The position numbers were made by a program, and so were the translations under genes. Shown here one piece after another: positions 1 to 64,000 of a stretch of DNA of 64,000 nt. The first letter of the stretch is position 1, and each line of letters opens with the position of its first letter. A model generated the notes under the pieces. The model was not told the DNA's origin and ran no database searches. It worked only from the letters and a program-made list of their open reading frames with translations. Origin of the DNA: an uncultured Bacilli bacterium (GTDB lineage Bacteria; Bacillota_I; Bacilli_A; RF39; UBA660); the NCBI GenBank assembly GCA_944331865.1, contig CALVIZ010000002.1, positions 12,227-76,226 on the forward strand, given 5' to 3'.

Positions 1-911
1 TTTTTGCACCAATATTTTCTATATTCTTCACCTTTTTTTGAAAAATATGATAAAGCATTTGCTGTTGCCCCAACCATAAAACCATCTAAATCTAATTCTT
101 CATTATATACTTGTTGTTCAGCATCTTCAAATGAAATTCCTGCTTCAAATTTTTTCATCATTGAAATAGTTGCTTTTACTACATATACAGAACATCCATC
201 ATTAGTATTATTATCTACAAACTGCAACCATTCTTCTGCTGTTTCAGGTTTAACAAGGACTAATCCTTCCTTCATAAGTGTATATTTTGCTTTTTTAGCT
301 TCAATGTCACTTTTTTCTTTATGTTCTTCCCCTTCTCTATCTAATTTTTCTTTTCCTACATCCATTCCTTCTTGTTTTGATATCATTATTTCTTCTTCTT
401 CTCTTAATTCAGCAGTTTCTTCTATCTTAGATCCATACCACCAACCAGTATATGAAACATTTTCACCATTATGTTCATCTAACTTATTAAACATTTTTTT
501 TGCTTGTAAATCTTTGTCTTCTTGCATTTGTGCAATAACTTCATCAATTGTCAAATCCCCATTTCCCATAGGTAAAAACGAGCCAACCTGTGTATGACAA
601 ACATATTTATAATCATGTTTTTCCATAAATCTAATCAGCATTCTAATATAAAGATTATTTCTATATAATTTTTTTAATTCTTCTAAAGATAATCTTCTAC
701 CAAAATAAATCCAGTTAGAGTAATTTGACTTTTTACCACCATAAACTTTATTCCCATCTACAATAAATTCTTTGTCATAAAAGCGAAATCCAGTTATAGA
801 TTTGTCATTTGCAATTTTCATTGGATCTCTTTCTGCCACTTCAGTAATTGTAGTTTCAACAATTAAACCTTTGTAATTTTTTTCAACATAACTTATTGTT
901 ATTTTTTTCAT
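1..911 (-). CDS. Hypothetical protein, 3' end truncated by the window edge. N-terminus is MKKITISYVEKNYKGL.
   Basis: An ATG at 909-911 on the minus strand is preceded by the RBS AAGGGGAAATT. The frame stays open to position 1 and codon usage is consistent. No recognisable family motif. Confidence 0.5.
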   Translation of the reverse strand, partial: MKKITISYVEKNYKGLIVETTITEVAERDPMKIANDKSITGFRFYDKEFIVDGNKVYGGKKSNYSNWIYFGRRLSLEELKKLYRNNLYIRMLIRFMEKHDYKYVCHTQVGSFLPMGNGDLTIDEVIAQMQEDKDLQAKKMFNKLDEHNGENVSYTGWWYGSKIEETAELREEEEIMISKQEGMDVGKEKLDREGEEHKEKSDIEAKKAKYTLMKEGLVLVKPETAEEWLQFVDNNTNDGCSVYVVKATISMMKKFEAGISFEDAEQQVYNEELDLDGFMVGATANALSYFSKKGEEYRKYWCK

Positions 912-1099
912 ATAATTTCCCCTTTACAAAATTTATTTTGTATTTTAGCATATATAATATAAATTGTCAAATTTAACAAATTTAACAAATTTTGTTAATA
1001 TTACACAAATACTAAAATTTAGATTTAAAAATACTTAATTACTTTATTTAACAAAAATAGAATATTTTTATAAACAACGAAAAAGTTTAAATTAAAATA

Positions 1100-1879
1100 T
1101 CATATATAATTTAAAAATTTATTATTTAATTTTTTAATAAAATCATAATTACTTTGCCTTAATATTTTTATATATTCATTACTTATAAAAGTTTTTACTT
1201 TTATAACATCTTTTATATATTTATTTTTACCATCAATAGTAATAATTATATCAGAATCATTAGGTTCAATTATTACAAATTTATCACTTGGTATAATTAA
1301 TGAATTATTTAATGATATATATTTGTTGTTGTTAATTGTGCCAAGTGGAGTTATTTGTAAAGAACGAATCGTATCATACATTATTGCTCCTCCTAGGCTT
1401 TTGTTGTAACCAGTTGAACCAAAAGGTGTAGCTATTATTAATCCATCCCCTACATAATCTTCTAAAAATGCATTGTTTATACAGACTTTCCCTTTAAAAA
1501 CTTTATAATTTTTGTATCTTATTACTATTTCATTTAAAGAATAAATATTAATTATTCCTTTTTTAGTATATACTATTGTTTTTTGTAAATATATTTTTTG
1601 GGTTTTTAACTTATTTTCTTTTAATTCTTTAATAAAATTATTTATATCTTTTATTGATACATCTTGGTAATAACCTAATGTACCTGTATTTATTCCAATA
1701 TAATTATACTTGGTATTATACTTGTTTTTTCTAACACAATTTAAAAATGTTCCATCGCCACCGATTGCTATTTTTAAATTTTTTAATTTTATTTTTTCCT
1801 TTATAAGTTTTTTTTCTAATAAATTTTTAACTTTTAAGGATTTGACATAATTATTTGTATAAATATTCATTTTTATCAA
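1100..1879 (-). CDS. nadK: NAD kinase
   Basis: GGDGT motif (IAIGGDGTFLNCVRK). Size is ~259 aa. The downstream ATGA overlap with the preceding gene suggests an operon. Confidence 0.88.
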   Translation of the reverse strand: MIKMNIYTNNYVKSLKVKNLLEKKLIKEKIKLKNLKIAIGGDGTFLNCVRKNKYNTKYNYIGINTGTLGYYQDVSIKDINNFIKELKENKLKTQKIYLQKTIVYTKKGIINIYSLNEIVIRYKNYKVFKGKVCINNAFLEDYVGDGLIIATPFGSTGYNKSLGGAIMYDTIRSLQITPLGTINNNKYISLNNSLIIPSDKFVIIEPNDSDIIITIDGKNKYIKDVIKVKTFISNEYIKILRQSNYDFIKKLNNKFLNYI

Positions 1880-3894
1880 CTCTTTTCTATAACTATTAAT
1901 AATGTTGAATTTGGCAAACTACATACTTTTAGATTTTCATCATATAAAGCTATTTTTGATAATAAATTTACATTATAACCATTTTGTAAATATTCTTTTT
2001 TAGCTATAATCTTACTATTAGGTAATATTTGTTTTATAAATTCTATATATTCTTTTAATGTAAAATAAGCAAATTGTTCTTGTACTTCCATTGGATATGC
2101 TTCTTCTCCCCATGTGTAAGTGTATAAAAATTCTAATGCATCATTTACTAACATTCTTACCATTTTGTCATTTACTTTTATATAATCTATTTTTCTTCCC
2201 TTAAAATCTTTACAAAATCTATTTAGTATTTCTATATCACTTTTATTATAAAATTCAATAATACGATATTCATCTTTATTTTCACTCATTACACCATCAC
2301 GAATGATAATACGACCATTAGGCTTTAAAACATCATAAGCATTTTTTAATACTACAGCTATAGTTTCCTTATTAAATTTATGATTATTAAAATTTACATA
2401 AGAGTATAACTCATGGATAATCGCTGAAAAAATTACGGTATCTTGACTATTTTTAGGTATGTATTTTAATAAATTAAGAGCATCACCTTCAATTATATCC
2501 CAATTGTGATTTTCTTTCTTTTTTAATATCTTTAATTTTTCTACTACATTTTTTGATATATCTAATCCCTTTATCTTTAAAAAGTTATCACTTTCTTCTA
2601 ACATATTTAATATGACTCCACCACCAGGTCCTATTTCTAAAATGTTTTCTTTTACTATATAATCTAATATAATTTTTTTATCATTTTTAGAATTATTCAT
2701 TTGCTTTAAATAATTTACTTCTTCATAAAATCGATCATATTGATCTTTACGAAAGCCAAATAAATCATATAACATATAAATTGCTTTTTGATATAAACTA
2801 TCATTGATTGTTGCAACTTCACAAAATTCTATTAGTTTTTTGATTTGTATGGAATAATTAAAATTAAATATTAGGTTTTGTTTTGTATGCTTAATATTAA
2901 ATTTTATATGTGGTGATGTTTTTAAATTATTAGTTGAAATATCTTTTAATGTTAACATATTTAGGTAGTATTCTATTATTCTTGTTTTATATAGATTTAA
3001 TTCTTTGTGGAAATTATAATTAAAATATATTTCTTTCATTAGTTGTTCAAATGTAACATTAATTGTTGTATCTTGCAAATTATTTTCTATATATAATAAT
3101 ATTTTAATTTGTTGTTCTATGGAAAAAATACACATTACGGCATCATAATACCATAGTTCTACTTTACTAAATAAATTAGCTAGTTTCCTTTTAATATTTG
3201 TATCTAACTTTTCTAAATATTTTATTTCTTCTTTACTTAATTTTTTATTTAATTTTTCTAATTTAATAATATAATCTTCAGTATTAGTAAATTTATTATT
3301 TATTATTAAATCAATTACTTTAATAATTTCATTTTCTATTTTTGTATATAATTTTAAAGATACACCCTTAATTATACATTCATTTAAAATTATTAATACT
3401 TTTCTTAATTTAGTTTTAGATATTAATTTATTTTTTATAAGTAAATATAATTCATAATTTTTATCTAAATTGATTTCACCTTTTATATATTGACCAACTA
3501 AACCATGAGTTTTAATTAAAGTTGCTATAATAGTATCATTATTACTTTCTAAATAAATTTGTGATGAGCCAATATTGTGGGCATATAAATCATAACCTTT
3601 TTTCTCCCAACTCAAGCGATCTTTTTTTCTTCCACACTTTGCTACTTCACTCCATTTTAATGTTTCTTCTACTAAATATAATATATCTTTAGATAACTTT
3701 TGCTCTTTATTTATTTCATCTAGAATTTTTAAAGTTTTTAAACAATAATTTAATACAGAATGATTAGTTATTTCTTTTATTGAAGTAACATTTAAATAAT
3801 TATAATTTTTTTCCTTAGTTTTATATAAATATGTTAACCATAATTCATTAGAATACATCTTAGGATTATTTAGACATTTAAGAGATTTTAACAT
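1876..3894 (-). CDS. 672-aa protein with a C-terminal class I SAM-dependent methyltransferase domain. The large N-terminal region is uncharacterised.
   Basis: SAM-binding motif I (ILEIGPGGGVILNMLEE). Translationally coupled between nadD and nadK. Confidence 0.5.
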   Translation of the reverse strand: MLKSLKCLNNPKMYSNELWLTYLYKTKEKNYNYLNVTSIKEITNHSVLNYCLKTLKILDEINKEQKLSKDILYLVEETLKWSEVAKCGRKKDRLSWEKKGYDLYAHNIGSSQIYLESNNDTIIATLIKTHGLVGQYIKGEINLDKNYELYLLIKNKLISKTKLRKVLIILNECIIKGVSLKLYTKIENEIIKVIDLIINNKFTNTEDYIIKLEKLNKKLSKEEIKYLEKLDTNIKRKLANLFSKVELWYYDAVMCIFSIEQQIKILLYIENNLQDTTINVTFEQLMKEIYFNYNFHKELNLYKTRIIEYYLNMLTLKDISTNNLKTSPHIKFNIKHTKQNLIFNFNYSIQIKKLIEFCEVATINDSLYQKAIYMLYDLFGFRKDQYDRFYEEVNYLKQMNNSKNDKKIILDYIVKENILEIGPGGGVILNMLEESDNFLKIKGLDISKNVVEKLKILKKKENHNWDIIEGDALNLLKYIPKNSQDTVIFSAIIHELYSYVNFNNHKFNKETIAVVLKNAYDVLKPNGRIIIRDGVMSENKDEYRIIEFYNKSDIEILNRFCKDFKGRKIDYIKVNDKMVRMLVNDALEFLYTYTWGEEAYPMEVQEQFAYFTLKEYIEFIKQILPNSKIIAKKEYLQNGYNVNLLSKIALYDENLKVCSLPNSTLLIVIEKS

Positions 3895-4463
3895 TAATTT
3901 AACCTATATAAATTATTTTCTATTATATAATCATATACTTTTTTATCTAAATATATTTTAACTTTTCCTAATTTATTTTGATTAATATAATTTCTTATTT
4001 TGCTTGAAGAAATCGAATTTCGAAAACTTACAATATGATAATTATTTTTCTTATTTAACTTTATTAAATATTTTTTTACTTTAATATTTTTTCTTTGCAT
4101 AATTATTAAATTATATTTTAATAGTTCTTCATATTTATACCAATCGGAAAAATTAATGATATTATCAGCACCTATTATTAATGAAAATGTGGCTTGGGGA
4201 TATATTTTTTCTAATTCTTTTAAAACATCATATGTCCTACTTAAGCTATATAAGTCTGCATTTAAAATTATTTTATCGGTTGTTATTAATTTAAGCATAT
4301 CAATTCTCTCAAAAATTGTTGCTTCACTTTTTTTATCCCAATACTTTTCTGTTGGAATTATTATTATCTTATCAACATAGCCTTTTTTTATTAATTTTTT
4401 ACATATTTTGATATGAGCTTTGTGTACTGGATTAAATGTACCATTATAAATTCCTATTCGCAT
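3894..4463 (-). CDS. nadD: Nicotinate-nucleotide adenylyltransferase
   Basis: N-terminal MRIGIYNGTFNPVHKAHI matches the (H/T)xGH nucleotidyltransferase signature of NadD. Size 189 aa. Confidence 0.88.
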   Translation of the reverse strand: MRIGIYNGTFNPVHKAHIKICKKLIKKGYVDKIIIIPTEKYWDKKSEATIFERIDMLKLITTDKIILNADLYSLSRTYDVLKELEKIYPQATFSLIIGADNIINFSDWYKYEELLKYNLIIMQRKNIKVKKYLIKLNKKNNYHIVSFRNSISSSKIRNYINQNKLGKVKIYLDKKVYDYIIENNLYRLN

Positions 4464-5200
4464 TTTTTGGTATATGTTGGAATTTTAAATTTATGAGCAT
4501 TATTTTGATGGTACTTTTCTATTAATTCAGCACTTTTTTTACTTATAGGCAAATTGTTTAAATAATCATCTATTTCTTGATAAGTTATTTGTAATTTTTC
4601 TTCATCAGATAATCCACTTAAGCCATCACTTGGAGTTTTATATAATACTTTTTTTGGTACTTTTAGTACTTCTCCTAGTTTGATTACTTCACTCACGGTT
4701 AAATTAGCTAAAACTTCAATGTCTCTTACTGAATCACCACCCTTAGTAAAATAACCAACATATGATTCTGATTTATTAGCAGTTCCTGCAACTATAAATG
4801 GTTTGTTATATAATTTTGTATACATCGCTGCACTATAATACATCGCTGCCATTCTTAATCTAGGCTTTAAATTAATATCACTATCTCCTAAAAACTTTTC
4901 ATCTACTAAAAAGTTTTTCTTAAATTCATCATAAGTTTTTGTTAAATCAATTTTAACAAGTTGAAATCCATAAAAATCACTAATTAGTTTGGCATCTAAT
5001 TCATCTTCTTCTTTTGAATGAATTGGTAGAGCTAAACCTATTACATTTTCTTTTCCTAAAGCTTTAACAAATAACGCTGCAACGACAGCACTATCTTTTC
5101 CCCCACTAATTCCTAATACTGCACCTTTTAAATTGTTCTTTTCATAATAATCTTGAATAAACTTTACAATGTTAGTAACTTCTTTTTTGGCATTAAACAT
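4454..5200 (-). CDS. nadE: NH3-dependent NAD+ synthetase
   Basis: PP-loop SGGxDS (LGISGGKDSAVVAAL). The start was trimmed to the ATG at 5198-5200, which is preceded by the RBS GGAGGAG. The ORF-track start at 5305 lacks an RBS. Confidence 0.85.
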   Translation of the reverse strand: MFNAKKEVTNIVKFIQDYYEKNNLKGAVLGISGGKDSAVVAALFVKALGKENVIGLALPIHSKEEDELDAKLISDFYGFQLVKIDLTKTYDEFKKNFLVDEKFLGDSDINLKPRLRMAAMYYSAAMYTKLYNKPFIVAGTANKSESYVGYFTKGGDSVRDIEVLANLTVSEVIKLGEVLKVPKKVLYKTPSDGLSGLSDEEKLQITYQEIDDYLNNLPISKKSAELIEKYHQNNAHKFKIPTYTKKCE

Positions 5201-5215
5201 TTTCTCTCCTCCTTT

Positions 5216-5281
5216 TTTTGTTATTAACATTTTATTAATAACAATGTTTAATAAAAAACAATTAATTGTTATTAACATTAT
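5216..5281 (-). promoter_or_regulatory. Putative operator in the nadE promoter region: three copies of TGTTATTAA(C/T)A, two direct and one inverted.
   Basis: tgttattaacat at 5219-5231 and again at 5267-5279, plus the inverted copy attaataacaa at 5233-5245. Located between recO and the nadE start. Confidence 0.3.
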
Positions 5282-5294
5282 ATTAAAAACAAAA

Positions 5295-6023
5295 TTATTT
5301 GTCAATACTTTTTAAAAAATTTTTGCTATTTAAATATAAACCTGTGTATTTTTCATAATAAATGTCTAAAAATGTATTTATTGTTTTTTTTATAAAATCA
5401 TCTACTTTGATGTCTTTGATGCTTTTTATATCTATGTAATAATACATTCTTAACATCTTTATTACTTTGGGGTCTACTAATACTTCGTTTGTTAAACATT
5501 TTTTACATACGAATCCTCCAGCATCTGCATTAATCGTGGCTATATCTTTTTTGCTTTTGCAAAAAACACATTCATCTAAATTAAATAATACCCCTAATTT
5601 ATCTAAATATTTGATTTCTAATATGTTGGTTAGTACTAAAGGATCTAGACCTTCTTCTATTTTTAATACTGCTGTAATAAAATTATCATAAATGTCTTTA
5701 GATTCACTTTGCTTGTATACTTGATAGGTTAATTCCGTTATGTAACTTAAATAACTAATTAAAAAAATATCACTGCGGATATTTTTTAAAGGATTTATTA
5801 TATCAGCACTTACTAAAGTAGATAGTTTGTCTTTCTTATAATATATGTTAAATTTGGCATAACTAAGTCGCATTGTTGCCACTCGGTTTTTGCTTTTTAA
5901 AGATGCTGCACCTTTAGCAATTATCCCTATTGTGCCATAATTCTTAGTTAATATATTTATTATTTTACTACTTTCTTTATATGGCATTTCTGTAAGTATA
6001 AAACCATCTACTTCTTCTAACAC
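5295..6023 (-). CDS. recO: DNA repair protein RecO
   Basis: C-terminal Cys4 zinc motif (CVFCKSK...CKKC). About 242 aa. Lies immediately downstream of era, as in Bacillus. Confidence 0.8.
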   Translation of the reverse strand: MLEEVDGFILTEMPYKESSKIINILTKNYGTIGIIAKGAASLKSKNRVATMRLSYAKFNIYYKKDKLSTLVSADIINPLKNIRSDIFLISYLSYITELTYQVYKQSESKDIYDNFITAVLKIEEGLDPLVLTNILEIKYLDKLGVLFNLDECVFCKSKKDIATINADAGGFVCKKCLTNEVLVDPKVIKMLRMYYYIDIKSIKDIKVDDFIKKTINTFLDIYYEKYTGLYLNSKNFLKSIDK

Positions 6024-6151
6024 ATTATCCCTTCTTAATTTTTGTATATTCTAAATAATCTTCTACTTTTCCACTTTTTGCAAATTTTTTCCATGCTTCC
6101 TTTTTATTCAAATTTATCACCTAATTATATATTGAGTGATTTTTTGAAAAT

Positions 6152-7042
6152 TTATTCATTATCTATAAATCCTAGTTCAATTAAATATTTTTCTTTTTCT
6201 TTCCAGTTCTTTATTACTTTTACATATACTTCTAAATATACTTTTTTTCCTACTAACTCTTCTATATCTCTTCTTGCTAATGTACCTACTTGTTTTAACA
6301 TGCTTCCATTTTTTCCTATTACTATCTTTTTTAATGACTCACGATCTACAATTATGTCTACTACTATGTTGGTTATGTCTTTCTTTTCTTCAAATAATGT
6401 CGTATAACAAGTGATGCTGTGAGGTACTTCATCTTCTGTTAACATTAAAAGCTTTTCTCTTACTATCTCACTTACCATAAATTTTAAACTACTACTGGTG
6501 TAATAATCTGTAGGAAAATATTGAACATCATCATGTAAATACTTTTTAGTTACTTCTATTAATCTTTTTATATTGTCAAATTTTAATGCTGATGTCGGTA
6601 CTATTTCTACAAATGGATAGATGTTTTTGTATCTGTCTATCGTTTCTAAAATTGTTGCATCTGTTACTTCATCTATTTTGTTAATTACTAATATTACTGG
6701 TATATCTAAGCCTTTAAGAGTATTTAATATGTATAAATCTCCTTTTCCTATCCCAGATGCTATGTCAACAACAAATAATATGACATCTACATCTTTGGTC
6801 ATAGAATATGCTTCTTTATTTAAATATTTACCTAATTTATTCTGAGGCTTGTGTATTCCTGGGGTATCAACAAATACCATTTGATAACCATCTTCATTAT
6901 ATATTCCTTGAATTATATTTCTCGTTGTTCCAGAAATGTTGCTTGTTATTGCTACCTTGCGATTAATTATGGCATTTAATAAAGTGCTCTTACCAACATT
7001 GGGTCTACCAATTATACTTACAAAACCACTTTTCATATTCAC
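6152..7042 (-). CDS. era: GTPase Era
   Basis: G1 GRPNVGKST and G3 DTPG motifs, C-terminal KH domain, 296 aa. Synteny ybeY-dgkA-era-recO. Confidence 0.92.
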   Translation of the reverse strand: MNMKSGFVSIIGRPNVGKSTLLNAIINRKVAITSNISGTTRNIIQGIYNEDGYQMVFVDTPGIHKPQNKLGKYLNKEAYSMTKDVDVILFVVDIASGIGKGDLYILNTLKGLDIPVILVINKIDEVTDATILETIDRYKNIYPFVEIVPTSALKFDNIKRLIEVTKKYLHDDVQYFPTDYYTSSSLKFMVSEIVREKLLMLTEDEVPHSITCYTTLFEEKKDITNIVVDIIVDRESLKKIVIGKNGSMLKQVGTLARRDIEELVGKKVYLEVYVKVIKNWKEKEKYLIELGFIDNE

Positions 7043-7405
7043 CTAAAACAATGCTATGATGTAAGGTATAAATATAAATGCACAAATTACTCCTGCCATT
7101 ATGCCACTAACAAATGCTGCTGCAGAGCCACAATCTTTAGCAATTTTTGCTAAAGGATGGATTTCACTAGTTACTAAATCAACTACGGCTTCAATTGCTG
7201 TGTTTAAAAGTTCTATCGCAAGTACTACTACAAAGGCTACTACTATTATTGCCCATTGAATAAATGTTATATCAAATATAAATCCCATTATTATTGCAAA
7301 TAATGAACCAGCCCCGTGTAACCATAAACTTTGTTCATTTCCATAGGCATATGCTAATCCTTCAATAGAATATTTAACACTGTTTAAAAATCTTTTAAAA
7401 CTCAT
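7043..7405 (-). CDS. dgkA: Diacylglycerol kinase / undecaprenol kinase (DgkA family)
   Basis: ~120-aa integral membrane protein with a DgkA-like sequence. Lies between ybeY and era as in B. subtilis. The start was trimmed to the internal Met (MSFKRF) to avoid a 44-nt overlap with ybeY. Confidence 0.7.
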   Translation of the reverse strand: MSFKRFLNSVKYSIEGLAYAYGNEQSLWLHGAGSLFAIIMGFIFDITFIQWAIIVVAFVVVLAIELLNTAIEAVVDLVTSEIHPLAKIAKDCGSAAAFVSGIMAGVICAFIFIPYIIALF

Positions 7406-7859
7406 TTGTTTGTGCTTTTTTTGTTTCTTTAAACTCATCTAATACCAACTCCTGCTTACTAAACATAATCTTTTCTTCTTCTTTTCCTTTAGTATGATCA
7501 TATCCTAATAAATGCAATAATCCATGAACTACTAAAAATGCTAATTCTCTTTTCTCACTATGCTGATAGTCTTTTGCTTGCTTAATCATTTGGGGAATAG
7601 ATATGTATATCTCCCCAAGTTGCCTTATATTATAACAAATTTTGTTGTTATCTTCAAATGCAAATGATAATACATCTGTCGTTTTATCTATTCCACGATA
7701 TTTTTTGTTTAATTCATGCATTAAGTCATCATCTATTAATACTATACTTAAATTGGCTGATTTAACTTTTTCAAGTTTTAATGTCCTTTTTATTATTTTG
7801 TCTAAATAACTACAATCTTTGCCATAACCATATTCATCTACTATTTTAAAATCTTTCAT
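7395..7859 (-). CDS. ybeY: Endoribonuclease YbeY (rRNA maturation factor)
   Basis: Conserved zinc-binding motif HGLLHLLGYDH. 154 aa. Confidence 0.88.
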   Translation of the reverse strand: MKDFKIVDEYGYGKDCSYLDKIIKRTLKLEKVKSANLSIVLIDDDLMHELNKKYRGIDKTTDVLSFAFEDNNKICYNIRQLGEIYISIPQMIKQAKDYQHSEKRELAFLVVHGLLHLLGYDHTKGKEEEKIMFSKQELVLDEFKETKKAQTNEF

Positions 7860-8476
7860 TAAAAACTATATACTCCCATCACACCCAATATATATATTAT
7901 CATAATTATTATAATTATTAAACAAATTATGTTGAATATGCCTTCATTTTTTATAACCCCCGGCAAATGCTTATAAATTGCACTACCACCAACATATAAT
8001 AAATATCCAAGTAACCCACCAAGAACATTAAGTATTATGTCATCAACATCAAAACTTCTTCCTATATTTAGTTGCACAAATTCAACTGTGGCACTTATTA
8101 ATAAAGATATTATAAATGGTGCTAAACAATTTTTGGGTTTTATATAACATGATACTATTAAACCAAATATTAAAAATGCTAGTATGTTTCCTCCGACATT
8201 GTAGATAAATAACCTACTACCAAATTCATATCGCATAATTTCTTGAAATGGTATTATGTTAAAACCACTCCCGGAATTCATTTCTACTTTCGTTAAAAGT
8301 TGAAATAGTAAAAATATGTAACATATTGATAACAGCATTAAAAATTCTTTGTAAAAAATTATTTTGTTGCGATGGTTTCTAAAATAAAAGAATCTAACTA
8401 AAATCATTGTAATTATAAATATTATTAATATCGGCCAGTTATCTTCTAATATTGATTTAATAGTATTTAGAAACAT
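7859..8476 (-). CDS. VanZ-like integral membrane protein
   Basis: Multi-pass membrane protein. The C-terminal motif RSFDVDDIILNVLGGLLGY resembles the VanZ family. Confidence 0.4.
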   Translation of the reverse strand: MFLNTIKSILEDNWPILIIFIITMILVRFFYFRNHRNKIIFYKEFLMLLSICYIFLLFQLLTKVEMNSGSGFNIIPFQEIMRYEFGSRLFIYNVGGNILAFLIFGLIVSCYIKPKNCLAPFIISLLISATVEFVQLNIGRSFDVDDIILNVLGGLLGYLLYVGGSAIYKHLPGVIKNEGIFNIICLIIIIIMIIYILGVMGVYSF

Positions 8477-8478
8477 TT

Positions 8479-9630
8479 TTAATCAATCCCTTCATCTTGT
8501 TCTATAATAATTTCTTTTTGAGTACTTATTAACTCTTTTACTATTATAAATACTTCTATATCCATTGTACTATCATTTACTACTTTTTTCAAAACTTTTT
8601 TATCAATTATTTCATCTTTATCACTTAAATTAATTTTTATGTTTTCTATTGCTTTATTTATTCCCATTTCTAAAGCCTCTTCTTCTGTGTATGTTTTTGT
8701 TACTTTTTCAGTTTCCATTTCTGTTTCTAAGTATAAATTAAAATCAAATACTTTTAAAATATTTTTTAAATAACTATTATAATTTGTAAATCTTTCTCTT
8801 AATAATAAATGCTTATTACCATTATTTTCCCATATAATATTGTATTTTTTCTTGCCCGTTTCTATATATTCATTATAATTAAAAGGTATCTTGACATTAA
8901 CTGTATACCAAGTAGTAGCATATATCTCTCCACTAGCACATGTTAATCTTTTTTCTTCTTCATTATATTTAACTATCCCCGTAACTAATGTATCTCCTTC
9001 TTTTACATAATCATTTATATTTACTAATATTTCACCATTTTCTATTAATATGTCATTTATTATCCCCGATTTTACTGCAACTATATCACATACTTTATCA
9101 TCCTTGGTTGTATCAGTTATAATTCTTTCTTCTATCCTAACATTTATTATTAATCCATCTATTTCAAATTCCATCCAATCTAATTTATCTGGATATTTAT
9201 CTAATATTTCTTGCTTTATTTTATCTAATTCTTTATAACTTTTCTTAAAACTTAAAACTTTTATACCATATTCGTCTAATTCTTCTTTTATTAGTTCTCT
9301 TATCTCTTTATTTTCATGAATAATATTTATTTTAAATATCATATTACTCATTATTATAAATAATATAATTCCTATTAATAAACTTGTTAAGTATATATAA
9401 TTTTTTTTAATTTTATTTATTATGTTATATATTCCTAATTCTTTTACTACCTTAAATTTATAACTTACTAAATACTTATTTAGTTTTTCTAAATATTTTG
9501 CTTCAATCTTTAAATATATGTTTTTGTTTTCATACTTTATTTCTATAATATTTATTCTTAAATATTGTAGCTTATTTATAAATTTGTAATAATCATCACA
9601 CTTGCTTTTTACCCAAATAATTTTATTCAT
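8479..9630 (-). CDS. yqfD: Sporulation protein YqfD-like
   Basis: 383 aa with a single TM after an N-terminal domain. Follows a YabP/YqfC-like gene and precedes ybeY-dgkA-era, which is conserved Bacillus synteny. Confidence 0.5.
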   Translation of the reverse strand: MNKIIWVKSKCDDYYKFINKLQYLRINIIEIKYENKNIYLKIEAKYLEKLNKYLVSYKFKVVKELGIYNIINKIKKNYIYLTSLLIGIILFIIMSNMIFKINIIHENKEIRELIKEELDEYGIKVLSFKKSYKELDKIKQEILDKYPDKLDWMEFEIDGLIINVRIEERIITDTTKDDKVCDIVAVKSGIINDILIENGEILVNINDYVKEGDTLVTGIVKYNEEEKRLTCASGEIYATTWYTVNVKIPFNYNEYIETGKKKYNIIWENNGNKHLLLRERFTNYNSYLKNILKVFDFNLYLETEMETEKVTKTYTEEEALEMGINKAIENIKINLSDKDEIIDKKVLKKVVNDSTMDIEVFIIVKELISTQKEIIIEQDEGID

Positions 9631-9877
9631 AATTAAAACCTACTTTGCTTATTTGTCCTTTGATTAATGCTTCATTTGAACACATTTTATTAATAAATAA
9701 GTTTTGGCCATCAATAACTAAATTGAACTTTTCAAATTTTAATTCTATTTTTTTGCTTGATAAACTAATTAATTCAGTATAATTAAATACATGTATGTAG
9801 TCTTCATATATGTTGATAAAATATGATTTGTCATATAAAAAATTAATAAGGTTATCTTTCATATGCATGATTATCAC
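9623..9877 (-). CDS. yqfC: YabP/YqfC family sporulation protein
   Basis: 84 aa. The segment ELKFEKFNLVIDGQNLFINKM resembles YabP. Position fits yqeY - yqfC - yqfD. Confidence 0.5.
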   Translation of the reverse strand: MIIMHMKDNLINFLYDKSYFINIYEDYIHVFNYTELISLSSKKIELKFEKFNLVIDGQNLFINKMCSNEALIKGQISKVGFNYE

Positions 9878-9911
9878 CTTATTAATTATATGTTTTGTTT
9901 TTAATTTTAAT

Positions 9912-9936
9912 TTAAAAGGAGAACCTTTTGTTCTCC
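9912..9936 (-). terminator. Rho-independent terminator after yqeY
   Basis: Stem AAGGAGAAC / GTTCTCCTT followed by a T-run on the minus strand. Confidence 0.6.
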
Positions 9937-10377
9937 TTAACTTAATTTTTCTTTTACTAAACTACTAACTAATGACATATCAGCATTTTTAGATGCAAGA
10001 ACTTCATTTAAACGCTTCATAACTTTGCCCATTTCTTTAATACCTTCAGGCTTAATTTCACATATTACTTCCGCTACTATTTTTTCTATGTCTTCTTTAC
10101 TCATTTCTTCTGGTAAATAACTAGCTAAAATATTTATTTCTTGCTCTAAATCTTTTACAGAATCCATTTTATTATATTTTTCATATTCTAAAATTGAATC
10201 TTTTCTTAATTTTACTTGTTTTTTTATTACGCTAGATATCTCACTATCTTCTAGTTCATGCTTTTTAGATATTTGTTCTAATTGTAATGCACTTTTTAAC
10301 ATTCTTAGTACGGAAAGTTTAAAAGTATCATGCTCTTTCATAGCTGCTTTTAAATCATTATTAATTTTTTCTAACAT
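9937..10377 (-). CDS. yqeY: GatB/YqeY domain protein
   Basis: N-terminus MLEKINNDLKAAMKEHD...LSVLRMLKSA is typical of YqeY. 146 aa. Immediately downstream of rpsU. Confidence 0.85.
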   Translation of the reverse strand: MLEKINNDLKAAMKEHDTFKLSVLRMLKSALQLEQISKKHELEDSEISSVIKKQVKLRKDSILEYEKYNKMDSVKDLEQEINILASYLPEEMSKEDIEKIVAEVICEIKPEGIKEMGKVMKRLNEVLASKNADMSLVSSLVKEKLS

Positions 10378-10379
10378 TA

Positions 10380-10565
10380 TTAGCCTCTATTCTTTTTGTG
10401 AGAATTTTTAATTCCTTCTTTAATTTCATTTCTTCTTTTTACACCAGGTTTTTCATAGTGTTTTCTTTTTTTAATTTCAGAAGGGACTCCACTGCGGGCA
10501 AATTTTGCCTTAAATTTTTTCAATGCTAAATCAACATCACCATTTTTTACTACTACTTTTGTCAT
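10380..10565 (-). CDS. rpsU: 30S ribosomal protein S21
   Basis: MTKVVVKNGDVDLALKKFKAKFARSGV...HYEKPGVKRR matches S21. The start was trimmed to the ATG at 10563-10565, which is preceded by AAGGGAGGG. Confidence 0.92.
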   Translation of the reverse strand: MTKVVVKNGDVDLALKKFKAKFARSGVPSEIKKRKHYEKPGVKRRNEIKEGIKNSHKKNRG

Positions 10566-10599
10566 TTTCAGCCCTCCCTTCCGTTTTTTTCTATAAAAT

Positions 10600-10628
10600 A
10601 TTATAACATCAGTAGTATTGCATTTCAA
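10600..10628 (-). promoter_or_regulatory. Sigma-A promoter of rpsU: TTGAAA-N17-TATAAT
   Basis: The minus strand reads ttgaaatgcaatactactgatgttataat. -35 is at 10623-10628 and -10 at 10600-10605, with a 17-nt spacer. Confidence 0.7.
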
Positions 10629-10650
10629 CCTTTTTTCCGTATTTTATTCG

Positions 10651-10791
10651 TTATTTTATTAATGACCGAAGATTTCTACCAACTGCTTTTCCTATTTCAA
10701 ATATCGTTTCACAAATTCCTGCTAGGGCTGTAATTAATGCTCCTGAAATTCCACCAACTACTGCTGATAATTCTTTATTGCTTAAATACAC
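10651..10791 (-). CDS. Double-glycine-leader bacteriocin precursor peptide 1. Leader (V/M)YLSNKELSAVVGG, core ISGALITALAGICETIFEIGKAVGRNLRSLIK.
   Basis: Hand-translated from the minus strand. RBS AAGGAGG, 5-nt spacer, GTG start with an in-frame stop immediately upstream. The leader matches the LSxxELxxIxGG consensus. It lies directly downstream of a C39-ABC exporter. Not in the ORF track. Confidence 0.55.
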   Translation of the reverse strand: MYLSNKELSAVVGGISGALITALAGICETIFEIGKAVGRNLRSLIK

Positions 10792-10804
10792 TTAGACCTC
10801 CTTT

Positions 10805-10924
10805 CTATTTTCCAAAAAAACCACAAAATACACCGAGAAGAAATACTGCTATGCCACCAATTGCTAACCACGCTCCAGTAGATCCTCCTTCTATTTGCAT
10901 AAGTTCTTTTTTGTTAAGTACCAT
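10805..10924 (-). CDS. Double-glycine-leader bacteriocin precursor peptide 2. Leader MVLNKKELMQIEGG, core STGAWLAIGGIAVFLLGVFCGFFGK.
   Basis: RBS AGGAGG, then ATG at 10922-10924. Canonical GG leader. The core is Gly-rich and hydrophobic with GxxxG motifs, typical of class II bacteriocins. Not in the ORF track. Confidence 0.7.
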   Translation of the reverse strand: MVLNKKELMQIEGGSTGAWLAIGGIAVFLLGVFCGFFGK

Positions 10925-10934
10925 TTTACCTCCT

Positions 10935-11081
10935 TTACATTGGACATAAAGTATTGGTTATTATCTTTTTTAGCTTAGTACCAAATGCTACTCCTAAACC
11001 ATAAATCTTTACACATACATTTAATACAGCATTAAAAAAACCACCTTTTACTTCCTGTAATTCTTTGTTCGTTAATTTCAT
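10935..11081 (-). CDS. Double-glycine-leader bacteriocin precursor peptide 3. Leader MKLTNKELQEVKGG, core FFNAVLNVCVKIYGLGVAFGTKLKKIITNTLCPM.
   Basis: RBS AAGGAGG, then ATG at 11079-11081. Canonical leader. The core is cationic with two Cys. Not in the ORF track. Confidence 0.7.
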   Translation of the reverse strand: MKLTNKELQEVKGGFFNAVLNVCVKIYGLGVAFGTKLKKIITNTLCPM

Positions 11082-11089
11082 AATCCTCC

Positions 11090-11224
11090 TTAATTTTTAT
11101 TACATTTTAAGTTACTTAATCCGTGGATGGTACCACTAACAAATAACATTAATACTACTTTAAAAGCTATTTTTATAATACCACCACCAGATATTTTACT
11201 TAATTTTTCTTTGTTTAATATCAT
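11090..11224 (-). CDS. Double-glycine-leader bacteriocin precursor peptide 4. Leader MILNKEKLSKISGG, core GIIKIAFKVVLMLFVSGTIHGLSNLKCNKN.
   Basis: RBS GGAGG, then ATG at 11222-11224, directly abutting the stop of the upstream 137-aa gene (TAAATG). GG leader. Not in the ORF track. Confidence 0.65.
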   Translation of the reverse strand: MILNKEKLSKISGGGIIKIAFKVVLMLFVSGTIHGLSNLKCNKN

Positions 11225-11638
11225 TTAACCTCCAGATATTATCTTTTTTATTTTGGTTGCCACTTTTTCTTTATCATAGTATATAGTTGTTTCTATTATA
11301 CTATTTTCCTTAAAATCATTTTTTAAATTTAATATTACTTCTTGATAATTTATATTATTACTTAAAAGTATCTCACTTATATTTTCTATTTCATAATTAT
11401 ATTTTTTATCTTCAATTACTAAATACTCTCCCTTTATTATAACTTCTGAATTTTCTATAGGTATATTTAATACTAATTTGCTATTTTTAATAAAACCCTT
11501 GGTATTATAAGCACTATATATTTTAATATTTAATATATATATAGTTATAATTATTACAATCGCTGTTATAATAATAAAAATGTGATATAAATGATATTTG
11601 ATATTTATTAATTCATTATAACTCATCTTATGCTCCAA
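11225..11638 (-). CDS. Single-pass membrane accessory protein of the bacteriocin locus. Possibly HlyD-like or an immunity protein; function unassigned.
   Basis: 137 aa. N-terminal TM helix (IFIIITAIVIIITIYIL) followed by an extracytoplasmic domain. Overlaps the ABC exporter stop and abuts peptide 4. Confidence 0.45.
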   Translation of the reverse strand: MEHKMSYNELINIKYHLYHIFIIITAIVIIITIYILNIKIYSAYNTKGFIKNSKLVLNIPIENSEVIIKGEYLVIEDKKYNYEIENISEILLSNNINYQEVILNLKNDFKENSIIETTIYYDKEKVATKIKKIISGG

Positions 11639-13682
11639 TAGATATTATCTTATCAAATAAATTATCATGATTTTTATGAGTAACACATATTATAGTCTTG
11701 TTTTTAAAGTAGTTTTTTATGTTTTTCATTATTTTTTCCTCCAAACTGTAGTCTACTTCACTTAATGCTTCATCTAATATGAGAATTTGAAAATTGTTAA
11801 GTAAGGCTCGTGCTAAAATAATTCTTTGCTTTTCACCCCCTGAAATGTTTGTGCCTTCATTACTTATGCCCGTGTCATATCGCATAGGTTTATTTTCTAT
11901 TATTTTATCAACTGCACAAATTTTACAAACATCAAAAAATTTTTTTTCGGTTACAAAACGATCCAATATTATATTGTTTTTTATAGTATCCGTAATTATA
12001 TTTTCATTTTGATTTATATATAAAACATTTTTTCTTATCGTTTTTATACTTAAATCTTTTATGTTAATATCCCCAATTAATATGTTACCTTGATAATCAG
12101 TAATATACTTATCTAATATTTTACATAATGTCGATTTGCCACAACCACTATGTCCTTTAAATAATACTAATTCCCCCCTTTCTATTTCTAAATTAAAATT
12201 GTTAAAAATATTATCTATGTGATTATAGGAATAAGTTAAATTACTGATTTTTATGTTATTATTCTTTAAATAACTACTTTTCCCCATCCTTTCTTGTTCA
12301 TTACTTAAAAAATCATTTATCTTGTTGTATGTTGCCTTTAAGAAATTATATTTGGGAATATTATCTATACAATTTTTTATCGGATTTAAAAAGAAACCTA
12401 ATAATGTGTTAAATGTTATCAATGCTGTTATCTCTAATTTGTTATTATATATTAAATAAAACCCCCATGTATTTATAATAAAAAATCCTATTTCACTAAT
12501 CCAATTCTTGATAGTCTTCTCTTTATTTAAAAAACTACTTACTAAATAATTATCATATAAAAAATTAGTTAAATTTTCTTCTATTTTCTTTAATCTAGAA
12601 TCTGTTATATTTAAGTTTTTAATACTATTTATCATATTTATGTTTTCTAATAATGTATTATTAAATTCTGACTCTAATTCAATATTTTGATATGCCTTTT
12701 TAAAAATTAATTTACTTGTTATCAATCCTACTATTAAATATAAAATTAAACATAGAAAAAGGGCTAAAAAAAGATTTTTACTTATATTTAACAATAAAGG
12801 CACCGAGGCAAACATCAATAAAAAATCTAAAATACATGATATAAATATATCTGTAAATAAATTTTTAATATTGGCAAGTTCATTTACTCTTGTTATTATC
12901 TCACCACTTGTTCTACTTGATATTACCTCTAAAGGGAGATTAAAAATATGTTTTATAAATGATGCATTTAATAAGCAATCTATGTTTTTATTTAGATGAT
13001 TTTCTAAATTGTTTCTTAAATATGTAAATATTAATTTTGATATCGTTATCATTCCAAATATGATAACAAATATCTTTATATATAATATGTAATAATTACT
13101 TGTAATACTATTTATCATTATCTGAAAATAATAACTACTAGTTATTGTAAAAATCATCATAAATATGCTCATTATTATTATGGTTACAAATAACTTTTTT
13201 TCTTTAAATAATATATCTAAAAATATATTAAATAAATTATTTTCTTTTTTGAATGTTATAATTTTACTTTTAGGATAAAATATTAATAATACTTTGCTCC
13301 ATTCTTGATAAAATTCTTGTTTAGTTTTTACAACTTTACCTTTAGCTGGATCCATTAATATTACTTTATTTTTGGTAATTTTGTAAATAACTACATAATG
13401 TTGCATACCATTTTTTAAATTAATATGAGCTATCGCTGGTAGTCTAATTTTAGAATCTTCTAAAGAATTAACTTTAATTCCTATGCTATCAAATCCATAC
13501 TTTTTACTAGCTTCAATAATATTTAAAGCACTTGTTCCTTCATTTGATGCTTTAACATCTAACCTGATTTTCTCTAAAGATACATAACCATTGTAATACT
13601 CAATTATCGATGCTAATGAACATACTCCACAGTCTTTAAAGTCTCTTTGTCTAATTATTTTCATATCCTTTTCCCCCTTCAC
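11628..13682 (-). CDS. Bacteriocin/peptide-processing ABC transporter with an N-terminal C39 peptidase domain
   Basis: The N-terminus carries a catalytic Cys in QRDFKDCGVCSLASI and a His in GMQHYVVIY. Six TM segments. The C-terminal ABC ATPase has Walker A GHSGCGKST, signature ISGGEKQR and Walker B ILILDEA. Confidence 0.88.
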   Translation of the reverse strand: MKGEKDMKIIRQRDFKDCGVCSLASIIEYYNGYVSLEKIRLDVKASNEGTSALNIIEASKKYGFDSIGIKVNSLEDSKIRLPAIAHINLKNGMQHYVVIYKITKNKVILMDPAKGKVVKTKQEFYQEWSKVLLIFYPKSKIITFKKENNLFNIFLDILFKEKKLFVTIIIMSIFMMIFTITSSYYFQIMINSITSNYYILYIKIFVIIFGMITISKLIFTYLRNNLENHLNKNIDCLLNASFIKHIFNLPLEVISSRTSGEIITRVNELANIKNLFTDIFISCILDFLLMFASVPLLLNISKNLFLALFLCLILYLIVGLITSKLIFKKAYQNIELESEFNNTLLENINMINSIKNLNITDSRLKKIEENLTNFLYDNYLVSSFLNKEKTIKNWISEIGFFIINTWGFYLIYNNKLEITALITFNTLLGFFLNPIKNCIDNIPKYNFLKATYNKINDFLSNEQERMGKSSYLKNNNIKISNLTYSYNHIDNIFNNFNLEIERGELVLFKGHSGCGKSTLCKILDKYITDYQGNILIGDINIKDLSIKTIRKNVLYINQNENIITDTIKNNIILDRFVTEKKFFDVCKICAVDKIIENKPMRYDTGISNEGTNISGGEKQRIILARALLNNFQILILDEALSEVDYSLEEKIMKNIKNYFKNKTIICVTHKNHDNLFDKIISIGA

Positions 13683-13743
13683 TATATATCTTAAAACAAT
13701 TAATTAATATATCTTTTTTATTTTTTAATTTTTTTCACAAAAA

Positions 13744-13770
13744 AAATTGTGTAAATACACAACTTTTAAA
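13744..13770 (-). terminator. Putative terminator after the 234-aa gene
   Basis: Hairpin TTGTGTA-aa-TACACAA followed by a T-run on the minus strand. Confidence 0.4.
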
Positions 13771-13787
13771 AACATTGATTACTATTA

Positions 13788-14492
13788 TTAATTATTTCTT
13801 GGCTTTCTAACTTTTTGTAATATTAATGAGCCAGTTTCTGCTCTTTTTATAACTTCTTCTTTTGTTCCTGATAATAATCCAGTAGATATGCTTTCTTCAA
13901 TATCACTAATATTTATACTTTTTAAATAATCTATATCAAATAATTCTAATAAGTCAGAAATGTCTTTAGATATAAGAGAATCATATTTACCTAGGCGTAA
14001 TAATTGTAATAAAAATAAACTTGGTGGTAAATTAAGCATACTACTTATTTGCCAGAAGCCCTGATTAGATTGAAATTCAACTTTTGCTTGTTCTAATAAA
14101 AGTAACCTATAAATATCATGATCTAAGCCATCTTCTTTAGAATATGCAAAAACTCTTTTTGGCTCTAATGCATCATAATATCCTGCTGCAAAGCTTTCTA
14201 AAAAATCCTTTTTTCTTTGACTTTCAATGTCTGAATCTTGAATAGGATATATTTGAGAATAATATCCAGTTTCTAAAACTGTACTATCATCGTAGTTTAA
14301 AGAATAATATTCCATATCTGTTTTTCTATTAAATTCTTCAAGAGTTCTTACATTATTTGTTTTTAAGCCATAAAATAAATTACTATTTTTATGGCTTTGT
14401 AAAACATCTTTTTTATATTTTGCTACCTTATTCTCTTTTTCACCAAATCTATATATATCTATTACTCCATCTTTTTTATCATATATAAGCAT
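13788..14492 (-). CDS. Hypothetical protein (234 aa)
   Basis: Long ORF with no recognisable motifs. Lies between the bacteriocin exporter and the tRNA. Confidence 0.5.
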   Translation of the reverse strand: MLIYDKKDGVIDIYRFGEKENKVAKYKKDVLQSHKNSNLFYGLKTNNVRTLEEFNRKTDMEYYSLNYDDSTVLETGYYSQIYPIQDSDIESQRKKDFLESFAAGYYDALEPKRVFAYSKEDGLDHDIYRLLLLEQAKVEFQSNQGFWQISSMLNLPPSLFLLQLLRLGKYDSLISKDISDLLELFDIDYLKSINISDIEESISTGLLSGTKEEVIKRAETGSLILQKVRKPRNN

Positions 14493-14563
14493 TTTAAACC
14501 TCCCTGATTAAATTATTTATATTAAGATATTTTGTCATATTTTATAATAAAAAAACTTATATT

Positions 14564-15460
14564 TTAATTTTTACTTATATTTCCATCTAAAGTCCTTACC
14601 AATTGTTGAACATCATCATTTCCAATTCGAGTAGTCGTGATTATAAATTCATGAGAATCCCACATATAATATATACCTGGTGCTTCATAACTTTCTTTAA
14701 ACGTTGATGTTTTTAAATCTATATATAATGAGTAGCCATTACTTCTACTACTAATTTCTAAATTTTTATCCTGTTGATATAAAACTGCAATTCTTTTTGA
14801 AATCACTCTATAAAAATCTAATAATTCGTTTTTTATTGATTTAAGTCCAATAATTTCAGCTAAATCAATATTAAATAAATATTTTTCAATATCTTTGCAT
14901 TGCATTGGCCATTGATTAAAATTAATTAGATCGCTTACATATTTATTCCATATAACATTAACAATTTTTGCAGCAATGTGTTTTCCAACTATTAAAGCAT
15001 TTTCATCAACTTCAATAGTTTCATCTATTTTTCTTTTTGGTTGTCCTGATAAAAATTCACCTATTAACTTTCTTATTTCTGCAGTTTTTCCTTTCCCTAA
15101 TTTTCCATCAGACATATAATATGTATTTAAACAACCCAAATCATAATCACTAAATCTATAATTAGCTTTTATAATATAGTCATCATCATCTTTACTATAC
15201 ATCATTTCCATATGTGGTAAAAACATTTCTTTTGGATTCCATCTATGCCAATCATGTTCAGCTTTTCTTTCAAAAAATCTTTGAAATAATTGTTCACTTT
15301 CATACAATATATCTTGAACTGGCATTTTACTTTCAAAAAAATGCAAAAATTCTATAAATTCTGATGCTAAAAATTGTGGTTCATATCCATTTTTAACTTT
15401 AAATATCATATACTCTACTATTAAATCATCTACTGTTAAATTATGTTCCGAATTAATCAT
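14564..15460 (-). CDS. Hypothetical protein (298 aa)
   Basis: Long ORF with no recognisable motifs. Confidence 0.5.
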   Translation of the reverse strand: MINSEHNLTVDDLIVEYMIFKVKNGYEPQFLASEFIEFLHFFESKMPVQDILYESEQLFQRFFERKAEHDWHRWNPKEMFLPHMEMMYSKDDDDYIIKANYRFSDYDLGCLNTYYMSDGKLGKGKTAEIRKLIGEFLSGQPKRKIDETIEVDENALIVGKHIAAKIVNVIWNKYVSDLINFNQWPMQCKDIEKYLFNIDLAEIIGLKSIKNELLDFYRVISKRIAVLYQQDKNLEISSRSNGYSLYIDLKTSTFKESYEAPGIYYMWDSHEFIITTTRIGNDDVQQLVRTLDGNISKN

Positions 15461-15540
15461 TTTGTCACTTCTCCTTTTTAAGGTATATTATAATACATTT
15501 TCTTAAAAATTGAAACACTTTATATTTTGTTTAAATTAAA

Positions 15541-15566
15541 ACTCAAATTTTATTAAAAATTTGAGT
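15541..15566 (-). terminator. Terminator hairpin downstream of tRNA-Arg
   Basis: actcaaatttt-attaaaa-atttgagt: 9-bp stem. Confidence 0.5.
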
Positions 15567-15577
15567 AGTTATTAATA

Positions 15578-15654
15578 TGGTGTCCCTGACAAGAATTGAA
15601 CTTGTGACCCCTACCTTCGGAGGGTAGTACTCTATCCAACTGAGCTACAGGGAC
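15578..15654 (-). tRNA. tRNA-Arg (anticodon CCG)
   Basis: The minus strand reads GTCCCTGTAGCTCAGTTGGATAGAGTACTACCCTCCGAAGGTAGGGGTCACAAGTTCAATTCTTGTCAGGGACACCA. 7-bp acceptor stem GTCCCTG/CAGGGAC, anticodon loop CTCCGAA, T-loop GTTCAATTC, encoded CCA. A terminator hairpin lies downstream at 15541-15566. Confidence 0.85.
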
Positions 15655-15671
15655 ACACATAAATTTTAACA

Positions 15672-18600
15672 TTATTTCTTTGAAATAGCAATTTTTATTA
15701 CTTCTTCGTTTATACTAAATTCTTCACCATTTTGAACATTTTTTTCTATTTCTGTTGCTAATGTTTCCTTTTTAATATAATCTTCAAAGGCATTTATTGC
15801 TTTCTTTATTTTATCGCTTGCTTCGTAATTAATTATTATTCTATCAGTTAATTCTAAACCAGCATTTTTACGCATTAATTGTACTTTTGATACTATTTCT
15901 CTGGCTATACCTTCATTTATTAATTCTTCATCTAAATTTGTGTTTAGTATGACGTAATCATTGTTTTCCATACCGATGTTAAATCCTGTTTTGGCATCTA
16001 TTCTAATATCTACCATAGTAGATGTAACTTCTAAATCTTCATTGTCTATTTTCATAGTTATTATTTCATTTTTACGTAATTTGTTAATATCTTCAAGTGA
16101 TAATTCTAATAATTTTTCTTGAAATTCTTTTAAATTTTTTCCTAATGCCTTACCTACTTCTTTAAAATTTGGTAAAACTCTAAAATTCATATATGTTGAT
16201 GTATCATCAATAAATGTTACTTTTTTAACATTTAATTCTTCTTTGATTAAATCTGTAAGTCCACCAATTAATAATTCATTTTTTCCATCTAAGAATATTT
16301 CGCTTAATGGTTGACGAACTCTAATTTTGTTTTCTTCACGAACAAATCTTCCAACACTAATTAGATTTCTTACTTTATCCATTTTTTCTTCTAATAATTC
16401 ATCAATTAGTGTTTCATCATATTTAGGAAAATCTGCAGTATGAACTGAATATTCATTTGTTAAATTTGTATATATTTCTTCTGATAAAAATGGTACGACT
16501 GGAGCCATCATTTTAGATATTCCTACTAATACTTCATAAGTTGTTCTGTAAACTGATTTTTTAGAATCATCAAGTTTTGATCCCCAGAAACGATCTCTAT
16601 TTCTTCTAATGTACCAATTTGATAAATCTTCTGATACAAAATCAGTTAAAGATCTTACTACTTTGTTTAAATCATATTCATCATAAGATTCTGTAACATA
16701 TTTAAGTAATTTGTTATATTTGCTTATTAACCAACGATCTATTTCATCTCTAGAATTAACAGGTATATCACATTTATTAATCTCAATATCATCAATGTTT
16801 GCATACATCGAAAAGAAATTATAAGTGTTTCTAAGAGGATTAAAGAACTTAGAATGCACTTCTTTTAAACCGTTGATATCAAATTTTAGTGGTACCCATA
16901 CCGGAGATACATATGGTAAATAAAATCTTACTGTATCTGCTCCATATTCTTTCATCGTTGTAAATGGCTCTACTATATTTCCCCGAGATTTACTCATTTT
17001 TTTGCCTTCAGCATCAAGTAATAAATCATTTACTAATACATTCTTAAATGGTGATACACCTTTAACAAATGTTGATATTACAATTAATGAATAAAACCAG
17101 CCTCTTGTTTGATCAATTCCTTCGCATATATAATCAGCTGGAAATTGAGTTTCAAATAAATCATTATTTTCAAAAGGATAATGATATTGGGCAAATGGCA
17201 TTGCCCCAGAATCAAACCAACAGTCAATTACATCTTTACATCTAGTCATAGCACTACCACATTCTGGACATTTTAAATGTACTTCATCAACATATGGACG
17301 ATGTAATTCTATACTTTCATCTATATTTTCAATAGCTTTTTCAACTAATTCTTTTCTTGACCCTATCATTTCACTATGGCCACAAGAACAAATCCAATAT
17401 GGAAGTGGTGTTCCCCAATAACGACTTCTTGATATTGCCCAGTCCTTTAAATTTTCTAGCCAGTTACCAAATCTTTTTTCACCAACATATTCCGGATACC
17501 AATTTACTGTTTTGTTGTTGGCTACTATTTTGTCTTTTATTTTAGTAATTTCTAAATAATAACTTGGTTTTGAATAATAAATTAATGGTGAATGACATCT
17601 CCAACAATGTGGATAGTTGTGAGTTATTCTTTGTTTTTTAAATAATTTGTCGTTTTCTTTTAAATATTTAATTATTTCATCACTAGCATCAAATACTAAT
17701 TGACCACGCCATGGACCTTCCATAAATTTACCATCTTCTCCAACTGGATTATAATATGGCAAATTATAATTACGACATACTCGAGCATCATCTTCTCCAA
17801 ATGCTCCAGCCATGTGAACTATTCCAGTTCCATCTTCATCTGTTACATAAGGATCTACTGTTACAAAAAATGCCTTTTTATTTAGTTTAGGTCCATCAAG
17901 TAATCTTTCATATTCCCAATATTCCATTTCACTACCTTTAAAAGTTTCAAGAACTTTAACTCCATCTCCTAAAACTTTTTTAATTAAACTGCTCGCTAAA
18001 ATGAATTTGTACCCTTTGCTTTCTACTAAAGAATATTCATAGTCAGGATTTACACATAATCCTACGTTGGCAAATAGCGTCCATGGTGTTGTTGTCCATA
18101 CTAAAAAGTATACATCTTCATCTTTTTTCTTCATAGGTACTATTACAGTATCTACTGGATCTTCTTGATATCCTAATGCAACTTCATGGCTAGCAAGACC
18201 TGTTCCACATCTTGGACAATATGGTAATATCTTTGTTCCTTCATAAAATAATCCTTCTTCAAAAAATTTCTTTAATATCCACCATTCTGTTTCAATATAA
18301 TCATTTTTGTAGGTTACATAAGGATTTTTTATATCTATTAATTGACCCATTTTGTTCGTTAAATCGGTAAATGTCTTTTCATTACGCATTACTGATTCGC
18401 GACATTTTTCATTAAATTCTTTAATACCATATCTTTCAATGTCTTTTTTATCTGTAAATCCAAGTTCTTTTTCAACTTGTAATTCTACTGGTAAACCATG
18501 AGTATCCCAACCAACTTTACGAATAACTTTGTATCCTTGCATTGATTTGTATTTACATATAGTATCTTTTAAAAATTTGGCTACTAAATGATGTAAGCCT

Positions 18601-18764
18601 GGATGCCCATTAGCTGTTGCTGGCCCATCGTAAAAGACAAAATATGGTGCATCTTTTCTTTCATCAATACATCTTTGTAACAAATCTTCTTTTAACCATT
18701 TGTCAAGTATCTTGCCTTCAACTTGATCAACTGGTTCTTTACTTAAACTTTTAAATCTTTCCAT
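15672..18764 (-). CDS. ileS: Isoleucyl-tRNA synthetase. The 1030-aa length suggests the type 2 / eukaryote-like form.
   Basis: KMSKS motif (KMSKSRGN), Zn-finger Cys clusters, class I aaRS editing and anticodon-binding regions. 1030 aa. Confidence 0.92.
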   Translation of the reverse strand: MERFKSLSKEPVDQVEGKILDKWLKEDLLQRCIDERKDAPYFVFYDGPATANGHPGLHHLVAKFLKDTICKYKSMQGYKVIRKVGWDTHGLPVELQVEKELGFTDKKDIERYGIKEFNEKCRESVMRNEKTFTDLTNKMGQLIDIKNPYVTYKNDYIETEWWILKKFFEEGLFYEGTKILPYCPRCGTGLASHEVALGYQEDPVDTVIVPMKKKDEDVYFLVWTTTPWTLFANVGLCVNPDYEYSLVESKGYKFILASSLIKKVLGDGVKVLETFKGSEMEYWEYERLLDGPKLNKKAFFVTVDPYVTDEDGTGIVHMAGAFGEDDARVCRNYNLPYYNPVGEDGKFMEGPWRGQLVFDASDEIIKYLKENDKLFKKQRITHNYPHCWRCHSPLIYYSKPSYYLEITKIKDKIVANNKTVNWYPEYVGEKRFGNWLENLKDWAISRSRYWGTPLPYWICSCGHSEMIGSRKELVEKAIENIDESIELHRPYVDEVHLKCPECGSAMTRCKDVIDCWFDSGAMPFAQYHYPFENNDLFETQFPADYICEGIDQTRGWFYSLIVISTFVKGVSPFKNVLVNDLLLDAEGKKMSKSRGNIVEPFTTMKEYGADTVRFYLPYVSPVWVPLKFDINGLKEVHSKFFNPLRNTYNFFSMYANIDDIEINKCDIPVNSRDEIDRWLISKYNKLLKYVTESYDEYDLNKVVRSLTDFVSEDLSNWYIRRNRDRFWGSKLDDSKKSVYRTTYEVLVGISKMMAPVVPFLSEEIYTNLTNEYSVHTADFPKYDETLIDELLEEKMDKVRNLISVGRFVREENKIRVRQPLSEIFLDGKNELLIGGLTDLIKEELNVKKVTFIDDTSTYMNFRVLPNFKEVGKALGKNLKEFQEKLLELSLEDINKLRKNEIITMKIDNEDLEVTSTMVDIRIDAKTGFNIGMENNDYVILNTNLDEELINEGIAREIVSKVQLMRKNAGLELTDRIIINYEASDKIKKAINAFEDYIKKETLATEIEKNVQNGEEFSINEEVIKIAISKK

Positions 18765-18767
18765 AAT

Positions 18768-18995
18768 TCCTCCTTATAAAAAAAGAATGATACCAAAAGG
18801 AGTGCATATAGCACGGTACCATCCTTAAATTATCTTAATTATCTTAACGCGATTAACGAAATAACTTACTATAATTTCAGTTATTTAACTCCCGAGTGAT
18901 TTATATTTGTTTAATTATATTCTACTTTCACCTAACTAGAACTCTCTAAATAATATTCCAAATATACATGTCTCGTTCTTCGTTTTTTTCAAAAA
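18768..18995 (-). promoter_or_regulatory. T-box riboswitch leader of ileS, with a sigma-A promoter at 18996-19024 (TTGACT-N17-TATAAT)
   Basis: The minus-strand leader contains an AGAGA stem-I motif (tagagagttctag) and a T-box sequence AATTTAAGGATGGTACCGTG close to the consensus AAUUAGGGUGGUACCGCG. This is followed by hairpin and T-run terminator elements just upstream of the RBS AAGGAGGA. Confidence 0.65.
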
Positions 18996-19053
18996 CTGCT
19001 TTAATTATAATATTTTATTTTTTATTAGTCAACATATTTTTATTTAAACTAAA

Positions 19054-19698
19054 TTAATCGGTACAATATCCATCACATAATACATAATTAAATGTATTTA
19101 TTACTAAACCTTCAATTACATCATAACCTATAATAGTATAATCATATTCACTATTATAATAATATGTTCCATCTTCTGTTTCTATCTTACTAAATTTGTC
19201 ACTATTTAAAATATTTTCAATTTCTTTTTTTAATTGATTGGAATTTTTAGGACTATTAAACTTAATTAATTCATGCCAATATGTTCCTATATATACAGAA
19301 TGTGATGGAATATATAATACTTTTAAATCTTCTAATACTTCATAATTATAACTTTCCGTTTTTTCTGGATATATATTTTTGGCTTCATAGATATTAACTA
19401 ATATGTTTTTGGTTATACTTAATACTATTACTAGTATGATGCTTATACAAAATATTATTATTAATTTATTTTGATTAGCTTTTTCTAAATATTTTTTATC
19501 TATTTTTTTCTTCTTTTTCTTTTTATGGCCTTTATAACTAATTAATATTATTACTATAGTTTCAAAAAATATTATCATTATAAATAACCAAAATTCTAAA
19601 CTCCTTAAATCAATTGGATAATTCATAATTGCTGCAGTTATTACTATTAATAATATAATTATCCCTATTTCCATAATAGGTACTTTCTTTTTTTTCAT
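19054..19698 (-). CDS. Hypothetical membrane protein (214 aa, ~3 TM, poly-Lys loop)
   Basis: ORF with hydrophobic helices. No family motif. Confidence 0.45.
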   Translation of the reverse strand: MKKKKVPIMEIGIIILLIVITAAIMNYPIDLRSLEFWLFIMIIFFETIVIILISYKGHKKKKKKKIDKKYLEKANQNKLIIIFCISIILVIVLSITKNILVNIYEAKNIYPEKTESYNYEVLEDLKVLYIPSHSVYIGTYWHELIKFNSPKNSNQLKKEIENILNSDKFSKIETEDGTYYYNSEYDYTIIGYDVIEGLVINTFNYVLCDGYCTD

Positions 19699-19724
19699 AT
19701 ACCCTCCCTAATAAATTTATTCTA

Positions 19725-21113
19725 TCATAATGTTTCGATATTTTCACTATTTTTTTGAATTAAAGGTATATAAATATTTTCTAATGCTTTAACTCCAGCT
19801 TCAGTTGTTGCTTCTCCCCTAAATGTAACATTCGGTCCTGTATTACTTGCTCTAACTAATGCCCAACCATTTGTATATGTTACTCTTACGCCATCAATGT
19901 CACTTATTGGGTAATTCATTGATGTTGCATATTCTTTAACTTTTTCTACTACTTGAAACTTATTAGCATCACTTACGGGGATTTTTATTTCTTCTGTTGC
20001 ATAATATTTAGGAAAATCTTTTATTATCTTACTTAATTTTTCGTTAGTTTTACTCATTATTTCTAATAATCTTAATGTTGCATATATTGCACTTCCACAA
20101 TCAGCATCTTTATCTCTAAAATATAAATGACCAGAATATTCTCCTCCAAAAGGTAAGTCATCGGTATGTACTTTATATTGAGTATAACTTGCTCCAGTAC
20201 GATACATTATAGGATTTCCTCCGAGCATTCTTATATAATCATCTAAACTTTTAGAACATTTGATATCATATAAAAAACTTTTCTTAGGTACTCTTTGATA
20301 CATATCACTTATAAATATTATCATTAAATATTCAATTGGTAATATCTCTCCCGTATCTGTTACTACCCCTATTCTATCTCCATCACCATCATATGCTACT
20401 CCAAAATCCGCTTTGTTGTCTTTTACCGCTTTTTGTAATTGTACCATGTTTTCTTTAACTGCTGGGTCTGGATGATGATTTGGAAAATTACCATCCATTA
20501 TTTCATTTATGTATATAGGATGACAAAATGAAGTATCAAATACTTTGCGAACTAATAAGGCTGTTGCTCCATTACCTGGATCTATTACTATTTTTCTTTT
20601 GTTTTTTCCGTATTTTATAGAATATTTTAAATATTCTATATATTTATCTACTATATTACTATTGTTAATATTACCCATGCCACTTTTAAAATTGCCAGCA
20701 ATAGTATATTTTTTAAAATCTTCAATCATTTCTCCTCGAGCATTAATCATCCCATCAAAAGAAAATTTAAAGCCATTGTCACTAGCAGGATTGTGAGAAG
20801 CCGTTACCATAATCCCAGGTAATTGGTTTAAATACCGACCATAATAATTCATTGGGGTTGTTGTTAAATTATAATTTATTATGTTGCAACCACTTGCAGT
20901 TATCCCTTTAATTAAATTTTGTGATAATGTTTCACTGGAAAGTCTGTTATCATGGGAAACTATACAAGTGTTTTTGTTGTATTTTTCTTGTAAGTATGAA
21001 CCATAACTTTTTCCAATTGTATATGCCGTTTGCTCATTTATTTCATTTGGATATTCTCCTCTTATATCATAAGCCCGAAATATTTCTTCATTTATACTTT
21101 CCATTATTATCAC
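19725..21113 (-). CDS. Phosphohexomutase (phosphoglucosamine mutase / phosphomannomutase family)
   Basis: Active-site phosphoserine motif TASHNP (GIMVTASHNPASDNG). 462 aa. Confidence 0.8.
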   Translation of the reverse strand: MIIMESINEEIFRAYDIRGEYPNEINEQTAYTIGKSYGSYLQEKYNKNTCIVSHDNRLSSETLSQNLIKGITASGCNIINYNLTTTPMNYYGRYLNQLPGIMVTASHNPASDNGFKFSFDGMINARGEMIEDFKKYTIAGNFKSGMGNINNSNIVDKYIEYLKYSIKYGKNKRKIVIDPGNGATALLVRKVFDTSFCHPIYINEIMDGNFPNHHPDPAVKENMVQLQKAVKDNKADFGVAYDGDGDRIGVVTDTGEILPIEYLMIIFISDMYQRVPKKSFLYDIKCSKSLDDYIRMLGGNPIMYRTGASYTQYKVHTDDLPFGGEYSGHLYFRDKDADCGSAIYATLRLLEIMSKTNEKLSKIIKDFPKYYATEEIKIPVSDANKFQVVEKVKEYATSMNYPISDIDGVRVTYTNGWALVRASNTGPNVTFRGEATTEAGVKALENIYIPLIQKNSENIETL

Positions 21114-21118
21114 CCTTT

Positions 21119-21865
21119 TTATTTTATTATTGATTCTAATGCTAATTTTATCATATCATTTAATGATTTTTGCCTATCTTCAATTGATAAAACTTTATCA
21201 CTGTATTTTGAATCTGATACTGTTGCCATCGCTGTTGCTTCAATATTCATTGAATTTGCTATGTGAATTAAAGCAAAAGCTTCCATTTCTTCACCTAGAA
21301 TTTCATATTCTTTTGGAATTCTATTTAAAACCCTATCATAATCAATATATGGACCAAAAACATCCATTGTTGTTAACATACCTTCATGAATTTTATCACT
21401 CATATTTAGTTCTTCAGCAGTTGATTTTATAATTTCATTTAAACTTTTGCTTGCCTTTACTACGTGTTCTTGATAATCATTATATGTATATGCAAAGTTT
21501 GATTCACTATATACTCTATCACTTAATAATACTTCTCCAACTAATGCTTTAGGACTTACTGCTCCACATGTGCCTATTCTAATTATTTTTTTTACATTAA
21601 AATAATGTATTAATTCAAATGCATAAATACTCATGCTAGGCATTCCCATTCCACTACCCATGATAGTTACTCTTTTACCTTTATATAATCCAGTATATCC
21701 TAACATGTTTCTAACACTAGTTACTAACTTGGCGTCCTCTAAAAATTCTTCAGCTATATATTTTGCTCTTAATGGATCTCCGGGCATTAATACTATTTGG
21801 GCTATATCACTTTTATTTTCTACTTTAATATGAATTGGTTCTTCTCCAATAAACATAAAAATCAC
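21119..21865 (-). CDS. deoD: Purine nucleoside phosphorylase, DeoD-type
   Basis: VLMPGDPLRAKYIAEEFLEDA...MGSGMGMPSMSIY closely matches the DeoD family. Confidence 0.85.
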   Translation of the reverse strand: MIFMFIGEEPIHIKVENKSDIAQIVLMPGDPLRAKYIAEEFLEDAKLVTSVRNMLGYTGLYKGKRVTIMGSGMGMPSMSIYAFELIHYFNVKKIIRIGTCGAVSPKALVGEVLLSDRVYSESNFAYTYNDYQEHVVKASKSLNEIIKSTAEELNMSDKIHEGMLTTMDVFGPYIDYDRVLNRIPKEYEILGEEMEAFALIHIANSMNIEATAMATVSDSKYSDKVLSIEDRQKSLNDMIKLALESIIK

Positions 21866-21953
21866 TTTCCTTCTATATTAATTTTAACAAAATATCTAAA
21901 CATTTACAATAAATACATTTTTTATTAACAAATTATTGTCAAAAAAAATAACT

Positions 21954-22763
21954 TTATGCAAAAGTTACTTTTAAAATGTTTTCTAAATCGAATTCAAATA
22001 TATTTGCTAAAAAATTTTTTAATTTTTCGTTTCCTTCTATTTCTTTATTGTAGATAGTTTTTAATTCTAATTGCAATTCATCACTTGCTAAAATATATAT
22101 CGCTTTTAATATTTCTCTTAATAAATAAAAATATATATCTTCTTTAACATCTTTTTTATATTGATATATTAAATTTCTTAGTGATAATTTAAATCTTTCT
22201 TTTAAAATTTTATCTTTATTTTTTTGATGATCATTATCATCTATATTGTAAAATATGTTGGCTGTATCACTAATTATATAAGTATCTGTTGGAATTGAAA
22301 AATCACTTTGTAATAATAATTCACCAATTTGAGGAATTATAAATGCTAAATAATATTTTAATTCTATAAATGGACCATTTTGACTATTATGAAGAGCAAG
22401 CATTAATTCATCTATTGTTAAATAATTATTTAATCTTCTTTCATAATCATCTATTTCCAGTCTTGAAAAAATTAAATTTGATAAACGAGTTAATATTTTT
22501 ATTGATGATTCTGATGAGTATGATACAAGAGTAATTCCTAAAGGTATATATTTTTTAATATCTAATATTTTGTTAAGTAATTCATGCATTTCAAAATCTC
22601 TTAAGTTATTTAATATTGCTTCTTCCTTTTTTAACAAATAATTTAATATTATTAATAATTTATTATAATCTGGAGAATCTTTTTTATTACTTTTATCTAA
22701 ACTTTCTAAGTCATCAAATATTATTTTCAATTTTTGTTCTAGTCGTATTAATTTATCTACCAT
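21954..22763 (-). CDS. Hypothetical alpha-helical protein (269 aa)
   Basis: ORF. Appears paralogous in architecture to the adjacent 273-aa protein. Confidence 0.45.
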   Translation of the reverse strand: MVDKLIRLEQKLKIIFDDLESLDKSNKKDSPDYNKLLIILNYLLKKEEAILNNLRDFEMHELLNKILDIKKYIPLGITLVSYSSESSIKILTRLSNLIFSRLEIDDYERRLNNYLTIDELMLALHNSQNGPFIELKYYLAFIIPQIGELLLQSDFSIPTDTYIISDTANIFYNIDDNDHQKNKDKILKERFKLSLRNLIYQYKKDVKEDIYFYLLREILKAIYILASDELQLELKTIYNKEIEGNEKLKNFLANIFEFDLENILKVTFA

Positions 22764-22764
22764 A

Positions 22765-23586
22765 TTATCTTCCTACCTTTATGCTTGCATATATAGGAAT
22801 TTCTTTATCACTATTAATATTTGCTAATATTTCTTCTATATATCTTTTAGCCTCTTCATAATTTTTATTAGATAATAATTGATCTAATAAATTTAAAAAT
22901 AATTCTTTATTATCAGCTATTGTAATTATGGCTCTAATAAAACTAATTTGATAATATATTAAATATGAATCAAGTTTACGAGTTATATATACTAATAATA
23001 TTTTTAAATGTTCTTTAAATGATTCAAATAATATTTTGTCTTTTTCTTCATTAGTTATATATCCTAAATCCATATATAATCTAATATTGATTATAGGATT
23101 TTTGTTAATTTCAAAATTGTTACTTATTAATTGTGCTTCTAAATCTTTGCCAATATTAAAATATGAATAATAAATGGATACAATTAGTTGAGATGCAATT
23201 TCTGGATGCATTTTCATTATTTTATCTAATATAGCTAATGAAATTAAAAAGATATCTTGTTGAATTGTTGCATTAATGTCTATTTTATTATCTACACTAT
23301 TTATAAATGCTAATTTGTTTTTTAAATGGTCTAGTAACATATTTTCATAAGGATTTAATTTTTTACTTAATTCTTCTATTTTTTTAAATATACTGTCTAT
23401 ATTAAATTCTTCTAGTAATTGCGATATTAAAGCATTTTCTTTAGTTGTTTTTTCTTTTATTTTAGCAGTTATCTCTAAAAATAAACCACTTTCTTTTTTT
23501 CCGGCAATTTCTAAATCAATTAAATCATCATAATATTCATTAATTTGTGCTCCTATTTTTAATAACATATTTATTATTTTATTCAT
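22765..23586 (-). CDS. Hypothetical alpha-helical protein (273 aa)
   Basis: ORF adjacent to its apparent paralog, separated by 1 nt. Confidence 0.45.
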   Translation of the reverse strand: MNKIINMLLKIGAQINEYYDDLIDLEIAGKKESGLFLEITAKIKEKTTKENALISQLLEEFNIDSIFKKIEELSKKLNPYENMLLDHLKNKLAFINSVDNKIDINATIQQDIFLISLAILDKIMKMHPEIASQLIVSIYYSYFNIGKDLEAQLISNNFEINKNPIINIRLYMDLGYITNEEKDKILFESFKEHLKILLVYITRKLDSYLIYYQISFIRAIITIADNKELFLNLLDQLLSNKNYEEAKRYIEEILANINSDKEIPIYASIKVGR

Positions 23587-23663
23587 GTTAATCCCCCAAA
23601 AGTAAAACTATGATATCACATTCTTTTTATTTTAACAATAAATATACTTAAAAAAAATTTATA

Positions 23664-25766
23664 TTATTCTTTAATTTTTATTTTATCTTTACTTTCAATA
23701 TATTTATCAAAGCCTCTAAATCCATTTTTTTGATAATTAAATTCATTTATATCTATATTTTTTATTTTATTTATTTCTAAATATTTATTTAAATCTTCTT
23801 TTGTTATGTCAGTATATTCTATTATATCTGTAAATCTTGCTAATAGTTCTTTACTAAATTCATGGTTATAGTTCTTTAAGTCATCCATAAATCCTATTTT
23901 TTTACTTCCTTTTACATTACTTGTAGCAAAAATTAAAGTATTTTTAAAATTTATTTGTTCTCCTTTAGCATTAGTAATTATACCTTCATCAAATATCTGT
24001 AAAAATAAATTTAAAACTTGTGAACTGGCTTTTTCTATTTCATCTATAAGAATGCAAGTAAATGGTTCTAATTTGATTTTGTCAAATATCGCTCCATCAT
24101 CATAGCCAACAAAACCTGCCGAAGCTCCAATTAATCTTGATATTGTAGATTCATTATTGTATTCACTCATATCTAACTTTAATAAGTTCATATTAAAGTA
24201 TTTGCTAATTTTTTTTACCGTTTCAGTTTTACCTACACCAGTTGAACCTGTTAATAATAAAGATGTCGGTTTATCATCAAATTTATTTTTTATATTTGTT
24301 ATTATCTTTTTAATTGCTTGTTCTTGACCTATTATATTTTTGTTTAAATATTTCTCTAAGTCCAAATAATCGGTTTTTAATAACGGAATGTTGTATTTAC
24401 GACTTAATAAATTTATTATATCATTTTTATTTATTTTATTAGCTTGCTTTGCTAATGATTTTAATTTTTGGTTTATTGATAATTCTTGATTATGTAATAT
24501 TAATGCTTTTTTAAAATCATTTAATTTAACCATATTTTCTTTTTCTTTAATTAGTTTGTTTTTTTCTATTAATAATTTATTTGTTTTATTAAATGTAATA
24601 TTATTTACCTCTTTCATTGCACAGACAGAATCTAATATGTCTAATGATTTGTCAGGATTTCTTTTTTCAATTACATATTTATTAGTGTAATAAACAATAT
24701 CTTTTATGTTTTCTTTTGTAATTTTAATATTATAATGTGATTCATAGTTTTTCTTAATTTTATTTAATATTTCTATGGTTTCTTCTGTATTTGGCTCAAG
24801 TACTCTGATAAGTTCAAATCTTCTATTTAAGGCTTTGTCTTTTACTATAAATTTGTTGTACTCATTAGTTGTAGTTGCTCCAATTATTTTAACTTTTCCC
24901 CTAGCTAAATATGGTTTTAATATGTCACTAGCATTTATTGCCCCTTCAGCACCACCAGCATTTACTATTGTATGTATTTCATCTATAAATAATATAATGT
25001 CTTGATTATTTTCTAATTCTCTAATTATTTTTGTTAATTTTTCTTCAAATTCTCCACGGTATTTTGTCCCCGCAACTAAAGAACCCATTTCTAACATTAC
25101 TATTTTTTTGGTTTGTAACATTGTTGGTACTTCTTTTTTCTTTATTCTTCTTACTAATTCTTCAACTATTGCTGTTTTACCAACCCCAGCATCTCCAACT
25201 AATAAGGGATTATTTTTGTTTTTCCTAATTAAGGTTTCAATTATTAAAGATATTTCTTTGTCTCTACCTATAACTAATTCTTTCATATCTGTTATATCCA
25301 TTAGATTGCGTCCTATACTTAGTATTTCCAATTTTTTATTGCTTTTTTTTGCATTGTCTTTTAATTCATCATATAATTTTTCTAGATTTATATCCATTTT
25401 GTATAAAAGTCTTATTGCTATTCCTTCGCCTTCTTCAATTAAGGCTTTAAGTAAATGAAAATCTTTTAATTCTTCCTTTTTTTCACTAGCTTCTTCAATA
25501 GCTAAATTTATAATTCGTTTTAATAATGGCGTATATAATATGTAACTACTTTTTTTAGTGGCTGATCCTACTATTAACATAAGTTCTTTTTTAAAGCTTT
25601 CATATGTTAAATCATATTTACTAGCTATTTTGCTTATCTCTTTAGAATTTTTTAATAAACTTAATAATAAATGTTCACTGCCTACATATGGATGATTTAA
25701 GTTAAGCATTTCTTTTTCTGCTTCTTTAAAAATATTACTTATTTCTAAACTATATTTATCAAACAT
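23664..25766 (-). CDS. Clp/Hsp100 family AAA+ ATPase (ClpC/ClpE-like), ClpP-interacting
   Basis: N-terminal Clp_N repeat. Two AAA modules with Walker A GDAGVGKTA and GSTGVGKTE. IGF loop (KKIGFMDD). 700 aa. Confidence 0.8.
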   Translation of the reverse strand: MFDKYSLEISNIFKEAEKEMLNLNHPYVGSEHLLLSLLKNSKEISKIASKYDLTYESFKKELMLIVGSATKKSSYILYTPLLKRIINLAIEEASEKKEELKDFHLLKALIEEGEGIAIRLLYKMDINLEKLYDELKDNAKKSNKKLEILSIGRNLMDITDMKELVIGRDKEISLIIETLIRKNKNNPLLVGDAGVGKTAIVEELVRRIKKKEVPTMLQTKKIVMLEMGSLVAGTKYRGEFEEKLTKIIRELENNQDIILFIDEIHTIVNAGGAEGAINASDILKPYLARGKVKIIGATTTNEYNKFIVKDKALNRRFELIRVLEPNTEETIEILNKIKKNYESHYNIKITKENIKDIVYYTNKYVIEKRNPDKSLDILDSVCAMKEVNNITFNKTNKLLIEKNKLIKEKENMVKLNDFKKALILHNQELSINQKLKSLAKQANKINKNDIINLLSRKYNIPLLKTDYLDLEKYLNKNIIGQEQAIKKIITNIKNKFDDKPTSLLLTGSTGVGKTETVKKISKYFNMNLLKLDMSEYNNESTISRLIGASAGFVGYDDGAIFDKIKLEPFTCILIDEIEKASSQVLNLFLQIFDEGIITNAKGEQINFKNTLIFATSNVKGSKKIGFMDDLKNYNHEFSKELLARFTDIIEYTDITKEDLNKYLEINKIKNIDINEFNYQKNGFRGFDKYIESKDKIKIKE

Positions 25767-25961
25767 AGAATCCTCCCTACTTTAATTCTATGTAAATTAT
25801 GCTTATCTAATATAAAAATTATTCAATTAAATTTGACATTAGTATTTTAAAATAAATTAGATAATATTAAATAATAAAAAAATTAATAATTGTTAAAAAT
25901 GAACCATAGTTTTTTTACTAAGCTAATTTAAACATCTTTAAATTTATTAAGATAATAAAAA

Positions 25962-26519
25962 TTATTTATCATTAAGATTTAATGTTCTTATAAGTCCATC
26001 ACCTTTTATTAATGTACTATACTTAGATAAAACTTCTTCAGCTTTACTTGAATCATAATAAAATTCTTTTAATAATTCAGCTATAACTTCACTATCGTTT
26101 GATGAAGTATAAGCTGGTTTTCTTGCTGTAGTCCCTTGTGTTAATATTTTAGCTAATTTTAAAATAGCACGCCTTATTTTTGGAGGATACTCTGATATTA
26201 TTTTTTTAGCTTCCTCATCCGACAAATTGATTAAAAAATTTATATTTCTACTCACATCACTCAATATATTTAATAATCCAAAAGCATATGCTGCTTGAAA
26301 TGCACTTGATAAATCAACTTGACCTACTTCATCGGTAAAATAAATTTTACATATATTGCTAAACAAAAAATGAAATTCTGGATCATCACAAAAATAATAT
26401 AACTTATATTCTAATTCATTTTTATTTATTATGTGATTATCTTTATTAACCACAAAACTAGCTAAAAGCAAACGTAAAAAACTAAATTCAGTTAAAATTG
26501 GTGATTTTGCATTTTTCAT
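25962..26519 (-). CDS. Hypothetical protein (185 aa)
   Basis: ORF. No motif. Confidence 0.4.
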   Translation of the reverse strand: MKNAKSPILTEFSFLRLLLASFVVNKDNHIINKNELEYKLYYFCDDPEFHFLFSNICKIYFTDEVGQVDLSSAFQAAYAFGLLNILSDVSRNINFLINLSDEEAKKIISEYPPKIRRAILKLAKILTQGTTARKPAYTSSNDSEVIAELLKEFYYDSSKAEEVLSKYSTLIKGDGLIRTLNLNDK

Positions 26520-26624
26520 TTTCGACCTTTCCTTTTCTTTATTTTAATTGTATCATATTTTTAATAAATATGCATAATATATAAATTATTAAATTAAGAA
26601 ATAGTGTTAATTTTCATTTGAACA

Positions 26625-26652
26625 AATATAAAAAAAGAACCGAAGTTCTTTT
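26625..26652 (-). terminator. Terminator after the 587-aa transporter gene
   Basis: Hairpin AAGAAC-ttcg-GTTCTT with a T-run on the minus strand overlapping the stop codon. Confidence 0.55.
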
Positions 26653-28414
26653 ACATATAACTTACTACTGTAAATAAAACAAGTAGAATTATTAACATGC
26701 CTACTACAAATAACCAAATGTATTTCAACCATGATTTATAATCTATATTCATAAATGATAAACCGATTACTAAAATTGCACTTGTAGGCAAGAATAATTG
26801 AATAAGACCATACATTGATGTATATATAGCATTTACTAATTGCATTTGATCAGTATATACAGTTGTTAAAAAGCTTCCTACTGCATAGCCGGTATATCCT
26901 AAATCTGGACTAAATAAGGAATTGATAAAGGCACATACTGATACTATAAATGGATTAAATCCTTCAACCAAATTAAATATCCAATTGCATATTGTTGAAG
27001 TAATTGGTACACTTACGATGACACCAAATACTATGTAAGATGCAACAAATAATAATATTGGTTTAAACATTTTTTTAACTCCATCGTAGAATGCTTGAAC
27101 AAATTCATTAACTTTCATACGATATAAGAATGCTATAAGCATAGCTGCTAAAACAAAAATATTGCAAAGAATAAATACATATTTTAAATTTCCTAAAGCG
27201 GTTGTTTGTTGACCAAGTATATAACTTATAATATAGAAATCTTCAGTTGGTGCAAGTCCTATTAACCATTCATGAAATTCATTAAATGCAGTAATTGCAA
27301 AATTTGTTTCCCAATCAATATATCCTAAAATGATAAGAGCCATCATTAAGAATAATATTATAGCTACTGGAATTGCATTTTTCTTGCTACTATTTTCAAC
27401 TTTAAATGGATCATCTTCTATTGTGCTATTTTTTGTATTTTTCTTTGTTTCACTTAAGACTTTTTTAACTCGCATACAAATGAAGAAGTTATATAATACT
27501 ACCGTAACTGCTGCAATTATATAACGATAATTTAAGCCTTCTGTTAAGTCACTTCCTATATAATAGTCAAATGAAGTAACTCCTTCACTACCAAATGTTA
27601 CCCCTAACAAACCTACTAACACTGAACCAAATGTTATAATGAAAGTAGTTAATTTGTCTAAGTTCATTTTTAATAATATACTTATAAAAAATGGAACAAA
27701 TGCTAGAACAACAAATGTTTGTGAGAACAAAGATGTTAATATAAATAGAAATACAGATACCACTACTGAATATACAACAACATATTTTTTTAGTTTTTCA
27801 GCTATTACTGTTACTAATCTTTGATAACCACTTGTCTTTGCTAATACACCATACACACCAGCGATAATCAATAAGAATATGATTTTATCCATAGTGTAAT
27901 ATAATGCATTATACATTGATACGCTTACATCTACGATTCCTACTCTACCTAATCCATAATCATAAAAATCTCCACCAGAGAATTGACCATATGGAATTAC
28001 CCAAGTAAATAATATTGTTGCTAAAACAAATACAAATATTGATTTTGATAAGCGATGATCATCAGAATTGATAGATATCATTAAGCCACCAACAATAAAA
28101 CTTGTGAGTGATATAATTTTTAAAATCATGTTTGGATTAGTTTCTAATACATAATTTATTGGTGCAAATAAAAGAATGCTTAGTGCTACTAGTATTGAGC
28201 CAATAAATGCTGTTGTTGTTAGCTTTTCTTTTAATGATTTTGCCATTAATAGATATATTCCAATAATTAGAAAATCTATTCCCATAATTTTTAAAACCAT
28301 ATCTGGAGTAGTTGCATCAACAAAATATGATACTGCAAGTAGGATTATTCCTATCAAATCCATTAAAGCTCCAATGCATTTTAACATCCCATGTTTTTCA
28401 ATTATCTTTCTCAT
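26651..28414 (-). CDS. Polytopic membrane transporter. Possibly YfcC/DcuC-like; it accompanies the ADI operon.
   Basis: 587 aa, more than 12 predicted TM helices. Adjacent to the arcD-like gene but with its own terminator. Confidence 0.4.
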   Translation of the reverse strand: MRKIIEKHGMLKCIGALMDLIGIILLAVSYFVDATTPDMVLKIMGIDFLIIGIYLLMAKSLKEKLTTTAFIGSILVALSILLFAPINYVLETNPNMILKIISLTSFIVGGLMISINSDDHRLSKSIFVFVLATILFTWVIPYGQFSGGDFYDYGLGRVGIVDVSVSMYNALYYTMDKIIFLLIIAGVYGVLAKTSGYQRLVTVIAEKLKKYVVVYSVVVSVFLFILTSLFSQTFVVLAFVPFFISILLKMNLDKLTTFIITFGSVLVGLLGVTFGSEGVTSFDYYIGSDLTEGLNYRYIIAAVTVVLYNFFICMRVKKVLSETKKNTKNSTIEDDPFKVENSSKKNAIPVAIILFLMMALIILGYIDWETNFAITAFNEFHEWLIGLAPTEDFYIISYILGQQTTALGNLKYVFILCNIFVLAAMLIAFLYRMKVNEFVQAFYDGVKKMFKPILLFVASYIVFGVIVSVPITSTICNWIFNLVEGFNPFIVSVCAFINSLFSPDLGYTGYAVGSFLTTVYTDQMQLVNAIYTSMYGLIQLFLPTSAILVIGLSFMNIDYKSWLKYIWLFVVGMLIILLVLFTVVSYM

Positions 28415-28449
28415 TTTCTTTACCTCCTTATTAAAATTATATCACTCAT

Positions 28450-28480
28450 ATTCAAGAAAAAAAAGCAAATATTGCTTTTT
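28450..28480 (-). terminator. Terminator after the arcD-like gene
   Basis: Hairpin AAGCAA-atatt-TTGCTT flanked by A- and T-runs. Confidence 0.5.
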
Positions 28481-28492
28481 TGCTTATTTTTT

Positions 28493-29941
28493 TTAAAAAA
28501 TTAGGGTTATTAATTCTAAAATTAATATGTTTGCAATAGCTATTGTTACAACTATTTTAAATGCCCATTTAAACCATGTTGTATATTCTACTTTAGCAAG
28601 AGCAAGTCCACCCATTATTGCTCCACAAGTTGGAGTAATTAAATTTACTAAACCATTTGCTGATACTAAAGTCATTATTGTTACATCAACATTGTAATTA
28701 AGAGTACTAGCAACTCCCCCAATAATCGGTGTTGATAATACTGCTAAACCACTTGATGATGGTACTAATATTGATAATACAACATGTAATAAATAATTAA
28801 GTGGTACGAATGCTACTTCTGGTAAATTTGATAATAAATCTGCAGCATTATATATTATGTAATTATCCAAATAGGTTACATTCATTAATACACTTGCTCC
28901 TCTTGCTACAGCAATTATTAAAATAACACCTATCATATCATTGGCACCATCTATAAATGTGTCGACTAAATCTTTTTCTTTCATACGAGCAATTATTCCA
29001 ATGATGATTGCCATTACAAAGAACCAAACTGATGCTTCTGCAAAATACCAACCACCTAATGGAGTTCCTGTTAACCAACCAGTAAATTTATCAAAAATGG
29101 TTACATTAAAATCTCCCCATGGAATAAAACCAATTATCATTACTAAAAATGTTAGTCCCATTAATATTAATGTAATTTTTTGTTTTGTTGTTAATTTTAC
29201 TTCTTTTTGTTTATCTTTTGCCCCTTCTATTTCAGCTGCAAATTTCTTTTCCATTGCTTTTTGTTCTTGAAGTGATAAAAATGTTGAACCTTTATCATCT
29301 TGAACTTTTTTAGCATAATTCATTACGAATATTATTGATATTAATAATGTTGTTAGCCATAACAATAAACCTGTAAATATTATTAAGCCTTGATTTGCTG
29401 AAACGCCTTCCGGTAAACTGCTTATTGCTACTCCTACTGCAAATGGATTTACTGTCGATCCTAATACCCCAGATCCAGCTCCTAGTAAGATTACTGCTGA
29501 TCCTACCAATGTATCCATTCCTGCTGCTACCATGGTTGCTGCTAGTAAAACATAAAATCCTACCGTTTCTTCTAACATTCCATAGGTTGTTCCCCCTATT
29601 GAAAATATTAACATTAAAATCGGAATTAATACTATTTCATTACCTTTTAATTTTTTTACTAATACTTTAATTCCTGTTTCTAATGCTCCAGTTTTAGTTA
29701 TTATCGCTAAAAATCCACCTAAAATTAAGATGAATACTGCTACATCTACTGCATCTGCAAAACCTAAAACTGGTGAAAGTAAAAAGTCTGATAATTTGGC
29801 TCCTACTGTACCACTACCATCAACTAATACTTCATCTACAAATTCAGCATTCGGTAATAAATGAGAAATTATTGCTAATGCGATAATTAATATAAATATA
29901 ATTGAAAATGCTGATAACATAAATTTTTTTCTTTTGGCCAT
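28493..29941 (-). CDS. Putative arginine/ornithine antiporter (YfcC / C4-dicarboxylate anaerobic carrier family, ArcD-like)
   Basis: 482-aa polytopic membrane protein. Immediately downstream of arcC in an arcABC operon, a common ArcD position in Firmicutes. Confidence 0.5.
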   Translation of the reverse strand: MAKRKKFMLSAFSIIFILIIALAIISHLLPNAEFVDEVLVDGSGTVGAKLSDFLLSPVLGFADAVDVAVFILILGGFLAIITKTGALETGIKVLVKKLKGNEIVLIPILMLIFSIGGTTYGMLEETVGFYVLLAATMVAAGMDTLVGSAVILLGAGSGVLGSTVNPFAVGVAISSLPEGVSANQGLIIFTGLLLWLTTLLISIIFVMNYAKKVQDDKGSTFLSLQEQKAMEKKFAAEIEGAKDKQKEVKLTTKQKITLILMGLTFLVMIIGFIPWGDFNVTIFDKFTGWLTGTPLGGWYFAEASVWFFVMAIIIGIIARMKEKDLVDTFIDGANDMIGVILIIAVARGASVLMNVTYLDNYIIYNAADLLSNLPEVAFVPLNYLLHVVLSILVPSSSGLAVLSTPIIGGVASTLNYNVDVTIMTLVSANGLVNLITPTCGAIMGGLALAKVEYTTWFKWAFKIVVTIAIANILILELITLIF

Positions 29942-29943
29942 TT

Positions 29944-30885
29944 TTATTCTCCTCCTAGTATTTTAGTACCTATTTCATCTTCAAAAGCAAATTCAGCTTG
30001 TTCAAGTGATGTTATTATTGCTTCTTTATTAGTGCTTTCTACAAATGATATACATGCTTCAATTTTGGGTAGCATACTGCCTTTAGCAAATTCTTCGGCT
30101 TTTATATATTCTTTTGCTTCATTCACACTCATTTTAGATATACCTTGTTCATTACTTTTTCCAAAATTTATATAAACTTTATCTATTGCTGTTAATATAA
30201 GTAATATATCTGCATCAATTAATTTAGCTAGTAATGCACTAGATAAATCTTTATCTATTACAGCATCTACCCCTTCTAATAATTCTTCGGCATTTTTTTT
30301 AACAACTGGTATACCACCACCACCAACTGCTATAACTATAACATCTTCATTAATTAATTTTTGAATTACCCTTTTTTCAATGATATCTATTGGCTTAGGA
30401 GATGGTACTACTCTTCTAAACCCACGATTAGCATCAGTTGCAAATGTATATCCTCTTTCTTTTGCCAATTGATTTGCCTCTTCTTCCGTGTAAAAAGCAC
30501 CAATTGGTTTTGTAGGATTTTTGAAAGCTGGATCATTTGCATCTACTAATACTTGCGTTATTACGGTTATACAATCTTTTTTGATTTTATTTCTCTCAAG
30601 TTCATCCTGCAAAGCTTGTTGTAATTGATAACCGATATAACCTTGAGACATACTACCACATTCTGCAAATGGCATTATAGGAATACTGTCTTCCATCTTA
30701 GCTGCATATTCCATTGCTAAATTAATTTGACCAACTTGTGGTCCATTACCATGCGTTAAAACTATTTGGTGATTATCTTTAATTAGTTTTACAATTATTT
30801 TAGCAACTTTTTCTAAATTAGCCATTTGCTCTTCTGGGGTATTTCCTAATGCATTTCCTCCTAATGCTATAACTATCTTACTCAT
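29944..30885 (-). CDS. arcC: Carbamate kinase
   Basis: N-terminus [14 protein letters not shown] is typical of carbamate kinase. 313 aa. Confidence 0.9.
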
Positions 30886-31873
30886 GTTCGCCTAATGTGG
30901 CATACATTATCGCTTTTATTGTATGCATTCTATTTTCTGCTTCATCAAATACTTTGCTTTGTTCTGATAAAAACACTTCATCTGTTACTTCCATTTCTTT
31001 TAAACCAAATTTTTCATAAATTTCTTTGCCTATCGTTGTGTTTAAATCATGAAATGAAGGTAAACAATGTAAAAATATTGCATCTTTGTTAGCATTTGCC
31101 ATTACATCTTTATTTACTTGGTAATTTCTTAATAAATTTATTCTTTCAGCCCAAACATTATCAGGTTCTCCCATTGATACCCATACATCTGTATAAATAA
31201 CATCAGCATTTTTTGTTGCTTCCATTATATCTTCTGTAAATTTAATAACGGATCCTGTTGTTGCTGCTATTTCTTTACATATTTGAATTAAATTTTCATC
31301 TGGCCATAAACTTTTAGGGGCTGCTAATGTATAATTAACTCCTAGTTTGCTGCTAGCAACCATTAAGGAATTTGCTACATTATTTCTTCCATCACCACAA
31401 AATACTAAATTTATTCCTTTTAAACTACCAAAGTTTTCTTTAATTGTTAGGAAATCAGCAAGCATTTGTGTAGGATGAAATTCGTTTGTTAAACCATTGT
31501 ATACCGGTACATTTGCATTTTTAGCTAATGTTTCAACTATACTTTGCTCAAAACCACGATATTCTATTCCATCATATATTCTTCCTAATACTTTGGCTGT
31601 ATCTTCAATGCTTTCTTTTTTACCCATTTGAGAACCTTGAGGATCTAAATAAGTTACATGCATTCCTAAATCATATGCAGCAACTTCAAAGGAACAACGC
31701 GTCCTAGTTGATGTTTTTTCAAATAAAATAGCAATATTTTTACCTTCTAAATATTTGTGAGGAATATTGTTTTTCTTTTTGTTTTTTAAGTCAATACTTA
31801 AATCTAATAAGTATTCTATTTCCTCTTTTGTATAATCAAGTAATTTTAAAAAACTTCTGCCTTTTAAATTCAT
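30878..31873 (-). CDS. arcB: Ornithine carbamoyltransferase (catabolic)
   Basis: STRTR carbamoyl-phosphate binding motif and HCLP motif. 331 aa. Confidence 0.9.
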
Positions 31874-33116
31874 TAATCCTCCCTAATTAGTGGCATGCTC
31901 ATACATCTTGGACCACCTCTACCACGAGATAATTCTGCACTTGCCATTTCTATTACTTTTATGCCATGCTCTCTTAAAACTTCATTAGTTATATTGTTAC
32001 GATTATATACTACTACCACCCCTGGTGCTATGCATAGTGTATTAGTTCCATCGTTCCATTGTTCTCTTTGCGATGCAACATCATCACCACCAGCACAAGG
32101 TATTAATATAACCTTTAATCCTAAATACTTACTTAAAATATTTTCTAATGAATCATTTATCTCTTTTACATTTAAATCTTCATCACTATTAGGGTCATTG
32201 CCTTCTGTTATTTCAAATACTTGTAAGGTCTTCATTATTCCTGGATGATATGTAAATTTATCAATATCTATTTGGGTAAATACTGTATCTAAATGCATGA
32301 AGGCTCTTGATTCAGGAATATTAAAGGCTAATATTATATCAATTTCACAATTAGGATTCTTAAATAAATTTTTAGCTAGTTTATCAATTGCTCCTGCTTC
32401 AGTTCTTTGCGATATTCCAACTGCAAGTACATGTTCATTTAAATTTAAAACATCTCCACCTTCAATATGCCAATCATAATCTCGGTCAAAATATTTTTCT
32501 ACTTCACCTTTAAATTTTGGATGATATTTAAATATGTAATCAGCATAAATAGTTTCTCTATTTCTAGTAACTGAGTACATTTTATTTAAAACTATACCAT
32601 TTCCAACACTAGCAAATGGATCTCTTGTAAAATATAAATTGGGCATTGGTTCTACTATAAAATCGGTTTCATCAGTTACTAAATCAACTAAAGATTTTTC
32701 TAAAACTCTTTTTTCACGATCTAGTTCATAAATTTGAACTCCTTCCATAGTTTTTAAAACAAATTCTTTAGTTTCTTCAATACTCATTAAATATTCAAAT
32801 ACCAAGTCACGATATTTCGGGGTATTTACTCCTGCTTCTTCAATAAATTGCTTTAAAAATTTTTCTTTAATTTCTGGATTAAAATCCAAAGTTTCAGTCA
32901 TTAAATCTTCTAAATAAAACACTTTGATATCATTATCTCTTAATATTTGAACAAATTCATCGTGTTCAGCTTGAGCAACTTTTAAATATGGAATATCATC
33001 AAATAATAAGCGATGTAAAGTATCTGGTGTTAAATTCAATAATTCCTTACCAGGCCTGTGTACTAAAACTTCTTTTAGTGGTTTAATTTCACTTTTAACA
33101 TTAATTGTGCTCATGT
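31873..33116 (-). CDS. arcA: Arginine deiminase
   Basis: C-terminal catalytic Cys context [10 protein letters not shown]. About 410 aa. The start was trimmed to the ATG at 33114-33116 (MSTINVK), which is preceded by GAGGAGG. Confidence 0.9.
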
Positions 33117-33151
33117 ATCCTCCTCTATTATAATTATTATAGCATATAAAA

Positions 33152-33184
33152 AAAAGAAAAACTATCATTTTTTGATAGTTTTAA
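33152..33184 (-). terminator. Terminator after the 315-aa gene, upstream of the arc operon
   Basis: AAAACTATCA-tttttt-TGATAGTTTT perfect 10-bp stem with a T-run. Confidence 0.6.
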
Positions 33185-34128
33185 AATCCAAATTGAATTC
33201 GTGTTAAGCTAAAATCTTGGTTATCTAATTTTCTAAATATTTCTGCTGCAACTTTATTTGCTTTTTCATAACTTCCATCTTCTTCTTGATTATTTTCCAT
33301 TAATGCTCTTACATTTTCAACTGTTTCATCATTTGCTAATAATAATGCTGATAATACTAAACCTTGAGAGTTATAAAGAGCAAATAAATTATTGACTGAA
33401 TCTAAATAAACTATATCCATATTTAACATAAATACTAATTCATCTTTACATATTTTATAAACCATATTACTTATTCTTTCTTTTAAAGCATCTTCATCTA
33501 TTTGATACTTTTTACTGAGAGTATCTGAATATATTATAGGACATTTATCTACTACAAATCTTTTAGCTAATAATTCCCCTTCTAAAAAACTTAGACAATA
33601 TCCTAAATCATATTTTTGCTTTCCCATTAATGGTTTTAAAAATGGTTCATCATTATTTTGATTTATTGATAAAAGTAATTTTATTATATCTTGGGCAAAA
33701 TATTGCTCTAATTCTAAAGTAAAGACAGTATTTTGATATTCTAAATTTCCTTCCATTAACTCATAATAGTTTTTTATTATTAAATCTATTATTTGATTTA
33801 TTAATCTTGTTGCGGCATAATTTTTAAAAGGAATGCTGCGAGGAATTAAATATAATAATGTATCATCTGCAAGTAAACTATAATGTTCATATAAATACTT
33901 TATTATTTCTTCTAATTCATCAATATTTTTGGGTAATTTTTGCAATAATAAATTTTCAAAATATTTTAATGCTTTTATTTCATGTAATATATCTTCATAT
34001 TCTTTACTCTCTTTTTGATTAGATGTCTCTAATAAATATAATTTATCATATTTTCCCTTAATGCTTCTTCCAATATTCATTAAATTATTTAAGTTTTTAT
34101 AATTTTTTTTAATTACTTGATTTTCCAT
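33181..34128 (-). CDS. Hypothetical protein (315 aa)
   Basis: ORF between lysS and arcA. No motif. Confidence 0.45.
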   Translation of the reverse strand: MENQVIKKNYKNLNNLMNIGRSIKGKYDKLYLLETSNQKESKEYEDILHEIKALKYFENLLLQKLPKNIDELEEIIKYLYEHYSLLADDTLLYLIPRSIPFKNYAATRLINQIIDLIIKNYYELMEGNLEYQNTVFTLELEQYFAQDIIKLLLSINQNNDEPFLKPLMGKQKYDLGYCLSFLEGELLAKRFVVDKCPIIYSDTLSKKYQIDEDALKERISNMVYKICKDELVFMLNMDIVYLDSVNNLFALYNSQGLVLSALLLANDETVENVRALMENNQEEDGSYEKANKVAAEIFRKLDNQDFSLTRIQFGF

Positions 34129-34135
34129 TTTTTAC

Positions 34136-35635
34136 CTATTTATCTTTAGGTTTCATAGTTGGAAATAAAATTACTTCTCTAACTGTTTCACAACCAGTTA
34201 GTAACATCACTAATCTATCTATTCCTATACCTAAACCACCTGCTGGAGGCATACCATATTCTAATGCCTCAATAAAATCTATATCCATTTCATTTGCTTC
34301 TTCATTACCTAATTCTTTTTCTTTAAGTTGACTAGCAAATCTTTCATATTGATCTATTGGATCATTTAATTCAGTAAAAGCATTGGCATATTCTGAACCA
34401 GCGATAAACAATTCAAATCTTTGTGTAAATCGTTCATCTTTAGGATCTTTTTTTGCTAATGGGCTTATTTCAATTGGATGACCAAATACAAAAGTTGGTT
34501 CAATTATTGTATCTTCTACATATTTTTCAAAAAATGCATTTACAATGTGACCATAAGAAAAATGTTGTTCTATTTCAATGTTATGTTCTATTGCTAATTT
34601 TTTAGCATCTTCAAAACTCATATTTTGGAAAAAATCTATTCCTGTTTTTTCTTTTATTAAATCAACCATATGTGCTCTTTTAAATTTAGGAGCTAAATTT
34701 AGATGATGACCTAAAAAATCAACTTCGTATGTACCATTTAATTTAAATGCGGCATTGCTAATTATGCCTTCACAAATATCCATCATGCCTTCTAAATCAG
34801 AAAATGCTTTATATAATTCTATCGTTGTAAATTCTGGATTGTGCTTGCGATCCATTCCTTCATTTCTAAAAAGTCTTCCTATTTCATATACAGCATCCAT
34901 ACCTCCAACTAATAGTCTTTTTAAAGGTAATTCAGTAGCTATTCTTAAATACATATCAATATTTTGTGCATTGTGATGAGTTACAAATGGCTTAGCTGCT
35001 GCACCACCTAAAATTGTTCCTAAAATTGGAGTTTCTACTTCAACATAGCCTAAATTATCTAGATATTCTTGAATATATCTTATAATTTTAGGACGAGCAA
35101 ATGCTACTTTACGAGCATCATCATTCATTATTAAATCTACATATCTACGACGATATCTTTCTTCAATATCATTTAATCCATGATACTTTTCTGGAAGCGG
35201 TCTTAATGCTTTAACTAAATGAGTATATTCTAAACATTTTACTGTAATTTCACCAGTTTGGGTTTTCATTAATATTCCTTTTACCCCAACTATATCACCA
35301 ATATCTGCACTTTTAAATAAATTATATGTTTCTTCACCAACATCATTTATTGAAATATATATTTGAATATTTCCTAGTTTATCTTTAATTGAAAAAAAAC
35401 TTGCTTTACCCATTTTTCTAATAAACATTATTCTACCTGCTATTGATACTTCTATATGCATATTTATTAGTTCATCATGTAAAACTTCTTGGTATTTATC
35501 TTTTAATTCTTTAGAAAAATTAGTTACTTCAAAACGATGTCCAAATGGATCTATTCCTAGTTCTCGTAACTTTTTTAATTTTTCTCTTCTGACTAATTCT
35601 TGTTCACTAAATTCTCTCAACTTCATCACCTGCAC
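34136..35635 (-). CDS. lysS: Lysyl-tRNA synthetase, class II
   Basis: N-terminal OB fold, then class II motifs 1-3 (including FRNEG and GLGIGIDRLVMLLTG). 499 aa. Confidence 0.92.
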   Translation of the reverse strand: MQVMKLREFSEQELVRREKLKKLRELGIDPFGHRFEVTNFSKELKDKYQEVLHDELINMHIEVSIAGRIMFIRKMGKASFFSIKDKLGNIQIYISINDVGEETYNLFKSADIGDIVGVKGILMKTQTGEITVKCLEYTHLVKALRPLPEKYHGLNDIEERYRRRYVDLIMNDDARKVAFARPKIIRYIQEYLDNLGYVEVETPILGTILGGAAAKPFVTHHNAQNIDMYLRIATELPLKRLLVGGMDAVYEIGRLFRNEGMDRKHNPEFTTIELYKAFSDLEGMMDICEGIISNAAFKLNGTYEVDFLGHHLNLAPKFKRAHMVDLIKEKTGIDFFQNMSFEDAKKLAIEHNIEIEQHFSYGHIVNAFFEKYVEDTIIEPTFVFGHPIEISPLAKKDPKDERFTQRFELFIAGSEYANAFTELNDPIDQYERFASQLKEKELGNEEANEMDIDFIEALEYGMPPAGGLGIGIDRLVMLLTGCETVREVILFPTMKPKDK

Positions 35636-35715
35636 ATATTATACTTAATTTCTAAATAAAAGTCTATTATTTATATTAAAAATATGCATAAAAAAAAGTC
35701 AATTTAATGACTTTT

Positions 35716-36255
35716 TTATATCTTATATAGTTTTTTGTTTTTCTTAGATACTATGTATATTACTGCTACTGCTCCAACGCCACAAGCAAGTATTGTTAGC
35801 GGAAGTGTTGCTCCAGTACTTACTTCTTCTTCGACATCTACTTCAATTTCAATTTTACCACCTACTGATGGATTATTAACTGTTAATGTACAACCCGTTA
35901 CTCCTTCTTCTACTTCAAGTACTACTGTTGCTAAATCAAATTTAGATGCACTTATACCTTCAGTTGATGTAAACATAAAACTTGCAGAATTTCCAGTATT
36001 ATTTTTCCATCCATCGGCAGCTGTAACTGAAACTATTTTTCCTTTGTCTGATGGGGTAAATACAAATTCGCCACTAAATTCATTTAATGTGGTATTATTG
36101 TTTTCAATCCATATTTCACATACAGATTGACATACACCTTCAGGACAATCTGTTTTCTTTTCACAACTACCCTTTATGTCTAATGCCTTTGCACTTAAAG
36201 GTAATATTGCAACTATACATACTACTAAAAAACCTATAAATTTTTTCACACACAT
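35716..36255 (-). CDS. Secreted or cell-surface protein with an N-terminal signal peptide, a Cys-rich N-region, and a C-terminal hydrophobic anchor plus KKNKK tail
   Basis: Start is at the ATG preceded by AGGAGAG. Signal peptide MCVKKFIGFLVVCIVAILPLSAKA. C-terminus TLPLTILACGVGAVAVIYIVSKKNKKLYKI. The overall layout resembles a sortase substrate but no canonical sorting motif is present. Confidence 0.5.
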   Translation of the reverse strand: MCVKKFIGFLVVCIVAILPLSAKALDIKGSCEKKTDCPEGVCQSVCEIWIENNNTTLNEFSGEFVFTPSDKGKIVSVTAADGWKNNTGNSASFMFTSTEGISASKFDLATVVLEVEEGVTGCTLTVNNPSVGGKIEIEVDVEEEVSTGATLPLTILACGVGAVAVIYIVSKKNKKLYKI

Positions 36256-36280
36256 CTCTCCTATCTCTATTATGTCTAAA

Positions 36281-36351
36281 TTATAACATAAAAATACAAA
36301 AAACAACATATTTTTTTAAAAATTATATTAAAATGTGTAAAATTGTGTTAT
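36281..36351. repeat. 71-bp direct repeat R2, copy 1
   Basis: ttataacataaaaatacaaaaaacaacatatttttttaaaaattatattaaaatgtgtaaaattgtgttat is near-identical to 42918-42988. Confidence 0.8.
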
Positions 36352-36417
36352 AAATTAGAAATAATTCAGGAAAAATTTCATCAAGTTTTTACACTTAGTT
36401 TTAAAATGTATAAATTA

Positions 36418-37950
36418 TTAGTTTTTCTTACGCATTAATTTATGATCTGTATCAATTATTTCAGTTACATTATTAGTATTTCTTGATTTTATTGTTCCTA
36501 TATTTTTCATATTCAAATTATCTATTACCTCAGCATCTGTTAAAACACAAGTAAACAAATCATAACAACAAATTGTTTGAAGATTTATTCTAGCTCCTCT
36601 ACTACCTGTAAAATCTATGCTATATATGTTTACCCCATCAAATGGGCCGATAAATTCTACTTCTGAGAATTTACATTCTTTTAAATTTCCGTCATAAACT
36701 GTTTGAGGATTTATTTTGGCTCCTTTGCTTTCTGTAAAATCTGCATGATTTATTTTTGCTCCATCAAATGGGCCAATAAATTCTATTCCTGAGAATTTAC
36801 TCCATATTAAATCTTTTTCAAAAACTGTTTGAGGATTTATTTTAGCTCCTTTACTCCCTGTAAAATCTGAGTAACTTATATAAACTCCATCAAATGGGCC
36901 ATCAAATTCTATTCCTGAAAATTTGCAATTATATAAATATTTTTTATAAATTGTTTGAGGATTTATTTTAGCTCCTTTGCTTCCTGTAAAATCTGAATTA
37001 GATATTATTACTCCATCAAATGGACCTATAAATTCTACTCCTGAAAATGTACATCCATTTAAATTTTTTTCAAAAACTGTTTGAGGATTTAATTTTACTC
37101 CCTTAAATCCAGTAAAATTAAGTCCACGTATATCTACATTATCAAAAGATACATTACTAAAATCAATCTTTTTCAATAATTTCTCAGACATTTTAAATTT
37201 TCTACAAGGTATTCTATCTGCAAATAGAGTCTCTGTAGAAGATTTATCGAATTCTATAACATCCGTAACAAATAAAATATCTGGATTAGGTAAAGTTATA
37301 TATTCACCATCTTTTAATTTTTCTAAAACTTCTATTAGGTTTTGTATTTCTATATTCATTACCTCAGCATCTGTTAAAGTAGACAAACCATCATAATAAA
37401 CATTTTGTAGATCTACTATAGCTCCTTTACTTCCCATAAAATTTGTTTGGGATAAATGTACTCCATCAAATGGGCCGATAAATTCTACTCCTGATAATGT
37501 ACATCCTCTTAAATTTTTATCGTAAATTGTTTGAGGATTTATTTTAGCTCCTTTGCTTTCTGTAAAATTTGCACCTGCTATTTTCGCTCCATTAAACGGA
37601 CCTATAAATTCTACTCCTGATAATTCACATCCCCTTAAATCTTTATTTTGAACTGTTTGAGGATTTAATTTTACTCCCTTAAATCCAGTAAAATTAAATC
37701 CACTTATATCTACATTATCAAAAGATACATTACTAAAATCAATTTTTTTCAATAATTTCTGATTTATTACAGATGTTATTTCCCAATAATATTGCCCACA
37801 CTTTGCTATCTTTTCAAATAAAATGTGTGGATTAGATAAAGTTATATGCTTACCATCTTCTAGACTTTCTAAAATCTTTATTAATTGTTGTCTTTTAATC
37901 CGTAACCAATTTTCATATGTATTTTTTAAAATTTGATTAATATAAATCAT
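36418..37950 (-). CDS. 40-aa-repeat family protein, paralog A. A fused double module of 510 aa.
   Basis: Two complete N-domain+repeat modules are joined in one ORF. Repeats carry GVEFIGPFDG and (D/N)FTGSKGAKINPQT(V/I)Y. No signal peptide. Conserved C-terminal tail ...HKLMRKKN. Confidence 0.7.
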   Translation of the reverse strand: MIYINQILKNTYENWLRIKRQQLIKILESLEDGKHITLSNPHILFEKIAKCGQYYWEITSVINQKLLKKIDFSNVSFDNVDISGFNFTGFKGVKLNPQTVQNKDLRGCELSGVEFIGPFNGAKIAGANFTESKGAKINPQTIYDKNLRGCTLSGVEFIGPFDGVHLSQTNFMGSKGAIVDLQNVYYDGLSTLTDAEVMNIEIQNLIEVLEKLKDGEYITLPNPDILFVTDVIEFDKSSTETLFADRIPCRKFKMSEKLLKKIDFSNVSFDNVDIRGLNFTGFKGVKLNPQTVFEKNLNGCTFSGVEFIGPFDGVIISNSDFTGSKGAKINPQTIYKKYLYNCKFSGIEFDGPFDGVYISYSDFTGSKGAKINPQTVFEKDLIWSKFSGIEFIGPFDGAKINHADFTESKGAKINPQTVYDGNLKECKFSEVEFIGPFDGVNIYSIDFTGSRGARINLQTICCYDLFTCVLTDAEVIDNLNMKNIGTIKSRNTNNVTEIIDTDHKLMRKKN

Positions 37951-37979
37951 TATTATCCCTCCCTATATAAATTTCATTT

Positions 37980-38008
37980 ATATTATCAAAAAAAAGATAG
38001 GATGTCAA
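37980..38008 (-). promoter_or_regulatory. Sigma-A promoter of paralog A: TTGACA-N17-TAATAT
   Basis: The minus strand reads ttgacatcctatcttttttttgataatat, about 25 nt upstream of the RBS GGGAGGG. Confidence 0.55.
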
Positions 38009-38164
38009 TTTATAACATCTTAGCGTAATTTTTTCCTAAGTATAACATTTTAAAATTCCAAAGTTTAACATTTATAATGGTTTAAAAAAATAATTTGATA
38101 ATATTCTTTAAGAAAATATAATTGCATTTTAGAAATGGACATTATAAAGAGTACAAAAAAATTT

Positions 38165-38310
38165 TATTATTGACTTATCAAAAAAATACCTAACATTATT
38201 TGAAATCTTCCGTTTCACAACAAACAAAAAATGAGCTAGCTTAGTATTTCCTAAATTTGCTCATTTTTGCTGTCAAATTCAATTTATAACATAAAAATAT
38301 AAAAGTCAAT
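38165..38310. repeat. ~140-bp direct repeat R1, copy 1. Contains a hairpin aaaatgagc...gctcatttt.
   Basis: About 90% identical to 42800-42935. Confidence 0.7.
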
Positions 38311-38327
38311 ATAGAAGTATATAATTA

Positions 38328-39014
38328 CTAGAAGTGTTTTTTATTCCTAGTTAATTCCATTAAAACGAAACCAGGAGGAGGTGATTTTGGTTCGTAATCA
38401 TAATAGTCTATTATCTCAACATTTGTTAAAATAGACGAATTAGCATAAGATACTTTTTTCCGATCTACTATAGCCCCCTTACTGCCTGTAAAATCTGCAT
38501 ATAATAAGGTTGCACCATCAAATGGACCTATAAATTCTACTCCTGAGAATATACAGTAACTCAAATCTTTTTCAAAAACTCTTTGAGGATTTATTTTAGC
38601 TCCTTTGCTTCCTGTAAAATCTGTTTCGTATAAATATATTCCATCAAATGGGCCTATAAATTCTACTCCTGAAAATTTACATCTACTTAAATTTTGGGCA
38701 TAAACTGTTTGAGGATTTATTTTTACTCCCTTTAATTCAGTAAAATCCATCCCTCTTATATCTACATTATCAAAAGATATGTTACTAAAATCAATCTTTT
38801 TCAATAATCTCTCAGGTATTGCAAATTTCTTATAAGAACTACTTTCATTAAATAAAATATTTGCATCAGATAATGTCAAATATTTACCATCTTCTAGACT
38901 TTCTAAAATATTTATTAATTTTTGCCTTTCTGCTTTTATTCTATTATAAAACTCTAAACTATTTCTAATTCCATTTAAAGATTGACTATTGAAACTCATT
39001 ATTATTCCTCCCAT
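38328..39014 (-). CDS. 40-aa-repeat family protein, paralog B (228 aa, ~3 repeats)
   Basis: Conserved N-domain (LESLEDGKYLTLS), NPQT-containing repeats, and a divergent C-terminus. Confidence 0.65.
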   Translation of the reverse strand: MGGIIMSFNSQSLNGIRNSLEFYNRIKAERQKLINILESLEDGKYLTLSDANILFNESSSYKKFAIPERLLKKIDFSNISFDNVDIRGMDFTELKGVKINPQTVYAQNLSRCKFSGVEFIGPFDGIYLYETDFTGSKGAKINPQRVFEKDLSYCIFSGVEFIGPFDGATLLYADFTGSKGAIVDRKKVSYANSSILTNVEIIDYYDYEPKSPPPGFVLMELTRNKKHF

Positions 39015-39028
39015 TATAATTTAAATTT

Positions 39029-39057
39029 ATATTATCAAAAATAAGTTATGATGTCAA
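39029..39057 (-). promoter_or_regulatory. Sigma-A promoter of paralog B: TTGACA-N17-TAATAT
   Basis: The minus strand reads ttgacatcataacttatttttgataatat. Confidence 0.5.
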
Positions 39058-39092
39058 CTAAGTCATATTATCTTACACAATTGTCAAAATTA

Positions 39093-40151
39093 TTAATTTT
39101 TCTTCCGCATTAATTTAAAATTAGCATCAACTATCCCGGTTTCATTATTAGTATTTATTGATTTTATTGTTCCTATATTTTCTATATCCATTAGCTCAAC
39201 ATCTGTCAAAACACAAGTAGAAAAATCGTCATAATAAACTGTTTGAGAATCTATTCTAGCTCCTTTACTACCTGTAAAATTTGTTTTAGATATATTTGCC
39301 CCATCAAATTCACCGATAAATTCTACTCCTGAAAATGTACACCCACTTAAATCCTTATTTATAACTGTTTGGGGGTTTATTATAGCTCCTCTACTACCTG
39401 TAAAATTTGTTTTAGATATGTTTGCTCCATCAAACGAACCATCAAATTCTACTCCTGAAAATATACATCCACTTAAATCCCTCTTTATAACTTTTTGAGG
39501 ATTTATTCTAGCTCCCATACTGCCAGTAAAATTTGTTTTAAACAAGTATGCTCCATCAAATTCACCAATAATGCTAAAAACAGATCTCATTCCATAATCT
39601 TCAGGAATAAATATAACTCCAGATAATACGCAAAATCTAAAATCTCTATAATAAATTTTTTGGGGAGATATTAAGGCTCCTTTACTCCCTGTAAAATTTG
39701 CTCTAGATATTTTTGCTCCATCAAATGGTCCTATAAATTTTACACCAAAGAATGTACATCCTCTTAAATCTTTTTTATAAACTCTTTGAGGATCTATTCT
39801 AACTCCTTTACTACCAGCAAAATTTGTATCATACATATATGTATAATCAAATGAACCGTCAAATTCTACTCCTGAGAATGTACATCCTCTTAAATCTTGT
39901 TTATAAACTTTTTGAGGGTCTATTTTTACCCCCATATATCCAGTAAAATTAAGGCCACGTATACATACATTATCAAAAGATATATTACTGTAATCAATCT
40001 TTTTCAATAATCTTTTAGGTATTGCAATTTCCTTATAAACTTTACCATCTTCTACCTCAATTTCCTTAAATATAATATTTGGATTAGTCAAAGTTATATA
40101 TTCATCATCTTCTAAACTGTCTAAAACTTCTATTAGCATTTCTAAATTCAT
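39093..40151 (-). CDS. 40-aa-repeat family protein, paralog C (352 aa, subfamily 2 N-terminus MNLEMLIEVLDSLEDDEY)
   Basis: Repeats with (N/D)FTGS(K/M)G(A/V)RI(D/N)PQ(K/R)VY. Conserved C-terminal tail IDANFKLMRKKN. Confidence 0.65.
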   Translation of the reverse strand: MNLEMLIEVLDSLEDDEYITLTNPNIIFKEIEVEDGKVYKEIAIPKRLLKKIDYSNISFDNVCIRGLNFTGYMGVKIDPQKVYKQDLRGCTFSGVEFDGSFDYTYMYDTNFAGSKGVRIDPQRVYKKDLRGCTFFGVKFIGPFDGAKISRANFTGSKGALISPQKIYYRDFRFCVLSGVIFIPEDYGMRSVFSIIGEFDGAYLFKTNFTGSMGARINPQKVIKRDLSGCIFSGVEFDGSFDGANISKTNFTGSRGAIINPQTVINKDLSGCTFSGVEFIGEFDGANISKTNFTGSKGARIDSQTVYYDDFSTCVLTDVELMDIENIGTIKSINTNNETGIVDANFKLMRKKN

Positions 40152-40232
40152 AAGTATCTACTCCTCGTAAAATTACATTTATAATAATCACAAAACAAAA
40201 AATCAAATATTTTTTCATTAAAACTCAAGATT

Positions 40233-41132
40233 TTATTTCTTTCGCATTAATTTAAAATTAGCATCAATTAACCCAGTTTCATCATTACTATTTCTTGATT
40301 TTATTGTTCCTATATTTTCCATATTTATGTCATCAATTATCTTAGCATCTGTTAAAACACAAAGAGACAAATCATCAAAATAAACCGTTTGAAGATCTAT
40401 TTTAGCTCCTTTACTACCTGTAAAATCTGTTTCGTGTAAATATATTCCATCAAATGGGCCGATAAATTCTACTCCTGAGAATTTACATCTTCTTAAATTT
40501 CTCTTATAAACTGTTTGAGGTTCTATTCTAGCTCCTTTGCTTCCTGTAAAATCTGCTCCTTCTATTATCACTCTATCAAATGATTCAATAAATTCTACTC
40601 CTGAGAATTTACATTCACTTAAATTTCCCTTATAAACTGTTTGAGGATCTATTCTAGCTCCTTTGCTTCCTGTAAAATCTGCACCATTTATTTTCACTCC
40701 ATCAAATGGGCCGATAAATTCTACTCCTGAGAATTTACATTCACTTAAATTTTTATTGTAAATTGTTTGGGGATTTATTTTAGCTCCTTTGCTTCCTGTA
40801 AAATTTGTTTTAGATATATTTGCACCATCAAATGAGCCATCAAATAATACTCCCGATAATACACAAAAGTTAAAATCCTTGTCATAAACTGTTTGAGGAT
40901 CTATTTTTACTCCAATAAATCCAGTAAAATCAAAGCCACATATACATACATTATCAAAAGATACATTACTAAAATCAATCTTTCTCAATAATCTCTCAGG
41001 TATTGCAATTTCCTTATAAACTTTACCATCTTCTAAAACTTTTTCCTTAAATATAATATTTGGATTAGCCAAAGTTACATATTCATTATCTTTCAAACTA
41101 TCTAAAGCTTCTATTAGCTTTTCTAAATTCAT
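40233..41132 (-). CDS. 40-aa-repeat family protein, paralog D (299 aa, subfamily 2)
   Basis: Same architecture. C-terminal tail IDANFKLMRKK. Confidence 0.65.
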   Translation of the reverse strand: MNLEKLIEALDSLKDNEYVTLANPNIIFKEKVLEDGKVYKEIAIPERLLRKIDFSNVSFDNVCICGFDFTGFIGVKIDPQTVYDKDFNFCVLSGVLFDGSFDGANISKTNFTGSKGAKINPQTIYNKNLSECKFSGVEFIGPFDGVKINGADFTGSKGARIDPQTVYKGNLSECKFSGVEFIESFDRVIIEGADFTGSKGARIEPQTVYKRNLRRCKFSGVEFIGPFDGIYLHETDFTGSKGAKIDLQTVYFDDLSLCVLTDAKIIDDINMENIGTIKSRNSNDETGLIDANFKLMRKK

Positions 41133-41200
41133 ATTTTCAACTCCTCACAAAATTGCATTTATAATAATCACAAAAACAAAAATATCAAGTTTTTCATAAC

Positions 41201-42718
41201 TCAAAGCTGATTTTTATTCCGTATTAATTTATAATCAGCATCAATTAGACCAATTTCATCATTAGTAATTCTTGATTTTATTATTCCTATTTTTTCCATA
41301 TCTATGTCATCCGTTATCTCAACATCTGTTAAAACACAAAGATACAAACAATCATAATAAACCGTTCGAAGATTTATTTTAGCTCCTTTGCTTCCTGTAA
41401 AATCTAATTCGTTTAAATATATTCCATCAAATGAACCTATAAATTCTACTCCTGATAATTTACATTTTTCAAAACTATAAAGTGTTTGAGGATTTATTCT
41501 AGCTCCTTTGCTTCCTGTAAAATCTGCACCATTTATTTTCACTCCATCAAATGGGCCTATAAATTCTACTCCTGAGAATGTACATTCTTTTAAATCACTG
41601 TAAATTGTTTGAGGATTTATTTTAGCGCCTTTACTTCCTGTAAAATCTGCACCATTTATTTTCACTCTATCAAATGGGCCAATAAATTCTACGCCTGAAA
41701 ATTTGTTCCAACTTAAATCTTTTTCATAAACTGTTTGAGGATTTATTTTAGCTCCTTTGCTTCCTGTAAAATCTGCTCCTATGTAATCTGTATAACCAAA
41801 ATATACTAATTCTACTCCATCAAATGAGCCGATAAATTCTACTCCTGAGAATGTACATCCACTTAAATATTTATTGTAAATTGTTTGGGGATTTATTTTA
41901 GCTCCTTTACTTCCTGTAAAATTTGCACCAACTATTTTTGCGCCATCAAATGGGCCGATAAATTCTACTCCTGATAATATACACCATATAAATTTTTTTT
42001 CAAAAATTGTTTGAGGATTTATTTTAGCTCCTTTGCTTCCTGTAAAATCCGCTCCTTCGCTTCCTAAATCATCAAAATGTACTAAGTCCGCTCCATCAAA
42101 TGGGCCAATAAATTCTACTTCTGAAAATTTACATCCTCTTAAATTTTTTTTAAAAACGGTTTGAGGATTTATTTTAGCTCCTTTGCTTCCTGTAAAATTT
42201 GCTTTTTCTATCATTACTCCATCAAATGGACCTATAAATTCTACTCCTGAAAATTTGTTCCAACTTAAATCTTTTTCATAAACTGTTTGAGGATTTATTT
42301 TGGCTCCTTTGCTTCCTGTAAAATTTGTTCCTTCTATTATCACTCCATCAAATGGGCCGATAAATTCTACTCCTGATAATTTACACCCTCTTAAATTTTT
42401 TTTAAAAACGGTTTGAGGATTTATTTTTATTCCCTTATATCCAGTAAAATTAAATCCTCTTATGTCTACATTATCAAAAGATACATTACTAAAATCAATC
42501 TTTTTCAATAATATCTCAGGTATTGCAAATTCCCTATAAGAGTAGTTCTCATTTTCTTCAATTTCATTGAATAAAATATCTGCATTAGATAATGTTAAAT
42601 ACTTACCATCTTCTAGGCTTTCTAAAACATTTATTAGATTTTGCCTTTCAGCTTCTATTCTATTATAAAATTCTAAACTATTTCTATCTTCATTTAAAGA
42701 TTGACTATTGAAACTCAT
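41201..42718 (-). CDS. 40-aa-repeat family protein, paralog E (505 aa, ~8.5 repeats)
   Basis: N-domain as in paralog B. Eight near-identical repeats (KFSGVEFIGPFDG...ADFTGSKGAKINPQTVY). C-terminal tail IDADYKLIRNKN. Confidence 0.7.
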   Translation of the reverse strand: MSFNSQSLNEDRNSLEFYNRIEAERQNLINVLESLEDGKYLTLSNADILFNEIEENENYSYREFAIPEILLKKIDFSNVSFDNVDIRGFNFTGYKGIKINPQTVFKKNLRGCKLSGVEFIGPFDGVIIEGTNFTGSKGAKINPQTVYEKDLSWNKFSGVEFIGPFDGVMIEKANFTGSKGAKINPQTVFKKNLRGCKFSEVEFIGPFDGADLVHFDDLGSEGADFTGSKGAKINPQTIFEKKFIWCILSGVEFIGPFDGAKIVGANFTGSKGAKINPQTIYNKYLSGCTFSGVEFIGSFDGVELVYFGYTDYIGADFTGSKGAKINPQTVYEKDLSWNKFSGVEFIGPFDRVKINGADFTGSKGAKINPQTIYSDLKECTFSGVEFIGPFDGVKINGADFTGSKGARINPQTLYSFEKCKLSGVEFIGSFDGIYLNELDFTGSKGAKINLRTVYYDCLYLCVLTDVEITDDIDMEKIGIIKSRITNDEIGLIDADYKLIRNKNQL

Positions 42719-42748
42719 TATTATTCCTCCCCATATAAATTAAAATTT

Positions 42749-42777
42749 ATATTATCAAAAAAAATATATGGTGTCAA
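42749..42777 (-). promoter_or_regulatory. Sigma-A promoter of paralog E: TTGACA-N17-TAATAT
   Basis: The minus strand reads ttgacaccatatattttttttgataatat. Confidence 0.5.
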
Positions 42778-42799
42778 GTAAAATTAACTTAAGAAATTT

Positions 42800-42935
42800 T
42801 TTATTATTGATTAAAAAAATACCTAACATTATTTGAAATTTTCTGTTTCACAACAAACAAAAAATGAGCAATCTTAGTATTTACCTAACTTTGCTCATTT
42901 TTGCTGTCAAACTCAAGTTATAATATAAAAATACA
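42800..42935. repeat. ~140-bp direct repeat R1, copy 2
   Basis: About 90% identical to 38165-38310. Contiguous with R2 copy 2. Confidence 0.7.
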
Positions 42936-42988
42936 AAAAACAACATATTTTTTTAAAAATTATATTAAAATGTGTAAAATTGTGTTAT
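42918..42988. repeat. 71-bp direct repeat R2, copy 2
   Basis: Near-identical to 36281-36351 with 1-2 mismatches. Lies immediately upstream of the sortase-like gene. Confidence 0.8.
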
Positions 42989-43014
42989 CATATTAAAGTA
43001 ATATAGGTGAAGTT

Positions 43015-44589
43015 ATGAAAAAAGTATTAATAAGAATAAAGGATAATAGTTTTATTGTAAAAGAAAAAATTAAATTGTCTAGTGAATATAAAAATATTTT
43101 AAATACTAATGTAATTAGTTGTAATGAACTAGTTTTTTCTAATGAATATATTGTAAATAACCCCAAAATTGTTAGTAATTTTATTCAAGAATTATCTAAA
43201 ACTTACAATATTGATACTTTAATAATTGAAAAAAATGACTTTACTTTGTTATTCTTGAATATTGTAAAAAATAATAAAAACATAACTTCTTTAATTTTAA
43301 AAGATGATACACCTTTAACTTTTAAAATGTGTGAAGCTATTATGCACTCTTATGTTAAGAATGTCAATTGTTATACTTTACAACCATTTATGATAGAATA
43401 CCTTGATAAATATAATATTATTGTTGAATCTAGAAATGAAATACTATATTTATCTAAATTTATGATTGATAATAATTTAAGTATTTTTTCATCTATGTTT
43501 TATAAAATGACTCTAAATATGGATTTACCCTTGAATGAACAAGATGAACAAGATTTTGAAGCTTTTTGTAAAATTAATAAATATTTAAAAAATATTAATG
43601 TTAATATTGTTAATAAAAATGATTTAGAATTTATTATTAAAACTTTAAGACAAAATAATAAAAAGAATATTAAAATTAATATTCATGAAAATATAAGTAA
43701 TGTAGAATTAATTGAATATTTAAAGAATTTTAATAAGAGGAAAAGTAAAAAATATAAAATATATTTTCGCTTAGTATATAGTAATGATTATTTAAAAGAT
43801 AATATTTTTAAACAAACTAATTTAAGTTTACTTAAAACATGTGGTTATTTAATTTTGTTAATTGTATTTTTTTCTTTTGGTTATGTCTTTTATGATAATT
43901 ATAAATCTATGCAAAGTGATAATAACATAAAAGAAAATATAACAAAAGTTATTGAAATAAATGATTCTGAAGATATTATTGCGGAACTTAATAAAGATAA
44001 GCAGGAAGATGAAAAATTAGTTGTTAATGAAGATATTGCTAGTTTAATAAATGTAAATCCAGAAGTAGTGGCATGGATTAAAGTTAATAATACTAATATT
44101 GATTATCCAATAACCCAAACAGATAATAATGAATTTTATTTAAAACATAATTTCTATTTAGAAAAGGATAATAATGGTTGGGTTTTTATGGATTATCGAA
44201 ATCATACTGATGATTTAAGTGATAATATCATTCTTTATGCTCATAATAGATATTATAGTGGTATTATGTTTGGTACATTACAAAATACTTTAAGATATAG
44301 TTGGTATACTAATCCCGAAAATCAAATTATTAGTTTAAGAACTCTATATGAAAATTTAGAATATCAAGTATTTTCCGTTTATAAAATTACAGTTACTACC
44401 GATTATATGCAAACTTTATTTGCAGATGATAATGATCGATTAAACTTTTATAATATGTTAAAAAATAGAAGTATTTATAATTTTAATGTTGAACTTAAAG
44501 GTAGTGATAAAATAATAACTTTATCAACTTGTGCTGAAGATAATAGTAGATATGTATTACATGCTGTTTTAAAAAACGATGATAAATAG
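43015..44589 (+). CDS. Class B sortase-like transpeptidase domain fused to a ~280-aa N-terminal cytoplasmic extension and one TM helix
   Basis: The C-terminal ~190 aa carry SrtB-family hallmarks: the catalytic His context IILYAHNR, the Cys motif TLSTC, a downstream Arg, and the VAWIKVNNTNIDYPITQTDNNEFYLKHNF segment typical of SrtB. A TM helix LLKTCGYLILLIVFFSFGYVFY is preceded by a K/R-rich stretch, giving N-in topology. RBS taggtgaagtt, then ATG. Confidence 0.7.
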   Translation: MKKVLIRIKDNSFIVKEKIKLSSEYKNILNTNVISCNELVFSNEYIVNNPKIVSNFIQELSKTYNIDTLIIEKNDFTLLFLNIVKNNKNITSLILKDDTPLTFKMCEAIMHSYVKNVNCYTLQPFMIEYLDKYNIIVESRNEILYLSKFMIDNNLSIFSSMFYKMTLNMDLPLNEQDEQDFEAFCKINKYLKNINVNIVNKNDLEFIIKTLRQNNKKNIKINIHENISNVELIEYLKNFNKRKSKKYKIYFRLVYSNDYLKDNIFKQTNLSLLKTCGYLILLIVFFSFGYVFYDNYKSMQSDNNIKENITKVIEINDSEDIIAELNKDKQEDEKLVVNEDIASLINVNPEVVAWIKVNNTNIDYPITQTDNNEFYLKHNFYLEKDNNGWVFMDYRNHTDDLSDNIILYAHNRYYSGIMFGTLQNTLRYSWYTNPENQIISLRTLYENLEYQVFSVYKITVTTDYMQTLFADDNDRLNFYNMLKNRSIYNFNVELKGSDKIITLSTCAEDNSRYVLHAVLKNDDK

Positions 44590-44603
44590 TTCATCGTTTT
44601 TTT
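44573..44603 (+). terminator. Rho-independent terminator of the sortase-like gene
   Basis: aaaaacgatga-taaatag-ttcatcgtttttttttt: 8-9 bp stem plus a T-run. Overlaps the stop codon. Confidence 0.7.
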
Positions 44604-44606
44604 TTT

Positions 44607-45805
44607 AATTGTAATTTCAACCGCACCATTTAATATAATTTTAACAAACAATAAAAATTTGTCAATTTTTTTCTTTTTTGTTTGATAATTTTTATAAATA
44701 TATATTATGGTTTTTTTGTCAATGACACGCAGTGTTTATTTTATCATTGACAAAAAAATCATAATATTATTACAATTTTAATCAAACAAAAATAATAATT
44801 AATATTCCATTTCTTTTTCATATGAGTTTTTAAATCCAAACATTTTTCTTGGCATTGAATTAATATTAAATGCTATGTCATCTAGATATATTTGTGGGGT
44901 TATTTTAAATGACATTCCTTTTGGTAAATATCTTCTTACTATTGCATTTGTTCTTTCATTTGTTCCTCTTTGAAACGAACAATATGGATCACATTTATAT
45001 AGTTTTACTCCTAGTCTTTTTGCTGCTATTCCCATTGCTCTAAATTCTAATCCATTATCTATTGTTATTGATTTTACTTTTATTTCATTTTTTATTATAT
45101 ATTTATATATTAGGTTTGCTGTATAATAATCATATCTATATTCTGACTTTATTAACCATACTCTCCTTGTACATCTATCAACTATTGATACTATTGATTG
45201 TTGTTCATCCTTTTTTCCTAGTATTGAATCTATTTCCAAATGCCCTGGCTCTCTTCTTTCTTCTATATATTTTGGTCTTAATCCTATTGGTAATATTGTT
45301 TTATTTTCTAGATTCCATATGAAATGTTCCATCATTCCACTTCTCTTTTTCTTTTTGTGCTTTTTATAACATAAATCTGTTCTTTTTAAATATATTTTTC
45401 CTTGTTCTATCCAATTATATACTTGTTTTACACTTACACTTTTTTCTCCTAAATACATTTTCTTAAATCGATATACACATACTTCTATTGAATGATCTTT
45501 TCTATCATAATGATCAAATAAATATTTTATAAATATTTCATATTTCTTATTTATATCTATTTTCCTTTTTTTATATATTCCCGCTTTATATCTTGATATT
45601 GTTGAATGACTTATACCTAATCTTCTTCCTACTTCTCTCATTGATAAATTTTGTTTTAACAAAATATCAATTTCTACTTTATTTTTTTCTGTTAATTGTT
45701 TATAATGCATATAAGAGCTCCTCCTTGCCGGGTTGTGGGCTCTTTTATTATACCAAAAAAAGCCGCACCTTGTGGTGCGGTTCAAATTTCAATTTAGGAA
45801 AAACG
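44607..45805 (-). mobile_element. IS30-family insertion sequence (~1.2 kb) with terminal inverted repeats and a ~32-bp flanking duplication
   Basis: IRL aattgtaatttcaaccgcacca at 44607-44628. IRR (reverse complement) aattgaaatttgaaccgcacca at 45784-45805, a 20/22 match. Flanking direct repeat aaaaacgatgataaatagttcatcgttttttt at ~44573-44604 and ~45810-45841. Confidence 0.75.
44799..45710 (-). CDS. IS30-family transposase (DDE)
   Basis: N-terminal HTH (LSMREVGRRLGISHSTISRY). DDE residues with the IS30 signature ...QRGTNERTNAIVRRYLPKG. The start was trimmed to the ATG at 45708-45710 (MHYKQL), which is preceded by AGGAGGAG. Confidence 0.85.
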   Translation of the reverse strand: MHYKQLTEKNKVEIDILLKQNLSMREVGRRLGISHSTISRYKAGIYKKRKIDINKKYEIFIKYLFDHYDRKDHSIEVCVYRFKKMYLGEKSVSVKQVYNWIEQGKIYLKRTDLCYKKHKKKKRSGMMEHFIWNLENKTILPIGLRPKYIEERREPGHLEIDSILGKKDEQQSIVSIVDRCTRRVWLIKSEYRYDYYTANLIYKYIIKNEIKVKSITIDNGLEFRAMGIAAKRLGVKLYKCDPYCSFQRGTNERTNAIVRRYLPKGMSFKITPQIYLDDIAFNINSMPRKMFGFKNSYEKEMEY

Positions 45806-45828
45806 ATGATAAATAGTTCATCGTTTTT

Positions 45829-46788
45829 TTATAAAAAAGGATTTATTCTTTGTAATTCTTCATTACTATTATACATATTCATTTCTTCAAATATTCCTTT
45901 AGTTAAATCAGCATTTTCATTATAAAAATCAATAAGTAATTGAGCCCCTAATTCTTTATCACATAGTATCTCTTCTATTAAGTTATCTATATCTTCACCT
46001 TGATCTATTAAATCTATTAATATTTCTGTGCTTTCTTTTTCTTTATCTTCACTTTCTTCATTAAAATCATTTTCAGAATAATAATCAGATTTATATAATA
46101 CATTTTTATAAATATTAAATAACATATATTGTATTAAAAAACGAATGTCTAAATTAAATTCTATTACCAGTTCTAAAAATTTTTCCCAAATAAATACATC
46201 CTCATTTTTGCCATATATATACCTACTTTGAGCTTGAGCCAGTTCATTTAGTTCTATTATTTTACTAATTATCCGTTCTTCATCCGATAAATCTTTAGCA
46301 TTATCTTCCATTGTAAATATTGAAAAAGGATTTATTTTTAATAATTTACTTATTTCTTTATTAGCAATTAAATATTCCCTTGCTTTGTAACTTACTAAAT
46401 AATTACCCTCATTAACCATTTCAACATAATATAAAATAATCATTTTATCAATTGGTTTTTTTATTTTTTCTTTTAAAGATAAAGATTCTATGTTTTCTTT
46501 AACTGAATCGCTATATGGCATTGGTATATTTATTGCTTTAAAATAATTAATAAACAAATAAGCCATTTCATATACATATAATTTTAATATAACGATAATG
46601 TTTTCTTTTGTTAAGTTGTATTTATCTATGTATTGGGCAAAATCATTTTCAAAATTAGTAGACTTGCCTTGTAAATAATTTGTTATTTCATCTACTATAG
46701 TTTCACTATTATATAAAACATTAGTATTAGCATTAAATTTTTGAATAATTTCTATAATAATATTTTCTTTTAGCTCAATTTCCCCCAT
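45829..46788 (-). CDS. Hypothetical cytoplasmic protein (319 aa, acidic)
   Basis: ORF between the two IS30 copies. No motif. Confidence 0.45.
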   Translation of the reverse strand: MGEIELKENIIIEIIQKFNANTNVLYNSETIVDEITNYLQGKSTNFENDFAQYIDKYNLTKENIIVILKLYVYEMAYLFINYFKAINIPMPYSDSVKENIESLSLKEKIKKPIDKMIILYYVEMVNEGNYLVSYKAREYLIANKEISKLLKINPFSIFTMEDNAKDLSDEERIISKIIELNELAQAQSRYIYGKNEDVFIWEKFLELVIEFNLDIRFLIQYMLFNIYKNVLYKSDYYSENDFNEESEDKEKESTEILIDLIDQGEDIDNLIEEILCDKELGAQLLIDFYNENADLTKGIFEEMNMYNSNEELQRINPFL

Positions 46789-46795
46789 AAAAACC

Positions 46796-47590
46796 TCAAT
46801 TTACTACAGTTGAACTATAATAATAAAAACTGTCAGTTTCTTTATCATATTTAAAACTATGTTCATATGTTACTAGATTATTTATATAATCGTTTATATT
46901 AAAATTAGAACTATAAACTATTGCAGTATTTAAATCTTTTCTATCTTCATCATTATAACATTGCTTCGTTTCTAAATCACACTTTAAATAATAATCATAT
47001 ATTTTTATTACGTTATTATTTTCCGTTAATGCATATCTGATTATTTCTTTATATTCAATATAATTGTTACTTATATTTTCATTTGTGTCATATATATAGT
47101 AATATTCATTGTTATATTTTGCTTTAATGTTTTTATTATAATCAAAATCTGTTGATATAAATTTTATATCTGGACCTAATATAGTTTTGGCAGCTTCTTT
47201 AAATTTACTTAAACTGACTTTATATAATGGAGTATAATTATTAGTATTATTTAATACTTCAGATAATTCTTCTTTAGTTAGTACTTCTAAACTAAAATTA
47301 TCATATTTTAGTATGTATTGATAAATCATTGCTTGGATATATCTTGTATTTTGATTAGCTAAATTTGTATTAATTACATAATGAATTGAATGCACTCCAT
47401 CATATTCTAAAGCATTATCATTTAATAAATATGAATAAAGTTCTTTTACTGTACTTTCACCTATTTCATCAATGTTTGTATTTGTTTCTTTATTATTTTT
47501 TTCAAAATTAAATAATTTATAAAAACCAAAGCATGATCCAAGTACTAATAAAACAACACCGATTATTATTGCTATTTTTTTTGCATTCAT
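46796..47590 (-). CDS. Hypothetical membrane-anchored or secreted protein (264 aa)
   Basis: N-terminal signal-anchor MNAKKIAIIIGVVLLVLGSCFGFY. Confidence 0.45.
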   Translation of the reverse strand: MNAKKIAIIIGVVLLVLGSCFGFYKLFNFEKNNKETNTNIDEIGESTVKELYSYLLNDNALEYDGVHSIHYVINTNLANQNTRYIQAMIYQYILKYDNFSLEVLTKEELSEVLNNTNNYTPLYKVSLSKFKEAAKTILGPDIKFISTDFDYNKNIKAKYNNEYYYIYDTNENISNNYIEYKEIIRYALTENNNVIKIYDYYLKCDLETKQCYNDEDRKDLNTAIVYSSNFNINDYINNLVTYEHSFKYDKETDSFYYYSSTVVN

Positions 47591-47663
47591 TATTCATTCA
47601 CCTTAATAAAATTTTAGCATTTTTTTTTATTCTTGACAATAAAAAATCAAGATTTCTCTTGAT

Positions 47664-48980
47664 TTAATCAACTATATTTATACATGTATAATTCTTTTGA
47701 TCATAGTAATTTTTTAGTCCACTATATGTTCTATCAAATACTCCACCTGCTTCTGTATCTAATGTACTGGCACTTAAATCAGTGGCAATTTTTAATGTAT
47801 AATTTTCATCATCATATTCTGCTAGACCACTTATATTATTAAATGTTATTGTTTCTGGCTTACCATTAGTTATTTGAATATAATCATCATTATTACTAAA
47901 TTTATATGTATATATTCTTTGTGATATTTCTAAATATCCTAAACCATTTTCTGTTGCCCCTAAAACTAAATTATCTGTAGTTGTCATTGATCCAGAATAT
48001 CCTTCAATTTCACTATCTAATGATGTGCATGATCTAATTGCTGTGATGTCACTTGGAGATACATATAATATTGCGTTTACTTCTTTGCTATTATTTTCAT
48101 CATCTGAAAGTGTTATACCTACATTATATGGACCACCCGCTGTTGATAAATAACTATTTACAGTCTCTTTATTACTAAATGCATATTTACAATTTGATGG
48201 ATCTGTACATGATACTATAAAGTCATCAACTGAAATTGTAGTTGTATTTATTACTTTATATACCGTTTTTAATTGCGCTGTTGGTGCTGTTTTGTCTACT
48301 ACGTGTATTGTTCCTGTATAAGTATCTTCACCACAAGTTATAGTAAAATTATAATCTCCTAAAGCATTAGTATTTACATTATTAATATTTTTTTCACAAG
48401 TTGCTGCTCCCCCACCAGTAATTGTTGCATAATCACTTATATCATCAGATAATGTTTCCCCTAATCCTAAGGTTACATCTTTTATTTGAACATTTACTTT
48501 ATTATTCGCCATATTTAAATAATAATATACCCCAAATGCTACAGCTCCGATTAGTATTACTATTATTATTGTAAATAATACTTTATTCATTGGCCTTTTT
48601 GGTTTTTCTTGTTTTGGTGGTACTGCCCCTATATCTTCAACTTTTGTTGGTTCAACAAAACCATTATTATTTATATTGCCTAATGATATTCCTCCTGGGT
48701 CTTGACCTATAGAACTTCCCATATTATTTGGCATATTATTGTTTTCAGTTCCAGGAATTGGTGTTGCTACTGGATTGTTTTGTGGATTATTTGGCATGCT
48801 TATAGTATCTGAAACAGTATTTGTTACTGGTGTGCTGTTTAAATTAGTATTAACTGAATTAGTTACTGGTTCACCAACTGGTTGAGTTTGAATTGTTGGC
48901 TCTGGATTTTGACTTACTGGTTGTTCATTTAAATTATTACTTTGATTTTGTCCTAAATTATTAAAATTTTGCTCATTCAT
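47664..48980 (-). CDS. Hypothetical bitopic protein (438 aa). Q/N/P-rich N-terminus, one TM, extracellular C-terminal domain.
   Basis: Low-complexity N-terminus (NLGQNQSNNLNEQPVSQNPEP...). TM helix VLFTIIIVILIGAVAFGVYYYL. Confidence 0.45.
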   Translation of the reverse strand: MNEQNFNNLGQNQSNNLNEQPVSQNPEPTIQTQPVGEPVTNSVNTNLNSTPVTNTVSDTISMPNNPQNNPVATPIPGTENNNMPNNMGSSIGQDPGGISLGNINNNGFVEPTKVEDIGAVPPKQEKPKRPMNKVLFTIIIVILIGAVAFGVYYYLNMANNKVNVQIKDVTLGLGETLSDDISDYATITGGGAATCEKNINNVNTNALGDYNFTITCGEDTYTGTIHVVDKTAPTAQLKTVYKVINTTTISVDDFIVSCTDPSNCKYAFSNKETVNSYLSTAGGPYNVGITLSDDENNSKEVNAILYVSPSDITAIRSCTSLDSEIEGYSGSMTTTDNLVLGATENGLGYLEISQRIYTYKFSNNDDYIQITNGKPETITFNNISGLAEYDDENYTLKIATDLSASTLDTEAGGVFDRTYSGLKNYYDQKNYTCINIVD

Positions 48981-49178
48981 TTTATCAGCCCCTTATTTAT
49001 CATAATATAATTATACTGTTTTATTTTTAATTTTTTAATTATTTATATTAATTTTTTAATTGAAAAATTAAATTAGACACAAAAATTAATAGTGTTTCAT
49101 TTACTTTTGCAATCATCACATACCAATATGTATTATAATATGTATTGATATATTGCCCCAATAAAGGAGGTTTAATTT

Positions 49179-50372
49179 ATGGCAACTGTATCAAATTATA
49201 ATAAACATACAAAACTATCAGAAAGAATTAAAATTGAAAATGGTCTTAATAATGGGTTATCTTTCAGAAGTATAAGTAAAGATATTAATAAAAGTGTTAC
49301 TACAATATCTCGTGAAGTCTTTAATCGTAGATATAAAGAAAAAGGTAATTACTTTAATGGCTTTCCTGGTAAATGTTCTAAATTAGATAAGGCTCCATTT
49401 GTTTGTAATTCTTGTCCTAATTCAAAAAAATGTAGAATGACAAAGTTTTATTATAGTGCTGCTCACGCTGAAGAAGATTATAAGAAATTATTAGTTGAGT
49501 CTAGAACTGGAATTGATCAAACTACTGAAGAATTTAAAAATCTTAATAAAATTGTAAAAACAGATATTGATAAAGGGCATTCTTTTTCTCTAATTATAAA
49601 TAATCATCCAGAACTAAATATAACTGAAAGAACACTTTATAATTATCAAGAAAAAGGTTACTTATCTACTAAAAATATAGATTTACCAAGAAAAGTTAGA
49701 TATAAAAAAAGAAAAAGAAATTGTATAACTTCTAGTAAAAAAGAAAACCATTGTAGAATTAATCGTACTTATAATGATTTTCTTATATATATAAAAGAAA
49801 ACAATATCACTTATTATACACAAATGGATACTGTTGAAGGCATAATTGGAACTGGGCAGCCATGTTTATTAACTTTGTATTTAAAACATGCCCAACTCCT
49901 ACTTATATTTAAAATTTCAGAACAAACCATTACCTGTGTTAACAACAAAATTAAAGAAATAAAATCACTTATAGGTAATGAAATGTTTCATGAAATTTTC
50001 CCTATTATTTTAACAGACAATGGCTCTGAATTCAAGCGACCAGAAGAAATAGAGGATAATGGTATCCATGTAATTAATTCTAAAGTTTTTTATTGTGACC
50101 CTCAAAGAAGTAATCAAAAATCTCAAATTGAATTATCACATGAATATATAAGAAAATATATACCAAAAGGTATTTCATTAAATAACTATACAGATAATAA
50201 TATATTAGATATGATGAATAACATTAACTCAACTCCAAGAAAATCACTTGATTTTAAATCACCTTATGACATAGCTAAAAATATGTTTGGTGAAGAGGTA
50301 TTAAACAAATTGGGAATCGTTAAAATTGATAGCAAAAACGTAATATTAAATGATAGTCTATTTAATAAATAA
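49179..50372 (+). CDS. IS30-family transposase, second distinct copy
   Basis: N-terminal HTH (LSFRSISKDINKSVTTISREV). C-terminal IS30 signature ...QRSNQKSQIELSHEYIRKYIPKG. RBS AAAGGAGG. IS ends not determined. Confidence 0.8.
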   Translation: MATVSNYNKHTKLSERIKIENGLNNGLSFRSISKDINKSVTTISREVFNRRYKEKGNYFNGFPGKCSKLDKAPFVCNSCPNSKKCRMTKFYYSAAHAEEDYKKLLVESRTGIDQTTEEFKNLNKIVKTDIDKGHSFSLIINNHPELNITERTLYNYQEKGYLSTKNIDLPRKVRYKKRKRNCITSSKKENHCRINRTYNDFLIYIKENNITYYTQMDTVEGIIGTGQPCLLTLYLKHAQLLLIFKISEQTITCVNNKIKEIKSLIGNEMFHEIFPIILTDNGSEFKRPEEIEDNGIHVINSKVFYCDPQRSNQKSQIELSHEYIRKYIPKGISLNNYTDNNILDMMNNINSTPRKSLDFKSPYDIAKNMFGEEVLNKLGIVKIDSKNVILNDSLFNK

Positions 50373-50384
50373 TTATTTAAAATA

Positions 50385-50435
50385 TAATTTCATATATATC
50401 TGTAATGAAGCGTAGCGAATTAAGATATATATGAA
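50385..50435. repeat. Perfect 15-bp inverted repeat hairpin downstream of the second IS30 transposase
   Basis: atttcatatatatct - 21 nt - agatatatatgaaat. Confidence 0.6.
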
Positions 50436-50666
50436 ATTGGGGGTAATGTATCACTTAGTCTTGCAAAAATAATAATATTATTTGTTTCACTTAGTCTTTC
50501 AACAAAATAAGCAAAGGCTAGCATTGCTATGTCCTGAAATACTAAATGATACATTTTCTTAAAGTTTTTAATTAAAAAAGTACAATATTTTGTTGCACTT
50601 AATCTTGCATATTTACTTACTTTATTCTATTTCTTAAAAGTGTTGCAGTTAATTTTTCATTTTACC

Positions 50667-51974
50667 TTAGATTAATTTTTTAAATTCTTCTCCCCTATCT
50701 TCAAATTTTTGATATTGGTCTTGTGATGAACTGCCTGGTGATAATAATACTATTTCTCCTGGTTTTACATTTTCTTTTATTTTATCCATAGCTTTATTTA
50801 ATGTATAACATTTAAAACATTCAATCTTTATTTTATTTGCATAATTATCTATGGTATCAGTAACTTCTCCAATAGCATATATTGCTTTGACATTTTTAAT
50901 ATAATCATTTAATTCATTAAAATCTTGATTGCGATTTAAACCACCTAAAATTAGATGAATTGGTTTATTAAATGTTTTTAAAGCTGTAATTGTAGCTGTT
51001 GGATTTGTACTTTTAGAATCATTATAATATTCAACATTATTTTTGGTAGTTACATATTCAATTCGATGCTCTACACCATTAAAATTCTTTAAAAAATTTC
51101 TAACTTTTTCTTTATCTATTCTAAATTGTTTTAATACTAGTAAAGATGTTAAAATATTTTCATAATTGTGTTCACCTTTAATTTTAACTTCTCTTAAATC
51201 TAATAATTTTTCTTTATTTAAGTATAGTAAGTTATCTTTTATATAATTAATTTCATCGTTGAAATATATCTTCGTTGATTTAATATCTTTAGTTAAATCT
51301 AAACTATCAGGATTTTTCTTATTAATTATGGCAATATCTTTTTTAGTATGATGATTAAATATATTCTTTTTAGCTAATTTATAATTTTCATAACTACCAT
51401 GATAATCTAAGTGAGTAGGACATAAATTTGTAAGAACACTAATATTAGTTTTAAAATCAATAAAATCATATAATTGATGATCACTTATTTCTAAAAGCAA
51501 TATCGAATCATTATCAATTTCAGTTAATATATCACATAATGGATAACCAATATTACCCCCTAAAGTTACTTTGTAACCATGTAATTTTAATAATTCATGT
51601 ATAATCGTTACAGTAGTTGTTTTACCATTTGAACCTGTAACACCAATTATTTTAATGCCTTTTGGTAAATAATGATAAGCAAGTTCCATTTCATTTATAC
51701 ATTTTATATTTAGTTTCTTAATTTTTTGCATTATTTCACTAGTTGCCATTATAGCAGGATTTTTTATTATTAAATCATATTCATTTGATATTAAATCTAG
51801 TTGCTCTTCAGTAATAATTATTTTAACATTTAATTTATTTAATAATTCTTCATCTTTTTCCTTAAGTGGTTTTAAATCACTTAAGGTTACATCATTGTTT
51901 TTAGCTAATATCTTAGCTGCTGCTATTCCACTTCTTGCTGCTCCTAATATTAAAATTTTTTTATTTTCATACAT
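50667..51974 (-). CDS. murD: Mur ligase family protein, likely UDP-N-acetylmuramoylalanine--D-glutamate ligase
   Basis: N-terminal Rossmann ILILGAARSGIAAAKIL, ATP-binding P-loop GVTGSNGKTTT, about 435 aa. Assignment to MurD versus another Mur ligase is tentative. Confidence 0.6.
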   Translation of the reverse strand: MYENKKILILGAARSGIAAAKILAKNNDVTLSDLKPLKEKDEELLNKLNVKIIITEEQLDLISNEYDLIIKNPAIMATSEIMQKIKKLNIKCINEMELAYHYLPKGIKIIGVTGSNGKTTTVTIIHELLKLHGYKVTLGGNIGYPLCDILTEIDNDSILLLEISDHQLYDFIDFKTNISVLTNLCPTHLDYHGSYENYKLAKKNIFNHHTKKDIAIINKKNPDSLDLTKDIKSTKIYFNDEINYIKDNLLYLNKEKLLDLREVKIKGEHNYENILTSLLVLKQFRIDKEKVRNFLKNFNGVEHRIEYVTTKNNVEYYNDSKSTNPTATITALKTFNKPIHLILGGLNRNQDFNELNDYIKNVKAIYAIGEVTDTIDNYANKIKIECFKCYTLNKAMDKIKENVKPGEIVLLSPGSSSQDQYQKFEDRGEEFKKLI

Positions 51975-52046
51975 TTTTAGTCACCTATTTTAATTATATA
52001 TTTATAAATAATAAAATGCAATTAAATATTAATTAATAAAATAAAA

Positions 52047-52067
52047 AGAGTGATAAAAATCACTCCT
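52047..52067 (-). terminator. Terminator after rpoC
   Basis: GAGTGAT-aaaa-ATCACTC followed by a T-run on the minus strand. Confidence 0.6.
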
Positions 52068-52073
52068 TAAATA

Positions 52074-55000
52074 TTATAAATCAAGTTTTAAATCAGCATT
52101 ATCCATTAATTTTTCTTCTAATGCTTCACTAGCATCATCATCAATAATGTCTTTTTCTAATTGTATTTTAATATCACTATATTGTTTGTATCCTGTACCT
52201 GCTGGAATTAACTTACCAATTATAACATTTTCTTTTAATCCTTGTAAGTAATCAACTTTACCATGGATTGCTGCATCTGTTAATACTCTTGTTGTTTCTT
52301 GGAATGATGCTGCAGATAAGAATGAATCTGTTTCTAATGATGATTTAGTAATTCCTAGCATGATTGGATTTCCTTTTGCTGGAACTTTACCTTCAAGAAT
52401 TACTGGTTTGTTTCCTTCCGTAAATTCTCTTAATGATACTGTTAACCCTTCAACAAAGTCAGTGTCTCCAGCATCAGTTATTCTTACCTTATTAATCATT
52501 CTCTTAACTATTATTTCAATATGTTTATCTGAAATATCAACACCTTGTAATTTATAAACTTTTTGAACTTCTTTTAAAATGTATTCTTGAGCTGTAAGTG
52601 GGTCTGTTACTGCTAGTAATTCTTTTGGTGAAATTACTCCTTCAGTTAATTTTTCTCCCGCTTCAACTTCATCTCCTACATTAACACGTACTTTCATATT
52701 GTAATTTGTTACGTGTTCTCTTATGCCAGCAGCATTTTCAATAGTTATTATATGTTTGCCATTTTGTTCTTCTATACCAATAACTTTACCACTAATTTCA
52801 GCAATTGTTGCTTTTCCTTTTGGAGTTCTTGCTTCAAATAGTTCTTCAACTCTTGGTAAACCTTGTGTAATATCAGCATCACCACCATGGGCAACTCCAC
52901 CTGAGTGGAATGTACGCATTGTAAGTTGGGTACCAGGTTCACCAATTGATTGAGCTGCCATTATTCCTACTGCTTCACCTTTTTCAACTAGGTTACCAGT
53001 TGCCAAATTGCGTCCATAACATTTTTGACATACACCATTATTGGATTTACATGTTAATACACTTCTAATTTCTACTTTTTTAATGCCAGCTTTAGTTATT
53101 TTAGCAACAGCATTTTCCGTTATCATTTCTCCTGCTTCAACTATTACTTCTTTTGTTTCTGGATTAACTATTTTCTTAGATGCAAAACGACCTAATATTC
53201 TTTCTGCTAATGGTTCAATTATAGTATTATCTTTATCATTTATTAAATCATACACTACTAATCCTTGTACTGAACCACAATCGTAGTCTTTTACTATTAT
53301 GTCTTGTGCTACATCTACTAGTCTTCTTGTTAAATATCCAGAATCGGCGGTACGTAAGGCTGTATCAGCTGAACCTTTACGAGATCCATGGGTTGATAAG
53401 AAGAATTCTGATACGCTTAATCCTTCAATAAATGATGAAGTTATCGGAATTTCTACTGTTGATCCATCAGGTTTTGCCATAAGACCACGCATTCCTGCAA
53501 GTTGTGTGAAGTTGGATATTGATCCACGAGCTCCACTATTCATCATCATAAATATTGGATTATCATAATTATTTTTACTCAATTCTGCTAGTTCATCTTT
53601 GATTTCATCGGTTGCTTTGTTCCATGATGTAATAACATTTTCATATCTTTCATCTTCAGTTATTAAACCTCTTTGATATTGTTTATTAATTTTATCTACT
53701 TTAGCTTTGGCTTTTTCAATAATTTCATGTTTGTCATCACTTCTTACAACATCAGCAATAGATACTGTTACACCTGCAACTGTTGAATATTTAAATCCTA
53801 AGTCTTTTAATTTATCAAGCATTATAGATGTTTCAGTAGTCTTATATCTTTTAAATACTTGAGCTATTAGTTGACCTAATGTTTTTTTAATAAATGGAGA
53901 AACTAATTCCATCTTACTTATTTCTTCAGGTATATTTGCACCCATACTTAAGAAATATTTGTTTGGAGTTATTCCTTCAATGTTTTCTTTTGTTCCTTCA
54001 TTAACATATGGGAATGTGTCCGGTAATATTTCATTAAATTTTATTTTTCCAACTGTTGTTACTAAATATTTGTCTTTTTGTTCATCAGTAAATAATTTGT
54101 ATTTAAATGAATTTACAGGAATCGCTATTCTCGTATGAAGAGTTATTTCTCTTCTTTCATAAGCCATTAAAGCTTCATTTGGGCTTTTGTATACATGGCC
54201 TTCATTTGGTTCTCCTGCATATTCAATTGTTAAATAACAATTTCCTAATACCATGTCTTGAGATGGAGTAACTATTGGTTTTCCATCTTTAGGGTTTAAT
54301 ATGTTATTAGCTCCAAGCATAAGTATTCTTGCTTCGGCTTTAGCTTCTTCAGAAAGTGGTACATGAACAGCCATTTGATCCCCATCAAAGTCAGCATTAA
54401 ATGCTGTACATACTAGTGGGTGTAATCGTATGGCTTTACCACCAACTAAAACTGGTTCAAATGCTTGAATACCAAGTCTATGAAGTGTTGGTGCACGATT
54501 TAATAATACTGGATATTCGGTTATTACATCTTCAACTATATCCCATACCGCTTCATCACGAGCATCTATTAACTTTTTAGCTCCTTTAATGTTATGAGCA
54601 AGGCCTCTTTCAACTATTCCATTAATTACATGTGGTTTAAATAATTCTATTGCCATTTCTTTAGGTAAACCACATTGATACATTTTTAGGTTTGGTCCTA
54701 CAACAATAACTGAACGACCTGAATAGTCAACTCTTTTACCAAGTAGGTTTTGACGGAATCTTCCTTGTTTTCCTTTAAGCATACTTGATAAACTCTTAAG
54801 TGGTCGATTGCTTGCTGCAGTGATACTTCTACCACGTCTTCCATTATCAAATAATGAATCCACTGCTTCTTGAAGCATTCTTTTTTCATTTTGAACAATA
54901 ATTGTTGGTGCTCCCAGTTCAAGTAATTTCTTTAAACGATTGTTTCTATTTATTATACGACGATATAAATCATTTAAATCACTGGTTGCAAATCTGCCAC

Positions 55001-55736
55001 CATCAAGTTGAATCATCGGACGAAGTTCTGGGGGTATTACTGGAAGTACATCTAATACCATCCATTCAGGTTTGTTTCCTGATTCTTGAAATGCTACTAA
55101 ACAATCTAGTCTTTTTACTAAACGAATTCTTTTTTGACCAGTTGTATTTTCTAGTTCTTCTCTTAAATCAGCTATTTCTTTTTCTATATCAACTCTTTTT
55201 AAAAGTTCTTTAATGGCTTCAGCACCCATGCCTACTGTAAATGAATTGCCATATTTTTCATAATAAGCACGATATTCTTTATCTGATAAAGTTTGTTTAA
55301 CTTCAAGTGGTGCTGTCCCTGGATCTATTACTACATAACTTACAAAATATAATACTTCTTCTAAGTCTCTTGGTGACATGTCTAAAACTAGTCCCATTTT
55401 AGATGGTACACCTTTAAAAAACCAAATGTGTGAACATGGAGCAGCTAACTCAATATGTCCCATTCTTTCTCTTCTAACTTTAGAACGAGTTACTTCTACT
55501 CCACAACGATCACATATTATGTTTTTATATCTTAATCTTTTGTATTTTCCACAACTACATTCGTAGTCTTTAGTAGGTCCAAATATCTTTTCGCAGAATA
55601 AACCATCTCTTTCAGGTTTAAGGGTACGATAATTAATTGTTTCAGGTTTCTTTACTTCACCATATGACCAAGAACGAATCTTTTCTGGTGATGCAATACT
55701 TACTTTTATTCCTTTAAATTTACTTACATCAATCAT
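52074..55736 (-). CDS. rpoC: DNA-directed RNA polymerase subunit beta'
   Basis: Catalytic NADFDGDQM motif, Zn-binding Cys cluster at the N-terminus, 1220 aa. Immediately downstream of rpoB. Confidence 0.97.
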
Positions 55737-55745
55737 TTAACCCAC

Positions 55746-58700
55746 CTACTCTCCTTCATCCATGGTATCTATTTCATCAATACCTGGGAATTCTAAATCA
55801 TCTAAATCTTCTTCTTCATCTTCAATAGTTTCTTCTTCAAAGTCACTATTTTCTATGACTGGTTCTTCTACTACTTCTTCATTAGAATTAACTTCTATTT
55901 CATCTATTCTAAAGACGTCTGATTCATCTTCATCTTCTTCTATTTCTTTAAATTCAACTATTTTATCATCTTGATCAACTATTTGAACATCTAGTGCTAA
56001 GGCTTGGAACTCTTTAACTAAAACACGGAAACTTTCTGGTACTCCAGCTTGGTCAACTACTTTGCCTTTAACAAGAGATTCATATACTTTAACACGACCT
56101 ACAATATCATCAGCTTTTACGGTAAGTATTTCTTGTAATACATGACTTGCTCCATATGCATAAAGTGCCCAAACTTCCATTTCTCCAAATCTTTGACCAC
56201 CAAATTGTGCTTTTCCTCCTAAAGGTTGTTGAGTAACTAGTGAATATGGTCCTGTTGCTCTAGCATGAAGTTTGTCATCAACCATATGGTGGAGTTTAAC
56301 CATGTACATTACACCAACATTGATACGATGATCAAATAATTCGCCAGTACGACCATCACGAAGTTCTACTTTTCCATCTTCAGCCATTCCTGCTGCTTTC
56401 ATTTCTGCTAGTATGTCTTCCCATGTTGCTCCATCAAATACTGGAGTCGCATAGTGAACACCTAACTTTTTACCAGCCATTCCTAAATGTACTTCTAAAA
56501 TTTGACCTATGTTCATACGTGATGGAACACCTAATGGATTTAGCATTATATCTACTGGACGTCCATCTGGTAAATATGGCATATCTTCTTCTGGTAAAAT
56601 TAATGATATTACCCCTTTGTTACCATGACGACCTGACATTTTGTCACCAACTTGGATTTTTCTTTTTTGAATTATATATACTCTTATAACTTTAGATACT
56701 CCTGCTCCTAGTTCATCTGAGTTTTCTTTTGTGTAAACTTTAACATCGTGTACTATTCCCCCAGCTCCATGTTCAACACGTAGGGATGTATCTCTTACTT
56801 CTCTAGTCTTTTCACCAAAAATTGCATGTAACAATTTTTCTTCACTAGTTAGTTCTTGTACCCCTTTTGGAGTTACTTTACCAACTAAAATGTCGCCTTC
56901 TTTAACTTCAGTTCCAATTCTTACTATACCATCAGAATCTAAATTCTTACGAGCATCTTCTCCAACGTTTGGTATATCTCTAGTTATTTCTTCTGGTCCT
57001 AGTTTTGTATCTCGGCATTCAATATCATAGTGTGATATGTGTAAAGATGTGTATACATCATCTTTTACTAATCTTTCATTTAATATAACGGCATCTTCAT
57101 AGTTATAACCATTAAAAGTCATAAATGCTACAGTCATATTTTTTCCTAAAGCAAGTTCGCCTTTGTCTGTTGATGGACCATCTGCTAAAACTTGACCAAC
57201 ATGAACTTTATCTCCAGCTTTAACAAGTGGATGATGGTTTACACAACTTGAAGCATTACTACGTTCAAAATTAGCTAAATAATAAGTATCAGAGCCTTTA
57301 GCTACTTTAACTACTATTTTTAAACCATCAGCATATTCTACAACACCATCGGCTTTACATACTATTGTTGAACCAGAATCACGAGCTGCAGTATATTCAA
57401 CACCAGTTCCAACTATTGGTGCTTCAGTTTCAAGTAATGGTACTGCTTGACGTTGCATGTTGGCACCCATTAATGTTCTGTTAGCATCATCATATTCCAA
57501 GAATGGAATACAACTAGTTGTTATAGCAACAACTTGTGATGGGGCAACATCCATGAAATTAACATGAAGTTTATCAATATATACTGTATCCCCATTAATT
57601 CTTGCTATTACTTCATCTTCTACTATTTCATTTTCTTCATTTATTTTGGTTGTCGCTTGGGAAATGTAATAATCTTTTTCTTCATCGGCTGTCATATAAA
57701 TAACTTCATCTGTTACTTTACCATTAATAACTTTTTTGTATGGTGTCATTATAAAACCATATTCATTAATTTTAGCATATCCAGCAAGTGATGTTATTAA
57801 ACCAATGTTTTGACCTTCTGGTGATTCAATCGGACAAATACGTCCATAGTGTGATGCATTAACATCACGTACATCCATTCCTGCACGATCTCTTGATAAT
57901 CCTCCAGGTCCTAAACTTGATAATCTTCTTTTGTCTGTAAGTTCTGCAATTGGGTTAATTTGATCCATAAATTTAGATAATTGAGATGAACCAAAGAATT
58001 CTTTTAATGCTGCTGTTACGGGACGAATATTAATTAATGTCTTTGGTGTTATTGATTCTAATTCTTGAGTAGTCATTCTTTCACGAATAACTCTTTCCAT
58101 TCTAGCCATACCTATTCTAAATTGATTTTGAATTAGTTCTCCAACTTGACGAACACGTCTATTTCCTAAGTTATCTATTTCATCATCACTACCTATATTA
58201 CTATGTAATCCTATATAGTAATTAAGCGATGCATATACATCAGGTATTGTTAGTCTTCTTACATCTACTGATTGATCTGTTCCGATAATTGTAATAGTCT
58301 TCTTATTATCTAATGGATCTATTACTTTTACTGTTTGAATTTTATTATAATCATCTAATTCTTCATTTATTTTTACTTCTTTAACATTTAACCCATTTGC
58401 AAATAAAGGGCGTATTTTTTCTAATATTTCTTTGGTTATTAAAGTATTGCTTTTTACAACTTCATTGCTACCATCTATTATTGGTTCTGCTAAAGTTAAT
58501 CCTACTAAACGATCTAATACATTTAATTTTTTGTTAAATTTATATCTTCCTACTTTTGCTAAATCATAACGAAATCTATCAAAAAATCTAGTTATTAATT
58601 GATTCTTTGATGAATCTAAAGTTGCAGGTTCTCCAGGTCTTAATTTTTCATATATTTCAATTAATGCTTCATCGGTATTACTTGTACTATCTTTTTCTAA

Positions 58701-59360
58701 TGTATTTAATATATATTGATTATCACCAAATACTTCAATTATTTCTTCATCAGATGATAAACCTAATGCTCTTAATAATGTTGTTACTGTTACTTTCCTT
58801 GTTCTATCTATTCTTACATATAATACATCTCTAGCATCAGTTTCATATTCTAACCATGTTCCTTTATTAGGTATTAATTCACCACTAATTATATGACGTC
58901 CATTTTTGTCTATTTCTCTTTTGAAATATACACTTGGACTTCTAACTAATTGCGATACAATTACTCTTTCTGCTCCATTAATTATAAATGTTCCCGCATC
59001 AGTCATTAATGGCATATCACCTAAGAATATAGTTTGTTCTTTTACTTCACCTGTTTCATGCACATAAAGACGTGCTTCAACTTTAAGTGGTGCTGCATAG
59101 TTTACCATTCTTTCTTTTGCTTCTTTAATTGAATATCTTGGTTCATCAAAATAATAATCACCAAATTCTAGTGAAATATTACCAGTAAAACTTTCAACTG
59201 GGAATAAATCTTCAAAAATTTCTTTTATTCCCTCATTTAAGAATTGTTGATAGCTTTTCTTTTGAATTTCCAATAAATCTTTCAATTCTAAAACGTTTTT
59301 CGTTCTCGAAAAACTTCTTCTTTCACGATAGTCACCAAATTTTTTTACTTTATAAGCCAC
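55746..59360 (-). CDS. rpoB: DNA-directed RNA polymerase subunit beta
   Basis: Conserved RpoB regions including [13 protein letters not shown]. 1204 aa with an acidic C-terminal tail. Confidence 0.97.
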
Positions 59361-59454
59361 GATATCACCCCATACACAATTTTTTTAGACTATTTCTATT
59401 TAAAAAAATAAATATACCACCAATTTAAAATTTTAAATCTTAAACGGGATTTTG

Positions 59455-60054
59455 TCAACTAATTTTTGCTCGAAATACCAAAAAACCTTTACTTTTTTCT
59501 ACTATTTCTATATTATACCAATTTTCTAAAGCTTTTTTTGTCGAATTTGCTCCCTGATCTTTATTTATTACAAACCATAGTTCTCCATTTGTCTTTAAAT
59601 GATTTTTAGCTTCACTTAATATTTTTAATACAACTTCTTTACCAGCTCTAATCGGCGGATTAGTTATTATATAATCATATTTTTTGTCTATATTTTCATA
59701 GCAATTGCTTAAAAATGTCCAACAGTTGTCTATTTCATTTAACTTAATATTCCTTTCACATAAATGAACAGCTCTTTTGTTAACATCAATTATGTCAACT
59801 CTCGAATTTGTTACTTTGGCTAAAGTTATGCCAATAAAACCATAACCACCACCAACATCTAAAATGTCACTTTCTTTATCGTTTGTATGGTACTTTAAAA
59901 AACTTTCAACTAGTAATTTTGAACCAAAATCAATTTTATTTTTAGAAAACACTCCATTATCACTTAAAAAAGAAAAATTATATTCTTGGTATTGATAATA
60001 AATTGTTCTTATATCACTCTTTAAATTATCGTTATTTGTAAAATAATGTTCCAA
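59455..60054 (-). CDS. Class I SAM-dependent methyltransferase, small-domain type (YbxB/RsmC-like)
   Basis: Motif I LDVGGGYGFIG and motif IV TNPPI. 199 aa. Positioned immediately upstream of rpoB, as ybxB is in Bacillus. Confidence 0.75.
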   Translation of the reverse strand: MEHYFTNNDNLKSDIRTIYYQYQEYNFSFLSDNGVFSKNKIDFGSKLLVESFLKYHTNDKESDILDVGGGYGFIGITLAKVTNSRVDIIDVNKRAVHLCERNIKLNEIDNCWTFLSNCYENIDKKYDYIITNPPIRAGKEVVLKILSEAKNHLKTNGELWFVINKDQGANSTKKALENWYNIEIVEKSKGFLVFRAKIS

Positions 60055-60156
60055 TCAAAGTTCCCCTTTTCTTGACATATGTCTAGTATACAATAAAAAT
60101 TTATTTAAAGCAATGTTTTTTTGAAAAAAATAAAGAATTTCAATATTTAAAATTCT

Positions 60157-60657
60157 TTATTTACAACTTACTAATGGATAATTTAATTTGTAATTATTAT
60201 CTTCAATTAATTCTATTTCATTGTTGTTTGCATTAAGATACTTTTTCCCATTAGCTTCTATAATTTTACTGTTTTCAGTATTATATGTTATTATATTACA
60301 TTGGGGATTACAAATAAATAATTTTTCATTGTTTTTATCATCATATACCATTTGAAAATAGCCATCTTCAAAAAAAGGATTCACATAAGTCTCTTTTAGT
60401 AGTTTTAAATATGTTTCTACATCATCTCCGATGTATTCTTTACATACTATTCCATTATTATCTTCATACGAGTTTGCTGTGTTCAAATTTGTACTGTTAA
60501 ATATTTTATTTATTTTATTAATATTATTTAATAATTGTTCTAATTCATTATTTTTATTAGAGTTATTGTCATCATAATTATAAATTAATATACCTAATCC
60601 TAATCCAATAATTAATATAAATATGACTATTATTATATTTTTTTTCATTTTAAACAA
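60157..60657 (-). CDS. Small membrane-anchored extracytoplasmic protein (166 aa)
   Basis: N-terminal signal-anchor MFKMKKNIIIVIFILIIGLGLGILIY. Start overlaps the pilin-like gene. Confidence 0.5.
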   Translation of the reverse strand: MFKMKKNIIIVIFILIIGLGLGILIYNYDDNNSNKNNELEQLLNNINKINKIFNSTNLNTANSYEDNNGIVCKEYIGDDVETYLKLLKETYVNPFFEDGYFQMVYDDKNNEKLFICNPQCNIITYNTENSKIIEANGKKYLNANNNEIELIEDNNYKLNYPLVSCK

Positions 60658-62717
60658 CTTCCTTTTCCATTCCAGGTATACCCCGGTTTACAACAGTAAC
60701 AAAAATATTTATAATTTGTACATGATCCATATTGTGAAGGATTATAACATTCTCCTCCTGAATATCCTTCTGCACCACATGATCCACTATTAGAACAAAC
60801 CTGTTGAGGATCATATGTACTTGGACCACTTGATCCACCTGTATCACCGCCGCCAATATTACCACCACCTGTGCTTCCACCTGAATAATAACAACTTGTG
60901 CTGTCTTGGTATGAATATCTAAATCCCCCATAATAGTAATAACATGTTCTATATTTGTAACCTGGAGATTCACAAGGTCCCCAGCTATAATCACATGTTG
61001 AACTTGATTCACATGCTATTGTTGTTGTCCTTGTTTCTGTTCTTCCTAAACATTCATTATATCGACTTTGAATTTCATAGCCATAACTACTACAACCACT
61101 ATATCTGTATGTCCCTTCATTACAACATGCCGCAGATGTAACATTTCCTAGACTTCTAATTGTATAGTTGCCTAAACTATCTACAGCTTTAGCAAAGGCA
61201 TAATAAGTTGTGCCACAACTATAACTAAAAGTTTTACTCGTAGATGTAAAGGCAGATGATGAAGGTGTACTACTAGTGGTTTTTACTAAATAATATACAG
61301 TAATTGGTGGATTTTTATCTGTAAATGTCGCTGTAGTAATACTACCTAAACTTACTTTTCCTCCACTGACATATACTGGTCCTTCTTTATCTATATTATC
61401 AACTGTTATTTTTTCACATTTTACTTCAATAGCATTTTGAGCACAGAAATAGTATACACCGTTTTTATCTACTTCTTTTGTTTTAGTTACTTCAGTTAAA
61501 GCTGGATTTAATGTATTCCAACCACTTGCAGTGGTATCTGTTTGTGCATTATCAAAAAATCCAACCTTTAATATTCCTGAACCAGTGTCTTTGGCATTTC
61601 CTGTTAATGTGACATTGTTTTTAGTTGGGGCTGTAGGATAAGCACTTAAACTAATGCTATCAATACCATCATCTATTTTTTCAATTACTACTTTGGTATT
61701 GTCATTCATTTCTGATACATTACCTACTTTATCTATTGCTACTACTTGATATGTTCCTTCATTTTTTATTCCCGTAAATTCTATTTTGGTTTTTCCATCT
61801 ACTTCTTTATATGCTCCCGTTGTTGTACAACTTTTTAGAGTTTCTATACATGTTTCTAATTCTTCATTACATATTTTATATTCGTTTATACATTCTTCTA
61901 AATCCGTACTTAAATTTACATATATTCCTTTTAATCCTGATCCGTTTCCATCTGTTGCTTCTATACTTATACTTTTTTCTTTGCTCCATTCACTACTATT
62001 TGGTACTTCTATTCTTTCTATTATTGGTGATTCTTTATCTATATTTATTGTTGCACTTGCTTCTGCTTTTATTAATTGGTCTTCTTCTTTCCAATTTATT
62101 GTTAAGGTATATGGTATTTTACTTGCTACTCCTACTACTGCTTCTGTTGTTATCTTGGCTGTTGTTTTAGTTGTTCCTAAATTACTTTTCCATTCATATT
62201 CTTTTTCTCTATCTTCTAATACTTCATTATTTTGTAATCCCGCTAATGTTACATTATCTTTATACCATTTACTATTATCTGCTATTTCATAATTTATCCC
62301 ATCCGTTGATACTCCTATTAATAAATTGCTTTCTTTTTCATATTCTTTACATTTTCCATCTTCACTTCGATTACTTTCTTCTATATCTAATACCGATTTA
62401 TATTTCCCATCTTCATATGTACTTCTTACTAGATAACAATTTAAACTTTCATTTGTTACTGGATTGTATATATCTGTTTCATCATCTGGTTCTACATATC
62501 CAGCTAGTATTAAATCTTCAACACTTACTACAGTTATATTTGTATCATTGGCATAATTTTTTGCTTGAGTTTCAATATATGATATTGTATTTGCTAATTC
62601 TTGGTTTAACACATTTTCTTTAACTCTATTATATATAACTAGTGATAAACTTATTAATACTGCTAGTATTGCTATTGTTGCTAATAACTCTACTAATGTA
62701 AATCCTTTCTTTTTCAT
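60645..62717 (-). CDS. Large type IV pilin-like protein (690 aa) with a class III prepilin signal and a Cys/Tyr/Gly-rich C-terminal region
   Basis: N-terminus MKKKG|FTLVELLATIAILAVLISL, with Gly at -1 and Glu at +5 relative to the prepilin peptidase cleavage site. The C-terminal ~170 aa contain more than 20 Cys and many Tyr and Gly. Confidence 0.7.
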   Translation of the reverse strand: MKKKGFTLVELLATIAILAVLISLSLVIYNRVKENVLNQELANTISYIETQAKNYANDTNITVVSVEDLILAGYVEPDDETDIYNPVTNESLNCYLVRSTYEDGKYKSVLDIEESNRSEDGKCKEYEKESNLLIGVSTDGINYEIADNSKWYKDNVTLAGLQNNEVLEDREKEYEWKSNLGTTKTTAKITTEAVVGVASKIPYTLTINWKEEDQLIKAEASATINIDKESPIIERIEVPNSSEWSKEKSISIEATDGNGSGLKGIYVNLSTDLEECINEYKICNEELETCIETLKSCTTTGAYKEVDGKTKIEFTGIKNEGTYQVVAIDKVGNVSEMNDNTKVVIEKIDDGIDSISLSAYPTAPTKNNVTLTGNAKDTGSGILKVGFFDNAQTDTTASGWNTLNPALTEVTKTKEVDKNGVYYFCAQNAIEVKCEKITVDNIDKEGPVYVSGGKVSLGSITTATFTDKNPPITVYYLVKTTSSTPSSSAFTSTSKTFSYSCGTTYYAFAKAVDSLGNYTIRSLGNVTSAACCNEGTYRYSGCSSYGYEIQSRYNECLGRTETRTTTIACESSSTCDYSWGPCESPGYKYRTCYYYYGGFRYSYQDSTSCYYSGGSTGGGNIGGGDTGGSSGPSTYDPQQVCSNSGSCGAEGYSGGECYNPSQYGSCTNYKYFCYCCKPGYTWNGKGSCLK

Positions 62718-62783
62718 AAAATCATCCTATCTTTAATTAAATTATAACTAATATTATTTTATTTGTAAATAAAAAGCAGAAAA

Positions 62784-63326
62784 TTACTCTGCTTCTATAC
62801 AATAATAATTATTGCCTCCTAGTTTCCAACTTTCATTTTCATAATACATTTGACTTTTTGTTTCATCAAAATATATATCTTTTTTTAAGTCATCTCCTTC
62901 TAATGTAATATTACTTAAATCGTATTTTACTATATTTTTACAAGGATTATCTGTTTTATTAACATATAATGTCCCATCTATTTCTATATAATTATTTTTA
63001 TTTGTTTCTTCGGTTAAAGCAACTTGAATTGAAGATATAAAACTATTATTAAGCATATCATTAAATTCTTTTATTGATTTAATGTTTGTATCAGTAACTT
63101 TATAATAAATAGTATCTTCTATTAATATATTTTCTTCACTAGTTTTTATATCACCATATGTATAATAGTAATAATAATAATTATTTTCTAGTAATTCTTT
63201 AGCTGTTACCGTTAAATCTTCTTTTGGTTTTTCTTCTTTATTTATTAATTTCATTGCTAAAACTACTGCAATAATAATTAAAATTAATACAAATATAATT
63301 ATTAAAATCATTTTTTTATTTTTCAT
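62784..63326 (-). CDS. Membrane-anchored extracytoplasmic protein (180 aa)
   Basis: N-terminal signal-anchor MKNKKMILIIIFVLILIIIAVVLAM. Confidence 0.5.
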   Translation of the reverse strand: MKNKKMILIIIFVLILIIIAVVLAMKLINKEEKPKEDLTVTAKELLENNYYYYYYTYGDIKTSEENILIEDTIYYKVTDTNIKSIKEFNDMLNNSFISSIQVALTEETNKNNYIEIDGTLYVNKTDNPCKNIVKYDLSNITLEGDDLKKDIYFDETKSQMYYENESWKLGGNNYYCIEAE

Positions 63327-63341
63327 ACTATCTCCCTAATT

Positions 63342-64000
63342 TTAAACAGCATAATAATAAATTGTTACATAATATTCATAATATGTATAATCTACATATG
63401 TTTGATACTGACATGTATTATAATTAATCAATGTTCCCCTACTACACGTATGACAAATGCTACCACTTAAATAATCACCACTATTACAATAATAATTTAT
63501 CCCTGTTGAAGAACAAGTTGCTGGATAGTCCCCTTGCCAATAACATGTGGCAGAGCAATTTCTTGTATAAGTTTGTCCACTTGAACAACTGCCACTTGGC
63601 TTAGCATCACAATAATAGCTTTTTGTAAAATGTTCTTTGCAGTCTTGATCAGTTTCATAATAACCTTCCCAATATCCATTGTTACATCTCCATAAAGCAT
63701 ATCCTGAAAAATTATAATTATTATCAGTACACATTGTTCCTCTTAAATTTCCGCCATTACTACAATAATAATTTCTACAATACTCATTTTGATGCGCATA
63801 ATAACTTTGAGAAGATTCTGTAAGTGTAGTAAGTCTTTGGCTTGTATATTTAGTTCCATTTTTGGCTGTTATATATGCTCCATTCCCAGATAAATATCCA
63901 TTAACTGAACCATTACCTTTAGTTATGACTGCATGATCATATTCAATTATTCCATTTATGGGAACATATTGTGTAATATCACTATCATTATAAATTGTTT
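63342..64000 (-). CDS. Cys/Tyr-rich protein, 5' end beyond the window. Compositionally similar to the pilin-like C-terminus.
   Basis: The reading frame is open from 64000 through the Met listed in the ORF track (translation ...TIYNDSDITQYVPINGIIEYDH...CRNYYCSNGGNLRGTMCTDNNY...). At least 219 aa are visible, with many Cys and Tyr. Confidence 0.55.
   Translation of the reverse strand, partial: TIYNDSDITQYVPINGIIEYDHAVITKGNGSVNGYLSGNGAYITAKNGTKYTSQRLTTLTESSQSYYAHQNEYCRNYYCSNGGNLRGTMCTDNNYNFSGYALWRCNNGYWEGYYETDQDCKEHFTKSYYCDAKPSGSCSSGQTYTRNCSATCYWQGDYPATCSSTGINYYCNSGDYLSGSICHTCSRGTLINYNTCQYQTYVDYTYYEYYVTIYYYAV

What the first reader, a model, noticed from the sequence alone, without database searches (positions are those of the whole stretch)
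60157..64000. Giant type IV pilin-like protein with a Cys/Tyr/Gly-rich C-terminus, and a neighbouring Cys/Tyr-rich protein
The 690-aa protein starts with a textbook prepilin signal (KKKG|FTLVELL, Glu+5) but is 4-5 times longer than a major pilin. Its last ~170 aa are extraordinarily rich in Cys, Tyr, Gly, Ser and Thr (for example CYYYYGGFRYSYQDSTSCYY and GGSTGGGNIGGGDTGG). The next gene upstream encodes a further Cys/Tyr-rich protein that runs off the window, and two small signal-anchored proteins flank the pilin gene. No pilus assembly genes (PilB/C/M/N/O, prepilin peptidase) are in the window. This may be a minor-pilin/tip-adhesin cluster or a pseudopilin-anchored surface protein.
Basis: seen in the sequence. 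Interest (0 to 1): 0.6.

Follow-up and report, generated by a model that had tools for sequence, protein, structure and literature searches.

The report
Tandem giant modular pilins with partners
An uncultured, very AT-rich gut bacterium carries two side-by-side genes for unusually large type IV pilin-like proteins: a conserved pilin foot, a stalk of four immunoglobulin-like domains, and interchangeable cysteine-rich tips, each tip paired with its own small membrane-anchored partner. This is most likely a variable, pilus-displayed adhesin set, and no function has been shown.

Summary
Window 60645-62717(-) encodes a 690-aa protein with a class III (prepilin) signal, MKKKG|FTLVELL. Its last 170 aa are 65% Cys/Tyr/Gly/Ser/Thr, against 23% in other window proteins. 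Metagenome contigs carrying the same locus show that the truncated upstream gene is a second pilin-like paralogue of 783 aa. Nucleotides 2-865 of its coding sequence are identical to those of the 690-aa gene; beyond that the tip is different.

AlphaFold2 (mean pLDDT 82) predicts a long pilin helix, a small beta-sheet, four Ig-like domains, Cys-rich hairpins, a disordered Gly/Ser linker and a terminal Cys knot. Each gene is followed by a small N-terminally anchored protein whose type tracks the tip type in 10 of 10 pairs across five species. One of these partners is translationally coupled to its pilin gene through an ATGA overlap.

No pilus machinery lies in the window or in the 10 kb upstream of the array. 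Related uncultured Bacilli MAGs carry a stand-alone PilB-type ATPase among housekeeping genes.

Best reading (0.55): modular minor or tip pilins that present recombination-shuffled adhesive heads. The family is unnamed and rare. I class it as a new variant of the known "modular pilin" kind, with moderate interest.

The parts
62703..62717 (-). Leader peptide MKKKG of the 690-aa protein (class III signal, predicted cleavage after Gly5)
   Evidence: PF07963 and TIGR02532 above cut-off. G5, F6 and E10 are invariant in 66 homologues.
62541..62702 (-). Long N-terminal alpha-1 helix (aa 6-59) with Phe+1, Glu+5 and a hydrophobic first half
   Evidence: AF2 helix 8-59. Sequence match to solved pilin N-termini (Geopilin domain 1 protein, E 4e-4).
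62334..62540 (-). Small beta-sheet part of the pilin module (aa 60-128), with invariant Cys94 and Cys123 and the nearly invariant EPDDETDIYNP stretch
   Evidence: AF2 strands 95-137. Conservation in alignments A1 and A2. 67-77% identity between species among the closer orthologue pairs.
61137..62333 (-). Stalk of four Ig/FN3-like beta-sandwich domains (aa about 129-227, 232-345, 354-440, 448-527), bounded by (N/K)ID-x3-P motifs
   Evidence: AF2 pLDDT mostly 85-97. Foldseek finds strings of Ig/FN3 domains (gp130, titin, SiiE, GhpA) at E down to 5e-10. Relatives hit DUF7743 and Big domains.
61827..61910 (-). Helical hairpin inserted in the second Ig-like domain (aa 270-297), with four Cys at heptad spacing (C276, C283, C290, C297)
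   Evidence: AF2 helices 270-281 and 287-295. The insertion is present only in this protein and its closest relatives. The 864-nt identity with the paralogue ends inside it.
60882..61136 (-). Cys-rich core of head type A (aa 528-612): unit CCxEGTYxYxxCSxxGYExxSRYNEC followed by unit CxxWGxCxSxGxKYRTCYYYYGG
   Evidence: AF2 beta-hairpins at pLDDT about 80. Only 36 representative proteins among 1.84 billion carry the module, nearly all of them prepilin-like. Repeat alignment A6.
60798..60881 (-). Disordered Gly/Ser-rich linker (aa 613-640)
   Evidence: pLDDT below 50 for 613-673. Replaced by acidic or Gly-rich linkers in orthologues.
60648..60797 (-). C-terminal Cys knot (aa 641-690, 8 Cys) ending YFCYCCKPGYTWNGKGSCLK
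   Evidence: The motif Y-x-C-x-C-C...W-x-G-x-G-x-C is conserved at the C-terminus of head A relatives. It is not confidently modelled.
60157..60648 (-). Partner A: 163-aa protein (166 aa from the upstream TTG) with an N-terminal membrane anchor and an extracytoplasmic domain of about 130 aa with 4 Cys. Its ATG overlaps the pilin stop codon as ATGA.
   Evidence: Sequence. Follows head A in three species. Same family as partner B (alignment A4).
62784..63326 (-). Partner B: 180-aa anchored protein that follows the 783-aa paralogue
   Evidence: AF2 pLDDT 88.5: transmembrane helix 2-28, then an alpha+beta domain. Follows head B in four species. Only 10 homologues found among 5.8 billion clusters.
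63342..64000 (-). Last 219 codons of the 783-aa paralogous giant pilin (head type B, 14 Cys, ends YTYYEYYVTIYYYAV). The rest lies beyond the window.
   Evidence: Full gene recovered on contigs with the same locus (L001:7025-9376). PF07963 above cut-off.
62741..62769 (-). Promoter-like TTTACA-17-TATAAT in the 66-nt gap before the 690-aa gene
   Evidence: L001 9949-9977. Such matches are not enriched over shuffles in this AT-rich DNA, so this is only a pointer.

Best explanation
The locus encodes two tandem modular type IV pilins with their cognate partners.

**Anatomy (shown or modelled).** Each large protein has a class III signal peptide, a conserved pilin module (long alpha-1 helix plus a small sheet with a conserved Cys pair), a rigid stalk of four Ig-like domains, and a variable disulfide-rich head. 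Head A is on the 690-aa protein and head B on the 783-aa protein.

**Mechanism (inferred).**
1. A prepilin peptidase cleaves after Gly5.
2. A PilB/PilC-type machinery encoded elsewhere in the genome incorporates the pilin module into a type IV filament. The subunit is probably at the tip or at low abundance, because it carries roughly 60 kDa of extra mass.
3. The stalk holds the head roughly 15 nm away from the filament (my estimate from four Ig-like domains) so that it can bind a ligand, which could be a host or mucus glycan or protein, or another microbe.

**Partner.** The small membrane-anchored protein encoded right after each pilin gene is made together with it. It is proposed to bind its cognate head outside the cytoplasm, as a folding or holding factor or as a docking partner.

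**Variation.** Homologous recombination in the identical 5' half keeps the foot uniform and allows head-plus-partner cassettes to be exchanged or multiplied.
For: - **Signal and module.** The class III signal is above the curated cut-offs, and G-1, F+1 and E+5 are invariant in 66 homologues. The AF2 model shows helix 8-59, then a sheet, then four beta-sandwich domains (mean pLDDT 82). Foldseek returns only Ig/FN3 strings.
- **Constraint on the foot.** The pilin module is 74% identical between two species, the same as the adjacent rRNA methyltransferase (73%). Stalk, head and partner are 31-43% identical. This argues for a constraint beyond simple membrane anchoring.
- **Heads look adhesive.** Heads of relatives match adhesion-type modules: TSP1 repeats above cut-off, VWA, Ephrin_rec_like, TNFR and HYR. 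65 of 72 Cys-rich ectodomains have an even Cys count. One relative has a membrane-anchored CxxC thioredoxin-like gene next to the array.
- **Head-partner pairing.** The pairing is 10 of 10 in five species, and the partner start overlaps the pilin stop as ATGA.
- **Recombination.** Exact 864-nt identity between the paralogues, with sharp break points, is repeated in three other genomes at lower identity.
- **Machinery in relatives.** A PilB-type ATPase (PF00437, E 3e-124) with scattered pilin genes is found in relatives of similar G+C. More than 8000 close homologues were found; the few that carry names come from 'Bacilli bacterium' MAGs.
- **Precedent.** Modular pilins are documented (PMC8179133).
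Against: - No prepilin peptidase, PilB, PilC or PilM/N/O lies in the 64-kb window or in the 10 kb upstream of the array.
- No prepilin-peptidase motif was seen in any of about 90 fetched loci of relatives.
- No ligand, filament or processing has been shown.
- The window protein itself matches no known adhesion domain. Its similarity to TSP1 repeats is inconclusive (hhalign probability 19%).
- The partner has no counterpart in characterised type IV pilus systems, and a more distant clade has the pilin pair without partners.
Confidence: 0.55

Rival explanations
1. Pilin-like anchor only. The class III signal and hydrophobic helix serve as a membrane anchor or secretion signal. The protein stands on the cell surface as a single stalked adhesin and is never polymerised into a filament, as with prepilin-signal solute-binding proteins of archaea or orphan pseudopilins.
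For: No assembly genes lie near the locus in this species or in any of the species where the array is syntenic. Relatives hold many scattered prepilin-like genes of 120-1470 aa away from any ATPase. The extracellular extension is large.
Against: The globular part of the pilin module (aa 60-128), not only the hydrophobic helix, is the best conserved part of the protein and matches housekeeping-gene conservation. Glu+5 is invariant. Relatives do encode a highly conserved PilB-type ATPase with scattered pilin genes.
Confidence: 0.2
2. Effector-immunity or key-lock cassettes. The conserved N-terminal two-thirds is a delivery vehicle. The variable Cys-rich head is either a contact-dependent effector, with the downstream anchored protein as its immunity factor, or a 'key', with the partner as the cognate receptor on sibling cells for kin-specific adhesion.
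For: The layout matches polymorphic toxin loci. There is a conserved N-terminal part, a sharp switch to variable C-termini, a co-varying small gene directly downstream (10 of 10), translational coupling, tandem alternative copies and recombination tracts. The only structural match of partner B is to a chain of the CwlO-IseA (peptidoglycan endopeptidase-inhibitor) complex (E 1.6e-3, TM 0.37-0.41).
Against: No head matches any toxin family in Pfam, NCBIfam or PADLOC. Heads of relatives match adhesion-type repeats. A clade with B-like heads has no partner genes at all, which a toxin could not tolerate. The IseA-complex match is weak, and I did not verify which chain it is.
Confidence: 0.12
3. Spore-surface component. 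Cys/Tyr-rich proteins encoded beside spoIVA are cross-linked into the coat or into spore appendages.
For: spoIVA lies two genes upstream of the array in at least four species. Cys- and Tyr-rich composition is typical of coat and exosporium proteins (general knowledge).
Against: The proteins carry an export and anchoring signal of the pilin type, which does not fit assembly in the mother-cell cytoplasm. The array keeps its position next to the methyltransferase-rpoB genes in a clade where spoIVA is not adjacent. No coat-protein family matched.
Confidence: 0.03

Closest known systems
Modular minor pilins PilB (vWA module) and PilC (lectin module) of Streptococcus sanguinis type IV pili (Raynaud et al. 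2021, PMC8179133; PMC9934059)
   Same: Both are from monoderm bacteria. Both have a class III signal, a small pilin module and bulky grafted modules for ligand binding. Some homologues of the window protein carry a VWA module in the same position.
   Different: Here a four-domain Ig-like stalk separates the pilin module from the head. The heads are new Cys-rich modules with no database family. The genes are tandem paralogues with identical 5' halves. Each has a dedicated non-pilin partner gene, and they are not in a pil operon.
Type IVb minor pilins CofB (ETEC) and TcpB (Vibrio cholerae) with their secreted partners CofJ and TcpF
   Same: A large tip pilin with extra beta-rich domains (as summarised in PMC8179133). 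It binds a specific non-pilin protein that is exported (this part is from my own knowledge).
   Different: There is no sequence or detected fold relation. The partners here keep an N-terminal hydrophobic anchor, are encoded directly after each pilin gene, and co-vary with the head type. Binding has not been shown.
Polymorphic toxin-immunity loci (CdiA-CT/CdiI, Rhs, LXG)
   Same: A conserved N-terminal region, variable C-terminal cassettes, a cognate small gene downstream, tandem alternatives and recombination at the conserved part.
   Different: There is no recognisable toxin domain. The heads resemble adhesive Cys-rich repeats. The N-terminal vehicle is a type IV pilin. One clade lacks the small gene.
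Neisseria pilE/pilS antigenic variation by gene conversion
   Same: Pilin genes are diversified by recombination between copies that share conserved 5' sequence.
   Different: Both copies here are complete and carry their own start codon and ribosome-binding site. The converted or homogenised part is the conserved 5' half, and no silent cassettes were seen.
Competence pilins ComGC/ComGD
   Same: The N-terminal 60-80 residues align (NCBIfam E 6e-7 and 2.5e-5).
   Different: Scores are far below the curated cut-offs (29.5 against 75; 24.7 against 70), and the proteins are five to seven times longer.

Membership tests
Type IV pilin / class III signal peptide proteins (PF07963, TIGR02532) | Short basic leader ending in Gly, then Phe+1, Glu+5 and about 20 hydrophobic residues | tested here: met
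   MKKKG|FTLVELLATIAILAVLISLSLVIY. PF07963 28.2 bits (cut-off 21.2) and TIGR02532 27.6 bits (cut-off 16.3). Invariant in 66 homologues.
Type IV pilin / class III signal peptide proteins (PF07963, TIGR02532) | Extended alpha-1 helix packed on an antiparallel beta-sheet, often with a C-terminal disulfide | tested here: met
   The AF2 model has helix 8-59 and strands 95-137. Cys94 and Cys123 are invariant. This rests on a model only, not a solved structure.
Type IV pilin / class III signal peptide proteins (PF07963, TIGR02532) | Cleavage and N-methylation by a prepilin peptidase | not testable with these tools
   No peptidase motif in the window or in the fetched loci. The rest of the genome could not be reached.
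Type IV pilin / class III signal peptide proteins (PF07963, TIGR02532) | Polymerisation by a PilB/PilC-type machinery | not testable with these tools
   No machinery within about 73 kb around the locus. Related MAGs have a T2SSE ATPase (E 3e-124) apart from most of their pilin genes.
Modular pilins (sensu Raynaud et al. 2021) | A pilin module followed by one or more domains not specific to pilus biology | tested here: met
   Four Ig/FN3-like domains plus Cys-rich head modules. Relatives carry TSP1, VWA, HYR and Ephrin_rec_like modules.
Modular pilins (sensu Raynaud et al. 2021) | The extra module has a direct role in a filament-mediated function | not testable with these tools
   Needs experiments.
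Thrombospondin type 1 repeat (PF00090 and related) | Match to the TSP1 profile (WxxW...CSxTCGxG...R.R.C) | tested here: not met
   The window protein has no TSP1 hit at E up to 1. Six relatives do, immediately upstream of the units shared with the window protein.
Thrombospondin type 1 repeat (PF00090 and related) | Profile-profile similarity of the CxxWGxC...KYRTC unit to the relatives' TSP1 repeats | tested here: inconclusive
   hhalign probability 19%, E 0.0012 over 19 columns. The profile has no PDB match.
Polymorphic toxin-immunity systems | Variable C-terminal domain with a recognisable toxin fold or family | tested here: not met
   No toxin family in Pfam, NCBIfam, PHROGs or PADLOC.
Polymorphic toxin-immunity systems | A cognate small gene directly downstream of every variable C-terminus | tested here: inconclusive
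   10 of 10 head-partner matches in five species, but two B-like pilins in locus L100 have no partner.
Competence pilins ComGC/ComGD (NF040999, NF040982) | Score above the equivalog cut-off | tested here: not met
   29.5 against 75 bits and 24.7 against 70 bits.

The most novel reading that the evidence does not exclude
The head and its co-varying, membrane-anchored partner form a specific key-lock pair, and the pilus delivers the key. In one version, a pilus tip on one cell binds the partner exposed on a sibling cell, and the recombination-shuffled cassettes then define recognition types (kin-specific adhesion). In the other version, the head is a contact-dependent effector and the partner neutralises it. 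Either version would be a polymorphic recognition or effector system carried on a type IV pilin, which has not been described.
Probability: 0.12. Interest if true: 0.8.

Novelty: new variant of a known kind. Interest (0 to 1): 0.5.

Why it matters
Modular pilins are thought to explain how simple type IV filaments acquire many functions, but only a few have been studied. This family shows a more elaborate design than those studied so far. It has a conserved foot, an Ig-like spacer, swappable eukaryote-like Cys-rich heads and a dedicated partner for each head. It occurs in uncultured, small-genome gut Bacilli of chickens, rabbits, ruminants and humans, which have few other recognisable surface structures.

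If the heads are adhesins, they are candidates for host or mucus attachment in organisms that cannot yet be grown. If the head-partner pairs turn out to be recognition or effector-immunity pairs, the locus would add a new delivery route to polymorphic systems. The arrangement also gives a clear case of concerted evolution, with exact 5' identity, that can be followed in population metagenomes.

Tried and rejected
- **Domain searches.** Pfam and NCBIfam on the 690-aa protein, and Pfam on the 783-aa protein, found only the N-terminal methylation motif. The two partners (Pfam, NCBIfam) and the 341-aa upstream protein (Pfam) gave nothing.
- **Phage or defence origin.** PHROGs hit only pilin-like N-termini of unknown function. 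PADLOC gave nothing for four of the five proteins and only a weak Cas6b hit (E 8e-4) for partner B, which I take to be chance. Rejected.
- **Partner as PilN/PilO-like.** I considered this from the order of secondary-structure elements. No PilN, PilO or GspM chain appeared among the 50 Foldseek matches listed. Dropped.
- **Head units as degenerate TSP1 repeats.** Only hhalign probability 19%. Kept as a lead.
- **PDB profile search with the Cys-rich unit.** No meaningful hit.
- **Finding this organism's own PilB.** A relative's ATPase used as query gave more than 8000 close homologues with no way to assign one to this genome. One look-up landed in another species.
- **Promoter and terminator scan.** Not above shuffles in this AT-rich DNA.
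- **The 341-aa membrane protein upstream of the array.** It is syntenic in four species (the window species, L007, L010, L011) but was not detected in L012 and is not encoded in L100. It was therefore not counted as part of the system.
- **Literature.** Searches for pilins with thrombospondin repeats and for Candidatus Onthocola biology gave nothing relevant.

Full report
**1. Check of the observation**

The minus strand of the window between 60157 and 64000 holds four open reading frames:
- a 166-aa frame at 60157-60657;
- a 690-aa frame at 60645-62717;
- a 180-aa frame at 62784-63326;
- a frame at 63342-63998 that is still open at the window edge.

The 690-aa protein begins MKKKGFTLVELLATIAILAVLISLSLVIY. 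It passes the curated cut-offs of PF07963 and TIGR02532. This is the only such motif in the six-frame translation of the window.

Its last 170 residues are 10% Cys, 14% Tyr, 17% Gly, 15% Ser and 9% Thr. The same residues are 1.1, 5.0, 5.8, 5.7 and 5.1% in 44 other proteins of the window. The truncated upstream protein has a similar composition.

**2. What lies beyond the window**

The exact 690-aa protein is on record on at least 15 metagenome contigs, from assemblies labelled ONAT22-1 and BRZ. Read in the direction of the genes, the order is:

SNF2 helicase, two unknown genes, a small HTH-like gene, beta-lactamase(-), an HTH protein, a 271-aa protein, spoIVA, hup, a 341-aa membrane protein, a 783-aa protein, the 180-aa protein, the 690-aa protein, the 163/166-aa protein, an RsmC-like methyltransferase, rpoB, rpoC.

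The 783-aa protein is the gene cut by the window edge, and it too starts (V/M)KKKGFTLVELL. Nucleotides 2-865 of the two coding sequences are identical without a single difference. The DNA upstream of the two start codons is unrelated, and identity falls to about 40% further downstream. Six independent short-read assemblies bridge both copies. Long-read contigs of a sister species show three copies with the same pattern. The duplication is therefore not an assembly artefact.

**3. The family**

A search of 5.8 billion protein clusters found 108 relatives of 400-1100 aa. Only three carry a source name, and that name is just the generic prepilin-domain label. Nearly all have the G|FTL(V/T)E motif. 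G-1, F+1, E+5, Cys94, Cys123 and a stretch EPDDETDIYNP...NC are invariant or nearly so.

The C-terminal 200 residues fall into discrete types with 14, 18 or 25 Cys:
- head A, as on the window's 690-aa protein, ends CCxxGxxWxGxGxC;
- head B, as on the 783-aa protein, ends YxYWxYxVTIxYY;
- head C consists of GxNTCxGGY repeats.

The head A module is rare. It occurs in 36 representatives among 1.84 billion proteins, almost all of them prepilin-like.

The genomes that carry the family are uncultured, low-G+C gut MAGs. They are labelled Bacilli, 'Tenericutes', Candidatus Onthocola and similar, and come from chicken, rabbit, ruminant and human samples. The window is 26% G+C and encodes sporulation genes (spoIVA upstream, yqfD in the window).

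**4. Structure**

AlphaFold2 with a 66-sequence alignment gave mean pLDDT 82. The model has these parts:
- a helix from residue 8 to 59;
- a small sheet up to about residue 128;
- four beta-sandwich domains up to residue 527, the second of which has a helical hairpin insertion with four Cys at heptad spacing;
- Cys-rich hairpins at 528-612 (pLDDT about 80);
- a disordered Gly/Ser segment;
- a poorly modelled terminal Cys knot.

Foldseek against the PDB returned only strings of Ig/FN3 domains such as gp130, titin, SiiE and GhpA. The first 137 residues match solved pilin N-termini by sequence.

The protein is thus a pilin foot, a stalk (which I estimate at about 15 nm from its four Ig-like domains) and a head.

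**5. What the heads resemble**

The window protein matches no domain family beyond the N-terminus. Relatives that share its Cys-rich units carry bona fide TSP1 repeats directly upstream of those units, above the Pfam cut-offs. Others carry Ephrin-receptor-like, TNFR-like, NCD3G, HYR, VWA or ALK/LTK glycine-rich modules. These are binding modules, not enzymes.

The unit CxxWGxCxSxGxKYRTCYYYYGG looks like a degenerate TSP1 repeat, but the profile comparison is inconclusive (probability 19%).

65 of 72 Cys-rich ectodomains have an even number of Cys. In a distant clade, a membrane-anchored thioredoxin-like protein with a CKWC motif is encoded just upstream of the pilin pair. Both observations point to extracytoplasmic disulfides.

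**6. The partners**

Each giant pilin gene is followed by a small gene whose product has an N-terminal hydrophobic anchor preceded by Lys residues. The partner type tracks the head type:
- head A is followed by partner A in three species;
- head B is followed by partner B in four species (five pairs);
- head C is followed by an unrelated 234-240-aa partner in two species.

That is ten pairs with no exception. Partners A and B align end to end and share a central and a C-terminal Cys. Their family has only ten further members in the database.

Partner A's ATG overlaps the pilin stop codon as ATGA, with a ribosome-binding site inside the pilin gene. Overlapping stop and start coordinates recur at other pairs in relatives.

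The AF2 model of partner B is confident (pLDDT 88.5). It has a transmembrane helix followed by an alpha+beta domain. Its only PDB match is a weak one to a chain of the CwlO-IseA complex (E 1.6e-3, TM about 0.4).

A more distant clade has two B-like pilins with no partner genes.

**7. Evolutionary pattern**

Between species, the pilin module is 67-77% identical among the closer orthologue pairs, falling to 51-53% for the most distant species (L012). Between the window species and L007 it is 74%, equal to the adjacent housekeeping methyltransferase at 73%. Stalk, head and partner are 31-59% identical.

Within a genome, the 5' parts of the paralogues are far more alike than orthologues are between genomes, and the break points are sharp:
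- 100% over 864 nt in this species;
- 97-100% over 1.7 kb in L007;
- 90-98% over about 500 nt in L010.

This is the signature of gene conversion or recent cassette exchange. The array occupies the same chromosomal site, just upstream of the methyltransferase-rpoB genes, in all of these species and even in the partner-less clade.

**8. Assembly machinery**

The window has no T2SSE-type Walker A motif and no prepilin-peptidase motif. Most of its other large ORFs were annotated and are housekeeping, sporulation, arginine deiminase pathway, transposase, sortase, pentapeptide-repeat and ABC-exporter genes. The 10 kb upstream of the array also lack pilus genes.

In related MAGs of similar G+C, a PilB-type ATPase (PF00437, E 3e-124) stands alone. 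It is divergent from a small pilin gene and lies between proS/pheST and a penicillin-binding-protein gene, and other pilin genes are scattered among housekeeping genes. This ATPase has more than 8000 close homologues; the few that carry source names are from 'Bacilli bacterium' MAGs.

Absence of machinery next to the locus is therefore the rule in this lineage and does not show absence from the genome.

**9. Interpretation**

The best-supported reading is that these are modular type IV pilins in the sense of Raynaud et al. (PMC8179133). They would be incorporated as minor or tip subunits and would present variable disulfide-rich heads on an Ig-like stalk, with head-specific partners that bind the head outside the cell.

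- **Shown:** the signal, the family, the predicted architecture, the pairing and the recombination pattern.
- **Inferred:** processing, polymerisation, adhesion and head-partner binding.

The rivals are an unpolymerised pilin-anchored surface protein (0.2), an effector-immunity or key-lock cassette system (0.12) and a spore-surface role (0.03). The partner-less clade and the adhesion-type modules argue against a toxin. The strict pairing and translational coupling keep the key-lock idea alive.

**10. Verdict**

The finding is real. It is best filed as a new variant of the known modular-pilin kind, in an unnamed and rare family. Interest is moderate (0.5). It is not a new principle, but three features have not been described for type IV pilins: the stalk-and-swappable-head design, the cognate partners, and the exact 5' identity between paralogues.

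Noticed in passing
L001:7026-7889 and L001:10002-10865 (the second copy is window 61853-62716, minus strand): An exact 864-nt direct repeat formed by the 5' parts of the two pilin paralogues. Several short-read assemblies break inside it (L093 and L094 start within the pilin genes).
   Followed up: yes
window 36418-42718 (-): Five tandem genes for pentapeptide-repeat proteins (228-510 aa). Another strain's contig (L091) lacks this block, so it looks like a strain-variable insert.
   Followed up: partly
window 44799-45785 (-) and 49179-50372 (+); L093:4906-6399: IS30-like transposase genes (HTH_38; an rve integrase core was also seen in the first) lie in the window. Other strains carry an IS66-family transposase inserted between partner A and the rRNA methyltransferase gene.
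   Followed up: no
window 43015-44589 (+) and 45829-48980 (-): An unusually long sortase (524 aa) lies beside three proteins with no family match (319, 264 and 438 aa). No LPXTG-like motif was seen in their C-termini.
   Followed up: partly
window 11628-13682 (-): An ABC exporter with an N-terminal C39 peptidase domain, the type that exports bacteriocins or peptide signals. Its neighbouring small ORFs were not examined.
   Followed up: no
P0120 (aa 506-554), P0125, P0076, P0077 (relatives, not in the window): Bacterial prepilin-like proteins that carry thrombospondin type 1 repeats above the Pfam cut-offs. Other relatives carry Ephrin-receptor-like, TNFR, NCD3G, HYR or ALK/LTK glycine-rich modules. 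This is a set of eukaryote-like adhesion modules on pilins of uncultured gut Bacilli.
   Followed up: partly
L100:5379-12343: In a more distant clade, two giant pilins without partner genes sit at the same site upstream of the methyltransferase-rpoB genes. They are preceded by a membrane-anchored PedC-like thioredoxin-fold protein (CKWC motif) and a transglutaminase-core protein.
   Followed up: partly
L046:8367-9875 (-), L035:1163-2629 (-), L096:10001-11587: The PilB-type ATPase of related MAGs is a solitary gene, divergent from a small pilin gene, between proS/pheST and a penicillin-binding-protein gene. No PilC-like or PilD-like gene was recognised beside it in the loci examined, so the type IV pilus genes in this lineage appear scattered through the genome.
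   Followed up: partly
window 35716-36309 (-): A 197-aa protein with 4.6% Cys, an N-terminal signal-like segment and a C-terminal hydrophobic anchor followed by KKNKK. It has no family match.
   Followed up: no
window 55746-59360 (-): RpoB carries an acidic C-terminal tail rich in Glu and Asp (its last roughly 90 residues), beyond the conserved domains.
   Followed up: no
L001:5988-7013 (just beyond the window end): A 341-aa protein with N-terminal transmembrane segments and no family match is encoded directly upstream of the first giant pilin in four species (62-64% identity). It was not detected at the head A locus of L012 and is not encoded in L100. It is unclear whether it belongs to the system.
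   Followed up: partly
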